DNA of 64,000 nucleotides from Macrostomum lignano (lineage: Eukaryota): NCBI GenBank assembly GCA_002269645.1, contig NIVC01001054.1:84744-148743 (forward strand), read 5' to 3'. How positions within the stretch are numbered: position 1 is the first letter of the stretch; the number at the start of each line of letters is the position of its first letter. The notes beneath the pieces are model-generated. The model did not search any database. It worked only from the letters and a program-made list of their open reading frames with translations, and was not told where the DNA came from. This document shows, piece by piece, positions 1-64,000 of this stretch. A program made the translations under genes and the position numbers.

Positions 1-67
1 TAATTCATAAGGTTAATTAATGTAGTTAAGGTTTTCTTAATTACTTTTGCTTGTTGTTCATTTTTTA

Positions 68-435
68 TTTAGCAGCATTAGTAGTAGTAGCATTAGTAGT
101 AGTATTAGTAGTAGTAGTAGTAGTAGCAGTAGTATAGTAGTAGTAGCATAGTAGTAGTAGTAGTAGTAGTAGTATTGGTGATAGTAGTAGTGGTAGTAGT
201 AGTAGTAAGTATTAGTAGTAATTAGTAGTAGTATTGTGGTAGCAGTAGTATTAGTATAGTAGTATTAGTGGTATAGTGGTGGTAGTAGTAGTATTAGTAG
301 TAGTAGTAGTAGTATTAGTAGTAAGTATTAGTAGTAGTAGTATTAGTAGTAGTAGTAGTAGTATTAGTAGTAGTAGTATTAGTGGTAGTAGTGGTGGTAG
401 TAGTAGAAGTGGTAGTAGTGATTGGTAGTAGTAGT
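68..435. repeat. Degenerate (TAG/AGT)n trinucleotide microsatellite
   Basis: Runs of tagtagtag with point variants. ORFs 251..571 and 382..672 partly read this repeat. Confidence 0.95.
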
Positions 436-553
436 TACATATTCTCCTATCGCGTTCGTCATTCCATTTCAGCCAAACAACAAAGAAGTTTGAAGAATTT
501 GTTTTTTCTTCTTTTATTTGTAAACTCTTTAAAGTTAGACTCGGCTGGTGCAG

Positions 554-709
554 ATGCTGAAGTCCAAGCACACTTGCTAACGGCGGCTGTGTGGCTTCGC
601 CTTTGCTGCATGCTCAGCTACCTGCTACTCATGGCACCGGGTGCGCGAGCTCGGCTGTCAGCCTGCTGCTGATGCAGGATGCTGCGAAGCTGTGCACGAC
701 ACTAAGCAG
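554..709 (+). CDS. Candidate first coding exon (signal-anchor) of the C1GALT1-like gene, frame-disrupted
   Basis: ATG at 554 (MLKSKH...). Hydrophobic segments LCGFAF and CMLSYLLLM lie in different frames. Donor cag|GTCAGT at 710; a phase-2 end fits the exon at 1916. Needs indels to be read through. Confidence 0.35.
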
Positions 710-1104
710 GTCAGTATACAGTGATGCGGGACTTTGTTGTTTCAGGACGTCTTCACTTTAGTCTCCTTTTTTTATGAAATCACTCTCCGACTTTCGAAAT
801 CTTATGAAATGATTGCTAGAAATTTGTCTCGGTTGCTACCATGAAACTGCTTGAAAAGTGAGTTCGATATACTTCGGGGTTCGAGTCACGCTTTTTCAAT
901 AAGACTAGAGACGCGTTCTCTCGGTTTGAAAGTTGAGTTGCATCAACCAACAAATGATTTGGAACTGATCACAGTGTGCAAGTTAGCGTTGCTTTCTTGT
1001 TTTTTTTCACTGTCCGTCCTTCATTTACATCTCGTCCAATGCTCTTATTGAAGTTTCACTATATGAAAAAATTGGAATAGACGAATGACAGTCTGCAGTC
1101 TTCA

Positions 1105-1790
1105 TATAGGATTCATTGCCACGAGGATCCATTGCCCATGAGGATCCATTCCCCATGAGGATGCATTCCAATGAGGATCCATTCCCATGAGAATCATTTC
1201 CCATGAGGATCCATTTCTCACGAGGATTCATTCCAATGAGGATCCATTCCCATGAAGATCCATTCCCCATGAGGATGCATTTCTCATGAGGATGCATTCC
1301 CATGAGGATGCATTCCCCATGAAGATCCATTCCCCATGAAGATCCATTCCCCATGAGGATGCATTCCCATGAGGATCCATTCCCCATGAGGATGCATTCC
1401 CAATGAGGATCCATTCCCATGAAGATCCATTCCCCATGAGGATGCATTTCTCATGAGGATGCATTCCCCATGAGGATGCATTCCCCATGAAGATCCATTC
1501 CATGAAGATCCATTCCCCATGAGGATGCATTCCCATGAGGATCCATTCCCCATGAGGATGGCATTCCCAATGAGGATCCATTTCTCATGAAGATTCATTC
1601 CCATGAGGATGCATTCCCCATGAAGATCCATTCCCATGAAGATCCATTCCCATGAAGATCCATTCCCCATGAGGATTCATTCCCATGAGGATCCATTCCC
1701 CATGAGGATTCATTCCCCATGAGGATCCATTCCCCATGAGGATCCATTCCCTGAGGATGCATTCCCAATGAGGATCTTCCATGATCCCCA
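1105..1790. repeat. Degenerate 17-18 bp minisatellite (catgaggatccattccc), intronic
   Basis: Tandem copies visible; source of the MGNGSSW-type ORFs 1025-1914. Confidence 0.95.
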
Positions 1791-1915
1791 TTAAGAGCCT
1801 ATTATGAAGTTCGAACTTGTGCAATTTTGACTTGACTTCACTGCTATTCTGGTCATCTAACAAAGGTTTGCATTCTGAACACGCACTCTGCTCCTGTTTT
1901 CCCATCACCGTCAAG

Positions 1916-4900
1916 GCCTCTGCTCAGCAGCTGCTCGCCGCCGAAGGCCAGTTCGTGCCCCGCCAGCCGCACGACACGCGCCTGGGACGCCGCCATCCGC
2001 CGTATGGGTCCAGTGCGCCAGTCTGCTCTGTGGAATGACTCCGCATCTCATTCCCATCTGAACGAGAAATATCTTTGCGACAGGCTCAAAGCGAAAGTCC
2101 GCATATTCTGCTGGATTATGACTTCGCCTGGCAACCACGAGTCTAAGGCTGTTCATCTCAAGGCTACCTGGGTCAAACGGTGCAATAACTTTGTATTTAT
2201 GAGCACTAAAGCTGATCCTTCACTGCCGTCCATTGGTTAGTACTGAGCGATAAGTTTTTGCATTGTTTTATCCTGTGTTCAATGTGTATTAGGGACTGTT
2301 CAGGTGCATTAGGGACTGTTCAGGTGCATTAGGGACTGTTCAGGTGTATTAGGGACTGTTCAGGTGTATTAGCGACTGTTCAGGTGCATTAGGACTGTTC
2401 AGGTGCATTAGGGACTGTTCAGGTATTAGGGACTGTTCAGGTGCATTAGGGACTGTTCAGGTGCATTAGGGACTGTTCAGGTGTATTAGGGACTGTTCAG
2501 GTGTATTAGGGACTGTTCAGGTGTATTAGGGACTGTTCAGGTGTATTAGGGACTGTTCAGGTGCATTAGGGACTGTTCAGGTGCATTAGGGACTGTTCAG
2601 GTGCATTAGGGACTGTTCAGGTGCATTAGGGACTGTTCAGGTGCATTAGGGACTGTTCAGGTGCATTAGGGACTGTTCAGGTGTATTAGGGACTGTTCAG
2701 GTGTATTAGGGACTGTTCAGGTGCATTAGGGACTGTTCAGGTGCATTAGGGACTGTTCAGGTGCATTAGGGACTGTTCAGGTGCATTAGGGACTGTTCAG
2801 GTGCATTAGGGACTGTTCAGGTGTATTAGGGACTGTTCAGGTGTATTAGGGACTGTTCAGGTGTATTAGGGACTGTTCAGGTGTATTAGGGACTGTTCAG
2901 GTGCATTAGGGACTGTTCAGGTGCATTAGGGACTGTTCAGGTGCATTAGGGACTGTTCCGGTGTATTAGGGACTGTTCAGGTGCATTAGGGACTGTTCAG
3001 GTGCATTAGGGACTGTTCAGGTGCATTAGGGACTGTTCAGGTGTATTAGGGACTGTTCAGGTGTATTAGGGGCTGTTCAGGTGTATTAGGGCTGTTCAGG
3101 TGTATTAGGGACTGTTCAGGTGTATTAGGGACTGTTCAGGTGTATTAGGGACTGTTCAGGTGCATTAGGGACTGTTCAGGTGTATTAGGGGCTGTTCAGG
3201 TGTATTAGGGACTGTTCAGGTGTATTAGGGACTGTTCAGGTGTATTAGGGACTGTTCAGGTGCATTAGGGACTGTTCAGGTGTATTAGGGACTGTTCAGG
3301 TGTATTAGGGACTGTTCAGGTGTATTAGGGACTGTTCAGGTGCATTAGGGACTGTTCAGGTGCATTAGGGACTGTTCAGGTGTATTAGGGACTGTTCAGG
3401 TGTATTAGGGACTGTTCAAGTGTATTAGGGACTGTTCAGGTGTATTAGGGACTGTTCAGGTATATTAGAGACTGCATCCTCAGGCATTCAGGCATCCTAA
3501 CTCACTAACCAATCTTTACCAGCTCTGAAGGTAGGCGAAGGCCGCGACAATCTGTGGGCAAAAACGAAGGCAGCATTCCGGTACCTGTACGATCACCACC
3601 TGAAGGATTACGATTTCTTTCTCAAAGCGGACGACGACACCTACGCAGTGGTGGAGAATCTGCGCTACATGCTGCGCAACAGTGACCCGGACTCCGGCCT
3701 CTACGCCGGGCGTCGATTCAAGCCCTTCGTGAGACAGGGCTACATGTCCGGCGGGGCCGGCTACGTGCTGTCCAGAGAGGCTGTCAAACTGTTTATTGAG
3801 CGCGGCCTTCAAAGCAAAAGTTCCAAATGCAGTCCCCAGTCTGGCGGGGCTGAGGATGTTCAAGTTGGTGAGTTCCATGTAAATTGACATTGAAAAGTTA
3901 TTCAATATGCTAATGGATTATGCTTTAGTGACGCCCCAGCTCCAGGGGCGCCATTAACAGAGGTGCTATTATTAGAGGTAGAGGCCACATTATAAGAGGC
4001 GCCATTATCAGAGGCGCCATTATCAGAGGCGCCATTATCAGTGGCTCCATTATCAGTGGCGCTATATACAGAGGCGCCATTATCAGTGGCGCTATTACCA
4101 AAGGCGCCATTATCAGAGGCGCAATTATCAGAGGCGCTATTATTAAAGGTAGAGGCGCCATTACCAGAGGCGCTATTACCAGAGGCGCCATTATCAGAGG
4201 CGCCATTATCAGAGGCGCCATTACCAAAGGTGCTATTATTAAAGGTATAGGCGCCATTATCAGAGGCGCTATTATTAAAGGTAGAGGCCCCATTATCAGA
4301 GGCGCCATTATCAGAGGCGCCATTATCAGAGGCGCCATTATCAGAGGCGCCATTACCAAAGGCGCTATTATTAAAGGTATAGGCGCCATTACCAGAGGCG
4401 CCATTATCAGAGGCGCCATTATCAGAGGCGCCATTACCAAAGGCGCTATTATTAAAGGTATAGGCGCCATTACCAGAGGCGCCATTATCAGAGGCGCCAT
4501 TATCAGAGGCGCCATTACCAAAGGTGCTATTATTAAAGGTATAGGCGCCATTACCAGAGGCGCCATTACCAGAGGCGCCATTATCAGAGGCGCCATTATC
4601 AGAGGCGCCATTACCAAAGGTGCTATTATTAAAGGTATAGGCGCCATTACCAGAGGCGCCATTCTCAGAGACGCCATTACCAGAGGCGCTATTATCAGAG
4701 GCGCCATTACCAAAGGTGCTATTATTAAAGGTATAGGCGCCATTACCAGAGGCGCCATTCTCAGAGACGCCATTACCAGAGGCGCTATTATCAGAGGCGC
4801 CATTACCAAAGGTGCTATTATTAAAGGTATAGGCGCCATTACCAGAGGCGCCATTCTCAGAGACGCCATTCTCAGAGACGCCATTCTCAGAGACGCCATA

Positions 4901-6550
4901 CACTCTTGGCATCGGATTGGAGGGGGGAAGGCAGCACGCATATCAGAGCCGCTCTTGAAAATGCAAACTATGCTACTATTTGATCAGACTTTAAGTCCTA
5001 CGTGTTGAAATCCGATAGCTCGCCCAACTGGTTTGGACTTGATGGACACGCCTTGTTCCTCCTTAACTTTTCGCAGGCTCCTGTCTGGAATCTGTCGGAG
5101 TTAAAGTTTTCGATTCCGTTGACGAGCTGGGTCGAGAACGATTCCACCCGTTCCCGCCCGAGAGCCACCTGCTGCCCAATGCCATACCCAAGGATAACTG
5201 GCTGTGGCATTACAACTATCATCCGCTGAAAACTGTTAGTGCATTTCCCTGTGTTTTTTCCTATTTGCTTTGATGCTCGCTTCTTTTGCTACCCTCCACC
5301 GCTTCTCTTGCTACCCTCCACCGCTTCTTTTGCTACCCTCCACCGCTTCTTTTGCTACCCTCCACCGCTTCTCTTGCTACCCTCCACCGCTTCTTTTGCT
5401 ACCCTCCACCGCTTCTTTTGCTACCCTCCACCGCTTCTCTTGCTACCCTCCACCGCTTCTTTTGCTACCCTCCACCGCTTCTTTTGCTACCCTCCACCGC
5501 TTCTTTTGCTACCCTCCACCGCTTCTCTTGCTACCCTCCACCGCTTCTTTTGCTACCCTCCACCGCTTCTTTTGCTACCCTCCACCCCTTCTCTTGCTAC
5601 CCTCCACCCCTTCTCTTGCTACCCTCCGGTGCTTCTTTTGCTACCCTCCGAATCTCCTTTTGCTACCCTCCACCGCTTCTCTTGCTACCCTCCACCGCTT
5701 CTTTTGCTACCCTCCACCGCTTCTCTTGCTACCCTCCACCGCTTCTTTTGCTACCCTCCACCGCTTCTTTTGCTACCCTCCACCGCTTCTCTTGCTACCC
5801 TCCACCGCTTCTTTTGCTACCCTCCACCGCTTCTTTTGCTACCCTCCACCGCTTCTTTTGCTACCCTCCACCGCTTCTTTTGCTACCCTCCACCCCTTCT
5901 CTTGCTACCCTCCGGTGCTTCTTTTGCTAACCTCCGAATCTCCTTTTGCTACCCTCCACCGCTTCTCTTGCTACCCTCCACCCCTTCTCTTGCTACCCTC
6001 CGGTGCTTCTTTTGCTACCCTCCGAATCTCCTTTTGCTACCCTCCACCGCTTCTCTTGCTACCCTACACCCCTTCTCTTGCTACCCTACACCGCTTCTCT
6101 TGCTACCCTCCGGTGCTTCTTTTGCTAACCTCCGAATCTCCTTTTGCTACCCTCCACCGCTTCTCTTGCTACCCTCCACCCCTTCTCTTGCTACCCTCCA
6201 CCCCTTCTCTTGCTACCCTCCGGTGCTTCTTTTGCTACCCTCCACCGCTTCTCTTGCCACCCTCTCAGATCCTTCAGTGGCCAGCCAATGCCAGCGGCAT
6301 ACACTTGCGCAGAAATGGTTGAATTTCTTACACCGTCACTCCGCAGGGCCCCGACTGCTGCAGCGACACCACCGTCTCGTTTCACTACGTGAGTCCCCGA
6401 CTGATGTACGCACTGGAGTTCTTCGTCTACCATCTGAAACCCTACGGCGTTATTCACGATTTTGAAACTGTGAAATCGTTTGTTCTGGCCGAGTTGAAGT
6501 CGCAGTTTGCTCAGGCTGGCCAAGCTGATGGCAAAGCCAAAAACACTTGA
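1916..6550 (+). CDS. C1GALT1: Core-1 beta-1,3-galactosyltransferase (T-synthase, GT31 family); exons 1916-2235, 3523-3867, 5077-5234, 6347-6550
   Basis: Spliced protein has [48 protein letters not shown] (DxD), [32 protein letters not shown] and [17 protein letters not shown]. All three introns are GT-AG with matching phases; stop TGA at 6548-6550. Confidence 0.92.
2286..3462. repeat. 20-bp minisatellite (attagggactgttcaggtg[c/t]) filling a C1GALT1 intron
   Basis: About 58 near-identical tandem units. Confidence 0.97.
3945..4900. repeat. 15-bp based minisatellite (gaggcgccattatca) filling a C1GALT1 intron
   Basis: Tandem units with higher-order variants; gives the spurious NGAS and MAPL repeat ORFs on the minus strand. 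Confidence 0.95.
5275..6262. repeat. 22-bp minisatellite (ctaccctccaccgcttcttttg) filling a C1GALT1 intron
   Basis: Tandem units; source of ORFs 5239-6465. Confidence 0.96.
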
Positions 6551-6744
6551 ACCCTTTCTTACTGTTCTGCCTTCTGTACATGTGTAGAAAAAGTTAACAG
6601 TGAGCAATTCTTACTTTGCTTATATTTGAATGCTTATTTAGATTTTCAGTAGTCTATCTCTGTTAAATTAGCGTCATTTTGATACTCCGTTTTTGGTCTC
6701 AAAGTCCAAGTGCATACCGTGAAGTCATAACCTGTGACCCAAAT

Positions 6745-6990
6745 TCCTAATCTATGCCCTGAAGTCCTAATCTATGCCCTGAAGTCCCACTGCATGTCCT
6801 GAGGTCCTAATCTATACTTCCCTGAACTTCCCTGAAGTCCCAATCTATACTTCCCTGAAGTCCCAATCTATACTTCCCTGAAGTCCCAATCTATACTTCC
6901 CTGAAGTCCCAATCTATACTTCCCTGAACTTCCCTGAAGTCCCAATCTATACTTCCCTGAAGTCCCAATCTATTCCCTGAACTGCCAGTG
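6745..6990. repeat. 23-bp minisatellite (cctgaagtcccaatctatacttc)
   Basis: Tandem degenerate copies downstream of the C1GALT1 stop. Confidence 0.85.
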
Positions 6991-7575
6991 CATTCCCTGA
7001 AGTCTAGCCGAGTCGTTGACTGTTTGTTAAGATTCCATTTTATTGCTGGCTGTGCCCTGTGATCAGGCCACTCATTTATTGGCCAGCTTCTGCGCGGCAT
7101 CAACAAACCCGCTGGTCTGTAAACAAGTGGCCGGTGCTTCAATTCCCACGCATCGAACATTGGTGAATTGTGTTATTTTGTAAATTTTGCTTTACGAATC
7201 ACGAAAATCATCGTATGAGTTATTTGCTTTTTTTAAAGTTAGAAAATTATTATCAATAGGAGACTTTTGACTAAAAAAATTCAAGAAGATGAATGCAGTT
7301 ACTTTAGTTATATTACTACTGTTGTTTGTTCTAACCGCCTGTGTGATTTGCATTCAAATAATTTTATCTATTTCTTGTGTCTTATCCATTATTTGTTTTC
7401 ATTAATATTTTCAATTAAAAATGATGCTAATTTTTATTGCGTTCTTTTAAGCAAAATAGACTCGACTTTCTTGATCTCTGAGACTCTTAGACTCTTGACA
7501 ATAAAAACATGTATCTCATTTGTACTCTTGTAAATACTACCTGCCTTCTATATTGACACTCAAAAAATAAATGTT

Positions 7576-8032
7576 ATGCTACAGCAGATGGGATAGATGC
7601 TACAGCATATGGTATAGATGCTACAGCATATGGTATAGATGCTACAGCATATGGGATAGATGCTACAGCATATGGGATAGATGCTACAGCATATGGGATA
7701 GATGCTACAGCATATGGGATAGATGCTACAGCATATGGGATAGATGCTACAGCATATGGGATAGATGCTACAGCATATGGGATAGATGCTACAGCATATG
7801 GGATAGATGCTACAGCATATGGGATAGATGCTACAGCATATGGGATAGATGCTACAGCATATGGGATAGATGCTACAGCATATGGGATAGATGCTACAGC
7901 ATATGGGATAGATGCTACAGCATATGGGATAGATGCTACAGCATATGGTATAGATGCTACAGCATATGGGATAGATGCTACAGCATATGGGATAGATGCT
8001 ACAGCATATGGGATACATGCTACAGCATATAC
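7576..8032. repeat. 21-bp minisatellite (gatgctacagcatatgggata)
   Basis: About 22 tandem units. Confidence 0.96.
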
Positions 8033-8548
8033 CGCAGCTCATCAGTCAACTGCTTCAGTGTCAGCTCCAAGATTTCAAGAGAAGCTCGTAGGTGTTCAAA
8101 ATTTGCTATTAAATAAAAGTTCAACAAACTTTGAATCTAACTTTGTACTTTAAAAAATAAAATGCATCAAATTAGCGGTGGCATGGTTATGTTTCGCCCA
8201 TAGACAGAACAGAATTTTAAAACACGCAGCCGGGAGCCCCCATTGGCCACAGACAAATTGCTGGGGTTCAGTCCGTGGAGCAGGTCGTGGGGCAGAGGGA
8301 TGATAATTCGCTCAGTAGCAGCCGGAATTACGCTAGCATACTGACGTGCAAATTAGCAGAGCTGATTTTATAAGCCAAGACTACCGCACTGCAACACCAC
8401 TTGCATAGCAACTAATTAATAAGCTATTGTGGAGTTACTTGCTGACTGCATTGTTCTCTTTAGTGAGCGCATATTAATCCAGGTAAGAAAATAATTTATT
8501 AATAATAATAAGCAGATAGCCTCGTGCTTTATTGCCTTTCATTGTATT

Positions 8549-8549
<1 letters not shown>

Positions 8550-8589
<40 letters not shown>

Positions 8590-8655
8590 ATGTCTGTCTG
8601 TCTGTCTCTGTCTGTCTGTCCGTCTGTCTGTCTGTCTCTCTCTGTCTGTCTGTCG

Positions 8656-8738
<83 letters not shown>

Positions 8739-8740
8739 CT
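8550..8740. repeat. (TCTG)n microsatellite in the 5'-UTR intron (8483-8747) of vWA gene A
   Basis: Donor ccag|GTAAGA at 8483 and acceptor ttccAG at 8746-8747 flank the tract. Confidence 0.9.
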
Positions 8741-8801
8741 GTTCCAGAGCATCCCAATCCAATTCTGCTCACACCTCACAGACCAGCCAGCCATCAAGGC
8801 C

Positions 8802-11800
8802 ATGCCAAGCAGGCGCTGCTCACCGCGGAGGCTCCTGGGTTCAACCAGCTTGTCGCTGGCGCTGCTCGCGCTCCTCTGCTGCTCTGCAGCGAGCGGCGCC
8901 GATGACAAGGACGACAAGTGCCACCAGCGCCTGGACGTCGTGGTCTGCGTTGACGCGTCCTCGTCGTCGAATGCCGCCGAGTTCGAAAAGCTGAAGCCAT
9001 TCCTCCGCCAGCTGCCCAGCCGGTTCAAGGTGTCGCAGACGAAGACCCGAATGGCTCTGGTGACCTACGCCCAGCACGCCCGTCTCGTGCTGGACTTTAA
9101 TGACACGGTGACGGCAGAGGACTTTGTGAACGCTGTGAACCGGCTGGAGTTTGTGGGCGGCAAGACGGACTTCGAGGCCCCAGTGAAGCTGGTGTGGGAC
9201 CGGCTGTTGCCCCAGCTGAGGCCGAAGCAAGCCATGTTCAACTTGATGTTGGTGATGGACGGCCGACAGGAAGACATCCTGGACAAGTACCCCGAGCCGA
9301 ACGCTCTAAGCATGGCAAACGCCCGACAACACGTGTTCCGCATGAAGATGAAGAGAATCGGATTTCACGTGATCGGCATCGGTAGTCCCTGGCACAGGTG
9401 AGCAGAGTAGCAGATTTAACAGCAGACCAGACAGGGTTCGATTCCCCACAACTCCACGCTGCTCAGAATGAATGTGATCATGCCTGACAGAGTCGGTGCA
9501 TATCAAAATCATTGTCATTGGTCCATATACTAGGCTACTAAGAGTAGAAATGTGAGCCCTTTAATATTTTCATTACAATGCAACGTTGTCACAGATTAAA
9601 CAAGTCGCACTAATTTTTTCCCAGGAGGCTGCTCTTCACAATGCAGGGCTTCAACTGCCGTCTGTCTCTTGGTATTGACAAAGCGTTCGAGGTATCGAGG
9701 GCTCTGAACTACCGCCGAGTCTGCGGCGACTGCAGGTTCTTGAAGACAAGCAAGTACACTGGGCCTTGTATGGACGGCGTTCGCTACTCTTACGAGAGCA
9801 AGATATCAAAAGACTTCACCTTGCCTACCCCCATGAGGTGCAGGATAAACCTTTCGCGGAAAGTAGAAAGCTGCAGTGAGTTTTGAAGTTTTACTTTTTT
9901 AGTTGCCTGTATTGACTGCGGCTATTTACTAGTAAGGTGAATGTGGTGGGATCGGGGGTTCTGTATCGTGGTGGATACTGTGAGGTGGAGGATACTGTGA
10001 GGTGTTGGGTGCTGTGGGGTGTTGGATGCTGTGGGGTGGCGGGTGCTCTGAGGTGGTGGGTGTTTTGAGGTGTTGGGTGCTGTGAGGTGTTGGGTGCTTT
10101 GAGGTGTTGGGTGCTGTGAGGTTTCGGGTACTGTGGGGTGGCGGGTGCTGCGGGGTGGTGGGTGCAATGGGGTGTTGGGTGCTGTGTGTTGGCGCGTAAT
10201 ATGGGGTGTTGGGTGCAGTGGGGTGGCGGGTGCCGTGAGGTGGTTGCTGCTGTGGGGTGGTGGGTGCTGTATGGTGGTGGGTGCAGTGGGGTGGTGGGTG
10301 CAGTGGGGTGGTGGGTGCAGTGGGGAGGTGGGTGCAGTGAGGTGGTGGGTGCAGTGAGGGGTGGGTGCAATAAGGTGGTGGGTGCAGTGAGGGGTGGGTG
10401 CAGTGAGGGGTGGGTGCAGTGGGGTGGTGAGTGCAGTGGGAAATTGTGTGCTGTGGGGTGGTGGGTGCAGTGGGGTAGTGGATGCAGTGGGGAGGTGGGT
10501 GCAGTGAGGTGGTTAGTGCTGTGGGAAATTGTGTGCTGTGGGGTGGTGGGTGCAGTGGGGTAGTGGATGCAGTGGGGAGGTGGGTGCAGTGAGGTGGTGG
10601 GTGCAGTTAGGGGGTGGGTGCAGTGGGGTGGTGGGTGCAGTGGAGTGGTGAGTGCAGTGCGGTGGTGGGTGCTTTAGGAAATTGTGTGCTGTGGGGTGGT
10701 GGGTGCAGTGAGATGGCGATGCTCTGAGTTACCAAGTGCCGTGTTATGGTGGGTGCTGTGGTTCAGTGGTGGCTTGGAGGAGGGTGTTGTGCCGCATCAT
10801 GAGTCACCTGTGCACAAACTGTTCACCAATAAAACTGTTTTGCAGAAGAGAGTGGTCAGAGCTGCAGCAAGGTGCAGATGTCGGTTAGCGCCTGCGATGA
10901 TAAGAAACGTGCATCCATCGTGAGCTCGTGGACCTACTTTGAAAATCGTCGCATGAAATGCCACACGCATAACATTGTCGATTACGTGTTTTGCAGTAAG
11001 TGATGGACTTGCCTATCGATACAGCTACCATCTATCTACCATCAGAAACCCGGATTCACCTACTTACAAACTTTTCTCCCTATAGACATGACCAGCACCT
11101 GTCAAAGCAAGGCCCCAGCCGATATCGCACTTGTGCTGGACATCACCCGGTCCGAGGCAGCCGACTTTCAGAAGCTGAAAGACGCCGCTAAAGCCATCGT
11201 TGGCTTCTTTGACATTGGCCGAAGCGACAGCCCCGTAAAAGTCGCCATTTTCACTTTTTACTCTTTCAATAAAGCCTATCAGATTTTGAGTCTGAGCCAA
11301 AAGAAAACCAAAGCAGAAATTCTCGCAATCATCGACGGCATCAATATGGCAAGCGAGGATATACGCGCAAACAGAGAATCTTACCCTGCCATTGAAATGG
11401 CCGTGAATCATTTGAAAAACGGCTACAGCTCAAAGAGTCACAAGAACAATCACCTGGTGCTGTTAACTTCTGGAAACAGCAATCTCATTAGAAGCAAGGT
11501 TAAGGTCTACGAAGTGCTTGCTGAGCAGTCTATCACTGCCTACGCTATTGGGGTGACCCGCGAATCGCATAGGTGAGTGTCCCTACCAGCGATTGTATCC
11601 CACACTTATCCCACACTGTTATGTTTTCAGGTTACTTCAATATGCTTAAGGCACTAATTATTAGTGCTGATATCATAGCAGAGTTTTACGCTGCTCAAGG
11701 GTTCTTAGTATTGCTCTTATTTCTCTTTATTTCACATTCTCACAGCGGGCTTTTAACCCAAGCCTGTTTTGGCAGCTTCATTTAGTCCATAGATAAAACA

Positions 11801-14800
11801 AAACGCGTCTAACTGCATATGCAATTAAAATAATATCAATATTATAGTCACGTCATATTATCCCTCTTTCCTTCAAGATGCTTGGTACCTGTCTGGTGCT
11901 CTCCGGATCCGCACTGGGTACCTGGACTCCGAAGGTTGAATAGAACTTGGTTCTCCATCGTCTTCGATAGGCTTGTGGGTTTCAGCCTCGGCTCTGTCTC
12001 TGACATGGTTCCGGTGCACCACCAGATCTCGTCCTCTATGGTCCTGTACTCGTCTCAGCTGTTCTCCAACCGCTTCTTGAAATACTCCCTCTCTCCACTC
12101 CTTGTTGAAGGGATCTTGGACCCAAACAGGATTGTGAGTTTGTACTGTTTTCTTGTCCTGGAACGACCGACGATGTAGCAGTGACAGTCTAGTATTAAAC
12201 TGGCGCCCAAACATTTCTCGACACGGAGCGACATCGTTGGCTCTTGGGCAGACTCGAATGGCGTACAAAACTTGTTGCATTCGAACTTCCGGGTCTGGAT
12301 CGTTTAGCTGTTTTAGCTTGGTCTTCAGCCTTTTGACTGCTACCTCGGCTACTCCATTCGAAGCGGGATGGTATCTGGGTGACTTGAGGTGTAGCACTCC
12401 AGTTCGCTTCAACCAGGCTTCTGTTTCACTGGCAAGGAACTGCGGTCCATTGTCAGTAACCAGTACTTCCGGGATGCCAAAGTTGCAAAACGTTCTTCGC
12501 AGCACTTTGATGATGGCTGCCGCATCAGTATCACAAACCCATTCGGCGCTAATAAATCCAGTCTTGGCGTCCGAGACCACGAGAAAATTTCTTCCTTCTA
12601 ATTGACCTAGGTCAGCATGCACTCGGCACCAGGCTTCCTTTGGTACTGGCCACGGTCACAGCTTTCTGTGACGGTCTTAGGCGTTGACACGTGTGACACT
12701 CGGCCACGCACTTTTCAATCTCCGCCTCCATATTTGGCCACCACACGTACTGCCGCGCCCAAGCCTTCATTGCTTGGATTCCTGGATGGAAATCATGGAG
12801 AAAGCACATAACTTGTGCTCTCAACTTTGAAGGGATGGCAATTCGTTGATCAAATAGCACGTCATATCCTACACTTATCCCACACTTATCCCACACTTAT
12901 CCTTGTCCACACTGCAGATTCATCAGGGTTCTCACAGCTCCCGAGTCCGACAGCAACGCCTTCCTGATCCCAGACCACTCTTCGTTTGTGAGCACTGCTC
13001 AGAAGCTCGCTGGTGCGCTCTGCGTGCAGATGGAGCCGAGTCCCAAACTCTGCGAAGAGAAGGTCGTCCGCCAGCAGTACGGGGACGGGGTTGCCTTTTC
13101 AAGAATATTCTCAAATTTCGGATCGAATTTAAGTTCGATGCCGCTAAAAAGTGCACGAAAAAGAAGACTTTTGAGCACCGTGAAGACTGCAGTGAGTTGT
13201 TTTTATGTGTGAGACCTTTTTTGGCGCTTTTTGTAATGAAAAGCGTCTTTACTGACCTACAGTTACCTAAGTGATTCCCGATCCCACACTGATCCCACAC
13301 TGATCCCACACCGATCCCACACCGATCTCACCTTTTCAACGTTTCCCTGTCCATCTTAAAACTTTTCACACTGCAGAAAATGTCGCCACCAGCCCATTCA
13401 GTGGAGTTCAGTACCTGCCCGTCGACAAGCCGCGTCACTGCTTCAAATATGAGAAGTCTTTCTTCCCCACCAAGAAATTTCTTCCGACGATGAAGTGTGA
13501 GTGAAATTCTCAGAGATTAAGGCTGGGGGCTTAGAAAGTTGGATCACCAAGGGTTAGGGAGATTCAACGGTATCGAAATTGTGGTGAGCAGACTCTAAGA
13601 TAGAGGATATACGCATGTTCAGATTCAGGCACTGAGGCAGATTCAGATTATAACAAAAATCCCCACAATTTGACAGTGGCAGAGTGTGCAGTAATTATTA
13701 TAACAAAAATCCCCACTATTTCACAGTGGCAGAGTGTGCAGTAATTATTATAACAAAAATCCCCACTATTTCACAGTGGCAGAGTGTGCAGTAATTATTA
13801 TAACAAATCCCCACTATTTGGCAGTGGACAAGTGTGCAGTAGTTATTATAACAAATCCCCACTATTTGGCAGTGGACAAGTGTGCAGTAATTATTATAAC
13901 AAATCCCCACTATTTGGCAGTGGACAAGTGTGCAGTAATTATTATAACAAATCCCCACTATTTGGCAGTGGACAAGTGTGCAGTAATTATTATAACAAAT
14001 CCCCACAATTTGGCAGTGGACAAGTGTGCAGTAATTATTATAACAAATCCCCACTATTTGGCAGTGGACAAGTGTGCAGTAATTATTATAACAAATCCCC
14101 ACTATTTGGCAGTGGACAAGTGTGCAGTAATTATTATAACAAATCCCCACTATTTGGCAGTGGACAAGTGTGCAGTAATTATTATAACAAATCCCCACTA
14201 TTTGGCAGTGGACAAGTGTGCAGTAATTATTATAACAAATCCCCACTATTTGGCAGTGGACAAGTGTGCAGTAATTATTATAACAAATCCCCACTATTTG
14301 GCAGTGGACAAGTGTGCAGTAATTATTATAACAAATCCCCACTATTTGGCAGTGGACAAGTGTGCAGTAATTATTATAACAAATCCCCACTATTTGGCAG
14401 TGGACAAGTGTGCAGTAATTATTATAACAAATCCCCACTATTTGGCAGTGGACAAGTGTGCAGTAATTATTATAACAAATCCCCACTATTTGGCAGTGGA
14501 CAAGTGTGCAGTAATTATTATAACAAATCCCCACAATTTGGCAGTGGACAAGTGTGCAGTAATTATTATAACAAATCCCCACAATTTGGCAGTGGACAAG
14601 TGTGCAGTAATTATTATATCAAATCCCCACTATTTGGCAGTGGACAAGTGTGCAGTAATTATTATAACAAATCCCCACTATTTGGCAGTGGACAAATGTG
14701 CAGTAATTATTATAACAAATCCCCACTATTTAATTGACAGTGGACAAGTGTGCAGTAATTATTATAACAAATCCCCACTATTTGGCAGTGGACAAGTGTG

Positions 14801-14979
14801 CAGTAATTATTATAACAAATCCCCACTATTTGGCAGTGGACAAGTGTGTCGCTACAGACTACAGTTGCGTGGCAGTCGGACAAAAGCTCAGCTGCAGAGA
14901 CGAGTACGGCAACCTTTCCACGAACTGCAAATGCGACTCACATTCTCAAGGCACGACTCTGGTGATCGAACCCCAGTGA
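8802..14979 (+). CDS. Secreted protein with two von Willebrand factor A domains and Cys-rich linkers, paralogue A; exons 8802-9397, 9625-9875, 11086-11572, 12918-13191, 13377-13496, 14858-14979
   Basis: Signal-peptide-like [16 protein letters not shown]. vWA1: [12 protein letters not shown] (MIDAS DxSxS), [14 protein letters not shown]. vWA2: [30 protein letters not shown] junctions. Exons total 1850 nt, i.e. one 1-nt frameshift in a G-run near 13081-13091. Confidence 0.85.
9960..10715. repeat. G/T-rich degenerate ~17-bp repeat (gggtgcagtggggtggt) in vWA-A intron 2
   Basis: Tandem degenerate units; counterpart at 33975-34680. Confidence 0.9.
11873..12870 (-). mobile_element. Ty3/gypsy pol fragment (integrase H2C2 zinc finger + core) in vWA-A intron 3
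   Basis: [24 protein letters not shown]...CHTCQ (12612-12896), then LVTDNGPQF and [12 protein letters not shown] (11873-12622), one frameshift. Absent from paralogue B. Confidence 0.9.
13640..14850. repeat. 48-bp minisatellite in vWA-A intron 5 (about 25 units)
   Basis: ataacaaatccccactatttggcagtggacaagtgtgcagtaattatt in tandem. Confidence 0.97.
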
Positions 14980-15477
14980 TCATTTCTGATTCAGTTTGCA
15001 AATTTTATTTTGTCAACGACTAAAACTCTTTAGACAGTAATTTCCGTAAAGACATTACTAATGTGTGGCACATTATTGATAATAATACTTCAATTGCTTA
15101 CTCGGTAAGAAATTAGCGTTTCTCGATAAACGCGTTTTTAATTAGCTAGCCAATATTGTAACAAAATTGAACAAATAAGATTGTAGTAAAATTTTGACGG
15201 CGATTATTTTTTACTCTTGAAAACTCAAATTGCTACTTGTATTAACTGAAATGTGAAAGGCGAGTATTTTTCCCACTGCGATTTAATTTTCAGCATATAT
15301 TAAATGCAGACTGACTAAGATTGAAACTGCTTGACTTTTTGCTTTACCACTGCGCTACTGATAGCAACAATGATTGTTTTTTGACAAAAGGAACTATAAA
15401 TACATACTCATTGCTTAATGGTTATCTTTTAAAGCTAAAAAATAATAACTTTAAACTTGTGTGTGACGTGTACGGAT

Positions 15478-16104
15478 GGTCAGTCAGTCAGTCAGTTAGT
15501 CAATCAGTCAGTCAGTCAGTCAGTCAGTCAGTCAGTCAGTCAGTCAGTCAGTCAGTCAGTCAGTCAGTCAGTCAGTCAGTCAGTCAGTCAGTCAGTCAGT
15601 CAGTCAGTCAGTCAGTCAGTTAGTCAGTCAGTCAGTCAGTCAGTCAGTCAGTCAGTCAGTCAGTCAGTCAGTCAGTCAGTCAGTCAGTCAGTCAGTCAGT
15701 CAGTCAGTCAGTCAGTCAGTCAGTCAGTCAGTCAGTCAGTCAGTCAGTCAGTCAGTCAGTGGGTCAGTCAGTCAGTCAGTCAGTCAGTCAGTCAGTCAGT
15801 CAGTCAGTCAGTCAGTCAGTCAGTCAGTCAGTCAGTCAGTCAGTCAGTCAGTCAGTCAGTCAGTCAGTCAGTCAGTCAGTCAGTCAGTCAGTCAGTCAGT
15901 CAGTCAGTCAGTCAGTCAGTCAGTCAGTCAATCAGTCAGTCAGTCAGTGGGTCAGTCAGTCAGTCAGTCAGTCAGTCAGTCAGTCAGTCAGTCAGTCAGT
16001 CAGTCAGTCAGTCAGTTAGTCAGTCAGTCAGTCAGTCAGTCAGTCAGTCAGTCAGTCAGTCAGTCAGTCAGTCAGTCAGCCAGTCAGTCAGTCAGTCAGT
16101 CAGT
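15478..16104. repeat. (TCAG)n microsatellite
   Basis: About 155 units; yields the SQSV ORFs. Confidence 0.98.
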
Positions 16105-16547
16105 GTCAAAATATTTTAAGTTTGTTTGCTTCAAACTTGAAGACGATTGGTAAAAGTGGAGCGGCGCTGTGGAGGATTTAGTAAAAAATTCGCGCATTTT
16201 GAGCAGTTTTTTGCACTTCTAGATAGGAAGACTCAAATTTAGGAAATTTTAAGGTAGCCTGACACTTTCCGTAGTGAGTTTAGGGTGGGTGAAAAAATTG
16301 GTGTAATTTGTTTGAGCGGTTTGGGAGTCCATAGCGAAGTAATTTGTACACACACATTATTACTTCAGTTCATCTGCGCTCGTCTCTGTTTACTCTGTTA
16401 TCTCTCCCCGTGTCTGTCTGGTTCAGTCTTGTTATTCTATCTCTCTCCCTCGCTGCCTTCTGATTGGTTTGTATAGCGCCTGCTACAACTGTGAAATAAA
16501 TTAAGGCCGTGCGGAATTTAACTATGCAGTGGAAGGTGGTAAGAAGA

Positions 16548-17510
16548 TTTTTATTTTATTGAAGCCCCCGTCTCTCGCTTCTTTAGGCGTTGGCTGACTG
16601 TACTCGTACTGAATTCTGGCTATTTGAGCTATAGTAAACCATTGAGACGAAGTCAAAGCAGTTGGCAGGAGAGGCGCAGGTTCGAGCCTGACCCAATCCA
16701 AACCAAGAAAGTTCTACAGAGAGAGAGAGTTAGAGCGAGCCAACCCGACGAGCCAAGCCATGCACAGCGGCCCTTTCATCCGAGTCCCGAACAGAAAGAT
16801 AGCGAAACACCGAGTTTCCCTTCCAGTGGTGATGGTGGTTCCCGGCCAGAGCTAGTCCGGGGAGCGCGTCTGCGCCCCTATCTTCTGGAAATATTCGAGC
16901 ACGCGAGGGCCGTCATCTGCAACGACGTACAGCGACGGGTTTGGTCCGAGGAACTCCGCCCGGATGTCTGCGTGTGTCGGGCACTGGATCATGAGGCTTT
17001 CGAGGTCCTCCTCGGCTTTACCGCATGCAGGGCAGGTCGCGGATGGCTCCAGACCGATGCAGTGGCGATAACTGCGGAGGCGGGGGCAGTGGCCGGTGCG
17101 GAGGTCCATGGAGGACGTAGGTGCGATACAGGCGTGAGAGGGTGTGCGAGTCCTGCCCCCAGTCACGGCTGGTGAGGCACCTCAAAACACTGGCGCGTTT
17201 TTGCAGGTTCCTGCGCTAGATAGAGGCATGGTGACGGAATGTAAGCTGCTGATCCAGGTGAACGCCAAGCAGTTTTGGATGCAATTCGAAGGGGGCCTGG
17301 GAGTCGCCGAGCATGATGCGTGGCTGCACCTTTCCATTAGTCTCGCGCGGGTCGGAGGAGAAATACGCGACAACCGACTTGGTTCTGCTGAGGTCCATCT
17401 TCCAGGTTTGGGACCACAACAGGAGCCAATTGGCAGCACGTTGCAGAGTTTGCTCGCACTCGCGGACGGTTGTTCCCTGAGCTCCAGAGGTGCTGTCGCC
17501 GGCGTAAGCT
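16548..17510 (-). mobile_element. 5'-truncated non-LTR retrotransposon (LINE) remnant: RT C-terminus and CCHC finger
   Basis: AYAGD (degenerate YADD), LGVHLDQQLTFRHH (in ORF 17216-17650), CPACGKAEEDLESLMIQCP (16852-17166), A-rich 3' end aataaaataaaaa near 16548-16560. Confidence 0.8.
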
Positions 17511-18700
17511 ATGACAGCACAGCGCCCTTCCAGTCGTCCAGCTTCTTTATCATAGGCCGTGGAACACCGAGCTGCATGGCTGCTGTAGCGCTGCCCCGGC
17601 GCAGCCCGTGTCCAGTGAACTCGGGTGGCGACAAACCCGCCGATGTGCACAGCGAACGAAGCCGTCTATCAAACCTGCTAGCCGTCAGAGGCAACCACCC
17701 CGTTGACGACCACGGGGAGAACAGGTGAACCGGACGCGGCGCCTGGTCAACTCGGTTTGCCCGTGGCTGCCGCTCGAGCGCACGGAACGGGCACAGGACA
17801 CCCAAGCTCTCATCAGGCAACTTCGGAAGAAATACTCACTGAATTCGGTCGCAAAACTGGTTGGTCTTTCAATGCCGCACGGTGAGCTCACAGTCGCACT
17901 CCGAGACGATGTTTGATGCCGCCAGGTCGCACCACAGATTGAGCTGCTCCGATTGCGTTGTCATATTCGCTTGTCGCAGCATACCTCACCAGGCTGCCAG
18001 AACAGCTGCCCAGAACGCGATGTCACTCTTCAGACGTTGGTCCAGGTGGGCGTGCAGCTTGAGGAGATCAGCGATAATGAACGGCTCCCTTGAGCGCTGC
18101 TGCCGACTGAGACATCGGCGAAGACCACGAAGCACCAGCTTGACCATCGGCGACTCACACGGGTCCGGCCGGCCGAGAGCTCTGAAGTACAGCGAGACCG
18201 CGTTGGCATACGCCTGGCAACTCCGAAAGGCTGACAGCTGGGTGGACAGCTCGGCCATGTACTCAGCCACGCGCATCGGCTCTGCCCGCGCCGGCGTCAG
18301 ATGCCGGGAGTTGCAAAAACGCAGCCAGGACGCGAGCTGCGACCGGTAACTCCGCTTCGTGCGGGCGCGTTAGGAAAGCAGGGCAGAAAGCATGGCTAGC
18401 GATCTCATCAAAACAGCAGTTTACAGTGCCATACACTCGAAATAAAAAATCACGCATTTTGTCCACTGCGTTAAGCCTAGAGCACGGGTCTGCAAAAACG
18501 TGGTACCAGCAGCCAGGCACATGAAAAGTGCGCACCTCAACCCCACGCCTAACAGCATTGAGCATGGCAGTCTGGAACAGCGGTCGCAACTCAGGTTGCC
18601 GGCAGCAGCTTCTGTTTATGATCCCAACAGCCGCACTTGAGTCGGAGTAGATCACGACCGAACTGTCATTCATTTAAAAAGTCACTCCAGTGAACCATAG
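17510..18700 (-). mobile_element. Degenerate DIRS-type retrotransposon fragment: RNase H and tyrosine recombinase
   Basis: RNase H: IYSDSSAAVGIINR...HVPG...ADPCSR (18263-18673). YR N-part: SPMVKLVLRGLRR (17986-18276). YR catalytic: FTGHGLRRGSATAA...LDDWK (17509-17820). Confidence 0.85.
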
Positions 18701-19389
18701 CTAGTAGCGGAACAATATAGCTTCTTTGTACGTGGTATGCTTATCTTCCCTTCAGCATCCAGATCTCAATTGACATAAAGCCAATCCTGATTCTAATTCT
18801 GATGGGCTATTTAATATCGTCTCTTTCCTCACTCGCGCACTTCACCCCTCCTTTTCTTATCTTGCTGGCTGGTTGTTACAGTCGTACACCCAAACCCCCT
18901 CCCATTCACCTACCCTATACTAAATTCACACATACAAAATCTCTAACTTATTTGTGTATTTAAATCTGTAACGCTTCCGCCTCCTGTCTCCGTATCCGTA
19001 TCCGGGATTCCATGCAGTATGAATTCGGGGGAATAGTGGGTAAACCGAAATTTGTACACCAAACCGTAAATGGATTTCATCTTTTCAATTTCACAATCTT
19101 TATGAAATCAGCCCAATTTCTTTTCAGTTACCCGAGTCCCCAGATTTCAATTGATCCTTTCAATTATTTTCAATTTCAAAAAGTAGACAAGAATGTTTAC
19201 ACGAAACCATAAATAAGAGAGCTACATAGCATTGCGGGGTCAAGGCGGGGAGCTATTTTATAGCCTTTTATTACATGATTTATCTGAGCCCGCGAGTTTA
19301 CTTTTATTGTACAATTGAATTATCGTTTGATTTCTCATCTTTTCGTATCTCCCCAGTGTCGGAATAGTCATTGAAATCAGCCGTGCATC

Positions 19390-22300
19390 TACCAGCAACC
19401 CTTGCCCATTTTTGATTGGTTGCGCTGCGGCGCTACCGGCGTTTGTGTACGCTGCCCACCCCCTCGCGTGTTTGCGTCCCCCCTGCCGGCCCCCCACCCC
19501 TCCTCGTGGGCGTGGGTGCCGGGGGTTTTATGCTGTGTTCTGGGGCGGTTGGCCTCTCTGCCTTGGTTGCAAATTTTTTTGGACTGCTAGTCCATGTCAG
19601 ACAGCCCTATGACTGTAAAGGAGCTGCGCACCGCCTTGCGTGCAAGAGGCCTGCATACTGCTGGAAACAAATCACACCTTGCAGGAGCGACTCTGACAGG
19701 CGGAGGCACAAGACTCAGCAGGAGCCCAATCAGCATCGATCTCTAGACTCATCGACGATCGTGACAGCAGCGATCATCCAAGGAGGCAGGAGCTCAGCGA
19801 GATGTCTTCAGACGACAGGAGGGCGACAGCCGGTGACAGAAGGGCGGCAGGAGAGACCTACGGGACTGGCGACCTGGACCGAGAGCTGCTGGAAGCGGAG
19901 AAGCAGCTGCGCCTGCTGACGATTCGCCGGGATCAAGCGCGCATGGAGGCTGAGATCCGGCAGCTGGGCGGCCGAGTTGATGAGCCGCCGCGGCGACCAC
20001 TGAATGTCGCGGTACCCGGTGAGTACTCACGCCTTGAGGACTTGGTGTTGGGACCCACAGCTATAGGGCCAATTGAGGTGCAGCAGCCAGGACAGCAGCA
20101 TATGAGCATTTATTCGGGTGCCAGAAGCGGCTGGCGCCAAACAAATCGAGCCGGTCTGTCGGTGACTGGATTACCGGGAATGTGAATGCGCTGATTCAGA
20201 TGCTGAAGGACGGCAGGCTTCTGCTGAAGGACGGCACCGAGTTTGCAGCGGCAGGCTGGTGCTACGGCAAGTTGAGCACCGAAGCGAACGGTCTGCTTCG
20301 ACTACAACAGACTGTCCGGCTGCCATCGCAATCCGTGCCGGTTCACGCACTGTTGTCTGCGCTGCGGCCAGGCGCTCTCGGAGGCCCCTTCCACAGATCG
20401 GAGGGTGGCCAGACGGCAAAAAACTGATGGACGGGGTTCGGTGGCAGGGGTCTCTTAACATCGAGTCGCCCGCCCCTGCTGCTGCTTTCGATGAACCCCG
20501 TGACGAGGGCGACTCAGGCGGAACCTTCTCTACCGACTTGTGCTTTGAAGCCTGGCGTTTGGAGCTGGCCGACACCGAGATGCCAGCGGAGCTCGCGCAA
20601 TTCGTTCTCTCCGGTGTGAAGGAGGGTTTCCGCATCAGGATCAGGAATGTCGGTTGTACCGTCGACAATGTTGAGCAAGAAAGCTACGGATCCATCTGTC
20701 AGCACCGTACCAGTGCTCAGGCTTAAATTTCTGAGGAGCTGCTGGCGGGCAGATACCGCGTTTGTGCAAAGCCGGCGATTGTGAGCACCCTGGGCGCCTT
20801 TCCAAAGTCGGGTGGAGGCATCCGGCTCATCCATGACTGCAGCTAGCCTCAAGGTCGCGCTCTCAATGACATGTTCGTGGGCCAACGGAAGCTTCGGTTT
20901 TCTTCGGCAGCGGCTTGTGGCAGAAGGCTGCGCAAGGGCATGTACATGTTCAAGGTGGACCTGAGCCAGGCCTACAGGTCTTGCGGCATTCACCCAAGTG
21001 ACCACTGCCTCACCGGCCTGAAGTTCACGTTTGAAGGCGATGTTGAGCCGACCTACATGGTTGACACCCGGCTGCCGTTTGGTGCAGCGGCATCTGTCAG
21101 AAGCTTCTTTCGGGTTAGCAATGCCAGTCGGTTCATGATGCTCAAGCGCAAGTTTTACAACTTCGAGGTCTACATGGACGATTTCGGCTTCGCGGGGTCG
21201 CTGACTGATTGCTGGCGTTTCTACACGGAGCTGACGCAGCTGGTGCAGAGACTGGGCCTGCCAGGTGATTGTCAACGGCCGGCCTTTCTTGCGCGACCTG
21301 ATCGACCACACCAGCAACCTGTCAAGCTCAATGGATCGGCTGTTGATGGATGACCAGTTGAAGAGCATCCTCGGCTAGTGAAAGGTGGCCTTGCGGCAGC
21401 AGCAAGATCGTGAGATTTGGCCCACGTCCAGGAGACCGGTTGCCATGGAGACGGACGCCTGCGGCAGCTATTTTGTGTGACCCGGCTGTCTTTGACTGGT
21501 GCTACCTGAAGTGGGATGTCGATGCTGGTGGCGTCTTCTGCGAGTGCTGCATCAACTACAAGGAGGCTGCTGCGGTCCTGCTGGCCTTGCTGCGCTGGCG
21601 CCATCAGCTGCACAACTGCCGAGTCGACGCTTACTGCGACAACGCCGCCGCCTGCGCGATCGTCAACAATGAGTATTCCAGGGAGCCCCGGTTGCTGCGG
21701 CTGCTGCAAACTGTTGCTCTGCTTTGCCTGAAACAGCTGAACGTGGGTATTACCGCCTATTATGCGCCTGGCCGGTTCCAGCTGTTTGCTGACGCAGCTT
21801 CCCACCTGCACTGCCATCAAGAATTGCTGAATTTTGTGTTGCGAGCCTATGCAACATGTGTCAGCCGGCAAGAGTTTGCCTGTCATGAGCTCAGCCCTCC
21901 CATTGGCGCCTTTCTCCTTTTGCAGGTCGCCTCCCTGGGTTTCTCGACGACGCCGCCGCCAAGCTTCTCCAGCAGGCCTACGCCTCATCATCCAAGAAGT
22001 CGCTGTCGTCCGCCATCCGCTCCTGGCAACGCTTCTGTCTCGAGCGGCGGCTCGACCCGCTCTGCTTCCGGGCGAAGGACCTCGCGAATTATGTTGCCCG
22101 AATCGTAGATGCCCGGCTCCGCTCCTTCGGCAGCGTATGCGTGCACATCAGCGGTCTCTCCGCCAACTTCCGGCTGGCAGGGGCGCCAGATCTGACCAAG
22201 CATCCGTTGCTGCACCTGGTGCTGCGGGGCGGAGCCGAGCCGCAAGCTGCTATGTCACCCGATATCCTGTCCAGACTGCGTCTTCAAGCTGACTGCTCAA

Positions 22301-22720
22301 GCCCGGTGCAGGCGGCCTGCTGGGCTGCTGTCATGTGCGCCTGGTGGGGCATGTTCAGGAAATCCAGTCTGCTGCCACGGTGCCGTGCTGCGGCTGAGTT
22401 CGCTGTCAAGGTGCAGGGATGACCTGCTGCTGGTGTCCAGCGTAGCGTAGCGTTGCGGTGAACTGTTACTTGTCCCAGAATGACGCGTCCCTCGACGCAG
22501 CTCGCAAGCTCGCCGTTGCTGTGCTTAGCCGTTCCTGACCCTCACTGCTGTGCTTGTTTGCTCTTGCTGCCTTTGCCGTGCTTTCTTCGGCTTCTTTTTT
22601 GGTGTTGGGGGTCAGCTTGCCGGTTTCCTTTTGGCCGCTTTGCGCTCTTTCGCAGTCTTCGCCAGTTTGTTTGTTTCTGGTGGGGCGGGCCGTGTGCAGA
22701 AACATTTTAATACAATGAAT
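19390..22720 (+). mobile_element. Degenerate DIRS/Ngaro-type retrotransposon: ORF1, RT, RNase H, partial tyrosine recombinase
   Basis: RT: KVDLSQAYR, RLPFGAAAS, VYMDDF (20871-21353). RNase H: INYKEAAAV, AYCDNAAA, ADAASH (21410-21860). YR-like: HPLLHLVLRG, MFRKSSLL (22141-22422). Many stops and frameshifts; element ends approximate. Confidence 0.85.
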
Positions 22721-23373
22721 GCAACAGGGTTTTATCTGAAATGACGTCTGAAGCCTGATATTGCTAAGCTGGCGTAGCGCTGACAGTGTATCAACAATTT
22801 GCTGAAAGATGCAATTGCCCAAATTTTTAAAGTACTGCTACTGTTTTTCAGCTACAGAAACGACTAGAAATCATAGTGCGGATGCGGTTGAGCTTGAGCG
22901 ACTTACGATCGGGTTCTGACTGCACCAAAATACGACCCCGCAATGCAACGGTTCAATTCCTGCTGGTTTGGTCTTCCTTGAACTGCCGAGAACTCGTTTG
23001 TCAAGTGTATTCACTGACTGGACCAAACCGAGACAACAGCCTGACCCTGATTATATTCGCGTGGAGCACAAGGAAGAGAAGATTCCGTCCACGGTTACTA
23101 CTTCTGTCGGGACAAATCCTTTCCGTGACGACAAAGGCAGCTAGTTCGTCAATCAGATATTACTCCAAGGCAAGGTGACACCGCCGAATCGGGTGCTGAC
23201 CAAAGCACAGATGCTATTCCTGAAATTCCTGAAGACAAGACTGGCGGGACGACCGCAAGCCAAGCGATAGTTCCTGTGCAAGGAGTACGCAGAAGTTCTC
23301 GTCAGTGATGACCCCCTGATCGTTTGCAATGTGATAAGTATAATTAAATAAACAGCATGCACGCTAAGCAATT

Positions 23374-25035
23374 GTGTCTAGTTTCGTTTGGGCCACAAAC
23401 GATTGCGTCGACGGAAATTGTGAACTAAGTAAATTTTTGCGCGCCTTTCAGGCATCGAAACAGGAATACGACAGATTGCTTATCTGCCTGCGAATAGTCT
23501 ATGGTCAAGCCGCCTCCATCTTTGGATATACCCAACGGGTTATATTTGGATATACTCATTTGCAGAAAAGCAATCTGTATTCCTGTATCAATGCGGTTGC
23601 GAGGATATAGCATTTTGCAGCCCATTTGGGCCAACGCGCATTGAATTTAATCCAAGATACGTTTGCCAGTGTAACGGAGCTTTTGTCTATGGTAGCAGGG
23701 CTGGCACAGCAGCATTTAATTTGGTTCAACAAGCATCAATTTGGTCCAAACGCTCGTGAGCCATTTGGCAAACTCCTGCCTTCTCGCTACCGTCTGCGGG
23801 TTGTTGCGTACCGCTAGAATGTCAGCGTCTCTACCGACAATTTTCTGTCGCTTTTCCAGAGCTCTGCTGATAGCCGAACTCTGATAACCAACTGGAACTG
23901 TTCCTTCAACTTCTGCTGCATTTTCGGCACCGTCAACAAAGGGTTCGTCTCAACTGCATCGAGCAGCAGTTGGACCTGAGGCTCTCGAGCAACTTGCCTT
24001 GGCGATTGCCCCCCTTTCGCAGGCGATATCTGCCGGCAGATTTTCAACGCGCTGCTGGATGCTGAAAACCATCTTTTCTTTTACATTCAGCAGCCTTTGG
24101 GTGTTCACCTGTCCAGTGCTTCGATCACAAGCCAATGGCATTCGTTTGACAGCCTAGCATATGGTCCACAATTCTGGGGCTGATCTAGCTCCTCCGCAGC
24201 AGTTGCAAATGAAGCTATGGACTAAACTGAATGCTTGTTGGACCAAATTAAATGCCGCTGTGTCAGCCTTGCTACCATAGACAAAAGCTCCGTTACATTG
24301 GCAAACATATCTTGGATTAAATTAAATGCGCGTTAGCCCAAATGGGCTGCAAAAAGCTATATTTTTTATTCAATACAACAAAGCTGATTAAACAGATTCT
24401 TTACATATACGAAAACGGCCGTAACGTGGGCATAATGAAACGTGGGACCAATTGTTCCGCAATAATCGATAAGTAGAGCTAGAATCGACAATAATTACAC
24501 TCACATCGGCCGAATTGCATGATTTGTTCCGCATGGGATCCTCGGGGCAAGCCTCTTCTTCGCTTGGCAGTGGTGGCAGAGCATCATCGTTACTGCATTC
24601 AATGAATCGGATGAACTCCATCAACTCTTCGTCATTCGCCTCGTCACGTCCACCCATACTCAAGTCGCTGAGAAAGTTGACCTCATTTCCAGTCAAGCCG
24701 TCAATGCTTTCAATCGGCAAATTCGACCAATTTATCATTCGTATGAGTGGCATGAATAGGGGTTAGGGCAAACAGAAGAAACAGGAACATGTATCCTCTG
24801 CTGCAGAGTTCCAGCTTATAAAACCACAACTTCATTTAACTTGTTTCGTCTATGGTAATTTCAGACTGTTCCGCTTAACTTTTCGTTCCAAACGTTTTGT
24901 CTATGGCCATCATTTGGCTTGCGCCAAGTGGAAAATGCCTATGACACAAATCCCTAGAATCACTTAGTGAACAATTCCCGTCTGGGAAGTTGTGTCCTAG
25001 CCGTTTTGAATTGGTTTTTGGACGAAACTAGACAC
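23374..25035. mobile_element. DNA transposon with 14-bp perfect TIRs and AATT target-site duplication (Sola1-like, tentative)
   Basis: gtgtctagtttcgt (23374-23387) and acgaaactagacac (25022-25035), flanked by aatt on both sides. Similar subterminal motif gacgg(a/g)aattgt..actaagt at both ends. Confidence 0.75.
23608..24359 (-). mobile_element. Internally deleted Tc1/IS630-like element with ~140-bp TIRs and TA TSD, nested in the previous element
   Basis: 23608-23748 is the reverse complement of ~24218-24359; TA on both flanks. Internal fragments KGGQSPR...LLLDAVETNPLLTVPKMQQKLKEQFQLV and SAISRAL resemble a transposase HTH region; no DDE domain seen. Confidence 0.85.
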
Positions 25036-25044
25036 AATTTCACT

Positions 25045-25140
25045 ATCGAGATTTCACGATTCACACACAACTGCCTTACCGCGTCTCAGCCTACCGGCCT
25101 CGACGCTATGGCAGTTGTGTGTGAATCGTGACCTCTTGAT
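25045..25140. other. ~96-nt hairpin (22-bp perfect stem), TA-flanked; tiny MITE or hairpin RNA
   Basis: tcacgattcacacacaactgcc (25054-25075) and ggcagttgtgtgtgaatcgtga (25110-25131). Confidence 0.7.
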
Positions 25141-26283
25141 AATCATACATAGTTAGGCCCTAGACAAACCCTTTTTTGGAGCGTTCAGAGGTTTTAAAAC
25201 TATTGGCTCACTTGCCTATCGCCGGTCGGCGAGTTCTACCAATCTTTCTCCAATAGTCGCAGTACGGTACAAGAAAAGGAAGAACACAGATGAACGCGAA
25301 CCGAATAGATTTAAAGAGTGATAATCCTAGTAAGAATAGCTAATTGACTTTGACGGTTTAATTTGACAAGTTATACAAAGTTACAAGATTCTTAATACGA
25401 TTCACAGCGCTGATAAATTGACACTGATGATAGCGAGTAATAACGATACAACGATTAACAATAATAATTTAATTAATAACGCAACTGGCAAGCGGATCTC
25501 AGCTTGAAGAAGAAGAGGAACCGAACAGGGCCACGGAGAAGATTCCTAACTACTGGCCTAACCCGGAACCTATACTCGAACGAGAGCCCTGCCAAATTGA
25601 CCGCTCAACGGAGCACTGACTAAAATCTATCAGTGCTGCCCTTCAGTGTGACACTGAGGCCCTCTGGGTCGAGGCCACGTACTTGGTCAAATCCGACAGT
25701 CTCTATCTAGACCGCGCTTAATAGCGACGACTTCAGACAGAAATTTGCCGTAGACGTTACGCTACAAGACTGAAGCGGTCGGACGAGGAACAAAACGCGG
25801 ACCGGGGGTGACGAAATCAAGCGCGTCAAAGCGCGAACCAAAAAAATAGGGCAAAACGGCCGGAAAGTTGAGCAAAACCAAAAGCCGGGGAAAGAGTAGG
25901 AAGGTGAGATCCGATTGCCAAACACACTGTCATTTATAGTCAGAGTCACAACCCCTCACAACCCCCCTCAAGCCGGGTGGTGGTCGTCTGGCCGGCCGCT
26001 CGCTAAACTGAATTGCGCTGTGCCCGCGGCGCCGGGTAGAGTTGGATTTTGCCGCGTGCCAGGGTCCAGGCCGGTTCTGATTGGCTGGCCGCGCAAAGCC
26101 GGGGTTCGGAGAAAAACTCAACCCTCCGCTGAGTCACAATTGGCGTCTGACTTCTAGCCTGTTTACGCAGAAAACAAACTCTAACTAACAAGAAAAAAGT
26201 ACATTAGACCGCGTGACTAAATTGACTCAATGCAACTGTATCTTTCTTTTGTGTTAAGATTCTATACAGAACTTACACAGAAT

Positions 26284-26395
26284 TAGGGATTCCAAAATCC
26301 CGACATTTTACAATCCCGGGATTGAATAGTCCCGAAATCCCGATGCTGTTGAAATCCCGGGATTCAAAATCCCGGAATCCCGGTGCTTTTGCAGT
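26284..26395. mobile_element. Possible DNA-transposon terminus with clustered atcccg/cgggat subterminal repeats
   Basis: tagggattccaaaatcccg followed by repeated aatcccgg(ga) motifs. No partner end found. Confidence 0.35.
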
Positions 26396-26788
26396 GACAG
26401 AATGCTCAATCAGCGTTTTTTTAGAATAAAACGAGTAGAAATAGATGCTCGCTCACACTACTTTGTCGATGATGAGGAATGAGTAGACATAGACTAAAGC
26501 TGCGATTTCGATAGCTTCTTTTTTAAAAAGGAATATACAAGCGCTACGAGCCGCTGCAGCAAATAAAATACTACAAGTGTGAATAATGAGGAGTTTATTA
26601 CTGGTAAATAATTATGCCCTAACCAAAATAAACAGGCAATTCAGCGGCTAGACTATTGAATAAAATGCAGCAAAAGATACGGCATCACAATTGGCTTGGC
26701 TCGCTAATCAAGCAATGGGAAATAAGCAAACCCCGGATAAGCAAAGGCAATTAGAGCACAAATTAGTAACAGGAACTTACCGGCAGCT

Positions 26789-26792
<4 letters not shown>

Positions 26793-26829
<37 letters not shown>

Positions 26830-26830
26830 A
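26793..26830. repeat. (GA)n microsatellite
   Basis: Direct sequence. Confidence 0.95.
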
Positions 26831-26867
26831 GGTCACGGCGTGTTTAAAAAATAATTAATTTAGTATG

Positions 26868-26905
26868 GGCTACCGGTTTCGAGCCTCTGGGCTCTTCGTC
26901 AGGCC
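26868..26905 (-). ncRNA. Minimal type I hammerhead ribozyme at the 3' end of the Penelope-like element
   Basis: Minus strand: GGC CUGACGA A GAGCC CAGA GGCUC GAAA CCG GUA GCC. Conserved CUGANGA and GAAA boxes, 5-bp stem II, GUA cleavage triplet, GGC/GCC stem I. Confidence 0.8.
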
Positions 26906-28070
26906 AAAAATCAGTGTTTCATGCAGTGCAAGTTGGTCTTTTAAGTATTAGTTTTCTCAGTCTAATAAAATCGCTGAGCTGCTGTACATATGAGGGGTGT
27001 ACATTTAAACTGGGTTCATTCTAGCTCTAACTTGTCCCAGAGGCTTTCAACCGGTCAGTTTAAGCGACGGTATATTTAGTATATTAATTTTTTTTTCGAA
27101 GTACGATTAAATAAAATGCGGTATTGAGGGTGGGAGAATAAAAATCGATATTTGTGCGTACAGTCAATCAGTTTGAATAAAATACACGACAAAGTGAATA
27201 AATATTGTAGTTCTATAGGTAAAAAGAGCGCATTGGTTAAAACGATTCAATGGTTTCCTGGCTGGGACTTAAACTTATTGGGAGCCAGGAGGCTCTGTAA
27301 ATTTCGTTGCCGTGTAAATGCGGGCAGTATGCGGGAGCCTGGTTTATTTTGTAGCTTCTCAAAGTTTTTAGCAATCTCGTTGGCAAGCCAGACCGTAGAT
27401 GGGTGAAAAGGAAGGACCAGTGGAATGGGTCGGAGAAGATGATTGTCAACCCTGATGTTCGTACCTGGCGGTTTGTCAGTCCCCAGTTTTTTAATCCAGA
27501 TTTCTTCCCTTAGTTCGATTTTGTTGTTATTAAGAACTTGTTCGATAGCAATGGAGACAAAGTTTGCAATCGAGTGATTGGGGGTGAGAAAGTGCTCAGA
27601 TCCCGAAGTAACGACTCTCCTGTTAATATTTGACCTGTGCTGGTTCATTCTATCTCTCATTGTTCTTCTAGTCATACCTACATAGAGGATTTTCCCAGGG
27701 TGGCACTGGTTGCAGGAGATGCCATAGATGATGCTCTTGGAGCCACAGGACAGGCTCTGAGAGATTAAAAAACCGGAAGCCGGTTTCAGTCCCTGGGCGG
27801 AGAGAGCAGGCGGTGAGTGGGTGCAGCATTTGCAGCGGGATGACCCACAGGGATGGAACCCTTTGGGAAGCAGACCCAGATTGGTCGTTGGTCCCGCAGT
27901 CCAGTTCATGAGTTTGAGGACCTCCTTTTTGCAGTTTCTAAGAAAAATCTTCGAGTAGCCTAATTGCTTGAGTTCCGATTTTAAAGAATTGAAAGCGTCG
28001 TTGAAAGACAGTCATCACAGATACGGGCGTACCGAAGAACTTGGGATTTTACTACCCCCTTGAAGGTGTG

Positions 28071-29252
28071 TGTAGTGTGAGCATCTTTGCGTGTATTTTG
28101 TTGTAAATTGACTGCATTAGTTTCTATATTGTTATTGAATTATTATTTTGCTTTAGTTTAGTCATACGTTTTTGGTGTACTTTTTCCTTGTTAGTTAGAA
28201 TCAATTTTGCGTAAACAGGCTAGAAGTCAGACGTCATTTGTGACTCAGCGGAGGGTTGAGTTTGTCTGCGAACCCCAGCTTTGCGCGGTCAGCCAATCAG
28301 AACCGGCCTGGACCCTGGCACGCGGCAAGTTTCAATTCTACCCGGCGCCGCGGGCACAGTGCAATTCGGCTTAAGCAAGCGGCCGGCCAGACGACCACCA
28401 CCCGGCTTGAGGGGGGTTTTGAGGGGTTGTGACTCTGACTATATATGAAAGTGTGTATTTGGCAATCGGATCTCGCCTTCTCTCTCCCTTTCCCCGGTTT
28501 TGTCTTGTCTCCCGGCCGGTGGCCTAGCTGTTCCCTTTGGTTCGCGCTTTGAGGCGCCTGAATTCATCACCCCGGTCCGTATTTTTGTTCCCGCCCAACC
28601 GCAGTAGTCTTGTGGCGTAACGTCTACGGCAAATTTCTGTCTGAAGTCGTCGCTATCAAGCGCGGTTAGATAGAGACTGTCGGATCTGATCAAGTACGCG
28701 GCCTCGACCCCGAGGGCCTCAGTGTTACACTGAATTGGGCAGTGCCGATAGAATTTAGTCGGTACTCCGTTGAACGGTCGATTCGGCAGGGCTCTCGTTT
28801 GAGTGTAGGTTCTGGCTTAGGCCAGGGGTTAGGAGTCTTCTCCGTGGTCGTGTTCGGTTCTTCTTCTTCTTCTTCAAGCTGAGATCCGCTTGTCAGTGCG
28901 TAATATAATCATTATTATTAATCGTTATTATTCGTTATCATCAGTCTAATTATCTGCGTCGCAAATTTGCTTGAATCCTGTAGCTTGAATAACCGAATTA
29001 AATCGTCTAGCCAATTATCAGTTTGTATCATAGGATTATCACTCTCTAAATCTTTCGGTTTGTGTTCCCTCGTGTTCTTTCTTTTCTTGTACTGTACCTG
29101 CGGCTATTGGAGAAAGACTGGTAGGACTCGCCGACCGGCGATAGGCGATTAGAATCAATAGCTTTAAAATCTCTGACGCTCCAAGTAGGTTTGTCTAGGG
29201 CCTAAATAATTGCTTACCGTGCATGCTATTATCTAATTGCCTATTTATCACA
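28071..29252 (+). mobile_element. Solo LTR (1182 bp, TG...CA) with 4-bp TGTG target-site duplication
   Basis: Removing tgtagtg...tatcaca plus one tgtg restores the Penelope frame FHPSHTFKG. CCAAT near 28292 and a TATA-like motif near 28440. Confidence 0.85.
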
Positions 29253-32200
29253 TGTGTGACGGATGGAAGGACTGTCGGTGCAACAATCTATGGGTGTCTG
29301 TTTCTTTCAAAAACAGTTGTGTTGTGAAGCGGTTTTCAGCTTTCTTGATGGTCATGTCAAGGAAACTGACCTCAGTTGATGAGGAGCTGACGGTGAGTTT
29401 GATGTTGGGGTTGATTGAATTTAGGTGTCGAACAAATTCTGTCAGAGCTTCAGCCGGGTGGTTCCAGTGAATGAATATATCATCTATGTACCTAAAATAA
29501 ATTTTCGGCTTATAAAGAGCAGTTCTCAGGGCAGTTTCCTCCCAGAGGCTCATGAACAGACAGGCATAGCTGGGCGCAAATATGCGTCCCATGGCTGTAC
29601 CTCTAAGTTGTAGGAAAATCATTTTGTCAAATTCAAAGTCATTCCTGTACAAACATAGTTCCAGTAGCTTTATTAACTCAGCATCCGGTCTAATGGGATC
29701 CGGGTATCGGTTAAAGAATTCCTGGATCGTTGCAATACCCTGGTCTATAGGGAGAATGGAGTACAGACTCTGGACATCACAGGTTGCCAGAGTCGAACCT
29801 TCCGTGCAGCTTTTATCCATAATGTGTGCCTTGAACTCATAGGAGTCCTTAACGAAAGTGGGTTGCACTTGGGCAATCGGTTTTAGAAAGAAGTCTATGT
29901 ACTTTTCTGCCCCAATTGCTTCAGAACTGCATCCGCTAACAATAGGTCTGCCTGCTGGGACCCGAAAGGGGATCAGCCAGGTGGCCGGGTCCTTGTGAAT
30001 TTTTGGGAGCAGGTAGAAATGCCGGGGACGGAAGTTCTCTCCGGGACAAAGAAAAGAAAACTGTTTCTTAGATATGAGCTTTCTGTTACATAAATCGAGG
30101 AAGATCCCCCTGATAATTCCCGCAGTCTCGGGTTGCAATGGCTGGTCCAGCTGCTGATAGGCATTGGTGTCCAGCATTTGGTTGTAGGCTGCGAATTCGT
30201 AATCCTTGGGGTGCATGATGACCACTGCGTTACCTTTGTCCGCCTTTTTTATTAGGACGGAGCTGTTTCGCTTGAGCCCCTGAATCGCTCTGGTCTCTGG
30301 TGCCTCTAGGTTGCCTTTGATCTGTACCGTTGTCAAATTCTCTACCAGTTTTTGGTTCTCAAGCACAAACAAGTTGCACTGATCACTTCTAAGTCTGGGG
30401 GAGACCTCCTTCACTGATTTCCCGGTGAAAGGGGGCGGACTGGTATTGGCGAGACCCCTCTTTTTGAAAAAGTCTTTCCAGAAAAGTTTACGATGAAATT
30501 CTGTCATGCAGTTCCTCAACTCATCGAAATCGAGGGCTTGGGTTGGGATAAAATTGAGTCCCCTATCTAGCAGCCTCGTCTCAGACTCGGAGAGTTTGAA
30601 GGTGGGGTGTAGATTCAAAATGTTGCCTTCCAGTTTGGGAGGCCTACAGTAGTCAGCTAGTTTAAAGTTCTCAGCCAGGAAGCCAGCGCCAGTATAAAGT
30701 CAGGCGCTGAGAAGGATACAATTGGTTTAAGAGGAGGAGAGGCAATAAAAGTAACAGGTGAGACTTTCTTACTCAAAAATTGAGTCAAATCTTCATCGCT
30801 GGCAAAGGGCGGAACCAGAAGGATCTTACGTGCCAGACTGTCCGCTCTCAGTAGATCGATAGCCTCAGAGAGCGGCTCTCGCCAGTGGTCTGTGCTGAGC
30901 AGCTCGTCCGGCAGGACCAGCACCGTTGACCGAGCGCACTGCCGGTTCCGCAGGGCGGCAGACCTCAGTAGAGATGGTAAGGCTGACAGTGAGTATACAT
31001 GCACCTCTGTGATTGCCGGCAGTTTGAGGCCCTCGAAAGGCTTTGGGCAGAGGACCAGGTTCCGGCAGTCCCTGCTGATGATGAGCGAACCGGGCTGCTC
31101 AAAGGTGCTGGGTGAGTCATTCAGATGCGGCCTGTGGCGTTCCGGACCACCAGGGTCGTTTCCATGACTCGCTCTATCTGATTGGCTGCCGACGAAATGA
31201 CGTCAGAATGAGTCATGATGAGAAGCATGAGACCGGCATAGCAACATGAGAAATTGGGAAATTGCGCAATCCGGAGGTGGGGTGGGGGATAATTGGGCAG
31301 CGGGAGGTCGAGAAAGTGTTGCGCAAGCAAACATTGAGAACAATGGGTCTGGGTTCGAGAACAAAGGAAATGGAAATCGGGGATAATTGGCGAGAACCGA
31401 GAACAATAGAAAAGCAAACATTGGGGAAAAGGTGCTATTAAGGTGCGAAAACGAGAACAAAAAAAATAAAAAACGAGAACAATAGAAGCGGAGGTGGGGT
31501 TGGTGTCGCATGAGAAATCTTGGGAGGAGAACATTGGCATGAGAAGAGGTTGCGCAAGAGGGGGTGATGAGTCATCGATGAGTCATCGAGGGGAAGGAGG
31601 GGGTCAGAGGCCTTGCGTCACCGTTTGGGAGTTTATTAAGGGGTGGGGTGACGTCGAGCGCCTAAAGTACTGTAAGTAGGCACGGGATGAGAGGGGGACA
31701 GCAAATGAGACAAAAAGAAGGGAAGCGGGAGAAGTACATGGTAGATAGGGTAGAGCGCATGGAAAACGGGGAGGCGGATGAGTTGCAGTAAGAAAAGGGG
31801 GCTCCGGAAAGGCGGAGTGGGAGACAGAGACGAGACAGCAGGGGGATGTAGCAGAGCGGGAGTCTGCAGGCCTGGTCAAAGACCTGGCCCAGTCTCGACG
31901 GCTCTGCCCAGTAGGTGCACGGAGATTGGAGGTCTTTCGAAAAATTTTCCTTGCCATATCCCGCGACCAGAGCGTGGTTACATCAAATGGAATGCACCAA
32001 ATTAGCGGTGGCATGGTTAAGTTTCGCCCATAGACAAAACCGAATTTTTAAACGCGCAGCCGGGAGCCCCCATTGGCCACAGACAAATTGCTGGAGTTCA
32101 GTCCGTGGAGCAGGTCGTGGGGCAGAGGGATGATAATTCGCTCAGTAGCAGCCGGAATTACGCTAGCATATTGACGTGCAAATTAGCAGAGCTGATTTTA

Positions 32201-32365
32201 TAAGCCAAGACTACCGCACTGCAACACCACTTGCATAGCAACTAATTAATAAGCTATTGTGGAGTTTTTTGCTGTCTGCATTGTTCTATATAGTGAGCGA
32301 ATCTTAATCCAGGTAAGCAAATAATTTATATTATGCCTTGTGTTTTACTGCCTTTCATTGCATTT

Positions 32366-32758
<393 letters not shown>

Positions 32759-32821
32759 CTGTTCCAGAGTATCCCAATCTAATTCTGCTCGCACCGCACA
32801 GACCAGCCAGCAATCAAGGCC

Positions 32822-35800
32822 ATGCCAAGCAGGCGCTGCTCACCGCGGAGGCCCCTGGGTTCAACCAGCTTGTCGCTGGCGCTGCTCGCGCTCCTCTGCT
32901 GCTCTGCAGCGAGCGGCGCCGATGACAAGGACGACAAGTGCCACCAGCGCCTGGACGTCGTGGTCTGCGTTGACGCGTCCTCGTCGTCGAACGCCGCCGA
33001 GTTCGAAAAGCTGAAGCCATTCCTCCGCCAGCTGCCCAGCCGGTTCAAGGTGTCGCAGACGAAGACCCGAATGGCTCTGGTGACCTACGCCCAGCACGCC
33101 CGTCTCGTGCTGGACTTTAATGACACGGTGACGGCAGAGGACTTTGTGAACGCTGTGAACCGGCTGGAGTTTGTGGGCGGCAAGACGGACTTCGAGGCCC
33201 CAGTGAAGCTGGTGTGGGACCGGCTGTTGCCCCAGCTGAGGCCGAAGCAAGCCATGTTCAACTTGATGTTGGTGATGGACGGCCGACAGGAAGACATCTT
33301 GGACAAGTACCCCGAGCCGAACGCTCTAAGCATGGCAAACGCCCGACAACACGTGTTCCGCATGAAGATGAAGAGAATCGGATTTCACGTGATCGGCATC
33401 GGTAGTCCCTGGCACAGGTGAGCAGAGTAGCAGATTTAACAGCAGACCAGACAGGGTTCGATTCCCCACAACTTTACGCTGCTCAGAATGAATGTGATCA
33501 TGCCTGACAGAGTCGGTGCATATCAAAATCATTGTCATTGGTCCATATAGGCTACTAAGAGTAGAAATGTGAGCCCTTTAATATTTTCATTACAATGCAA
33601 CGTTGTCACAGATTAAACAAGTCGCACTAATTTTTTCCCAGGAGGCTGCTCTTCACAATGCAGGGCTTCAACTGCCGTCTGTCTCTTGGTATTGACAAAG
33701 CGTTCGAGGTATCGAGGGCTCTGAACTATCGCCGAGTCTGCGGCGACTGCAGGTTCTTGAAGACAAGCAAGTACACTGGGCCTTGTATGGACGGCGTTCG
33801 CTACTCTTACGAGAGCAAGATATCAAAAGACTTCACCTTGCCTACCCCCATGAGGTGCAGGATAAACCTTTCGCGGAAAGTAGAAAGCTGCAGTGAGTTT
33901 TGAAGTTTTACTTTTTAGTTGCCTGTATTGATTGCGGCTATTTACTAGTAAGGTGAATGTTGTGGGATCGGGGTACTGTATCGTGGTGGATACTGTGAGG
34001 TGTTGGGTCCTGTGAGGTGTTGGGTGCTGTGAGGTGTTGGGTGCTGTGGGGTGACGGGTGCTGTGAGGTGTTGGGTGCTGTGGGGTGGCGGGTGCAGTGG
34101 GGTGGCGGGTTGCTGTGGGGTGGTGGTTGCAGTAAGGTGGTGGCTGCCGTGAGGTGGTGGCTGCTGTGGGGTGGTGGGTGCTGTGGGGAGGTGGGTGCTG
34201 TGAGGTGTTGGGTGCTGTGGGATGGTGGGTGCAGTGAGGGGGTGGGTGCAGCTGGGTATTGGGTGCAGTTGAGTGGTGAGTGCAGTGGGGTGGTTAGTGC
34301 TGTGGGAAATTGTGTGCTGTGGGGTGGTGGGTGCAGTGGGGTGGTGGGTGCAGTGGGGAGGTGGGTGCAGTGGGGTGGTGGGTGCAGTTAGGGGGTGGGT
34401 GCAGTGGGGTGGTGGGTGCAGTGGAGTGGTGAGTGCAGTGCGGTGGTGGGTGCTGTGGGAAATTGTGTGCTGTGGGGTGGTGGGTGCAGTGGGGTGGTGG
34501 GTGCAGTGGGGTGGTGGGTGCAGTTAGGGGGTGGGTGCAGTGGGGTGGTGGGTGCAGTGGGGTGGTGGGTGCAGTTAGGGGGTGGGTGCAGTGGGGTGGT
34601 GGGTGCAGTGGCGTGGTGAGTGCAGTGCGGTGGTGGGTGCTTTGGGAAATTGTGTGCTGTGGGGTGGTGGGTGCAGTGAGATGGCGATGCTCTGAGTTGC
34701 CAGGTGCCGTGTTATGGTGGGTGCTGTGGTTCAGTGGTGGCTTGGAGGAGGGTTTTGTGCCGCATCATGAGTCACCTGTGCACAAACTGTTTACCAATAA
34801 AACTGTTTTGCAGAAGAGAGTGGTCAGAGCTGCAGCAAGGTGCAGATGTCGGTTAGCGCCTGCGATGATAAGAAACGTGCATCCATCGTGAGCTCGTGGA
34901 CCTACTTTGAAAATCGTCGCATGAAATGCCACACGCATAACATTGTTGATTACGTGTTTTGCAGTAAGTGATGGACTTGCCTATCGATACAGCTACCATC
35001 TATCTACCCTCAGAAACCCGGATTCACCTACTTACAAACTTTTCTCCCTATAGACATGACCAGCACCTGTCAAAGCAAGGCCCCAGCCGATATCGCACTT
35101 GTGCTGGACATCACCCGGTCCGAGGCAGCCGACTTTCAGAAGCTGAAAGACGCCGCTAAAGCCATCATTGGCTTCTTTGACATTGGCCGAAGCGACAGCC
35201 CCGTGAAAGTCGCCATTTTCACTTTTTACTCTGTTGAGCCAGTTAAACAGGTTTTAAGTCTGGGCGACAAGAAGACCAAAGAAGAAATTCTGGCAGCCAT
35301 CGACAAGATTACCATGGTAGCCGAATCAGCAAGCAGGGACGCTTACCCTGCCATCGAACAGGCCATAAATCATTTGAAAAACGGCTACGGCTCAAAGAGT
35401 CACCAGAATAATCACCTGGTGCTCATAACTACAGGAAACAACGTCGTTATTTCAAGTCAGTTCAGAGTTTACAAGCTGCTGGCTGAGGAGTCCGTCACCG
35501 CCTACGCTATTGGGGTGACCAGCCATGCGCATTCGTGAGTGTTCAGCGATCCCACACTGATCCCACACTCATCCCACACTCATCCCACACTGATCCCATA
35601 CTCATCCCACACTCATACCACACTCATCCCTCAATGATACCACAATGATCCCACACTGATCCCAAACTGATCCCAAACTGATCCCACACTGATCCCACTC
35701 GGATCCCAAACTGATCCTAAACTGATCCCACACCGATCCCACACCGATCCTACACTGATCCCACACTGATCCCACACTGATCTCAAACTGATTCCACACT

Positions 35801-37691
35801 TATCCCACGCTAATCCGATACTAATCCCATACTAATCCCTCACTAACCCCACACTGATCCCAGACTGATCCCACACTAATCCCACACTGATCCGACACTG
35901 ATCCCACACTGATACTAAGCATTTCACTCTTGTCCACACTGCAGAGAAATCGTTAAGCTGGTCACCGCTCCCGAGTCCGACAGCAACTACTTTCAGATCC
36001 CAGACCACTCTTCGCTTGTGAGCACTGCTCAGAAACTCGCTGGTGCGCTCTGCGTGCAGATGGAGCCGAGTCCCAAACTCTGCGAAGAGAAGGTCGTCCT
36101 CCAGCAATACTCGGGTTGCAGTAAAGATAAAAAAGGAAAATTTCGGATTGAATTTGAGTTTGATTCCGCTAAAAAGTGCACGAAAAAGAAGACTTTTGAA
36201 CATATCTCGGGTTGCAGTGAGTTGTTAAAAATATATTTTTACTAATTGTGGGATACGTTTTGCCATGCTTTAAAATGCGTAAAATACTTTTCAATACGAC
36301 GTACCTCACCAAATCGTAATCCCACTCTCATCCCACACTGATCCCACACTGATCCCACACTGATTCTTTACTGATCCCACTCTGATCCCACACTGATCCC
36401 ACACTGGTCCTACACTGATCCTAAACCGATCCCACACCGATCCCACACTGATCCCACACTGATCCTACACTGATCCAACACCGATCTCACACTGATCTTA
36501 ATGCATGAGAGTTCGCGGGAAAAAGAAAAATGTTTAGAGTATTCCTCATATATTCTGCTAATTTGAATAAATTGGCCTTTTTTAACGTTTCCCTTTCCAT
36601 CTTAAAACTGTTCACACTACAGAGAATGTCGCCACCAGCCCATTCAGTGGAGTCCAGTACCTGCCCATCGACAAGCCGCGTCACTGCTTCAAATATGAGA
36701 AGTCTTTCTTCCCCACCAAGAAATTTCTTCCGACGATGAAGTGTGAGTGAAATTCTGATAATAAGTTTGGGAACTGCGGGAGCAGAAAGTAAAATCGCAA
36801 AGGTTTTAGGTAGATTCAATGGTATTGAAATTCTGGAGAGCAGATTCTGGGGTAGAGGGTCCGCGTGTTCAGATTCCGGTACTGAGGCAGATTCAGATTA
36901 TAACAAATCCCCACTATTTGGCAGTGGACAAGTGTGCAGTAATTATTATAACAAATCCCCACTATTTGGCAGTGGACAAGTGTGCAGTAATTATTATAAC
37001 AAATCCCCACTATTTGGCAGTGGACAAGTGTGCAGTAATTATTATAACAAATCCCCACTATTTGGCAGTGGACAAGTGTGCAGTAATTATTATAACAAAT
37101 CCCCACTATTTGGCAGTGGACAAGTGTGCAGTAATTATTATAACAAATCCCCACTATTTGGCAGTGGACAAGTGTGCAGTAATTATTATAACAAATCCCC
37201 ACTATTTGGCAGTGGACAAGTGTGCAGTAATTATTATAACAAATCCCCACTATTTGGCAGTGGACAAGTGTGCAGTAATTATTATAACAAATCCCCACTA
37301 TTTGGCAGTGGACAAGTGTGCAGTAATTATTATAACAAATCCCCACTATTTGGCAGTGGACAAGTGTGCAGTAATTATTATATCAAATCCCCACTATTTG
37401 GCAGTGGACAAGTGTGCAGTAATTATTATATCAAATCCCCACTATTTGGCAGTGGACAAGTGTGCAGTAATTATTATAACAAATCCCCACTATTTGGCAG
37501 TGGACAAGTGTGCAGTAATTATTATAACAAATCCCCACTATTTGGCAGTGGACAAGTGTGTCACCGCAGACTACAGTTGCGTGGCAGTCGGACAAAAGCT
37601 CAGCTGCAGAGACGAGTACGGCAACCTTTCCACGAACTGCAAATGCGACTCACATTCTCAAGGCACGACTCTGGTGATCGAACCCCAGTGA
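32822..37691 (+). CDS. Secreted two-vWA-domain protein, paralogue B (613 aa, intact); exons 32822-33417, 33642-33892, 35054-35534, 35945-36216, 36623-36742, 37570-37691
   Basis: Exons total 1842 nt (614 codons including stop), all GT-AG with consistent phase; same domains as paralogue A. Confidence 0.88.
33975..34680. repeat. G/T-rich degenerate repeat in vWA-B intron 2
   Basis: Counterpart of 9960-10715. Confidence 0.9.
35548..36495. repeat. 11-bp (atcccacactg) repeat blocks in vWA-B introns 3 (35548-35910) and 4 (36318-36495)
   Basis: Direct sequence. Confidence 0.9.
36890..37562. repeat. 48-bp minisatellite in vWA-B intron 5 (about 14 units)
   Basis: Same unit as 13640-14850. Confidence 0.97.
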
Positions 37692-38579
37692 TCATTTCTG
37701 ATTCAGTTTGCAAATTTTATTTTGTCAACGACTAAAACTCTTTAGACAGTAATTTTCGTAATGACATTACTAATGTGTGGCACATTATTGATAATAATAC
37801 TTCAATTGCTTGCGACCGAATACCAATTTTTTGCTCAGATGCTCAGTGAAACAAACTGCATCTTGATAAACGTACAGTATTTTAAATTCACCAACACCAT
37901 AATAACAAAATTTAATAGATGAGCTTTTAGTAAAATTTTATATTGATTTTTCTTTTCTCTCTCAAAACCCCCAACGGGCTTTTTGTATTGACTGAAATGT
38001 AAAAAGCTCGATTTTTTAATTCATCACTGCACCAAAAAAATTTTTGACAAAGATGCTAAATACATACTCGAAGCTGAGAGCTAAATTTAACAAGCTGAAC
38101 TTAATTTGAAATAACAAATGTTTTAACTGCAGTTTTTTAGTTTTCACCTGATCAATAAAGCAACTCCTTTGGTACCAATACTTTTAGACGCAGGGATTTG
38201 AAATTTTAAAAAAAATGTCATAACAATCATTGGTTGATCCACACGAATTCTTAGGCTCGTACTTACTTAGCGCTATTTTTGTGAAATTATTAAACGGCAG
38301 TGGCATTTAGCCTTAGGCTACTCAAGGGACAGGTCAAGCAAGTACACTAATTTTCTGTACTAAATGGTTTCAAATTTAGCCGTGCACAATGTCAGCAGAC
38401 CAGCGTACTCGCTCTCTTATCTTCTGTCTGGCCTGTTTGTGAAATAGTCTGCAATTATGCAAACCGTGGGTAGAGTTTTAAACAGCTTTCGTATACTCGA
38501 AAAGAATAATTTGCTAGATCTTCGCAGTGAGCGCCTAATGTGACCACTTCTAGCACTAACAATTTGCTATCAAGCAACA

Positions 38580-41500
38580 ATGCAAGCAATTTTAAAAGCC
38601 TTGGCATCGGTGCTGATGCAAGCAGCTGGCGAGCCGCTATGCTCACCATCGGACGAAGAGTTCGTGATGGCCATCCGGAATGGTGACACCGTGATAGTCG
38701 GTGCCTACCTGCGTTCAGGCAGAGACTTAAACAGAGAGTTTAAGTGCGGCTACACTGTGAGCTGCCCCGTCCACCTCGCCTGCAAGACCGGAAAGCTGGC
38801 CGTTGTGAAAATGCTGCTGGACGCTCGAGCCGATGTCAATTTCTTAAACCGGAACGGCGGTACCGCACTGTTCGTAGCATCTCAGCACGGCCGTGACGAG
38901 CTGGTTGATTTGCTCATTGCTTCCGGCGCCCTGGTGGACGCGGAGGTCATGAAGGGCTGCACCTCGCTGTACATTGCAGCGCAGCAGGGTCACCAGGGAG
39001 TGGCGCTTAGGCTAATCAAAGCCGGTGCACACCTGGATGTCCAGATGGGAACCGGAATGACGCCGCTGTACATTGCATCTCAGAACGGCCATCACGATGT
39101 TGTCGGTTTGCTAATTAGCGCACAAGCCAATGTGGACCTGCAGCAGAGCAGCGGAGCCGCGCCGCTTCACATTGCAGCGCAGTGCGGGCATCTCACAGTG
39201 GTTGAGCAGCTCATTAGAGCCAACGCCAACGTTGACTTGCGGGAAGGAAGCGGGGGTACACCTCTATTTGTCGCGTCACAGAGAGGACATCGGGAAGTTG
39301 TGGATGCCCTACTTCGCGCCGGAGCAAATCCCGATGTCCCGATGGAGGGCGGAGTGACGCCCTTGTTCATTGCGGCCCAGTTCGCTCATCAAGGCGTTGT
39401 TTCGTCCCTGATCGCCTCTCGAGCTGATGTGAATCGTGCAAAGTGTACGGGCGCCACGCCACTGTACCTTGTGGCTCAAAATGGGCAAACTCAGCTGGTG
39501 AACACGTTTATTAAAGCAAGCGCGGATGTTAACTTGCAGCAGAGCGCAGGAATGACACCGTTGTTTGTTGCGTCACAGAATGGATACCATAATGTAGCCT
39601 CAATACTTATAAGATCACAGGCGGATATGGACATTCAGCAAAACCTCGGCGCTACTTCGCTCTACATTGCATCGCAGAACGGGCATCAACAGGTTGTTGA
39701 CTTGCTTATCGGGGCTCAGGCCGATCTTGACCTTCAAGTGAAAAATGAAATGTCGCCGTTGCATGTTGCTTCGCAAAATCGCCTTCTCTCAATCGTTAGA
39801 GCACTGCTGAAAGCGCGCGCGGATGTTAATTTTAACGGAATGGGGGGTAGTAGAGCTACTGCATATGCATTGGATGATGACGATACTCAGGTTCTTGATC
39901 TACTGATGCAGGCCCAGGTTGACATCAGTCCGCTGTTGATACTCGCTGCGTCCCTGTCTGGCTACCAGAAATCAGTGGACATGCTAATCAAATTCCCAGT
40001 AGATGTCGATGTTGAGCTTGAGAGAGGCGTGTCGTCTTTATTTCTTGCTTCTCTCAACGGTCACTATCCAGTCGTTGAGTCTCTGATCAAGGCGCAGACA
40101 AATTTCAACGAGCAACAAACGTCCGGACTAACGCCTTTGTCCGCAGCGGAGCAAAATGGTCATTTTAAAGTTGCCGCTTTGTTAAAAACGGCGCTTAGGA
40201 ATCAGGACTGGTTGGATGCGGAGTCTGACGGTGCAGAGCCAGATTCCGTGGCTAATATTAAGTGTATCAATGCAACACACGAGCTAGATCAGTAAGCTAA
40301 TTAATCTCTCCTCACTTTTAGCTTTTAATTTGAAAGCAAAAACAGCATAATAGTTCCAACATTTTAGCCCGACCGCGAGTGGAGACTCGAAGTTGAGTTG
40401 TCTGCTGCAGAACGAGCTGACGACATCCGGATTCGTGCAGTCAAGAGCAGCAATACAATCCGCAGTGGCTGACGTGCTCCAGGCGATCGTGAGGAAAAGG
40501 CTAGACAATGATGATGTTCATATCGTTGGAAGCTACTCTGAGGGCTGGGGCAACAATCTGAAAACTCTCGATGGCAGGACGGACGTAGAGTCCGACATTG
40601 ATGTGATGAGACTCATCGCCAGCCGACTTTATCACGTAAAGGGCATGTGCAAATGTGACAGTCTACCGGAAGAATTAGTTGAGTACGACAATGGGCACAT
40701 TTTTTGCCCTGGATATGGTAAGTCTGCTGGTAAGAATGGATGCATAGTTTAATGGGTATGAATCCTTTTAGGCATTAAATCATCAGAGTTCCTATTCCAG
40801 CTTCAACTCCAGCCCACGCATTCAGAGGGTCAGCATTGAAGCCAGCCGTGGACAAAGTGGATGCCTGTCGCCTCTGCTGCTATCCGCCCATAGCACCGCT
40901 TGAGCCACATCGACTTTCCAAGTCCAACATACCCAAGTCCACACTGCAGTCTCTGCAAAACGAACTTGTCTCGTCGCCCTGTCACGTGGTGCATGCGGCA
41001 CCTCCTGGAGAAGGCGGTAAGCAGCTCCGAGTGAGTACAACTTTTCTGGAGAGGCGTCTGCTGCGCAGTCTGAATACTCTTCAGGGCCAGCTGTTTGTCA
41101 CACTTAAATACCTGGTGAAGAAAGTGATCTCTAACAAGCATTGCTTCAAAGTTCAAGGAGTGAAATCCTACCACGTAAAGACCATCACGTTTCGGATGAT
41201 AGAGGAGATTACAGCCGAGCAATGGAAGCAGGAGAATCTGGTTTTCCTTGTGAGACAAGCGCTTTGCATTCTGCAGGACAGTCTAGAAAGTGGCTGCAGG
41301 CCAGGTAACACGGATCACAGGATTATGGATCATTTTTTTCTAGGCGATGCGGGGCTGTATCTGAAAGGAACCGGCCCGATTTCGTCACAGGCAATGAAAC
41401 GGATCTTGCAAGAAGCAGCGGGTGCTGTGGGACAAGTCATTGATCAGCTGCCTAAACTGCTTCTGGATTTCAAGGACACCCTGCGACCAGTCGCCGACTC

Positions 41501-42250
41501 GGCCAGGTTCTACTTTCATCCGTTTGCCATACTGCCTCAGTTTGCCAAACGAACTCAGAGCCTAAGAGCAATAGCAAGTTCCAATATCATGAGATCTACG
41601 ACTGCGTGCGCGACTGTCTTTTGCTCCTGTGCGGTGAGGACTGTCGTGTCGAGAGAATGGAACGTCTGGCGGAGCTGATCGACAAGCTCCCAGACTGTGC
41701 AAGCTCGACGCGCGAGACTCTCCGTGTTCTGACTTTTTTGAAGTTCGGCTATCGGGAAGCCGCAGTTGAGGTCTTGAGCGGGTGCGAAGTCATCACCGCA
41801 AGCAGAGGCTTATCTTGGTCTTCTGAGAAGCCAGCAAGCGAGGCCACTTCAGCAGTCGTTTGGCAGCACCTGAGGACCCAGAACTCGGCTTGGAAGTTTT
41901 GCTTTCAATTTGAAGACTGCTGTCCAAAACTCTGCCTTCTGCCGGGAGCTTTGGAGAATTGTTTCCCGCTGCAGACCAGCAACTCAAGTCAATACTTTGT
42001 GAACTTTGACGTTCTGCTTCGGGTTTTGCGTCTTGAGTTCGTAGCTGGCCATGATACGGATGCGCAAGACTCTTTCGTAGCGGAGATTCTCGAACGCGAT
42101 GACTCTGACGTCCAAGAGTTGATGGTGGCCGCCTTAAAATGTCGCAGCTTTGCGAAATCTGAGCGAATCATAAAAATTATCCAAGAAACTATGGGATGGG
42201 TGCCCCACTGGCTTCTGAAGGAGATGGGGCTCGATTTTTCATCGCTTTGA
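38580..42250 (+). CDS. Ankyrin-repeat + Mab21/cGAS-like nucleotidyltransferase (cGLR) + C-terminal helical region, ~1170 aa; exons 38580-40291, 40368-40717, 40801-42250
   Basis: About 15 ANK repeats (TPLxxAsQnGH). Introns ca|GTAAGC..ttttAG|c (76 nt) and g|GTAAGT..ttccAG|ct (83 nt) join the frames. NTase: IVGSYSEG...ESDIDVM, VDKVDAC. Mab21 C-lobe: LRVSTTFLERRLL, LKYLVKK, VKSYHVKTITF...W..ENL, MDHFFL. One 1-nt frameshift at an A-run (41547-41549). Confidence 0.85.
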
Positions 42251-42824
42251 GATCCTACGCGCTCGTATTTACATTAAGCTTACAGCCATGAACAACTAAA
42301 GTCAAAGGACGCTTCGAAATTGTGTACTTATCACCGGAGGACTGGTTTCCACAGCAAAGTGCATTGGCTAGATAAATATGAGTGCAAATTTTGCGGCTGT
42401 AGTCGGTTGCATCGTGCAAATATTAATTTTGTGTTTTGAAGCTGAAAACTTACTAATCTCAGTACAGTTGCAGTTTGCAGTGAAAACCCGACTCCGGGAA
42501 AAAAACACAACACACACACTCCGCACAACATGCTACTAATGTAGCTTCCTGTATCCACGCGGAGAGCTTCCCTGTCGTTCTTTAGACAAATATATAATAT
42601 CAAAGTTTCATGCTTTTAATAAAGCAGACAATATGGAAACGTTTTTTTAAAACGCATATTTTAGCAAAGTGTCAATCCTTTCAGTTTTCTAGTAGAGAAC
42701 CTGTTAAATTCGACTAAGTCATGCAGTGTGTCATTCTTGGTACTACGAGTATTACGAACGTATTTTACTACCGACACCAAATTTCAATTCTAAACATAAT
42801 AATAAAACATCTCAAAAATGTCAG

Positions 42825-43336
42825 TCAAGGGGCAGCAGAAGCTGCATGGCTGTCAGGCCTCAGGCAGTCTGCACTGGCCGGCCCCTCGGCAGGAGCTCCA
42901 GCTGACCGCCAAAACGCCGACTGCACAGCTCCCGCTTCTTCGCTCTTCCCGTCTTCTGTCGTCGCGACTTCTCCTCGGTTGCCTTGGCAACAAACGGCGT
43001 CTGGCCGCGCACTTTTCCGGCGTTGCCCAGCCGGCCGTGGGTTTTGCCGCCCGGCAAAACGCAAGCAGCGCAGAGGCGGACTGGCGAGCGGCTCTCCAAA
43101 GCCGTCAGCAGGAGGCAATCCCAGCTGTCGGCGTCGGCGGAAGTCTGCAGCGACAGAGGCGCACCACCGCTAGGCAGGTAGCACACGGGCATCACCTGGC
43201 TGGTGGAGAGGCCGCCGGTCAGGATTCGCCGCACCGCCGCCTGCAGGTCACCGGAACGACTGTCTGCGTCCAGGTCGATCACCCGAGTCGCACTGCCGGC
43301 TACAGTTGGCGGTAGTTCAATAATAATTTGCGTCAT
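42825..43336 (-). CDS. Small unassigned ORF (~160 aa), N-terminus weakly suggestive of a beta-grasp/PB1-like fold
   Basis: [10 protein letters not shown]...RVIDLDAD...LQAAVRRIL...VCYL...LSLQT pattern in a GC-rich open frame. The 3' end is ambiguous between two frames (42860 or 42825). Confidence 0.4.
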
Positions 43337-43998
43337 CTTTGATCGTCCTAGAAACTGTAGTTTTCCTGATTTACGTTGCCAGGTGCTGTTTCCTATAGGA
43401 AAAAATTACTTGTAGTTGAAATGTAGCAGAAATGCAGGTTTTGCAGGCCATTGTCAGAGAATTTATGCGGCTATAGTCGCTTGCATATTATGTTGCAACT
43501 CATTGCCTCATGTGTGTTGCATATTATTGTGCAACTGAAAGCTACCTTAGCGTATGGCTTAAAATAGGAGTTTGTTAACTGACTGTGGCTATAAATAGCA
43601 TCACGCCCGCCAGACTTCTCTCCCAAGCCCACACTCACTGCAGTGCACTTTCCAAATTTTGATGCTAGCTTGTACTTCTGCACGACTGCACCATTAGCCG
43701 TCAAGAGGCTCATTCATGCCGTCCATAAATTAATACAAACTTTTTAACAGACGACAGTGTCATAGAATTAAAATAAAAATTTGCACTTTAAAATGTGATG
43801 TATACATTCGCACCATAAAGAAATTTGAAAGTTCCAAAGTTTCTAGAGCTAGACTACCATAGACTATTTCACTTCAATCGTATAGATGTGGTAGTCCTTT
43901 AGAATCTATTGTATTCAGTATACGTACTTTGTGTTTTGTGGCTGAAAGGACTCAAAGCCGAGACCAGTTCTCAAAGCTCCGCTCCGATTCGCTTCCAA

Positions 43999-45645
43999 AT
44001 GGCACCCAACCCCAATGGAAGCAATCCCTGGGACTTGGATCGGCTGTCGGCCACTGGTCGACAGTATCTGCTTGAGCCTCAAAGTCGCAGCAACATCGTG
44101 CGCCAGCTTCAGCAACGCTTGCAGCAAGAGCAGCAGAGACGATGCGAGCACCAGCAGCTGCTACTGTCAAGCAACAACATTGCTGGACAGCAGCTCCAGG
44201 ACAACGAGCAGGAGCAACAGATCAAGGATCAGCAAGAATCAGACGAGGCACGCAAAGCGGATACCGGAGCTCCATCGACGGTAAAAACTTACAAAACTGC
44301 TCCGACTCCCCCAACACCTCCTCCTCCGCCACCGAAACCGACGCACAAGATCAGCTCTGACGAATATCTACTGCCGACAACTCAGTTAAAATTGAGGGCG
44401 AAAGCTTCCAAAGAAAACCTTGTTCCTGCCTATGTGGCCATGACAGAAACAGAGGAGCCCGCTGCTAGCTTGACCTCAAAAATCGTTTTCGATGAAGTGA
44501 AACAGCGACATTCAAAGCTGTCAATTAGTGACAGTGCAATGGAAGATAATCCAGAAGCAGAAAAATTACCTTCACGACCGTCTTCTCAAGATGTACTTGA
44601 AGAGTTGAGATTTAAGCGCTTTAATCTCTCAGATAAAGGTGAATCAACTGGCATCGACGAATTTAAAGGCTCAAACGTTCGACTGTCTACTCAGGAGATT
44701 TATGACGAGATCCGGGCGTGCCAGTCGGATCTGTATCGGGCCGGCGAGGCCAGTCAAGACCAGACAAACCACCTGTCTACAAAAGAAATCTTAAAAGAGT
44801 CCAGGGCAGCAAGCAGAGAGAAGCATTCCCGATCGAGTGCTGACCGAGCTCAACCGTCACTTCAAGCCATAAATGGAAGCCTTCGACTTAACCGTTCAAA
44901 AGCAGTTGAGCTCGACTCTGATAACGAGGACGAGGACATCCGCTCTTCACAAAGGAGGGATCCAAAATCTAGAACCGCAGCCGGCCTCGACAAAGACGTG
45001 CACCACGACAGGCACGCAAAACTGAGCTATCCAAGCGGTCGATCGATACGCCATATCGATGATGAAGCCGTGGATGACAACGGCGTGCAGCAGAGACTGG
45101 CGGGACGCGCTAGACAGGCGGCTGAATCGCCTGTAGAAACTCGACGATATAGAGGCGGTTCCGGCATTGGTGGCAGTTACAGGGCACTCTCGCCTGCTGG
45201 CGAATCCAGAGAGTTGGACAGCTGGAACGAGCAGTCAGTCAATCGTCAGGGCGGTTACCTGACCCGCTTCATCGGCTCTCCAAACTCGCTGATTGACAGT
45301 TTTACGTCATCAGTATCCGTTGGCAGAGTGCAGCAGAGTGCTGCAACGCCATGCTTGATGTGCCTGATTCGCTGTCTGCGAAGCACCGGTCTGTTGGGCA
45401 GCTGCTGGAGGGCGGCAATATCCGAACTGGAGGAAGCGTTCGCGCTGAAGGCCGTTGCAGACGCTGTGGCGGTGGGACCAGGCGAACAAATGCCAAGGGC
45501 GCAAACCTATCAACAGCCTTACCAGATGGCCCCACCACGGGAACATGATAGCGCTCTCACTGGCGAGGTCAACAAGTGGCAAGCGTTGGAACAGCTCTGC
45601 AGCCTGCAGAACAGCATCCGGAACTGCCCGCACTCTAGTGACTAA
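43999..45645 (+). CDS. Single-exon, largely low-complexity protein (Gln-rich, polyproline, repeated amphipathic helices); function unknown
   Basis: Frame open from 43909 to 45645; first ATG with GC-rich coding character is MAPNPNGSNPW at ~43999. Confidence 0.65.
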   Translation: MAPNPNGSNPWDLDRLSATGRQYLLEPQSRSNIVRQLQQRLQQEQQRRCEHQQLLLSSNNIAGQQLQDNEQEQQIKDQQESDEARKADTGAPSTVKTYKTAPTPPTPPPPPPKPTHKISSDEYLLPTTQLKLRAKASKENLVPAYVAMTETEEPAASLTSKIVFDEVKQRHSKLSISDSAMEDNPEAEKLPSRPSSQDVLEELRFKRFNLSDKGESTGIDEFKGSNVRLSTQEIYDEIRACQSDLYRAGEASQDQTNHLSTKEILKESRAASREKHSRSSADRAQPSLQAINGSLRLNRSKAVELDSDNEDEDIRSSQRRDPKSRTAAGLDKDVHHDRHAKLSYPSGRSIRHIDDEAVDDNGVQQRLAGRARQAAESPVETRRYRGGSGIGGSYRALSPAGESRELDSWNEQSVNRQGGYLTRFIGSPNSLIDSFTSSVSVGRVQQSAATPCLMCLIRCLRSTGLLGSCWRAAISELEEAFALKAVADAVAVGPGEQMPRAQTYQQPYQMAPPREHDSALTGEVNKWQALEQLCSLQNSIRNCPHSSD

Positions 45646-45934
45646 ATTTTGCGCACAGAGAACGTTTTCAAATTTAGGCTTTTAACATGGACGTGTCTCA
45701 CAAAGATTTTCAATAAAATTATCACATATTCGGTTTCATTCACATGCGACCGGCGTGTTGTTGGTCCAGTTCATTTCATGGGACGCAAAATTCATTTGAA
45801 TAGTTCGTTTTTTATTTAGTACCTGCTCCTTCCAGTGCATGAATATAAAAACATACTGTGCACATGTACTTAACGACTCTGAAAAGAACCAAGCGTAATA
45901 CGTTACATGCAGCTCAATCGGAGATGGTTAATAT

Positions 45935-45959
45935 GTGTCTGCCTGTCTGTCTGTCTGCC

Positions 45960-45996
<37 letters not shown>

Positions 45997-46022
45997 GCCT
46001 GTCTGTCTGTCTGTCTGTCTGC

Positions 46023-46071
<49 letters not shown>

Positions 46072-46101
46072 GCCTGTCTGTCTGTCTGTCTGTCTGTCTG
46101 C

Positions 46102-46172
<71 letters not shown>
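45935..46172. repeat. (TCTG)n microsatellite
   Basis: Direct sequence. Confidence 0.96.
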
Positions 46173-46173
<1 letters not shown>

Positions 46174-46344
46174 CCTCCTTCAACTCATTCGCAAAATGGA
46201 TTGTCTTTCAGAAACCCTTACAGCCCCATTTACCGAGCTGTCAATGAAGTTATTCTACAAGTTCAGGCAAGCGGGTCTGACCAACTTGGTTAACCCCAGA
46301 CTGCACTGCCTAAAATCCAGCAACGATAAGATCGATCGCCAGGA

Positions 46345-47530
46345 ATCAGGAATGGGTCGGAATAGTCAGGAATGGGTCGGGACTGAGTCAGGAATGGGTC
46401 GGGACTGAGTCAGGAATGGGTCGGGACTGATCGTCAGGAATGGGTCCGGACTGAGTCAGGAATGGGTCAGTACTGAGTCAAGAATGGGTCGGGAGTGCGT
46501 CGGAAGTGGATCGAGAATGATCCCGATCTCTGAAGATCTCGTGAGAGTCTGATCAACTCTCACGACTTGAGAGTAAGTCGTGAGTGGGTCGAAAACGAAT
46601 CGGGAATGGGTCAGGAACTGGTCGAGAGTTGTTCAATCATGCTAGTGGGACAAATTAGCAAAGAACACTTACTAACACTTACAGCTATATTTAGCAACAG
46701 GCGGACAGAAAGTTAAAACAGTCGTAATAAAATTCCGAATTCCGAGACCGAGGAGAAGGCCAGGCTCTATTTAAAAGTAATAAAACTGGACCTCATATTA
46801 TCGATCGTGCAACTAATAATACGAAACGCTGTAAATGGGTCACACAACGAAACAAAAATAAGAAGCCCAATTTGGGGCCACAATACGCTAATTGCACTGA
46901 CGAGATAGGAAAAAGGATAATTATTGTCAGTGTGGGTCAGGAATGGGTTGGGAGTGGGTTGGGAGTGGGTCGGGAGTGGGTAGGGAGTGGGTCGGGAGTG
47001 GGTAGGGAGTGGGTCGGAAATGGGTCGGGAATGGGTCGGGAATGGGTCGGGAGTGGGTCACAGTGGGTCAGGAGTGGCCGGGAGTGAGTCGCGAGAGAGT
47101 CGGGAGCTGGTTGGGAGTTGGGTCGGGCGTGGGTTGGGAGTGGGTCGGGAGTGGGTCGGAAATGGGTCGGGAATGGGTCGGGAATGGGTCGGGATCAGTG
47201 GTCGGGAATGGGTCGGGAGTGGGTCGGGAATGGGTCGGGAATGGGTCGGGAGTGGGTCGGGAATGGGTCGGGAGTGGGTCGGGAATGGGTCGGGAGTGGG
47301 TTGGGAGTGGGTCGGGAATGGGTCGGGAGTGGGTCGGGAATGGGTCGGGAGTGGGTCACAGTGGGTCAGGAGTGGCCGGGAGTGAGTCGCGAGAGAGTCG
47401 GGAGCTGGTCGTGAGTGGCCGGGAGTGAGTCGCGAGAGAGTCGGGAGCTGGTTGGGAGTTGGGTCGGGCGTGGGTTGGGAGTGGGTCGGGAATGGGTCTT
47501 AGTGGGTCGGGAGTGGGTCGGGAATGAGTC
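46345..47530. repeat. gggtcggga(gt/at) 11/22-bp repeat blocks (46345-46500 and 46930-47530)
   Basis: Direct sequence; source of the GSGVGREWV ORFs. Confidence 0.9.
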
Positions 47531-48019
47531 AGGAAGGTTTCGAGGTAAAAGAACACCAATAAATAGGTTACCGATTAAATATAGTAGTGATCAGAAATTC
47601 TTGGCAGTCAGTCCAGTCAATGGCTTCACTTTAGCAAGTGTGGCACATACAAGCAGCTCGATTAACCTCGAAGTACATGAAGTCCTGCAAATTTTTGAAA
47701 GTAATAATTGTAAAATATTCTCAACTTCTAATGGGTCATTTTTCGAGAAGCGCTATGCATCTGAGGATAAAAACTGCTCAAACTCACAATCAGGAAGCAG
47801 GCTCCGATGATGGTGGCCTTCGTGTCCAGGTGCAGATCCTTTGGAAACGAAATCCCAAAGTTATCGGCCAACGTGAAGTACTCCTGCATCAGGTTGGTCC
47901 ACTTCTTGGCAATGAAACCGATCACCTGGTTGTCATCCTTCGACTTCATCTGCATCATTTAAAGCGAGTTATTGCTTGTTTGACCTCCAACTCATCAACT
48001 TTGGTCTTGACCTACGGCC

Positions 48020-48210
48020 TGACCCACCAACCAGATCTCTGACCCACCAAACAGATCCTTGACCCACAATCCGATCTCTGACCCACCAAACAGATCCCTG
48101 ACCCACCAACCAGATCCCTGAACCACCAACCAGATCCCTGACCCACCAACCAGATCCCTGACCCACCAACCAGATCCCTGACCCATCAACCAGATCCCTG
48201 ACTCACCAAT
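48020..48210. repeat. 20-bp minisatellite (accaaccagatccctgaccc) in a scramblase intron
   Basis: Direct sequence. Confidence 0.9.
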
Positions 48211-48639
48211 CTGATCACTGGCTTACCAATTTAAGAGCACTGACCTACTTAGTTATGAATGTTGATCCAGCAATGTTGATTCACCGAGAACGGGATTTCA
48301 GCCCCGGGCATGGGCAGTTGCAATAGCGAGGCCCAGTCAGGTACAGCACGGTGTCGCCTTCCTTGCCCTCGATGACGTACTTCACCATGCAGCAGCTGTG
48401 GATCTGCCGCACCTTGCCGCGGCTTTGCGACCGGGCGGGGCCTCCACCGTGACCGTGTCGAAGCAGCACTGCAGTAGACGCTGCACTTCAGTGGCACTGG
48501 CAGCGGTGGGGCCCGCTGACGTGGATCACCTCCTGACCATTGCAGTCTTCCACGGACATGTCGAATGCTCGCTGGTTGCCGCAGTACATGAGCTCGTAGT
48601 CTTCAGAGTCTGCGGCGCGTCGTTGAGATTTCCTTGGTC

Positions 48640-48790
48640 AAAGTGGGTCAATGTAGATCAATGTAGGTCAATGTGGGTCAATAAGGGTCAATAAGGGTCA
48701 ATGTGGGTCAATGTAGATCAATGTAGGTCGATGTGAGTCGATGTGGGTCGATGTGGATCAATGAATCGAATTGCATCGATGCGTCAAAGT
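48640..48790. repeat. 10-bp degenerate repeat (tcaatgtggg) in a scramblase intron
   Basis: Direct sequence. Confidence 0.8.
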
Positions 48791-49194
48791 GAGTCAATGG
48801 GTCAACATAGGTAAATAGGTCTCCCGCTTGTTGGAAGAATACCGTACAGTGCAGAATGCTTACGCTCTTCAGCAGTGTAGAAGATCTGCTGGCCCGCGGG
48901 ATTCTTGGATCACGAATTTGTTTGCTTGCTCCACCCTGGTCAGAGCTTCCAGGTAATCGATTTTCTAGTTCAGCATCACCTGATCTAGTGGCAGCAGGTA
49001 CTTCAGTCCCGGCGGGCAGCCGCTGTCAGCGGTAGGTTTTGGCATCCAGACCACCGGCTGCTTCTCCTGCTCTTCCCGAAGGTGCTGTACGAGTGCCGAC
49101 CGAACAAACATGGCCTGCAGATTGTGTAGAAATTGAAGAAGTTCTACCTGGCTTGAGTGTTCGATCTGCGCCCAGCAAATCAGCGTGAGTCTGA

Positions 49195-49590
49195 GCACCA
49201 AGGGGCTTTAGCACCAAGGGGCTTTAGCACCAAGGGGCTTTAGCACCAAGGGGCTTTAGCACCAAGGGGCTTTAGCACCAAGGGGCTTTAGCACCAAGGG
49301 GCTTTAGCACCAAGGGGCTTTAGCACCAAGGGGCGCCAGCACCAAGGGGCTTTAGCACCAAGGGGCTTTAGCACCAAGGGGCTTTAGCACCAAGGGGCTT
49401 TAGCACCAAGGGGCTTTAGCACCAAGGGGCTTTAGCACCAAGGGGCTTTAGCACCAAGGGGCTTTAGCACCAAGGGGCGCCAGCACCAAGGGGCTTTAGC
49501 ACCAAGGGGCTTTAGCACCAAGGGGCTTTAGCACCAAGGGGCTTTAGCACCAAGGGGCTTTAGCACCAAGGGGCTTTAGCACCAAGGGGC
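49195..49590. repeat. 16-bp minisatellite (gcaccaaggggcttta), followed by a CT-rich tract (49590-49845)
   Basis: Direct sequence. Confidence 0.95.
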
Positions 49591-49927
49591 ACTCCTTTCC
49601 CCTCTCCTCTCTCTCCTCCCCTCAACTCTCGCCTCTCCTCTCACCCGTTTCCTCTCTCTTCTCTCTCCTTTCTTTTCTCCCCTCTCCTTTCTTCTCTCTA
49701 CTCTTTCTTTCCTCTTCTCTCACCTCTCTCTGCTTTCCCCTCTTCGCCTTTCTCTCCTCTTATCTTCTATCGTTTCTCTCACCCCATCTCTCGCGTCTCC
49801 TCTCGCGTCTCTTCTCGTCTCTCTTCTCTAATCTTCTATTTCCTCACCTTTCCACACTCATATGGCCCACGGCCATGAGCTGAATTCTTTGTATGGCCCT
49901 TAAGGTACAAAAGTTTGTTGACCCATG

Positions 49928-50118
49928 TTTAGCTGGCAAATGTCTAGCTGGCAAATGTCTAGCTGGCAAATGTCTAGCTGGCAAATGTCTAGCTGGCAAA
50001 TGTCTAGCTGGCAAATGTCTAGCTGGCAAATGTCTAGCTTGCAAATGTCTAGCTGGCAAATGTCTAGCTGGCAAATGTCTAGCTGGCAAATGTCTAGCTG
50101 GCAAATGTCTAGCTGGCA
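49928..50118. repeat. 15-bp minisatellite (tctagctggcaaatg)
   Basis: Direct sequence. Confidence 0.95.
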
Positions 50119-50595
50119 TTTTTTTCAAAAAACTGAAAAAAACTGTTCAAGTTTTGCCAGTATGCATATTACTTGAAATACCATGAATTTCTTCAGTTCA
50201 ACCCTACACAACTTACTATTTGCTCAACATAAGCAGTATACAGCGAGTATTTGTTAAATTTTATGATGTTTTTCAAGTTCCCTGCTGCGTCGCGAGCGGC
50301 TCAAAAACCAATTATTTTGCAAGTGCATCTACTTTAAGTTCAGAAGTAGCAAAGTTAAACTATTCTAAATTTTGTACGTGCAAACTTCTAGTAAAGGTGA
50401 GCGGAGGTGCACTTGCCCACCGCACACTGAAGCCAGCCTAACCGTCACTTTCTGTTTTCATACGAGAAAATATTTCGCTTTTGAAAGGCCAGTGACACAT
50501 GCAGCTTAATTTGACGTTATAGCCAACTACTTGTGGTAGCTGAAATTGCATCTAGCTAAAGTTAGCGCGATAGACGTGTGCCTTCTATGTTAAAT

Positions 50596-53500
50596 GTGAC
50601 AACAGCATGTCTAAGAGGGTGACACCATCATGTCTAACAGGGTGACACCATCATGTCTAACAGGGTGACAACATCGTGTCTAACAGGGTGACAAGATCAT
50701 GTCTAACAGGGTGACACCATCATGTCTAACAGGGTCACAAGATCATGTCTAACAGGGTGACAAGATCATGTCTAACAGGGTGACACCATCATGTCTAACA
50801 GGGTGACACCATCATGTCTAACAGGGTGACAACATCGTGTCTAACAGGGTGACAAGATCATGTCTAACAGGGTGACACCATCATGTCTAACAGGGTCACA
50901 AGATCATGTCTAACAGGGTGACAAGATCATGTCTAACAGGGTGACACCATCATGTCTAACAGGGTGACAACATCGTGTCTAACAGGGTCACAAGATCATG
51001 TCTAACAGGGTGACAAGATCATGTCTAACAGGGTGACACCATCATGTCTAACAGGGTGACACCATCATGTCTAACAGGGTGAAAACATCGTGTCTAACAG
51101 GGTGACAACATCGTGTCTAACAGGGTGACACCATCATGTCTAACAGGGTGACACCATCATGTCTAACAGGGTGACACCATCATGTCTAACAGGGTGACAC
51201 CATCATGTCTAACAGGGTGAAAACATCGTGTCTAACAGGGTGACAACATCGTGTCTAACAGGGTGACACCATCATGTCTAACAGGGTGACACCATCATGT
51301 CTAACAGGGTGACACCATCATGTCTAACAGGGTGACACCATCATGTCTAACAGGGTGACACCATCATGTCTAACAGTGTGACAAGATTATACCTAACAGG
51401 GTGACACCATCATGTCTAACAGGGTGACCAGATCATGTCTAACAGGGTGACACCATCATGTCTAACAGGGTGACACCATCATGTCTAACAGGGTGACAAG
51501 ATCATGTCTAACAGGGTGACCAGATCATGTCTAACAGGGTCACAAGATCATGTCTAACAGGGTGACACCATCATGTCTAACAGGGTGACACCATCGTGTC
51601 TAACAGGGTGACAACATCGTGTCTAACAGGGTCACAAGATCATGTCTAACAGGGTGACAAGATCATGTCTAACAGGGTGACACAATCATGTCTAACAGGG
51701 TGACAAGATCATTTCTAACAGTGTGACAAGATTATACCTAACAGGGTGACACCATCATGTCTAACAAGGTGACCAGATCATGTCTAACAGGGTGACACCA
51801 TCATGTCTAACAGGGTGAAACCATCATGTCTAACAGGGTGACACCATCATGTCTAACAGGGTGAAACCATCATGTCTAACAGGGTGACCAGATCATGTCT
51901 AACAGGGTGACACCATCATGTCTAACAGGGTGAAACCATCATGTCTAACAGGGTGACACCATCATGTCTAACAGGGTGAAACCATCATGTCTAACAGGGT
52001 GACACCATCATGTCTAACAGGGTGACACCATAATGTCTAACAGGGTGACACCATCATGTCTAACAGTGTGACAAGATTATACCTAACAGGGTGACACCAT
52101 CATGTCTAACAGGGTGACCAGATCATGTCTAACAGGGTGACACCATCATGTCTAACAGGGTGACACCATCATGTCTAACAGGGTGACACCATCATGTCTA
52201 ACAGGGTGACAAGATCATGTCCAACAGGGTGACACCATAATGTCTAACAGGGTGACACCATCATGTCTAACAGGGTGACACCATCATGTCTAACAGGGTG
52301 ACAAGATCATTTCTAACAGTGTGACAAGATTATACCTAACAGGGTGACACCATCATGTCTAACAGGGTGACAACATCGTGTCTAACAGGGTGACACCATC
52401 ATGTCTAACAGGGTGACAAGATCATGCCTAACAGGGTGACACCATCATGTCTAACAGGGTGACACCATCATGTCTAAGAGGGTGACAAGATCATGTCTAA
52501 CAGGGTGACAAGATCATGTCTAACCGGGTGACACCATCATGTCTAACAGGGTGACAAGATCATGTCTAACAGGGTGACAAGATCATGTCTAACAGGGTGA
52601 CAAGATCATGTCTAACAGGGTGACAAGATCATGTCTAAGAGGGTGACAAGATCATGTCTAACAGGGTGACAAGATCATGTCTAACAGGGTGACAAGATCA
52701 TGTCTAACAGGGTGACAAGATTATGTCTAACAGGGTGACAATATCATATCTAACAGGGTGACACCATCATGTCTAACAGTGTGACAAGATCATGTTTAAC
52801 AGGGTGACACCATCATGTCTAACAGGGTGACCAGATCATGTCTAACAGGGTGACCAGATCATGTCTAACAGGGTGACACAATCATGTCTAACAGGGTGAC
52901 AAGATCATGTCTAACAGGGTGACACCATCATGTCTAACAGGGTGACCAGATCATGTCTAACAGGGTGACAAGATCATGTCTAACAGGGTGACAAGATCAT
53001 GTCTAACAGGGTGACAAGATCATTTCTAACAGTGTGACAAGATCATACCTAACAGGGTGACACCATCATGTCTAACAGGGTGACCAGATCATGTCTAACA
53101 GGGTGACACCATCGAGTCTAACAGGGTGACAAGATCATGTCTAACAGGGTGACACCATCATGTCTAACAGTGTGACAAGATCATTTCTAACAGTGTGACA
53201 AGATCATACCTAACAGGGTGACACCATCATGTCTAACAGGGTGACCAGATCATGTCTAACAGGGTCACAAGATCATGTCTAACAGGGTGACACCATCATG
53301 TCTAACAGGGTGACAAGATCATGTCTAACAGGGTCACAAGATCATGTCTAACAGGGTGACAAGATCATGTCTAACAGGGTGACACCATCATGTCTAACAG
53401 GGTGACAACATCGTGTCTAACAGGGTCACAAGATCATGTCTAACAGGGTGACAAGATCATGTCTAACAGGGTGACACCATCATGTCTAACAGGGTGACAC

Positions 53501-56500
53501 CATCATGTCTAACAGGGTGAAAACATCGTGTCTAACAGGGTGACAACATCGTGTCTAACAGGGTGACACCATCATGTCTAACAGGGTGACACCATCATGT
53601 CTAACAGGGTGACACCATCATGTCTAACAGGGTGACAACATCGTGTCTAACAGGGTCACAAGATCATGTCTAACAGGGTGACAAGATCATGTCTAACAGG
53701 GTGACACCATCATGTCTAACAGGGTGACAAGATCATGTCTAACAGGGTGACACCATCATGTCTAACAGGGTGACAACATCGTGTCTAACAGGGTGACAAC
53801 ATCATGTCTAACAGGTGACAAGATCATGTCTAACAGGTGACACCATCATGTCTAACAGGTGACACCATCATGTCTAACAGGGTGACACATCGTGTCTAAC
53901 AGGGTGACAAACATCGTGTCTAACAGGGTGACACCATCATGTCTAACAGGGTGACACCATCATGTCTAACAGGGTGACAGCATCATGTCTAACAGGGTGA
54001 CACCATCATGTCTAACAGGGTGAAACCATCATGTCTAACAGGGTGACCAGATCATCATGTCGATCTGAAACCAACATATCTTTAGCTCAGCGGTGAACGC
54101 GTCTGACTCTCGCGCTGCGACCCAGTTGGTTCAGTTCCGTTCTTTCTGAAATTGATCACATACCTGAGGCTGATTCTGGGGATGAGCCGCGTGCACGTCC
54201 GGGACCGATGGTCAACCCCGACCGGCATAGCAACGGAGGGGTGGTGGCGCTTAAAAACGTCTCGCACAAGAAGACAGCAAAAGAGCGCTGAACTGAGCCC
54301 CTCCCCAGATGCTCCAACTCAACCAGAGGAAAACCGTCAGGTCGAACCGCCTAATCAGCTCACCCCCGTAGTAACGGACCTGTCTAGTGCTATCGTAATT
54401 GCAAGCGCTGTTTGTGTTTGCCGTCGTTAGGCAAGCGTTATCTAACCATCATAGCAGCTGACAAGATCATGTCTAACAGGGTGACAAGATCATGTCTAAC
54501 AGGGTGACAAGATCATGTCTAACAGGGTCACAAGATCATGTCTAACAGGGTGACAAGATCATGTCTAACAGGGTGACAAGATCATGTCTAACAGGGTGAC
54601 AAGATCATGTCTAACAGGGTGACAAGATCATTTCTAACAGTGTGACAAGATCATACCTAACAGGGTGACACCATCATGTCTAACAGGGTGACCAGATCAT
54701 GTCTAACAGGGTGAAACCATCGAGTCTAACAGGGTGACAAGATCATGTCTAACAGGGTGACACTATCATGTCTAACAGTGTGACAAGATCATTTCTAACA
54801 GTGTGACAAGATCATACCTAACAGGGTGACACCATCATGTCTAACAGGGTGACCAGATCATGTCTAACAGGGTCACAAGATCATGTCTAACAGGGTGACA
54901 AGATCATGTCTAACAGGGTGACACCATCATGTCTAACAGGGTGACAAGATCATGCCTAACAGGGTGACACCATCATGTCTAACAGGGTGACAAGATCATG
55001 CCTAACAGGGTGACACCATCATGTCTAACAGGGTGACAAGATCATGTCTAACAGGGTGGCAAGATCATGTCTAACAGGGTGACAAGATCATGTCTAACAG
55101 GGTGGCAAGATCATGTCTAACAGGGTGAAACCATCATGTCTAAGAGGGTGACAAGATCATGTCTAACAGGGTGACAAGATCATGTCTAACAGGGTGACAC
55201 CATCATGTCTAACAGGGTGACAAGATCATGTCTAACAGGGTCACAAGATCATGTCTAACAGGGTGACAAGATCATGTCTAACAGGGTGACACCATCATGT
55301 CTAACAGGGTGACAACATCGTGTCTAACAGGGTCACAAGATCATGTCTAACAGGGTGACAAGATCATGTCTAACAGGGTGACAAGATCATGTCTAACAGG
55401 GTGACAAGATCATACCTAACAGGGTGACACCATCATGTCTAACAGGGTGACAAGATCATGTCTAACAGGGTCACAAGATCATGTCTAACAGGGTGACAAG
55501 ATCATGTCTAACAGGGTGACACCATCATGTCTAACAGGGTGACAAGATCATGTCTAACAGGGTGACACCATCATGTCTAACAGGGTGACAAGATCATGTC
55601 TAACAGGGTGACACCATCATGTCTAACAGGGTGACAAGATCATGTCTAACAGGGTGACACCATCATGTCTAACAGGGTGACAACATCGTGTCTAACAGGG
55701 TGACAACATCGTGTCTAACAGGTTCACAAGATCATGTCTAACAGGGTGACAAGATCATGTCTAACAGAGTGACACCATCATGTCTAACAGGGTGACACCA
55801 TCATGTCTAACAGGGTGAAAACATCGTGTCTAACAGGGTGACAACATCGTGTCTAACAGGGTGACACCATCATGTCTAACAGGGTGACACCATCATGTCT
55901 AACAGGGTGACACTATCATGTCTAACAGGGTGACACCATCATGTCTAACAGGGTGAAACCATCATGTCTAACAGGGTGACCAGATCATCATGTCGATCTG
56001 AAACCAACATATCTTTAGCTCAGCGGTGAACGCGTCTGACTCTCGCGCTTCGACCCAGTTGGTTCAGTTCCGTTCTTTCTGAAATTGATCACATACCTGA
56101 GGCTGATTCTGGGGATGAGCCGCGTGCACGTCCGGGACCGATGGTCAACCCCGACCGGCATAGCAACGGAGGGGTGGTGGCGCTTAAAAACGTCTCGCAC
56201 AAGAAGACAGCAAAAGAGCGCTGAACTGAGCCCCTCCCCAGATGCTCCAACTCAACCAGAGGAAAACCGTCAGGTCGAACCGCCTAATCAGCTCACCCCC
56301 GTAGTAACGGACCTGTCTAGTGCTATCGTAATTGCAAGCGCTGTTTGTGTTTGCCGTCGTTAGGCAAGCGTTATCTAACCATCATAGCAGCTGACAAGAT
56401 CATGTCTAACAGGGTGACAAGATCATGTCTAACAGGGTGACCAGATCATGTCTAACAGGGTGACACCATCATGTCTAACAGTGTGACAAGATCATTTCTA

Positions 56501-59500
56501 ACAGTGTGACAAGATCATACCTAACAGGGTGACACCATCATGTCTAACAGGGTGACTAGATCATGTCTAACAGGGTCACAAGATCATGTCTAACAGGGTG
56601 ACAAGATCATGTCTAACAGGGTGACACCATCATGTCTAACAGGGTGACAAGATCATGCCTAACAGGGTGACACCATCATGTCTAACAGGGTGACAAGATC
56701 ATGCCTAACAGGGTGACACCATCATGTCTAACAGGGTGACAAGATCATGTCTAACAGGGTGGCAAGATCATGTCTAACAGGGTGACAAGATCATGTCTAA
56801 CAGGGTGACAAGATCATGTCTAACAGGGTGACAAGATCATTTCTAACAGTGTGACAAGATTATACCTAACAGGGTGACACCATCATGTCTAACAGGGTGA
56901 CCAGATCATGTCTAACAGGGTGACACCATCATGTCTAACAGGGTGACAAGATCATGCCTAACAGGGTGACACCATCATGTCTAACAGGGTGACAAGATCA
57001 TGTCTAACAGGGTAGCAAGATCATGTCTAACAGGGTGACAAGATCATGTCTAACAGGGTGACAAGATCATGTCTAACAGGGTGACAAGATCATGTCTAAC
57101 CGGGTGACACCATCATGTCTAAAAGGGTGACAAGATCATGTCTAACAGGGTGACAAGATCATGTCTAACAGGGTCACAAGATCATGTCTAACAGGGTGAC
57201 AAGATCATGTCTAACAGGGTGACAAGATCATGTCTAACAGGGTGACAAGATCATGTCTAACAGGGTGACAAGATCATTTCTAACAGTGTGACAAGATCAT
57301 ACCTAACAGGGTGACACCATCATGTCTAACAGGGTGACCAGATCATGTCTAACAGGGTGAAACCATCGAGTCTAACAGGGTGACAAGATCATGTCTAACA
57401 GGGTGACACTATCATGTCTAACAGTGTGACAAGATCATTTCTAACAGTGTGACAAGATCATACCTAACAGGGTGACACCATCATGTCTAACAGGGTGACC
57501 AGATCATGTCTAACAGGGTCACAAGATCATGTCTAACAGGGTGACAAGATCATGTCTAACAGGGTGACACCATCATGTCTAACAGGGTGACAAGATCATG
57601 CCTAACAGGGTGACACCATCATGTCTAACAGGGTGACAAGATCATGCCTAACAGGGTGACACCATCATGTCTAACAGGGTGACAAGATCATGTCTAACAG
57701 GGTGGCAAGATCATGTCTAACAGGGTGACAACATCGTGTCTAACAGGGTCACAAGATCATGTCTAACAGGGTGACAAGATCATGTCTAACAGGGTGACAA
57801 GATCATGTCTAACAGGGTGACAAGATCATACCTAACAGGGTGACACCATCATGTCTAACAGGGTGACAAGATCATGTCTAACAGGGTCACAAGATCATGT
57901 CTAACAGGGTGACAAGATCATGTCTAACAGGGTGACACCATCATGTCTAACAGGGTGACAAGATCATGTCTAACAGGGTGACACCATCATGTCTAACAGG
58001 GTGACAAGATCATGTCTAACAGGGTGACACCATCATGTCTAACAGGGTGACAAGATCATGTCTAACAGGGTGACACCATCATGTCTAACAGGGTGACAAC
58101 ATCGTGTCTAACAGGGTGACAACATCGTGTCTAACAGGTTCACAAGATCATGTCTAACAGGGTGACAAGATCATGTCTAACAGAGTGACACCATCATGTC
58201 TAACAGGGTGACACCATCATGTCTAACAGGGTGAAAACATCGTGTCTAACAGGGTGACAACATCGTGTCTAACAGGGTGACACCATCATGTCTAACAGGG
58301 TGACACCATCATGTCTAACAGGGTGACACTATCATGTCTAACAGGGTGACACCATCATGTCTAACAGGGTGAAACCATCATGTCTAACAGGGTGACCAGA
58401 TCATCATGTCGATCTGAAACCAACATATCTTTAGCTCAGCGGTGAACGCGTCTGACTCTCGCGCTTCGACCCAGTTGGTTCAGTTCCGTTCTTTCTGAAA
58501 TTGATCACATACCTGAGGCTGATTCTGGGGATGAGCCGCGTGCACGTCCGGGACCGATGGTCAACCCCGACCGGCATAGCAACGGAGGGGTGGTGGCGCT
58601 TAAAAACGTCTCGCACAAGAAGACAGCAAAAGAGCGCTGAACTGAGCCCCTCCCCAGATGCTCCAACTCAACCAGAGGAAAACCGTCAGGTCGAACCGCC
58701 TAATCAGCTCACCCCCGTAGTAACGGACCTGTCTAGTGCTATCGTAATTGCAAGCGCTGTTTGTGTTTGCCGTCGTTAGGCAAGCGTTATCTAACCATCA
58801 TAGCAGCTGACAAGATCATGTCTAACAGGGTGACAAGATCATGTCTAACAGGGTGACAAGATCATGTCTAACAGGGTGACCAGATCATGTCTAACAGGGT
58901 GACACCATCATGTCTAACAGTGTGACAAGATCATTTCTAACAGTGTGACAAGATCATACCTAACAGGGTGACACCATCATGTCTAACAGGGTGACCAGAT
59001 CATGTCTAACAGGGTCACAAGATCATGTCTAACAGGGTGACAAGATCATGTCTAACAGGGTGACACCATCATGTCTAACAGGGTGACAAGATCATGCCTA
59101 ACAGGGTGACACCATCATGTCTAACAGGGTGACAAGATCATGCCTAACAGGGTGACACCATCATGTCTAACAGGGTGACAAGATCATGTCTAACAGGGTG
59201 GCAAGATCATGTCTAACAGGGTGACAAGATCATGTCTAACAGGGTGACAAGATCATGTCTAACAGGGTGACAAGATCATTTCTAACAGTGTGACAAGATT
59301 ATACCTAACAGGGTGACACCATCATGTCTAACAGGGTGACCAGATCATGTCTAACAGGGTGACACCATCATGTCTAACAGGGTGACAAGATCATGCCTAA
59401 CAGGGTGACACCATCATGTCTAACAGGGTGACAAGATCATGTCTAACAGGGTAGCAAGATCATGTCTAACAGGGTGACAAGATCATGTCTAACAGGGTGA

Positions 59501-60362
59501 CAAGATCATGTCTAACAGGGTGACAAGATCATGTCTAACCGGGTGACACCATCATGTCTAACAGGGTGACAAGATCATGTCTAACAGGGTGACAAGATCA
59601 TGTCTAACAGGGTGACAAGATCATGTCTAACAGGGTGACAAGATCATGTCTAAGAGGGTGACAAGATCATGTCTAGCAGGGTGACAAGATCATGTCTAAC
59701 AGGGTGACAAGATCATACCTAACAGGGTGACAAGATCATGTCTAACAGGGTGACAAGATCATGTCTAACAGGGTGACAAGATCATACCTAACAGGGTGAC
59801 ACCATCATGTCTAACAGGGTGACAAGATCATGTCTAACAGGGTCACAAGATCATGTCTAACAGGGTGACAAGATCATGTCTAACAGGGTGACACCATCAT
59901 GTCTAACAGGGTGACAAGATCATGTCTAACAGGGTGACACCATCATGTCTAACAGGGTGACAAGATCATGTCTAACAGGGTGACACCATCATGTCTAACA
60001 GGGTGACAAGATCATGTCTAACAGGGTGACACCATCATGTCTAACAGGGTGACAAGATCATGCCTAACAGGGTGACACCATCATGTCTAACAGGGTGACA
60101 AGATCATGCCTAACAGGGTGACACCATCATGTCTAACAGGGTGACAAGATCATGTCTAACAGGGTAGCAAGATCATGTCTAACAGGGTGACAAGATCATG
60201 TCTAACAGGGTGGCAAGATCATGTCTAACAGGGTGAAACCATCATGTCTAAGAGGGTGACAAGATCATGTCTAACAGGGTGACAAGATCATGTCTAACAG
60301 GGTGACAAGATCATGTCTAACAGGGTGAAACCATCATGTCTAACAGGGTGACACCATCATGT
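50596..60362. repeat. ~9.8 kb 23-bp satellite (gtgac[acc/aag/cag/aac]atc[a/g]tgtctaacagg) with embedded 402-bp cassettes
   Basis: Period 23 (ggtgac at 50641 and 50664). Cassettes at 54061-54462, 55994-56395, 58410-58811; a fourth at 60363-60769 closes the array. Confidence 0.97.
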
Positions 60363-60838
60363 CGATCTGAAACCAACATATCTTTAGCTCAGCGGTGAAC
60401 GCGTCTGACTCTCGCGCTGCGACCCAGTTGGTTCAGTTCCGTTCTTTCTGAAATTGATCACATACCTGAGGCTGATTTTGGGGATGAGCCGCGTGCACGT
60501 CCGGGACCGATGGTCAACCCCGACCGGCATAGCAACGGAGGGGTGGTGGCGCTTAAAAACGTCTCGCACAAGAAGACAGCAAAAGAGCGCTGAACTGAGC
60601 CCCTCCCCAGATGCTCCAACTCAACCAGAGGAAAACCGTCAGGTCGAACCGCCTAATCAGCTCACCCCCGTAGTAACGGACCTGACCTGTCTAGTGCTAT
60701 CGTAATTGCAAGCGCTGTTTGTGTTTGCCGTCGTTAGGCAAGCGTTATCTAACCATCATAGCAGCTGACGTAGCAGACACCGCATCCAAGTACAATGTAC
60801 AATATGATCATGATTTTTCATGCAGCTACATGTATAGG

Positions 60839-63507
60839 TGTTGTGTATTGCAAAGGCATGCGAGGCGTAGGGGTAGCTCGGGGGCAGCGTTTCTAGAAAC
60901 TTCCACCGCGGACTTGTTTACGCATAGTTCCAGAAGTTTCCTTCCCCGGTCTTTCTAGAACTTTCCTTCCCCGCGTGCATAAATATACGAGCCGCCCTCC
61001 TATTGGCCAAGCCCTTCTTTTGGTGCCACTGAGCGCCCGGATAATTATCTATCTTGTTTCTGCGTTCGTTAATTCCACAACAGAACATTGGCGACGAGGA
61101 TGGCGGCTAGCATCCCTGCACCCACGCCCTTCCTGGCGAACTGCGGATCACCGACAGTACCATGGAGCCGATGGATTGAGGCCTTTGAATTTTATTACGA
61201 GGCGGCCCAATTCAAGGAGCCCGAAGGGAAGGAAGAGGCGAAACCGCTGAAGAGGAGCCTTCTGCTCCATCTGCTTGGATTCGAAGGTCAGCGGGTTGCT
61301 CGAGCACGCCAAGCAATCAAGGAGAACGACACGTTCGCAGCAACTAAGGCGGAGCTCGAGAAGATCTTCGGCGAGAAGCCCAACGTGATGGTAGCCAGAT
61401 ATCGCTTCCGCCAGCGCCAGCAGCTACCCGGCGAGGACGTCAAGACCTTCGTGGCAGCCCTGAGGGAGCTGACGGAGCTGTGCAACTACGGCGCGATACA
61501 GGACGATCTCATCAGAGACCAGCTGGCTGAGAAGACCAGTAACCCCAGAATCCGAGAGAGGCTGCTGACGGAGAAGGTGGAGGACCTCAACCTGGCGAAA
61601 GCGCTCAGCATCGCGGTCTCCATCGAGGAAGCCTCCAAAGAAGCCAAGGCGATGGCGCCATCAACCTCGAGCACGGCAGCCGTCCAATCGATCCGACAGC
61701 CGAGGGGCCAGAAGGTCGCTGCAAAGGGGAGGCACCGCCCAGCACCAGCTGGCAGGACAGCCAAACCCGGCGGCGCCTGCACGCGCTGTGGGCGAGACCA
61801 CGGACCGACGACCCCCTGTCCGGCCAAGGGCAAGACATGCGACGCCTGTGGCAAGAAGAACCACTTCCGGAGTTGCTGTCGCAGCCAGCAGGCTGCTGTC
61901 AATGCCGCGGACGAGGTGATCACAGTCTACGCAGTGCCGGGTGGCGACAGGGAGGTCCGGGCGACGCTGGAACTCGGACCGGACAGGACCGCTGTCAGCC
62001 TGATGGTGGACTGCGGCGCAAGGGTGTCGCTGCTGTCCCGACAGACCGCCGACCGGATCTCAGGTGCAGTCACCTCTCCCACCACGACGAAGCTGCGTGC
62101 CTACGGTGGACTGCCGATCCAGCTAAGTGGTGTCACCGAGCTGGAGGTGCGCTACGGCGACAAGGCGATGCAGCACCGGTTCTTCGTTGCGCCAGGCGGC
62201 GACAACATCGTCGGTAGAGACCTGATGGAGAAGCTGGGCTTCCGAGTCGACCTTAGCGGGCAGCCGCCCGGAATCGCGGAGGTCAGCGACTTGACGGCGG
62301 ACTTGCAGGCGCGGTACCCAACGACCTTCAGCGGTGCGATAGGATGCTGCGCCGGCGCTGTACACCAGCCAAGGTCGACCCAGCAGCGCGACCCGTCCAG
62401 CAGCCACTCCGCCGCCTGCCCCTCACGCGACAGGAGCAGGTCGGTGCCGAACTCGACAAGATGGAGAAGGACGGCATCATCGAGCGAGTTCTCGGACTTC
62501 TTGGCCGAGCAGGGCATCCGGCACGTCAAGACCAGCCTCTACCATCCGCAAACCAACGGCCAGACGGAGCGTCTCAATCGGTCGCTACTCGCCAGCATCA
62601 GAGCGGCCATGGTGGAGAACAGGCCGTTTCAAGACGCCGTGACCAACTTCTTGTCTGCCTACCGGAGCTCCAAGCACAGCCTGACGGGCAAGTCACCGGC
62701 CGAGCTCATGCTGGGTCGGAAGTGGCGCACCGCGATCACCATGCTGTCTCCCGGAGGGGAATGACAACGACCGAGGCGACGCCTCAGGCACTGCGGCAGC
62801 AAATCGAGGCGCGGCAGCAGCGGATCAAGGCCTACACCGATGCCAGACGAAGGGCCCGCCCCGAGACGTTCCACCCCGGCGATTGGGTGAGAATCCGACG
62901 GCCCACCAAGAAGGGCAAGCTGGGTACCCGCCTCTCACGGCCACTACAAGTGCTCCGTCAGGCGGGACACCACGCGGTCGAGCTCAGCGACGGCACCAGA
63001 TGGAACCAGCAGCGGCTGATCCGAACACCGCACCCGGCGCAGCCGAGAGAGCGGTTCGACCCACTGGCGGACTCGGCGCCAACGACCGGAGCCGGCACGG
63101 CGGCACCGGCGGCACCGGCGGCGGAGCCTCCGGCAAGAACAGCAGCGCCCCGCCGATCTGAGCGAGCCAGGCACCCGCCGATACGCTTCATGAACTGCCG
63201 CTGGGACTGATTAAAGTGAAGCTTGGGGACTGTTGGACTCCTTGAAGGAGGGGAAGAATGTTGTGTATTGCAAAGGCATGCGAGGCGTAGGGGTAGCTCG
63301 GGGGCAGCGTTTCTAGAAACTTCCACCGCGGACTTGTTTACGCATAGTTCCAGAAGTTTCCTTCCCCGGTCTTTCTAGAACTTTCCTTCCCCGCGTGCAT
63401 AAATATACGAGCCGCCCTCCTATTGGCCAAGCCCTTCTTTTGGTGCCACTGAGCGCCCGGATAATTATCTATCTTGTTTCTGCGTTCGTTAATTCCACAA
63501 CAGAACA
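60839..63507 (+). mobile_element. Internally deleted Ty3/gypsy (Mag-like) LTR retrotransposon, 2669 bp
   Basis: Identical 249-bp LTRs (60839-61087 and 63259-63507, TG...CA); 5-bp TSD ATAGG; PBS tggcgacgaggatgg (61089); PPT gaaggaggggaagaa; gag with zinc knuckles, protease MVDCGARVSLL, integrase tail YHPQTNGQTER; RT and RNase H absent. Confidence 0.95.
61100..62764 (+). CDS. Gag-protease ORF fused by deletion to the integrase C-terminal core
   Basis: MAASIPAPTPFL..., CTRCGRDH, CDACGKKNHFRSCC, DCGA, then FSDFLAEQGIRHVKTSLYHPQTNGQTERLNRSL. Confidence 0.85.
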   Translation: MAASIPAPTPFLANCGSPTVPWSRWIEAFEFYYEAAQFKEPEGKEEAKPLKRSLLLHLLGFEGQRVARARQAIKENDTFAATKAELEKIFGEKPNVMVARYRFRQRQQLPGEDVKTFVAALRELTELCNYGAIQDDLIRDQLAEKTSNPRIRERLLTEKVEDLNLAKALSIAVSIEEASKEAKAMAPSTSSTAAVQSIRQPRGQKVAAKGRHRPAPAGRTAKPGGACTRCGRDHGPTTPCPAKGKTCDACGKKNHFRSCCRSQQAAVNAADEVITVYAVPGGDREVRATLELGPDRTAVSLMVDCGARVSLLSRQTADRISGAVTSPTTTKLRAYGGLPIQLSGVTELEVRYGDKAMQHRFFVAPGGDNIVGRDLMEKLGFRVDLSGQPPGIAEVSDLTADLQARYPTTFSGAIGCCAGAVHQPRSTQQRDPSSSHSAACPSRDRSRSVPNSTRWRRTASSSEFSDFLAEQGIRHVKTSLYHPQTNGQTERLNRSLLASIRAAMVENRPFQDAVTNFLSAYRSSKHSLTGKSPAELMLGRKWRTAITMLSPGGE

Positions 63508-63793
63508 ATAGGTAGCTAGTAGACATTGCATTTTCGTATGGACATTGCATCTCAGCGACATTGCCTATTGCAGTACGAGCTAGAATAAAGCTGCAGTACA
63601 AAATATTTAATAATTTTATCAGCGTAAAATAAAATTTGCATGTATCTTATTTCTGAGTCTGAGAAGATCATTAGCGAAGTCCCCTTAGCTATGAAAAAAA
63701 TTGTTTCAATACCATGTGGAGTTTCGATAGTAAAATAAGAAAATAAGAAACAGGTCTAACCGGCGTCCACTGCTTTTTTTCATCCGGTGGCTC

Positions 63794-64000
63794 ATGAAAA
63801 TCCATAAATTAAGAGGCTTGTGGTGCCCGTCCAGACTCGAGCGGAATGTACTACAGCTCCTTTTTCTTAAATTCCAAGACCCGAAGCCTTCAAGTTCCAA
63901 GATCTACATCAAGAAGAGTCCGCGGAGTAGTTCACACTATTCACGGGGTTTCTCCTGGGTACAGGACGAACATTCCTGGCAGACGAAGTTACGGTACCCT
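63794..64000 (+). CDS. Possible partial ORF running off the window end
   Basis: ATG at 63794 (MKIHKLRG...) with no stop before 64000; no recognisable motif. Confidence 0.2.
   Translation, partial: MKIHKLRGLWCPSRLERNVLQLLFLKFQDPKPSSSKIYIKKSPRSSSHYSRGFSWVQDEHSWQTKLRYP

Follow-up and report, generated by a model that had tools for sequence, protein, structure and literature searches.

The DNA at 38580-42250 on the plus strand is the Macrostomum lignano gene BOX15_Mlig010600g1, in which ankyrin (ANK) repeats, a nucleotidyltransferase (NTase) of the cGAS/Mab21 type with a GS...DxD...D signature and an additional domain at the C-terminus are united in one gene, as a preliminary description of this DNA had proposed. 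Positions refer to the window, i.e. the whole stretch of 64,000 nucleotides that was analysed. On the basis of our analysis we regard it as likely that the product is a three-module protein composed of ANK repeats, a cGAS-like receptor (cGLR) NTase with the full active-site signature and a tail of ~230 aa, with a putative role as a ligand-activated enzyme. The gene had been called hidden, which it is not, since GenBank already has a gene model, PAA72873.1, for the ANK-Mab21 fusion. The features of the gene are as follows.

38580..40291, plus strand: exon 1, with start codon and ~15 ankyrin repeats; encodes residues 1-570 and contributes 2 nt to codon 571.
40292..40367, plus strand: intron 1, GT...AG, 76 nt, AT-rich, phase 2; reproduced in PAA72873.1 and PAA87500.1.
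40368..40717, plus strand: exon 2, NTase N-lobe with spine helix, GS (40528-40533) and D-I-D (40594-40602).
40718..40800, plus strand: intron 2, GTAAGT...AG, 83 nt, phase 1; reproduced in PAA72873.1 and PAA87500.1.
40801..41544, plus strand: exon 3, first part, with the remainder of the N-lobe and the Mab-21_C helix bundle, to FYFHPFAILP (Pfam, PDB profile search, Foldseek).
40851-40853 and 41163-41183, plus strand: motifs in the first part of exon 3, the candidate third Asp D705 and KSYHVKT, respectively.
41545..41546, plus strand: two bases, CC, that the intact sister locus lacks; cause of the frameshift.
41547..42250, plus strand: exon 3, second part, C-terminal domain of ~230 aa in open frame, stop at 42248-42250.

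Four open reading frames, at 38580-40295 (571 aa), 40393-40752 (119 aa), 40836-41678 (280 aa) and 41606-42250 (214 aa), were all confirmed where the preliminary description had placed them. Its two introns held as well, as no stops occur across the joins and the junctions are those of PAA72873.1. This GenBank protein matches the spliced model at 100% identity; its residues 1-570 equal the translation of exon 1, and its junction peptides (...HELDH/PTASG... and ...FCPGY/ASTPAH..., the slash marking the join) are exactly those that the proposed introns give. Intron 1 has diverged from the sister locus by 9%, versus 1.4% in the flanking exons (DNA alignment). The GenBank annotation of M. lignano is based on RNA-seq-guided transcript assemblies (PMC5730564).

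The ankyrin region spans residues 26-540 and follows an exact 33-residue register, bearing out the ~15 repeats counted earlier. Pfam Ank_2 matched with 373.6 bits (E 4.9e-114) and Ank with 248.4 bits (E 1.4e-76) over 11 stretches.

The middle region (40368-41560) is, judged from sequence profiles and modelled fold, a cGAS/Mab21-like nucleotidyltransferase, in agreement with the Mab21/NTase character first ascribed to it. In the Pfam check that had been suggested Ank matched, Mab-21 (PF03281) had no match in the window copy or in the sister copy PAA87500.1, and Mab-21_C (PF20266) scored 23.9 bits in the window copy, 0.2 bits below the cut-off of 24.1, which the sister copy exceeded with 25.1 bits. 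Distant relatives recovered by the family profile pass both PF03281 and PF20266. A profile search of the PDB matched only cGAS and Sp-cGLR1 (E 1.5e-5 to 1.8e-4; cGAS C-lobe E 1.5e-5), and by HMM search of PDB sequences the matches were confined to the C-lobe and the N-lobe was not reached. With PF03281 silent and the PDB search limited to the C-lobe, profile-profile alignment and fold search were therefore needed for the N-lobe.

Alignment of the family profile with a cGAS/cGLR alignment (hhalign) gave a probability of 98.3% and E 8.7e-14, covering both lobes (query 11-353, template 1-361). The AlphaFold2 (AF2) model of the cGAS-like region reached pLDDT 87.7 and pTM 0.89, and Foldseek returned 24 matches at E<=1e-3 for it, all of them cGAS, Cv-cGLR1, Sp-cGLR1 or MAB21L1, with cGAS at the top (E 3e-7) and bacterial CdnE next after the 24. 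Predicted structural homology to known cGLR/CD-NTase enzymes, by which Li et al. (2023, PMC9980059) recognise cGLRs, was thus found with AF2 and Foldseek, and the G-S / D-x-D / D signature that they also use is present, with D705 as the inferred third Asp.

The motifs lie where they had been reported: G625-S626 at 40528-40533, D647-I-D649 at 40594-40602, the candidate third Asp D705 (in PAVDKVDAC) at 40851-40853 and KSYHVKT at 41163-41183. By hhalign the GS is paired with the GS of cGAS and D647/D649 with cGAS E225/D227, and of 35 family sequences covering the region (29 M. lignano proteins and the five paralogues of Li et al. among them), 34 carry the GS/DxD motif. Overall, GS, DID and the candidate third Asp recur in ~40 paralogues. 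The third Asp was not placed unambiguously by hhalign; it is probably D705, judging from secondary structure, conservation in the family (10/12) and a paralogue motif, LPDYDIIVAL, that resembles SVDIILAL of cGAS. The distance from D-x-D to D705 is 55 residues (V650 to V704). Four Cys residues (C665, C667, C713 and C748) hardly vary in the family and may form a metal site. The protein departs from the strict motif h[QT]GS [X8-20] [DE]h[DE]h [X50-90] h[DE]h, as H-I-V-G-S has V for Q/T; the spacer between GS and DxD, 20 residues, is the longest that the published motif allows, and the third element is V-D-K (h-D-x). The M. lignano cGLRs accepted by Li et al. deviate from h[QT]GS in the same manner (VMGS, ILGS, VFGS).

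These deviations bear on an alternative that we consider unlikely, namely that of a Mab21-like scaffold without enzymatic activity, in the manner of MAB21L1 or MiD51, its cGAS fold serving for binding and its ANK and tail modules as interaction platforms, with no nucleotide signal produced. MAB21L1 (PDB 5eom, 5eog), a developmental protein without a demonstrated signalling product, has the same fold and is among the significant Foldseek matches (E 3e-5), albeit it lacks ANK repeats and tail, and cGAS and the active cGLRs outscore it in both sequence and fold searches. The V in place of Q/T, an unusually long activation loop (20 residues) and the missing PF03281 match would suit a scaffold, but GS, D-x-D and the third Asp have been retained in a family whose members are otherwise only 30-55% identical, which would be difficult to account for if catalysis imposed no constraint. 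Likewise, 0/5 M. lignano paralogues are flagged as active in Table S3 of Li et al. (PMC9980059), but inactivity was common to most cGLRs of that screen, their ligands being unknown (PMC9980059).

Under the favoured reading, that of an enzyme, the intact protein would be activated by a ligand and would make a nucleotide second messenger, by analogy with characterised cGLRs. The basic NTase core may be held inactive, or targeted, by the acidic ANK and tail modules, and these modules may bind a partner or ligand.

Calculated pI values are 8.9 for the NTase core, 5.5 for the ANK region and 5.0 for the tail, i.e. a basic core is flanked by two acidic modules. The core is as basic as the catalytic domain of mouse cGAS (pI 8.95), so that, although the ANK repeats had been suggested to sense proteins in place of nucleic acids, the protein may well bind nucleic acid.

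The C-terminal domain (~230 aa) is acidic and of mixed alpha/beta, mostly helical structure (AF2 pLDDT 85.7), and it is conserved among the paralogues (alignment). When its AF2 model was compared with the PDB by Foldseek, no match was significant, the best being TPR-like proteins (E>=0.4, TM<=0.44). A TPR identity was rejected, as Pfam gave no TPR match and the model has beta strands as well as helices.

Compared with vertebrate cGAS (PDB 7uux, 6ct9, 4k8v), the protein is predicted to share the bilobal cGAS/Mab21 fold, the GS activation loop and the acidic triad, and has the C-lobe motif SYHVKT...F...W in common with it. Identity is, however, only 12-16% with a TM-score of ~0.5, the GS-to-DxD loop is 9 residues longer than in cGAS, nothing aligns to the Zn-thumb insertion, and cGAS has neither the ANK nor the C-terminal module. 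Cv-cGLR1 (8gjw) and Sp-cGLR1 (8gjy) are significant fold and profile matches from a different phylum, with no solved counterpart of the conserved 230-aa tail. In the coral Stylophora pistillata cGLRs are fused to ANK or to a death domain, the ANK fusion being explicitly described (PMC9980059).

The homologue search gave 42 matches and a second search 89 representative clusters at E<=1e-30. All strong matches that were sampled came from M. lignano, and judged from these searches the three-module family (ANK, cGLR and tail) is apparently large and lineage-specific. The closest paralogues are 47-55% identical to the protein. According to Li et al. most flatworms have lost cGLRs, and 13% of cGLRs carry extra domains, with ANK fusion as a recurrent minority architecture (PMC9980059). 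The ANK-cGLR architecture is not new: the gene is annotated and the family is published, the accessible part of Table S2 of Li et al. (2023, PMC9980059) assigning Ank_2 domains to M. lignano cGLRs. In the accessible parts of the Li et al. tables neither PAA72873 and PAA87500 nor the accessions of their closest paralogues turned up, a result that, given the incomplete Tables S1 and S2, has no weight either way. In the accessible part of their Table S5 (PMC9980059) M. lignano was not found, and among the literature on cGAS, STING or cGLR we found no paper with Macrostomum in its main text.

Five M. lignano paralogues (PAA86972.1, PAA45980.1, PAA57558.1, PAA93208.1 and PAA68676.1) were part of the 140-enzyme screen of Li et al. 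(2023), where none is marked active in Table S3; the constructs used lacked the ANK region and were assayed with dsDNA and dsRNA only (PMC9980059). Most cGLRs in the screen were inactive because their ligands are unknown (PMC9980059). The five come from the same species and have the same three-part layout, Ank_2 being listed for at least four of them in the accessible part of Table S2 (PMC9980059). They share the signature GS-x-[AS]-[ED]-[GA]-W-[GAS]...[DN]G...[SA]D-[IV]-D with our protein and run on into the C-terminal domain in the same way (LPDCA...). They are 29-38% identical to it over ~400 aa (E 1e-48 to 1e-71). They belong, on the other hand, to a different subfamily from BOX15_Mlig010600g1, whose window copy is frameshifted.

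The frameshift is caused by the CC at 41545-41546, the sole indel within the coding sequence between the window copy and the sister locus (L001), which is collinear with 36945-46173 of the window at 98.2% identity. The window has TTTGCCAAAC where the sister locus has TTTG--AAAC, and a CAG/TAC substitution adjoins the insertion. A frame change near 41547 had been noticed before and is confirmed; it had been ascribed to a 1-nt slip in an A-run, whereas the alignment with the sister locus gives two extra bases. A third intron near 41547 was considered and rejected, as chance GT-AG pairs are many, none has AT-rich, polypyrimidine-tract character, and the sister locus shows a 2-nt indel. After the shift PAA72873.1 continues for 44 out-of-frame codons to a stop at 41676-41678, ending ...WNVWRS, and the annotated product therefore ends at 979 aa, without the 230-aa C-terminal domain.

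The sister copy (PAA87500.1, g2) is intact and continues ...PYFETNSEPKSNSKFQYHEIYD where the window copy leaves the frame. The protein of ~1170 aa that had been predicted is accordingly found in the sister copy, with 1169 aa, but not in the window copy as assembled, owing to the 2-nt insertion. The two copies differ in 37 codons (18 synonymous, 19 non-synonymous), which suggests a dN/dS of ~0.35, a rough estimate from codon counts and not a computed value. The downstream frame is open from 41456, and the 234 codons past the shift differ from g2 in three positions, one of them non-synonymous. All paralogues are continuous across the position of the CC.

Either the window copy is a duplicate that was disabled or truncated recently, stemming from the partial genome duplication of the DV1 line, or the gene is intact and the long-read assembly has a local error in its consensus. 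We give an even chance to the insertion being real, in which case g1 would be a decaying duplicate, either a pseudogene of recent origin or a variant shortened to 979 aa, without the C-terminal domain, and the function would reside with g2. As the only coding indel, adjoining a 2-base substitution, the CC forms part of a cluster that looks more like a complex mutation than a miscalled homopolymer. The surroundings are rich in transposable elements and minisatellites, with an internal 6-kb duplication; duplicated blocks at >=95% identity make up 180 Mb of the assembly, and chromosomes are duplicated in the DV1 line that was sequenced (PMC5730564), which would relax the constraint on one copy. 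The open downstream frame, nearly identical to g2, speaks against a real insertion, or else the lesion is very recent.

The chance that the frameshift stems instead from an error in the assembly consensus, the true sequence at the site being TTTGAAAC and not TTTGCCAAAC and the window gene being intact with ~1169 aa like the sister copy, we put just short of even. The wholly open downstream frame and the absence of any interruption at this position in the paralogues are in line with such an error. Small indel errors are frequent in long-read assemblies. The M. lignano assembly is of this type, made with Canu on PacBio reads (PMC5730564), which favours an error over a real insertion, but short reads also contributed to it (PMC5730564), the CC sits in a GCCAAA context where no homopolymer run is extended, and adjacent substitutions accompany it.

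The practical value of these results is small, since the gene is annotated and M. lignano ANK-cGLRs are already in the cGLR catalogue. The analysis adds that the deposited 979-aa model is shortened by a 2-nt insertion while the sister locus supplies the complete 1169-aa protein, that the NTase core lies, basic, between two acidic modules, and that the conserved C-terminal domain, common to all family members, is without a solved structural relative. As the published screen constructs were ANK-less, the full-length intact copy is a reasonable candidate for ligand hunting among orphan cGLRs, in a genetically tractable flatworm. A more far-reaching proposal, which we hold to be quite improbable, is that the ANK-cGLR-tail proteins, an expanded clade private to Macrostomum in contrast to the loss of cGLRs in most flatworms, are triggered via ANK or tail by a cue other than free dsDNA or dsRNA and signal through a non-STING effector.

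In two paralogues, P0094 and P0189, the cGLR and ANK modules are followed by a caspase domain, hinting at a direct cGLR-to-protease death pathway. Such a putative pathway would bear a likeness to bacterial CBASS, in which a cyclase is paired with its effector.

All four open reading frames from which the preliminary description had assembled the gene were found where it had placed them, and splicing of two introns joined them in frame:

40292-40367 (+), intron 1, GT...AG, 76 nt
40718-40800 (+), intron 2, GTAAGT...AG, 83 nt

In a protein search the spliced product was 100% identical to GenBank PAA72873.1 ('hypothetical protein BOX15_Mlig010600g1', Macrostomum lignano, 979 aa; here P0001), which has exactly both junctions. 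The Mlig_3_7 GenBank annotation was built from RNA-seq-guided transcript assemblies (PMC5730564), and therefore both introns already have transcript support. For the same reason the ANK-Mab21 fusion, previously called hidden, is not so, being already a GenBank model.

P0001 ends at a stop codon at 41676-41678 because the frame shifts ahead of the last ORF. A frame change at this third join is indeed needed, but it does not come from the 1-nt slip in an A-run that had been suggested. The second member of the 90%-identity cluster of P0001, P0043 (PAA87500.1, BOX15_Mlig010600g2, 1169 aa), is uninterrupted across the junction (...FYFHPFAILPYFETNSEPKSNSKFQYHEIYD...). Its locus (L001, on contig NIVC01000227.1) is collinear with the window over 9.2 kb at 98.2% identity, and in the DNA alignment the CC at 41545-41546 is the sole CDS indel (TTTGCCAAAC vs TTTG--AAAC), adjoined by a CAG/TAC substitution. 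The shift is thus a +2 insertion immediately ahead of the A-run. A third intron was rejected as the cause of the frame change, since chance GT-AG pairs were many and none had intron character. The 234 codons past the shift are still open and differ from the sister copy at three positions. Judged from the sequence, the insertion could be genuine, or it could have arisen as a consensus error in assembling the long reads. The window copy is one more member, possibly a damaged one, of the known ANK-cGLR (cGAS-like receptor) kind.

In the DNA alignment of the window with L001, exonic divergence was 0.8-1.5% and intronic divergence 2.4-9%, while the flanks differed by 4-5%. The 37 codon differences (18 synonymous, 19 non-synonymous) suggest a dN/dS of about 0.35, a rough estimate and not a computed value. 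The gene pair is accounted for by the sequenced line, DV1, which carries extra large chromosomes and has 180 Mb of its assembly in duplicated blocks of at least 95% identity (PMC5730564). Two neighbours 3' of the gene are kept at the sister locus:

42860-43336 (-), 158-aa product, Ribosomal_S30 match in the sister-locus annotation
43909-45645 (+), 578-aa ORF (548 aa in L001), without Pfam match

The proposed combination of ankyrin repeats with a cGAS/Mab21-like domain was borne out, the repeats by Pfam and the cGAS/Mab21-like domain by profile alignment and structure comparison. Residues 1-570 form about 15 ankyrin repeats in exact 33-residue register (Pfam Ank_2, 373.6 bits). In the middle region Pfam Mab-21_C scored 23.9 bits in the window copy (cut-off 24.1) and 25.1 bits in the sister copy, and PF03281 gave no match there. 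When a profile of 13 family members (alignment A1) was searched against all PDB sequences, only cGAS and Sp-cGLR1 were found, via the C-lobe (E 1.5e-5 to 1.8e-4), with family KSYHVKTITFRM...QW pairing with cGAS CSYHVKTAIFHM...QW. An hhalign comparison with cGAS and cGLR sequences from Table S3 of Li et al. 2023 (PMC9980059), aligned as a small set, covered both lobes (probability 98.3%, E 8.7e-14). The AlphaFold2 model of the NTase and tail was confident (pLDDT 87.7, pTM 0.89), and all 24 of its Foldseek matches at E<=1e-3 were cGAS, Cv-cGLR1, Sp-cGLR1 or MAB21L1, with bacterial CdnE next in rank.

In the hhalign comparison G625-S626 pairs with the GS of cGAS, and D647/D649 with human cGAS E225/D227; the third acid falls in a gap. 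We assigned it, as a candidate, to D705 (PAVD-KVDACRLCCYP), because in the model this residue lies on the long strand after a short hairpin partner, because 10 of the 12 paralogues in the alignment have it, and because PAA57558.1, one of the paralogues screened by Li et al., reads LPDYD-IIVALPCCSYP there, in close likeness to cGAS ISVD-IILALESKGSWP. Four cysteines, C665, C667, C713 and C748, are almost invariant in the family N-lobe in A1 (C94, C96, C142 and C177 in model numbering; window 40651-40659, 40875-40877, 40980-40982) and may form a structural metal site that is distinct from the zinc thumb of cGAS.

The analysis establishes the fold, a conserved catalytic signature and a layout of three modules. 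We infer that the intact protein would act as a ligand-gated nucleotidyltransferase whose product is a nucleotide second messenger. With a pI of 8.9 the NTase core is basic, close to the catalytic domain of mouse cGAS (8.95), and its flanks are acidic (ANK region 5.5, tail 5.0), which fits a model in which the ANK region and tail would shield or control a basic surface for ligand. Given the basic core, the ligand may be a nucleic acid and need not be a protein.

The main rival is that the protein is a non-catalytic Mab21-like scaffold. Li et al. defined cGLRs by motif (h[QT]GS X8-20 [DE]h[DE]h X50-90 h[DE]h), homology in both lobes and predicted structure, and found extra domains, ANK and TPR among them, in 13% (PMC9980059). 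The window protein departs from [QT]GS and has a long activation loop, both of which speak for a scaffold. So does the lack of activity of the screened paralogues: five M. lignano proteins were samples 89-93 of the 140-enzyme screen in Table S3, as constructs starting shortly ahead of the NTase core and without ANK, and the active-enzyme note stands on none of the five (PMC9980059). Against a scaffold, the triad is kept across paralogues of 30-55% identity. With these five the window protein shares 29-38% identity (E 1e-48 to 1e-71). In the accessible part of Table S2, Ank_2 is listed for at least four of them and for further M. lignano accessions, so that the architecture, on which the preliminary description had left this point undecided, is already described in this lineage (Tables S2 and S3, PMC9980059).

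The first protein search returned 42 relatives, 39 named as M. lignano and three on short metagenome contigs, and in many of the 42 ANK and Mab-21_C occur together. An exhaustive profile search reached 1245 proteins at E<=1e-3, and at E<=1e-30 there were 89 representative clusters; the strong matches looked up were all from M. lignano, and the weaker ones scanned were canonical Mab-21 + Mab-21_C proteins from other assemblies. Of 35 sequences spanning the region, 34 had the GS...DxD signature (29 retrieved M. lignano proteins and the five paralogues screened by Li et al.); P0019 spans the region without DxD. The C-terminal ~230 residues are conserved in all full-length paralogues (alignment A2) and were confidently predicted as mostly helical with a small sheet (pLDDT 85.7). 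This domain matched no Pfam family and nothing significant among solved structures, the best being TPR-like proteins (E>=0.4).

Two paralogous M. lignano gene models outside the window, P0094 (PAA59752.1, 1099 aa) and P0189 (PAA80948.1, 1444 aa), have the order cGLR core and tail, ankyrin repeats, C-terminal caspase (Peptidase_C14, E 2.7e-25), and keep the signature (GSFAEGWGSSL...DCD). Such a fusion was not found in the accessible parts of the supplements of Li et al. (PMC9980059), and by sequence it could be real or a merged gene model. The metagenome relatives are P0039 (347 aa, on a 1065-nt contig labelled 'MAG: Kangiellaceae bacterium') and P0031 and P0037 (JGI contigs of ~1.7 kb). All three are 40-43% identical to the flatworm family in C-lobe and tail and most likely represent DNA of meiofaunal flatworms caught in environmental sampling; on P0039, the bacterial label looks like binning contamination.

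The window also contains a ~6-kb internal segmental duplication (9013-15099 and 33033-37560), the second copy of which is partly deleted. Both stretches match L001 1-5225, the DNA directly upstream of the sister gene, where a VWA-domain gene (its 3' part) and a minisatellite with a 48-bp unit are found. In the window this minisatellite occupies 13647-14848 and 36897-37560, and the long 'ORFs' at 36743-37735 are minisatellite read-through. Besides the 23-bp array listed below, over 20 mini- and microsatellite arrays are scattered through the window, several with strong GC skew. This fits the 15% simple and tandem repeats reported for the genome. The 23-bp array and the mobile-element ORFs are:

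50596-60363, 23-bp tandem array (GTGACAACATCATGTCTAACAGG), 9.8 kb, ~425 copies, 81% matches
29248-30618 (-), reverse transcriptase ORF, RVT_1
27247-27909 (-), GIY-YIG nuclease ORF, neighbour of the RVT_1 ORF
11873-12622 (-), integrase core ORF, LTR-retrotransposon type fragment (rve, E 2e-10)
61088-62764 (+), LTR-retrotransposon type fragment ORF, weak PNMA/gag-like and aspartyl-protease matches

The RVT_1 and GIY-YIG ORFs, together at 27247-30618, carry the pair of domains typical of Penelope-like retroelements.
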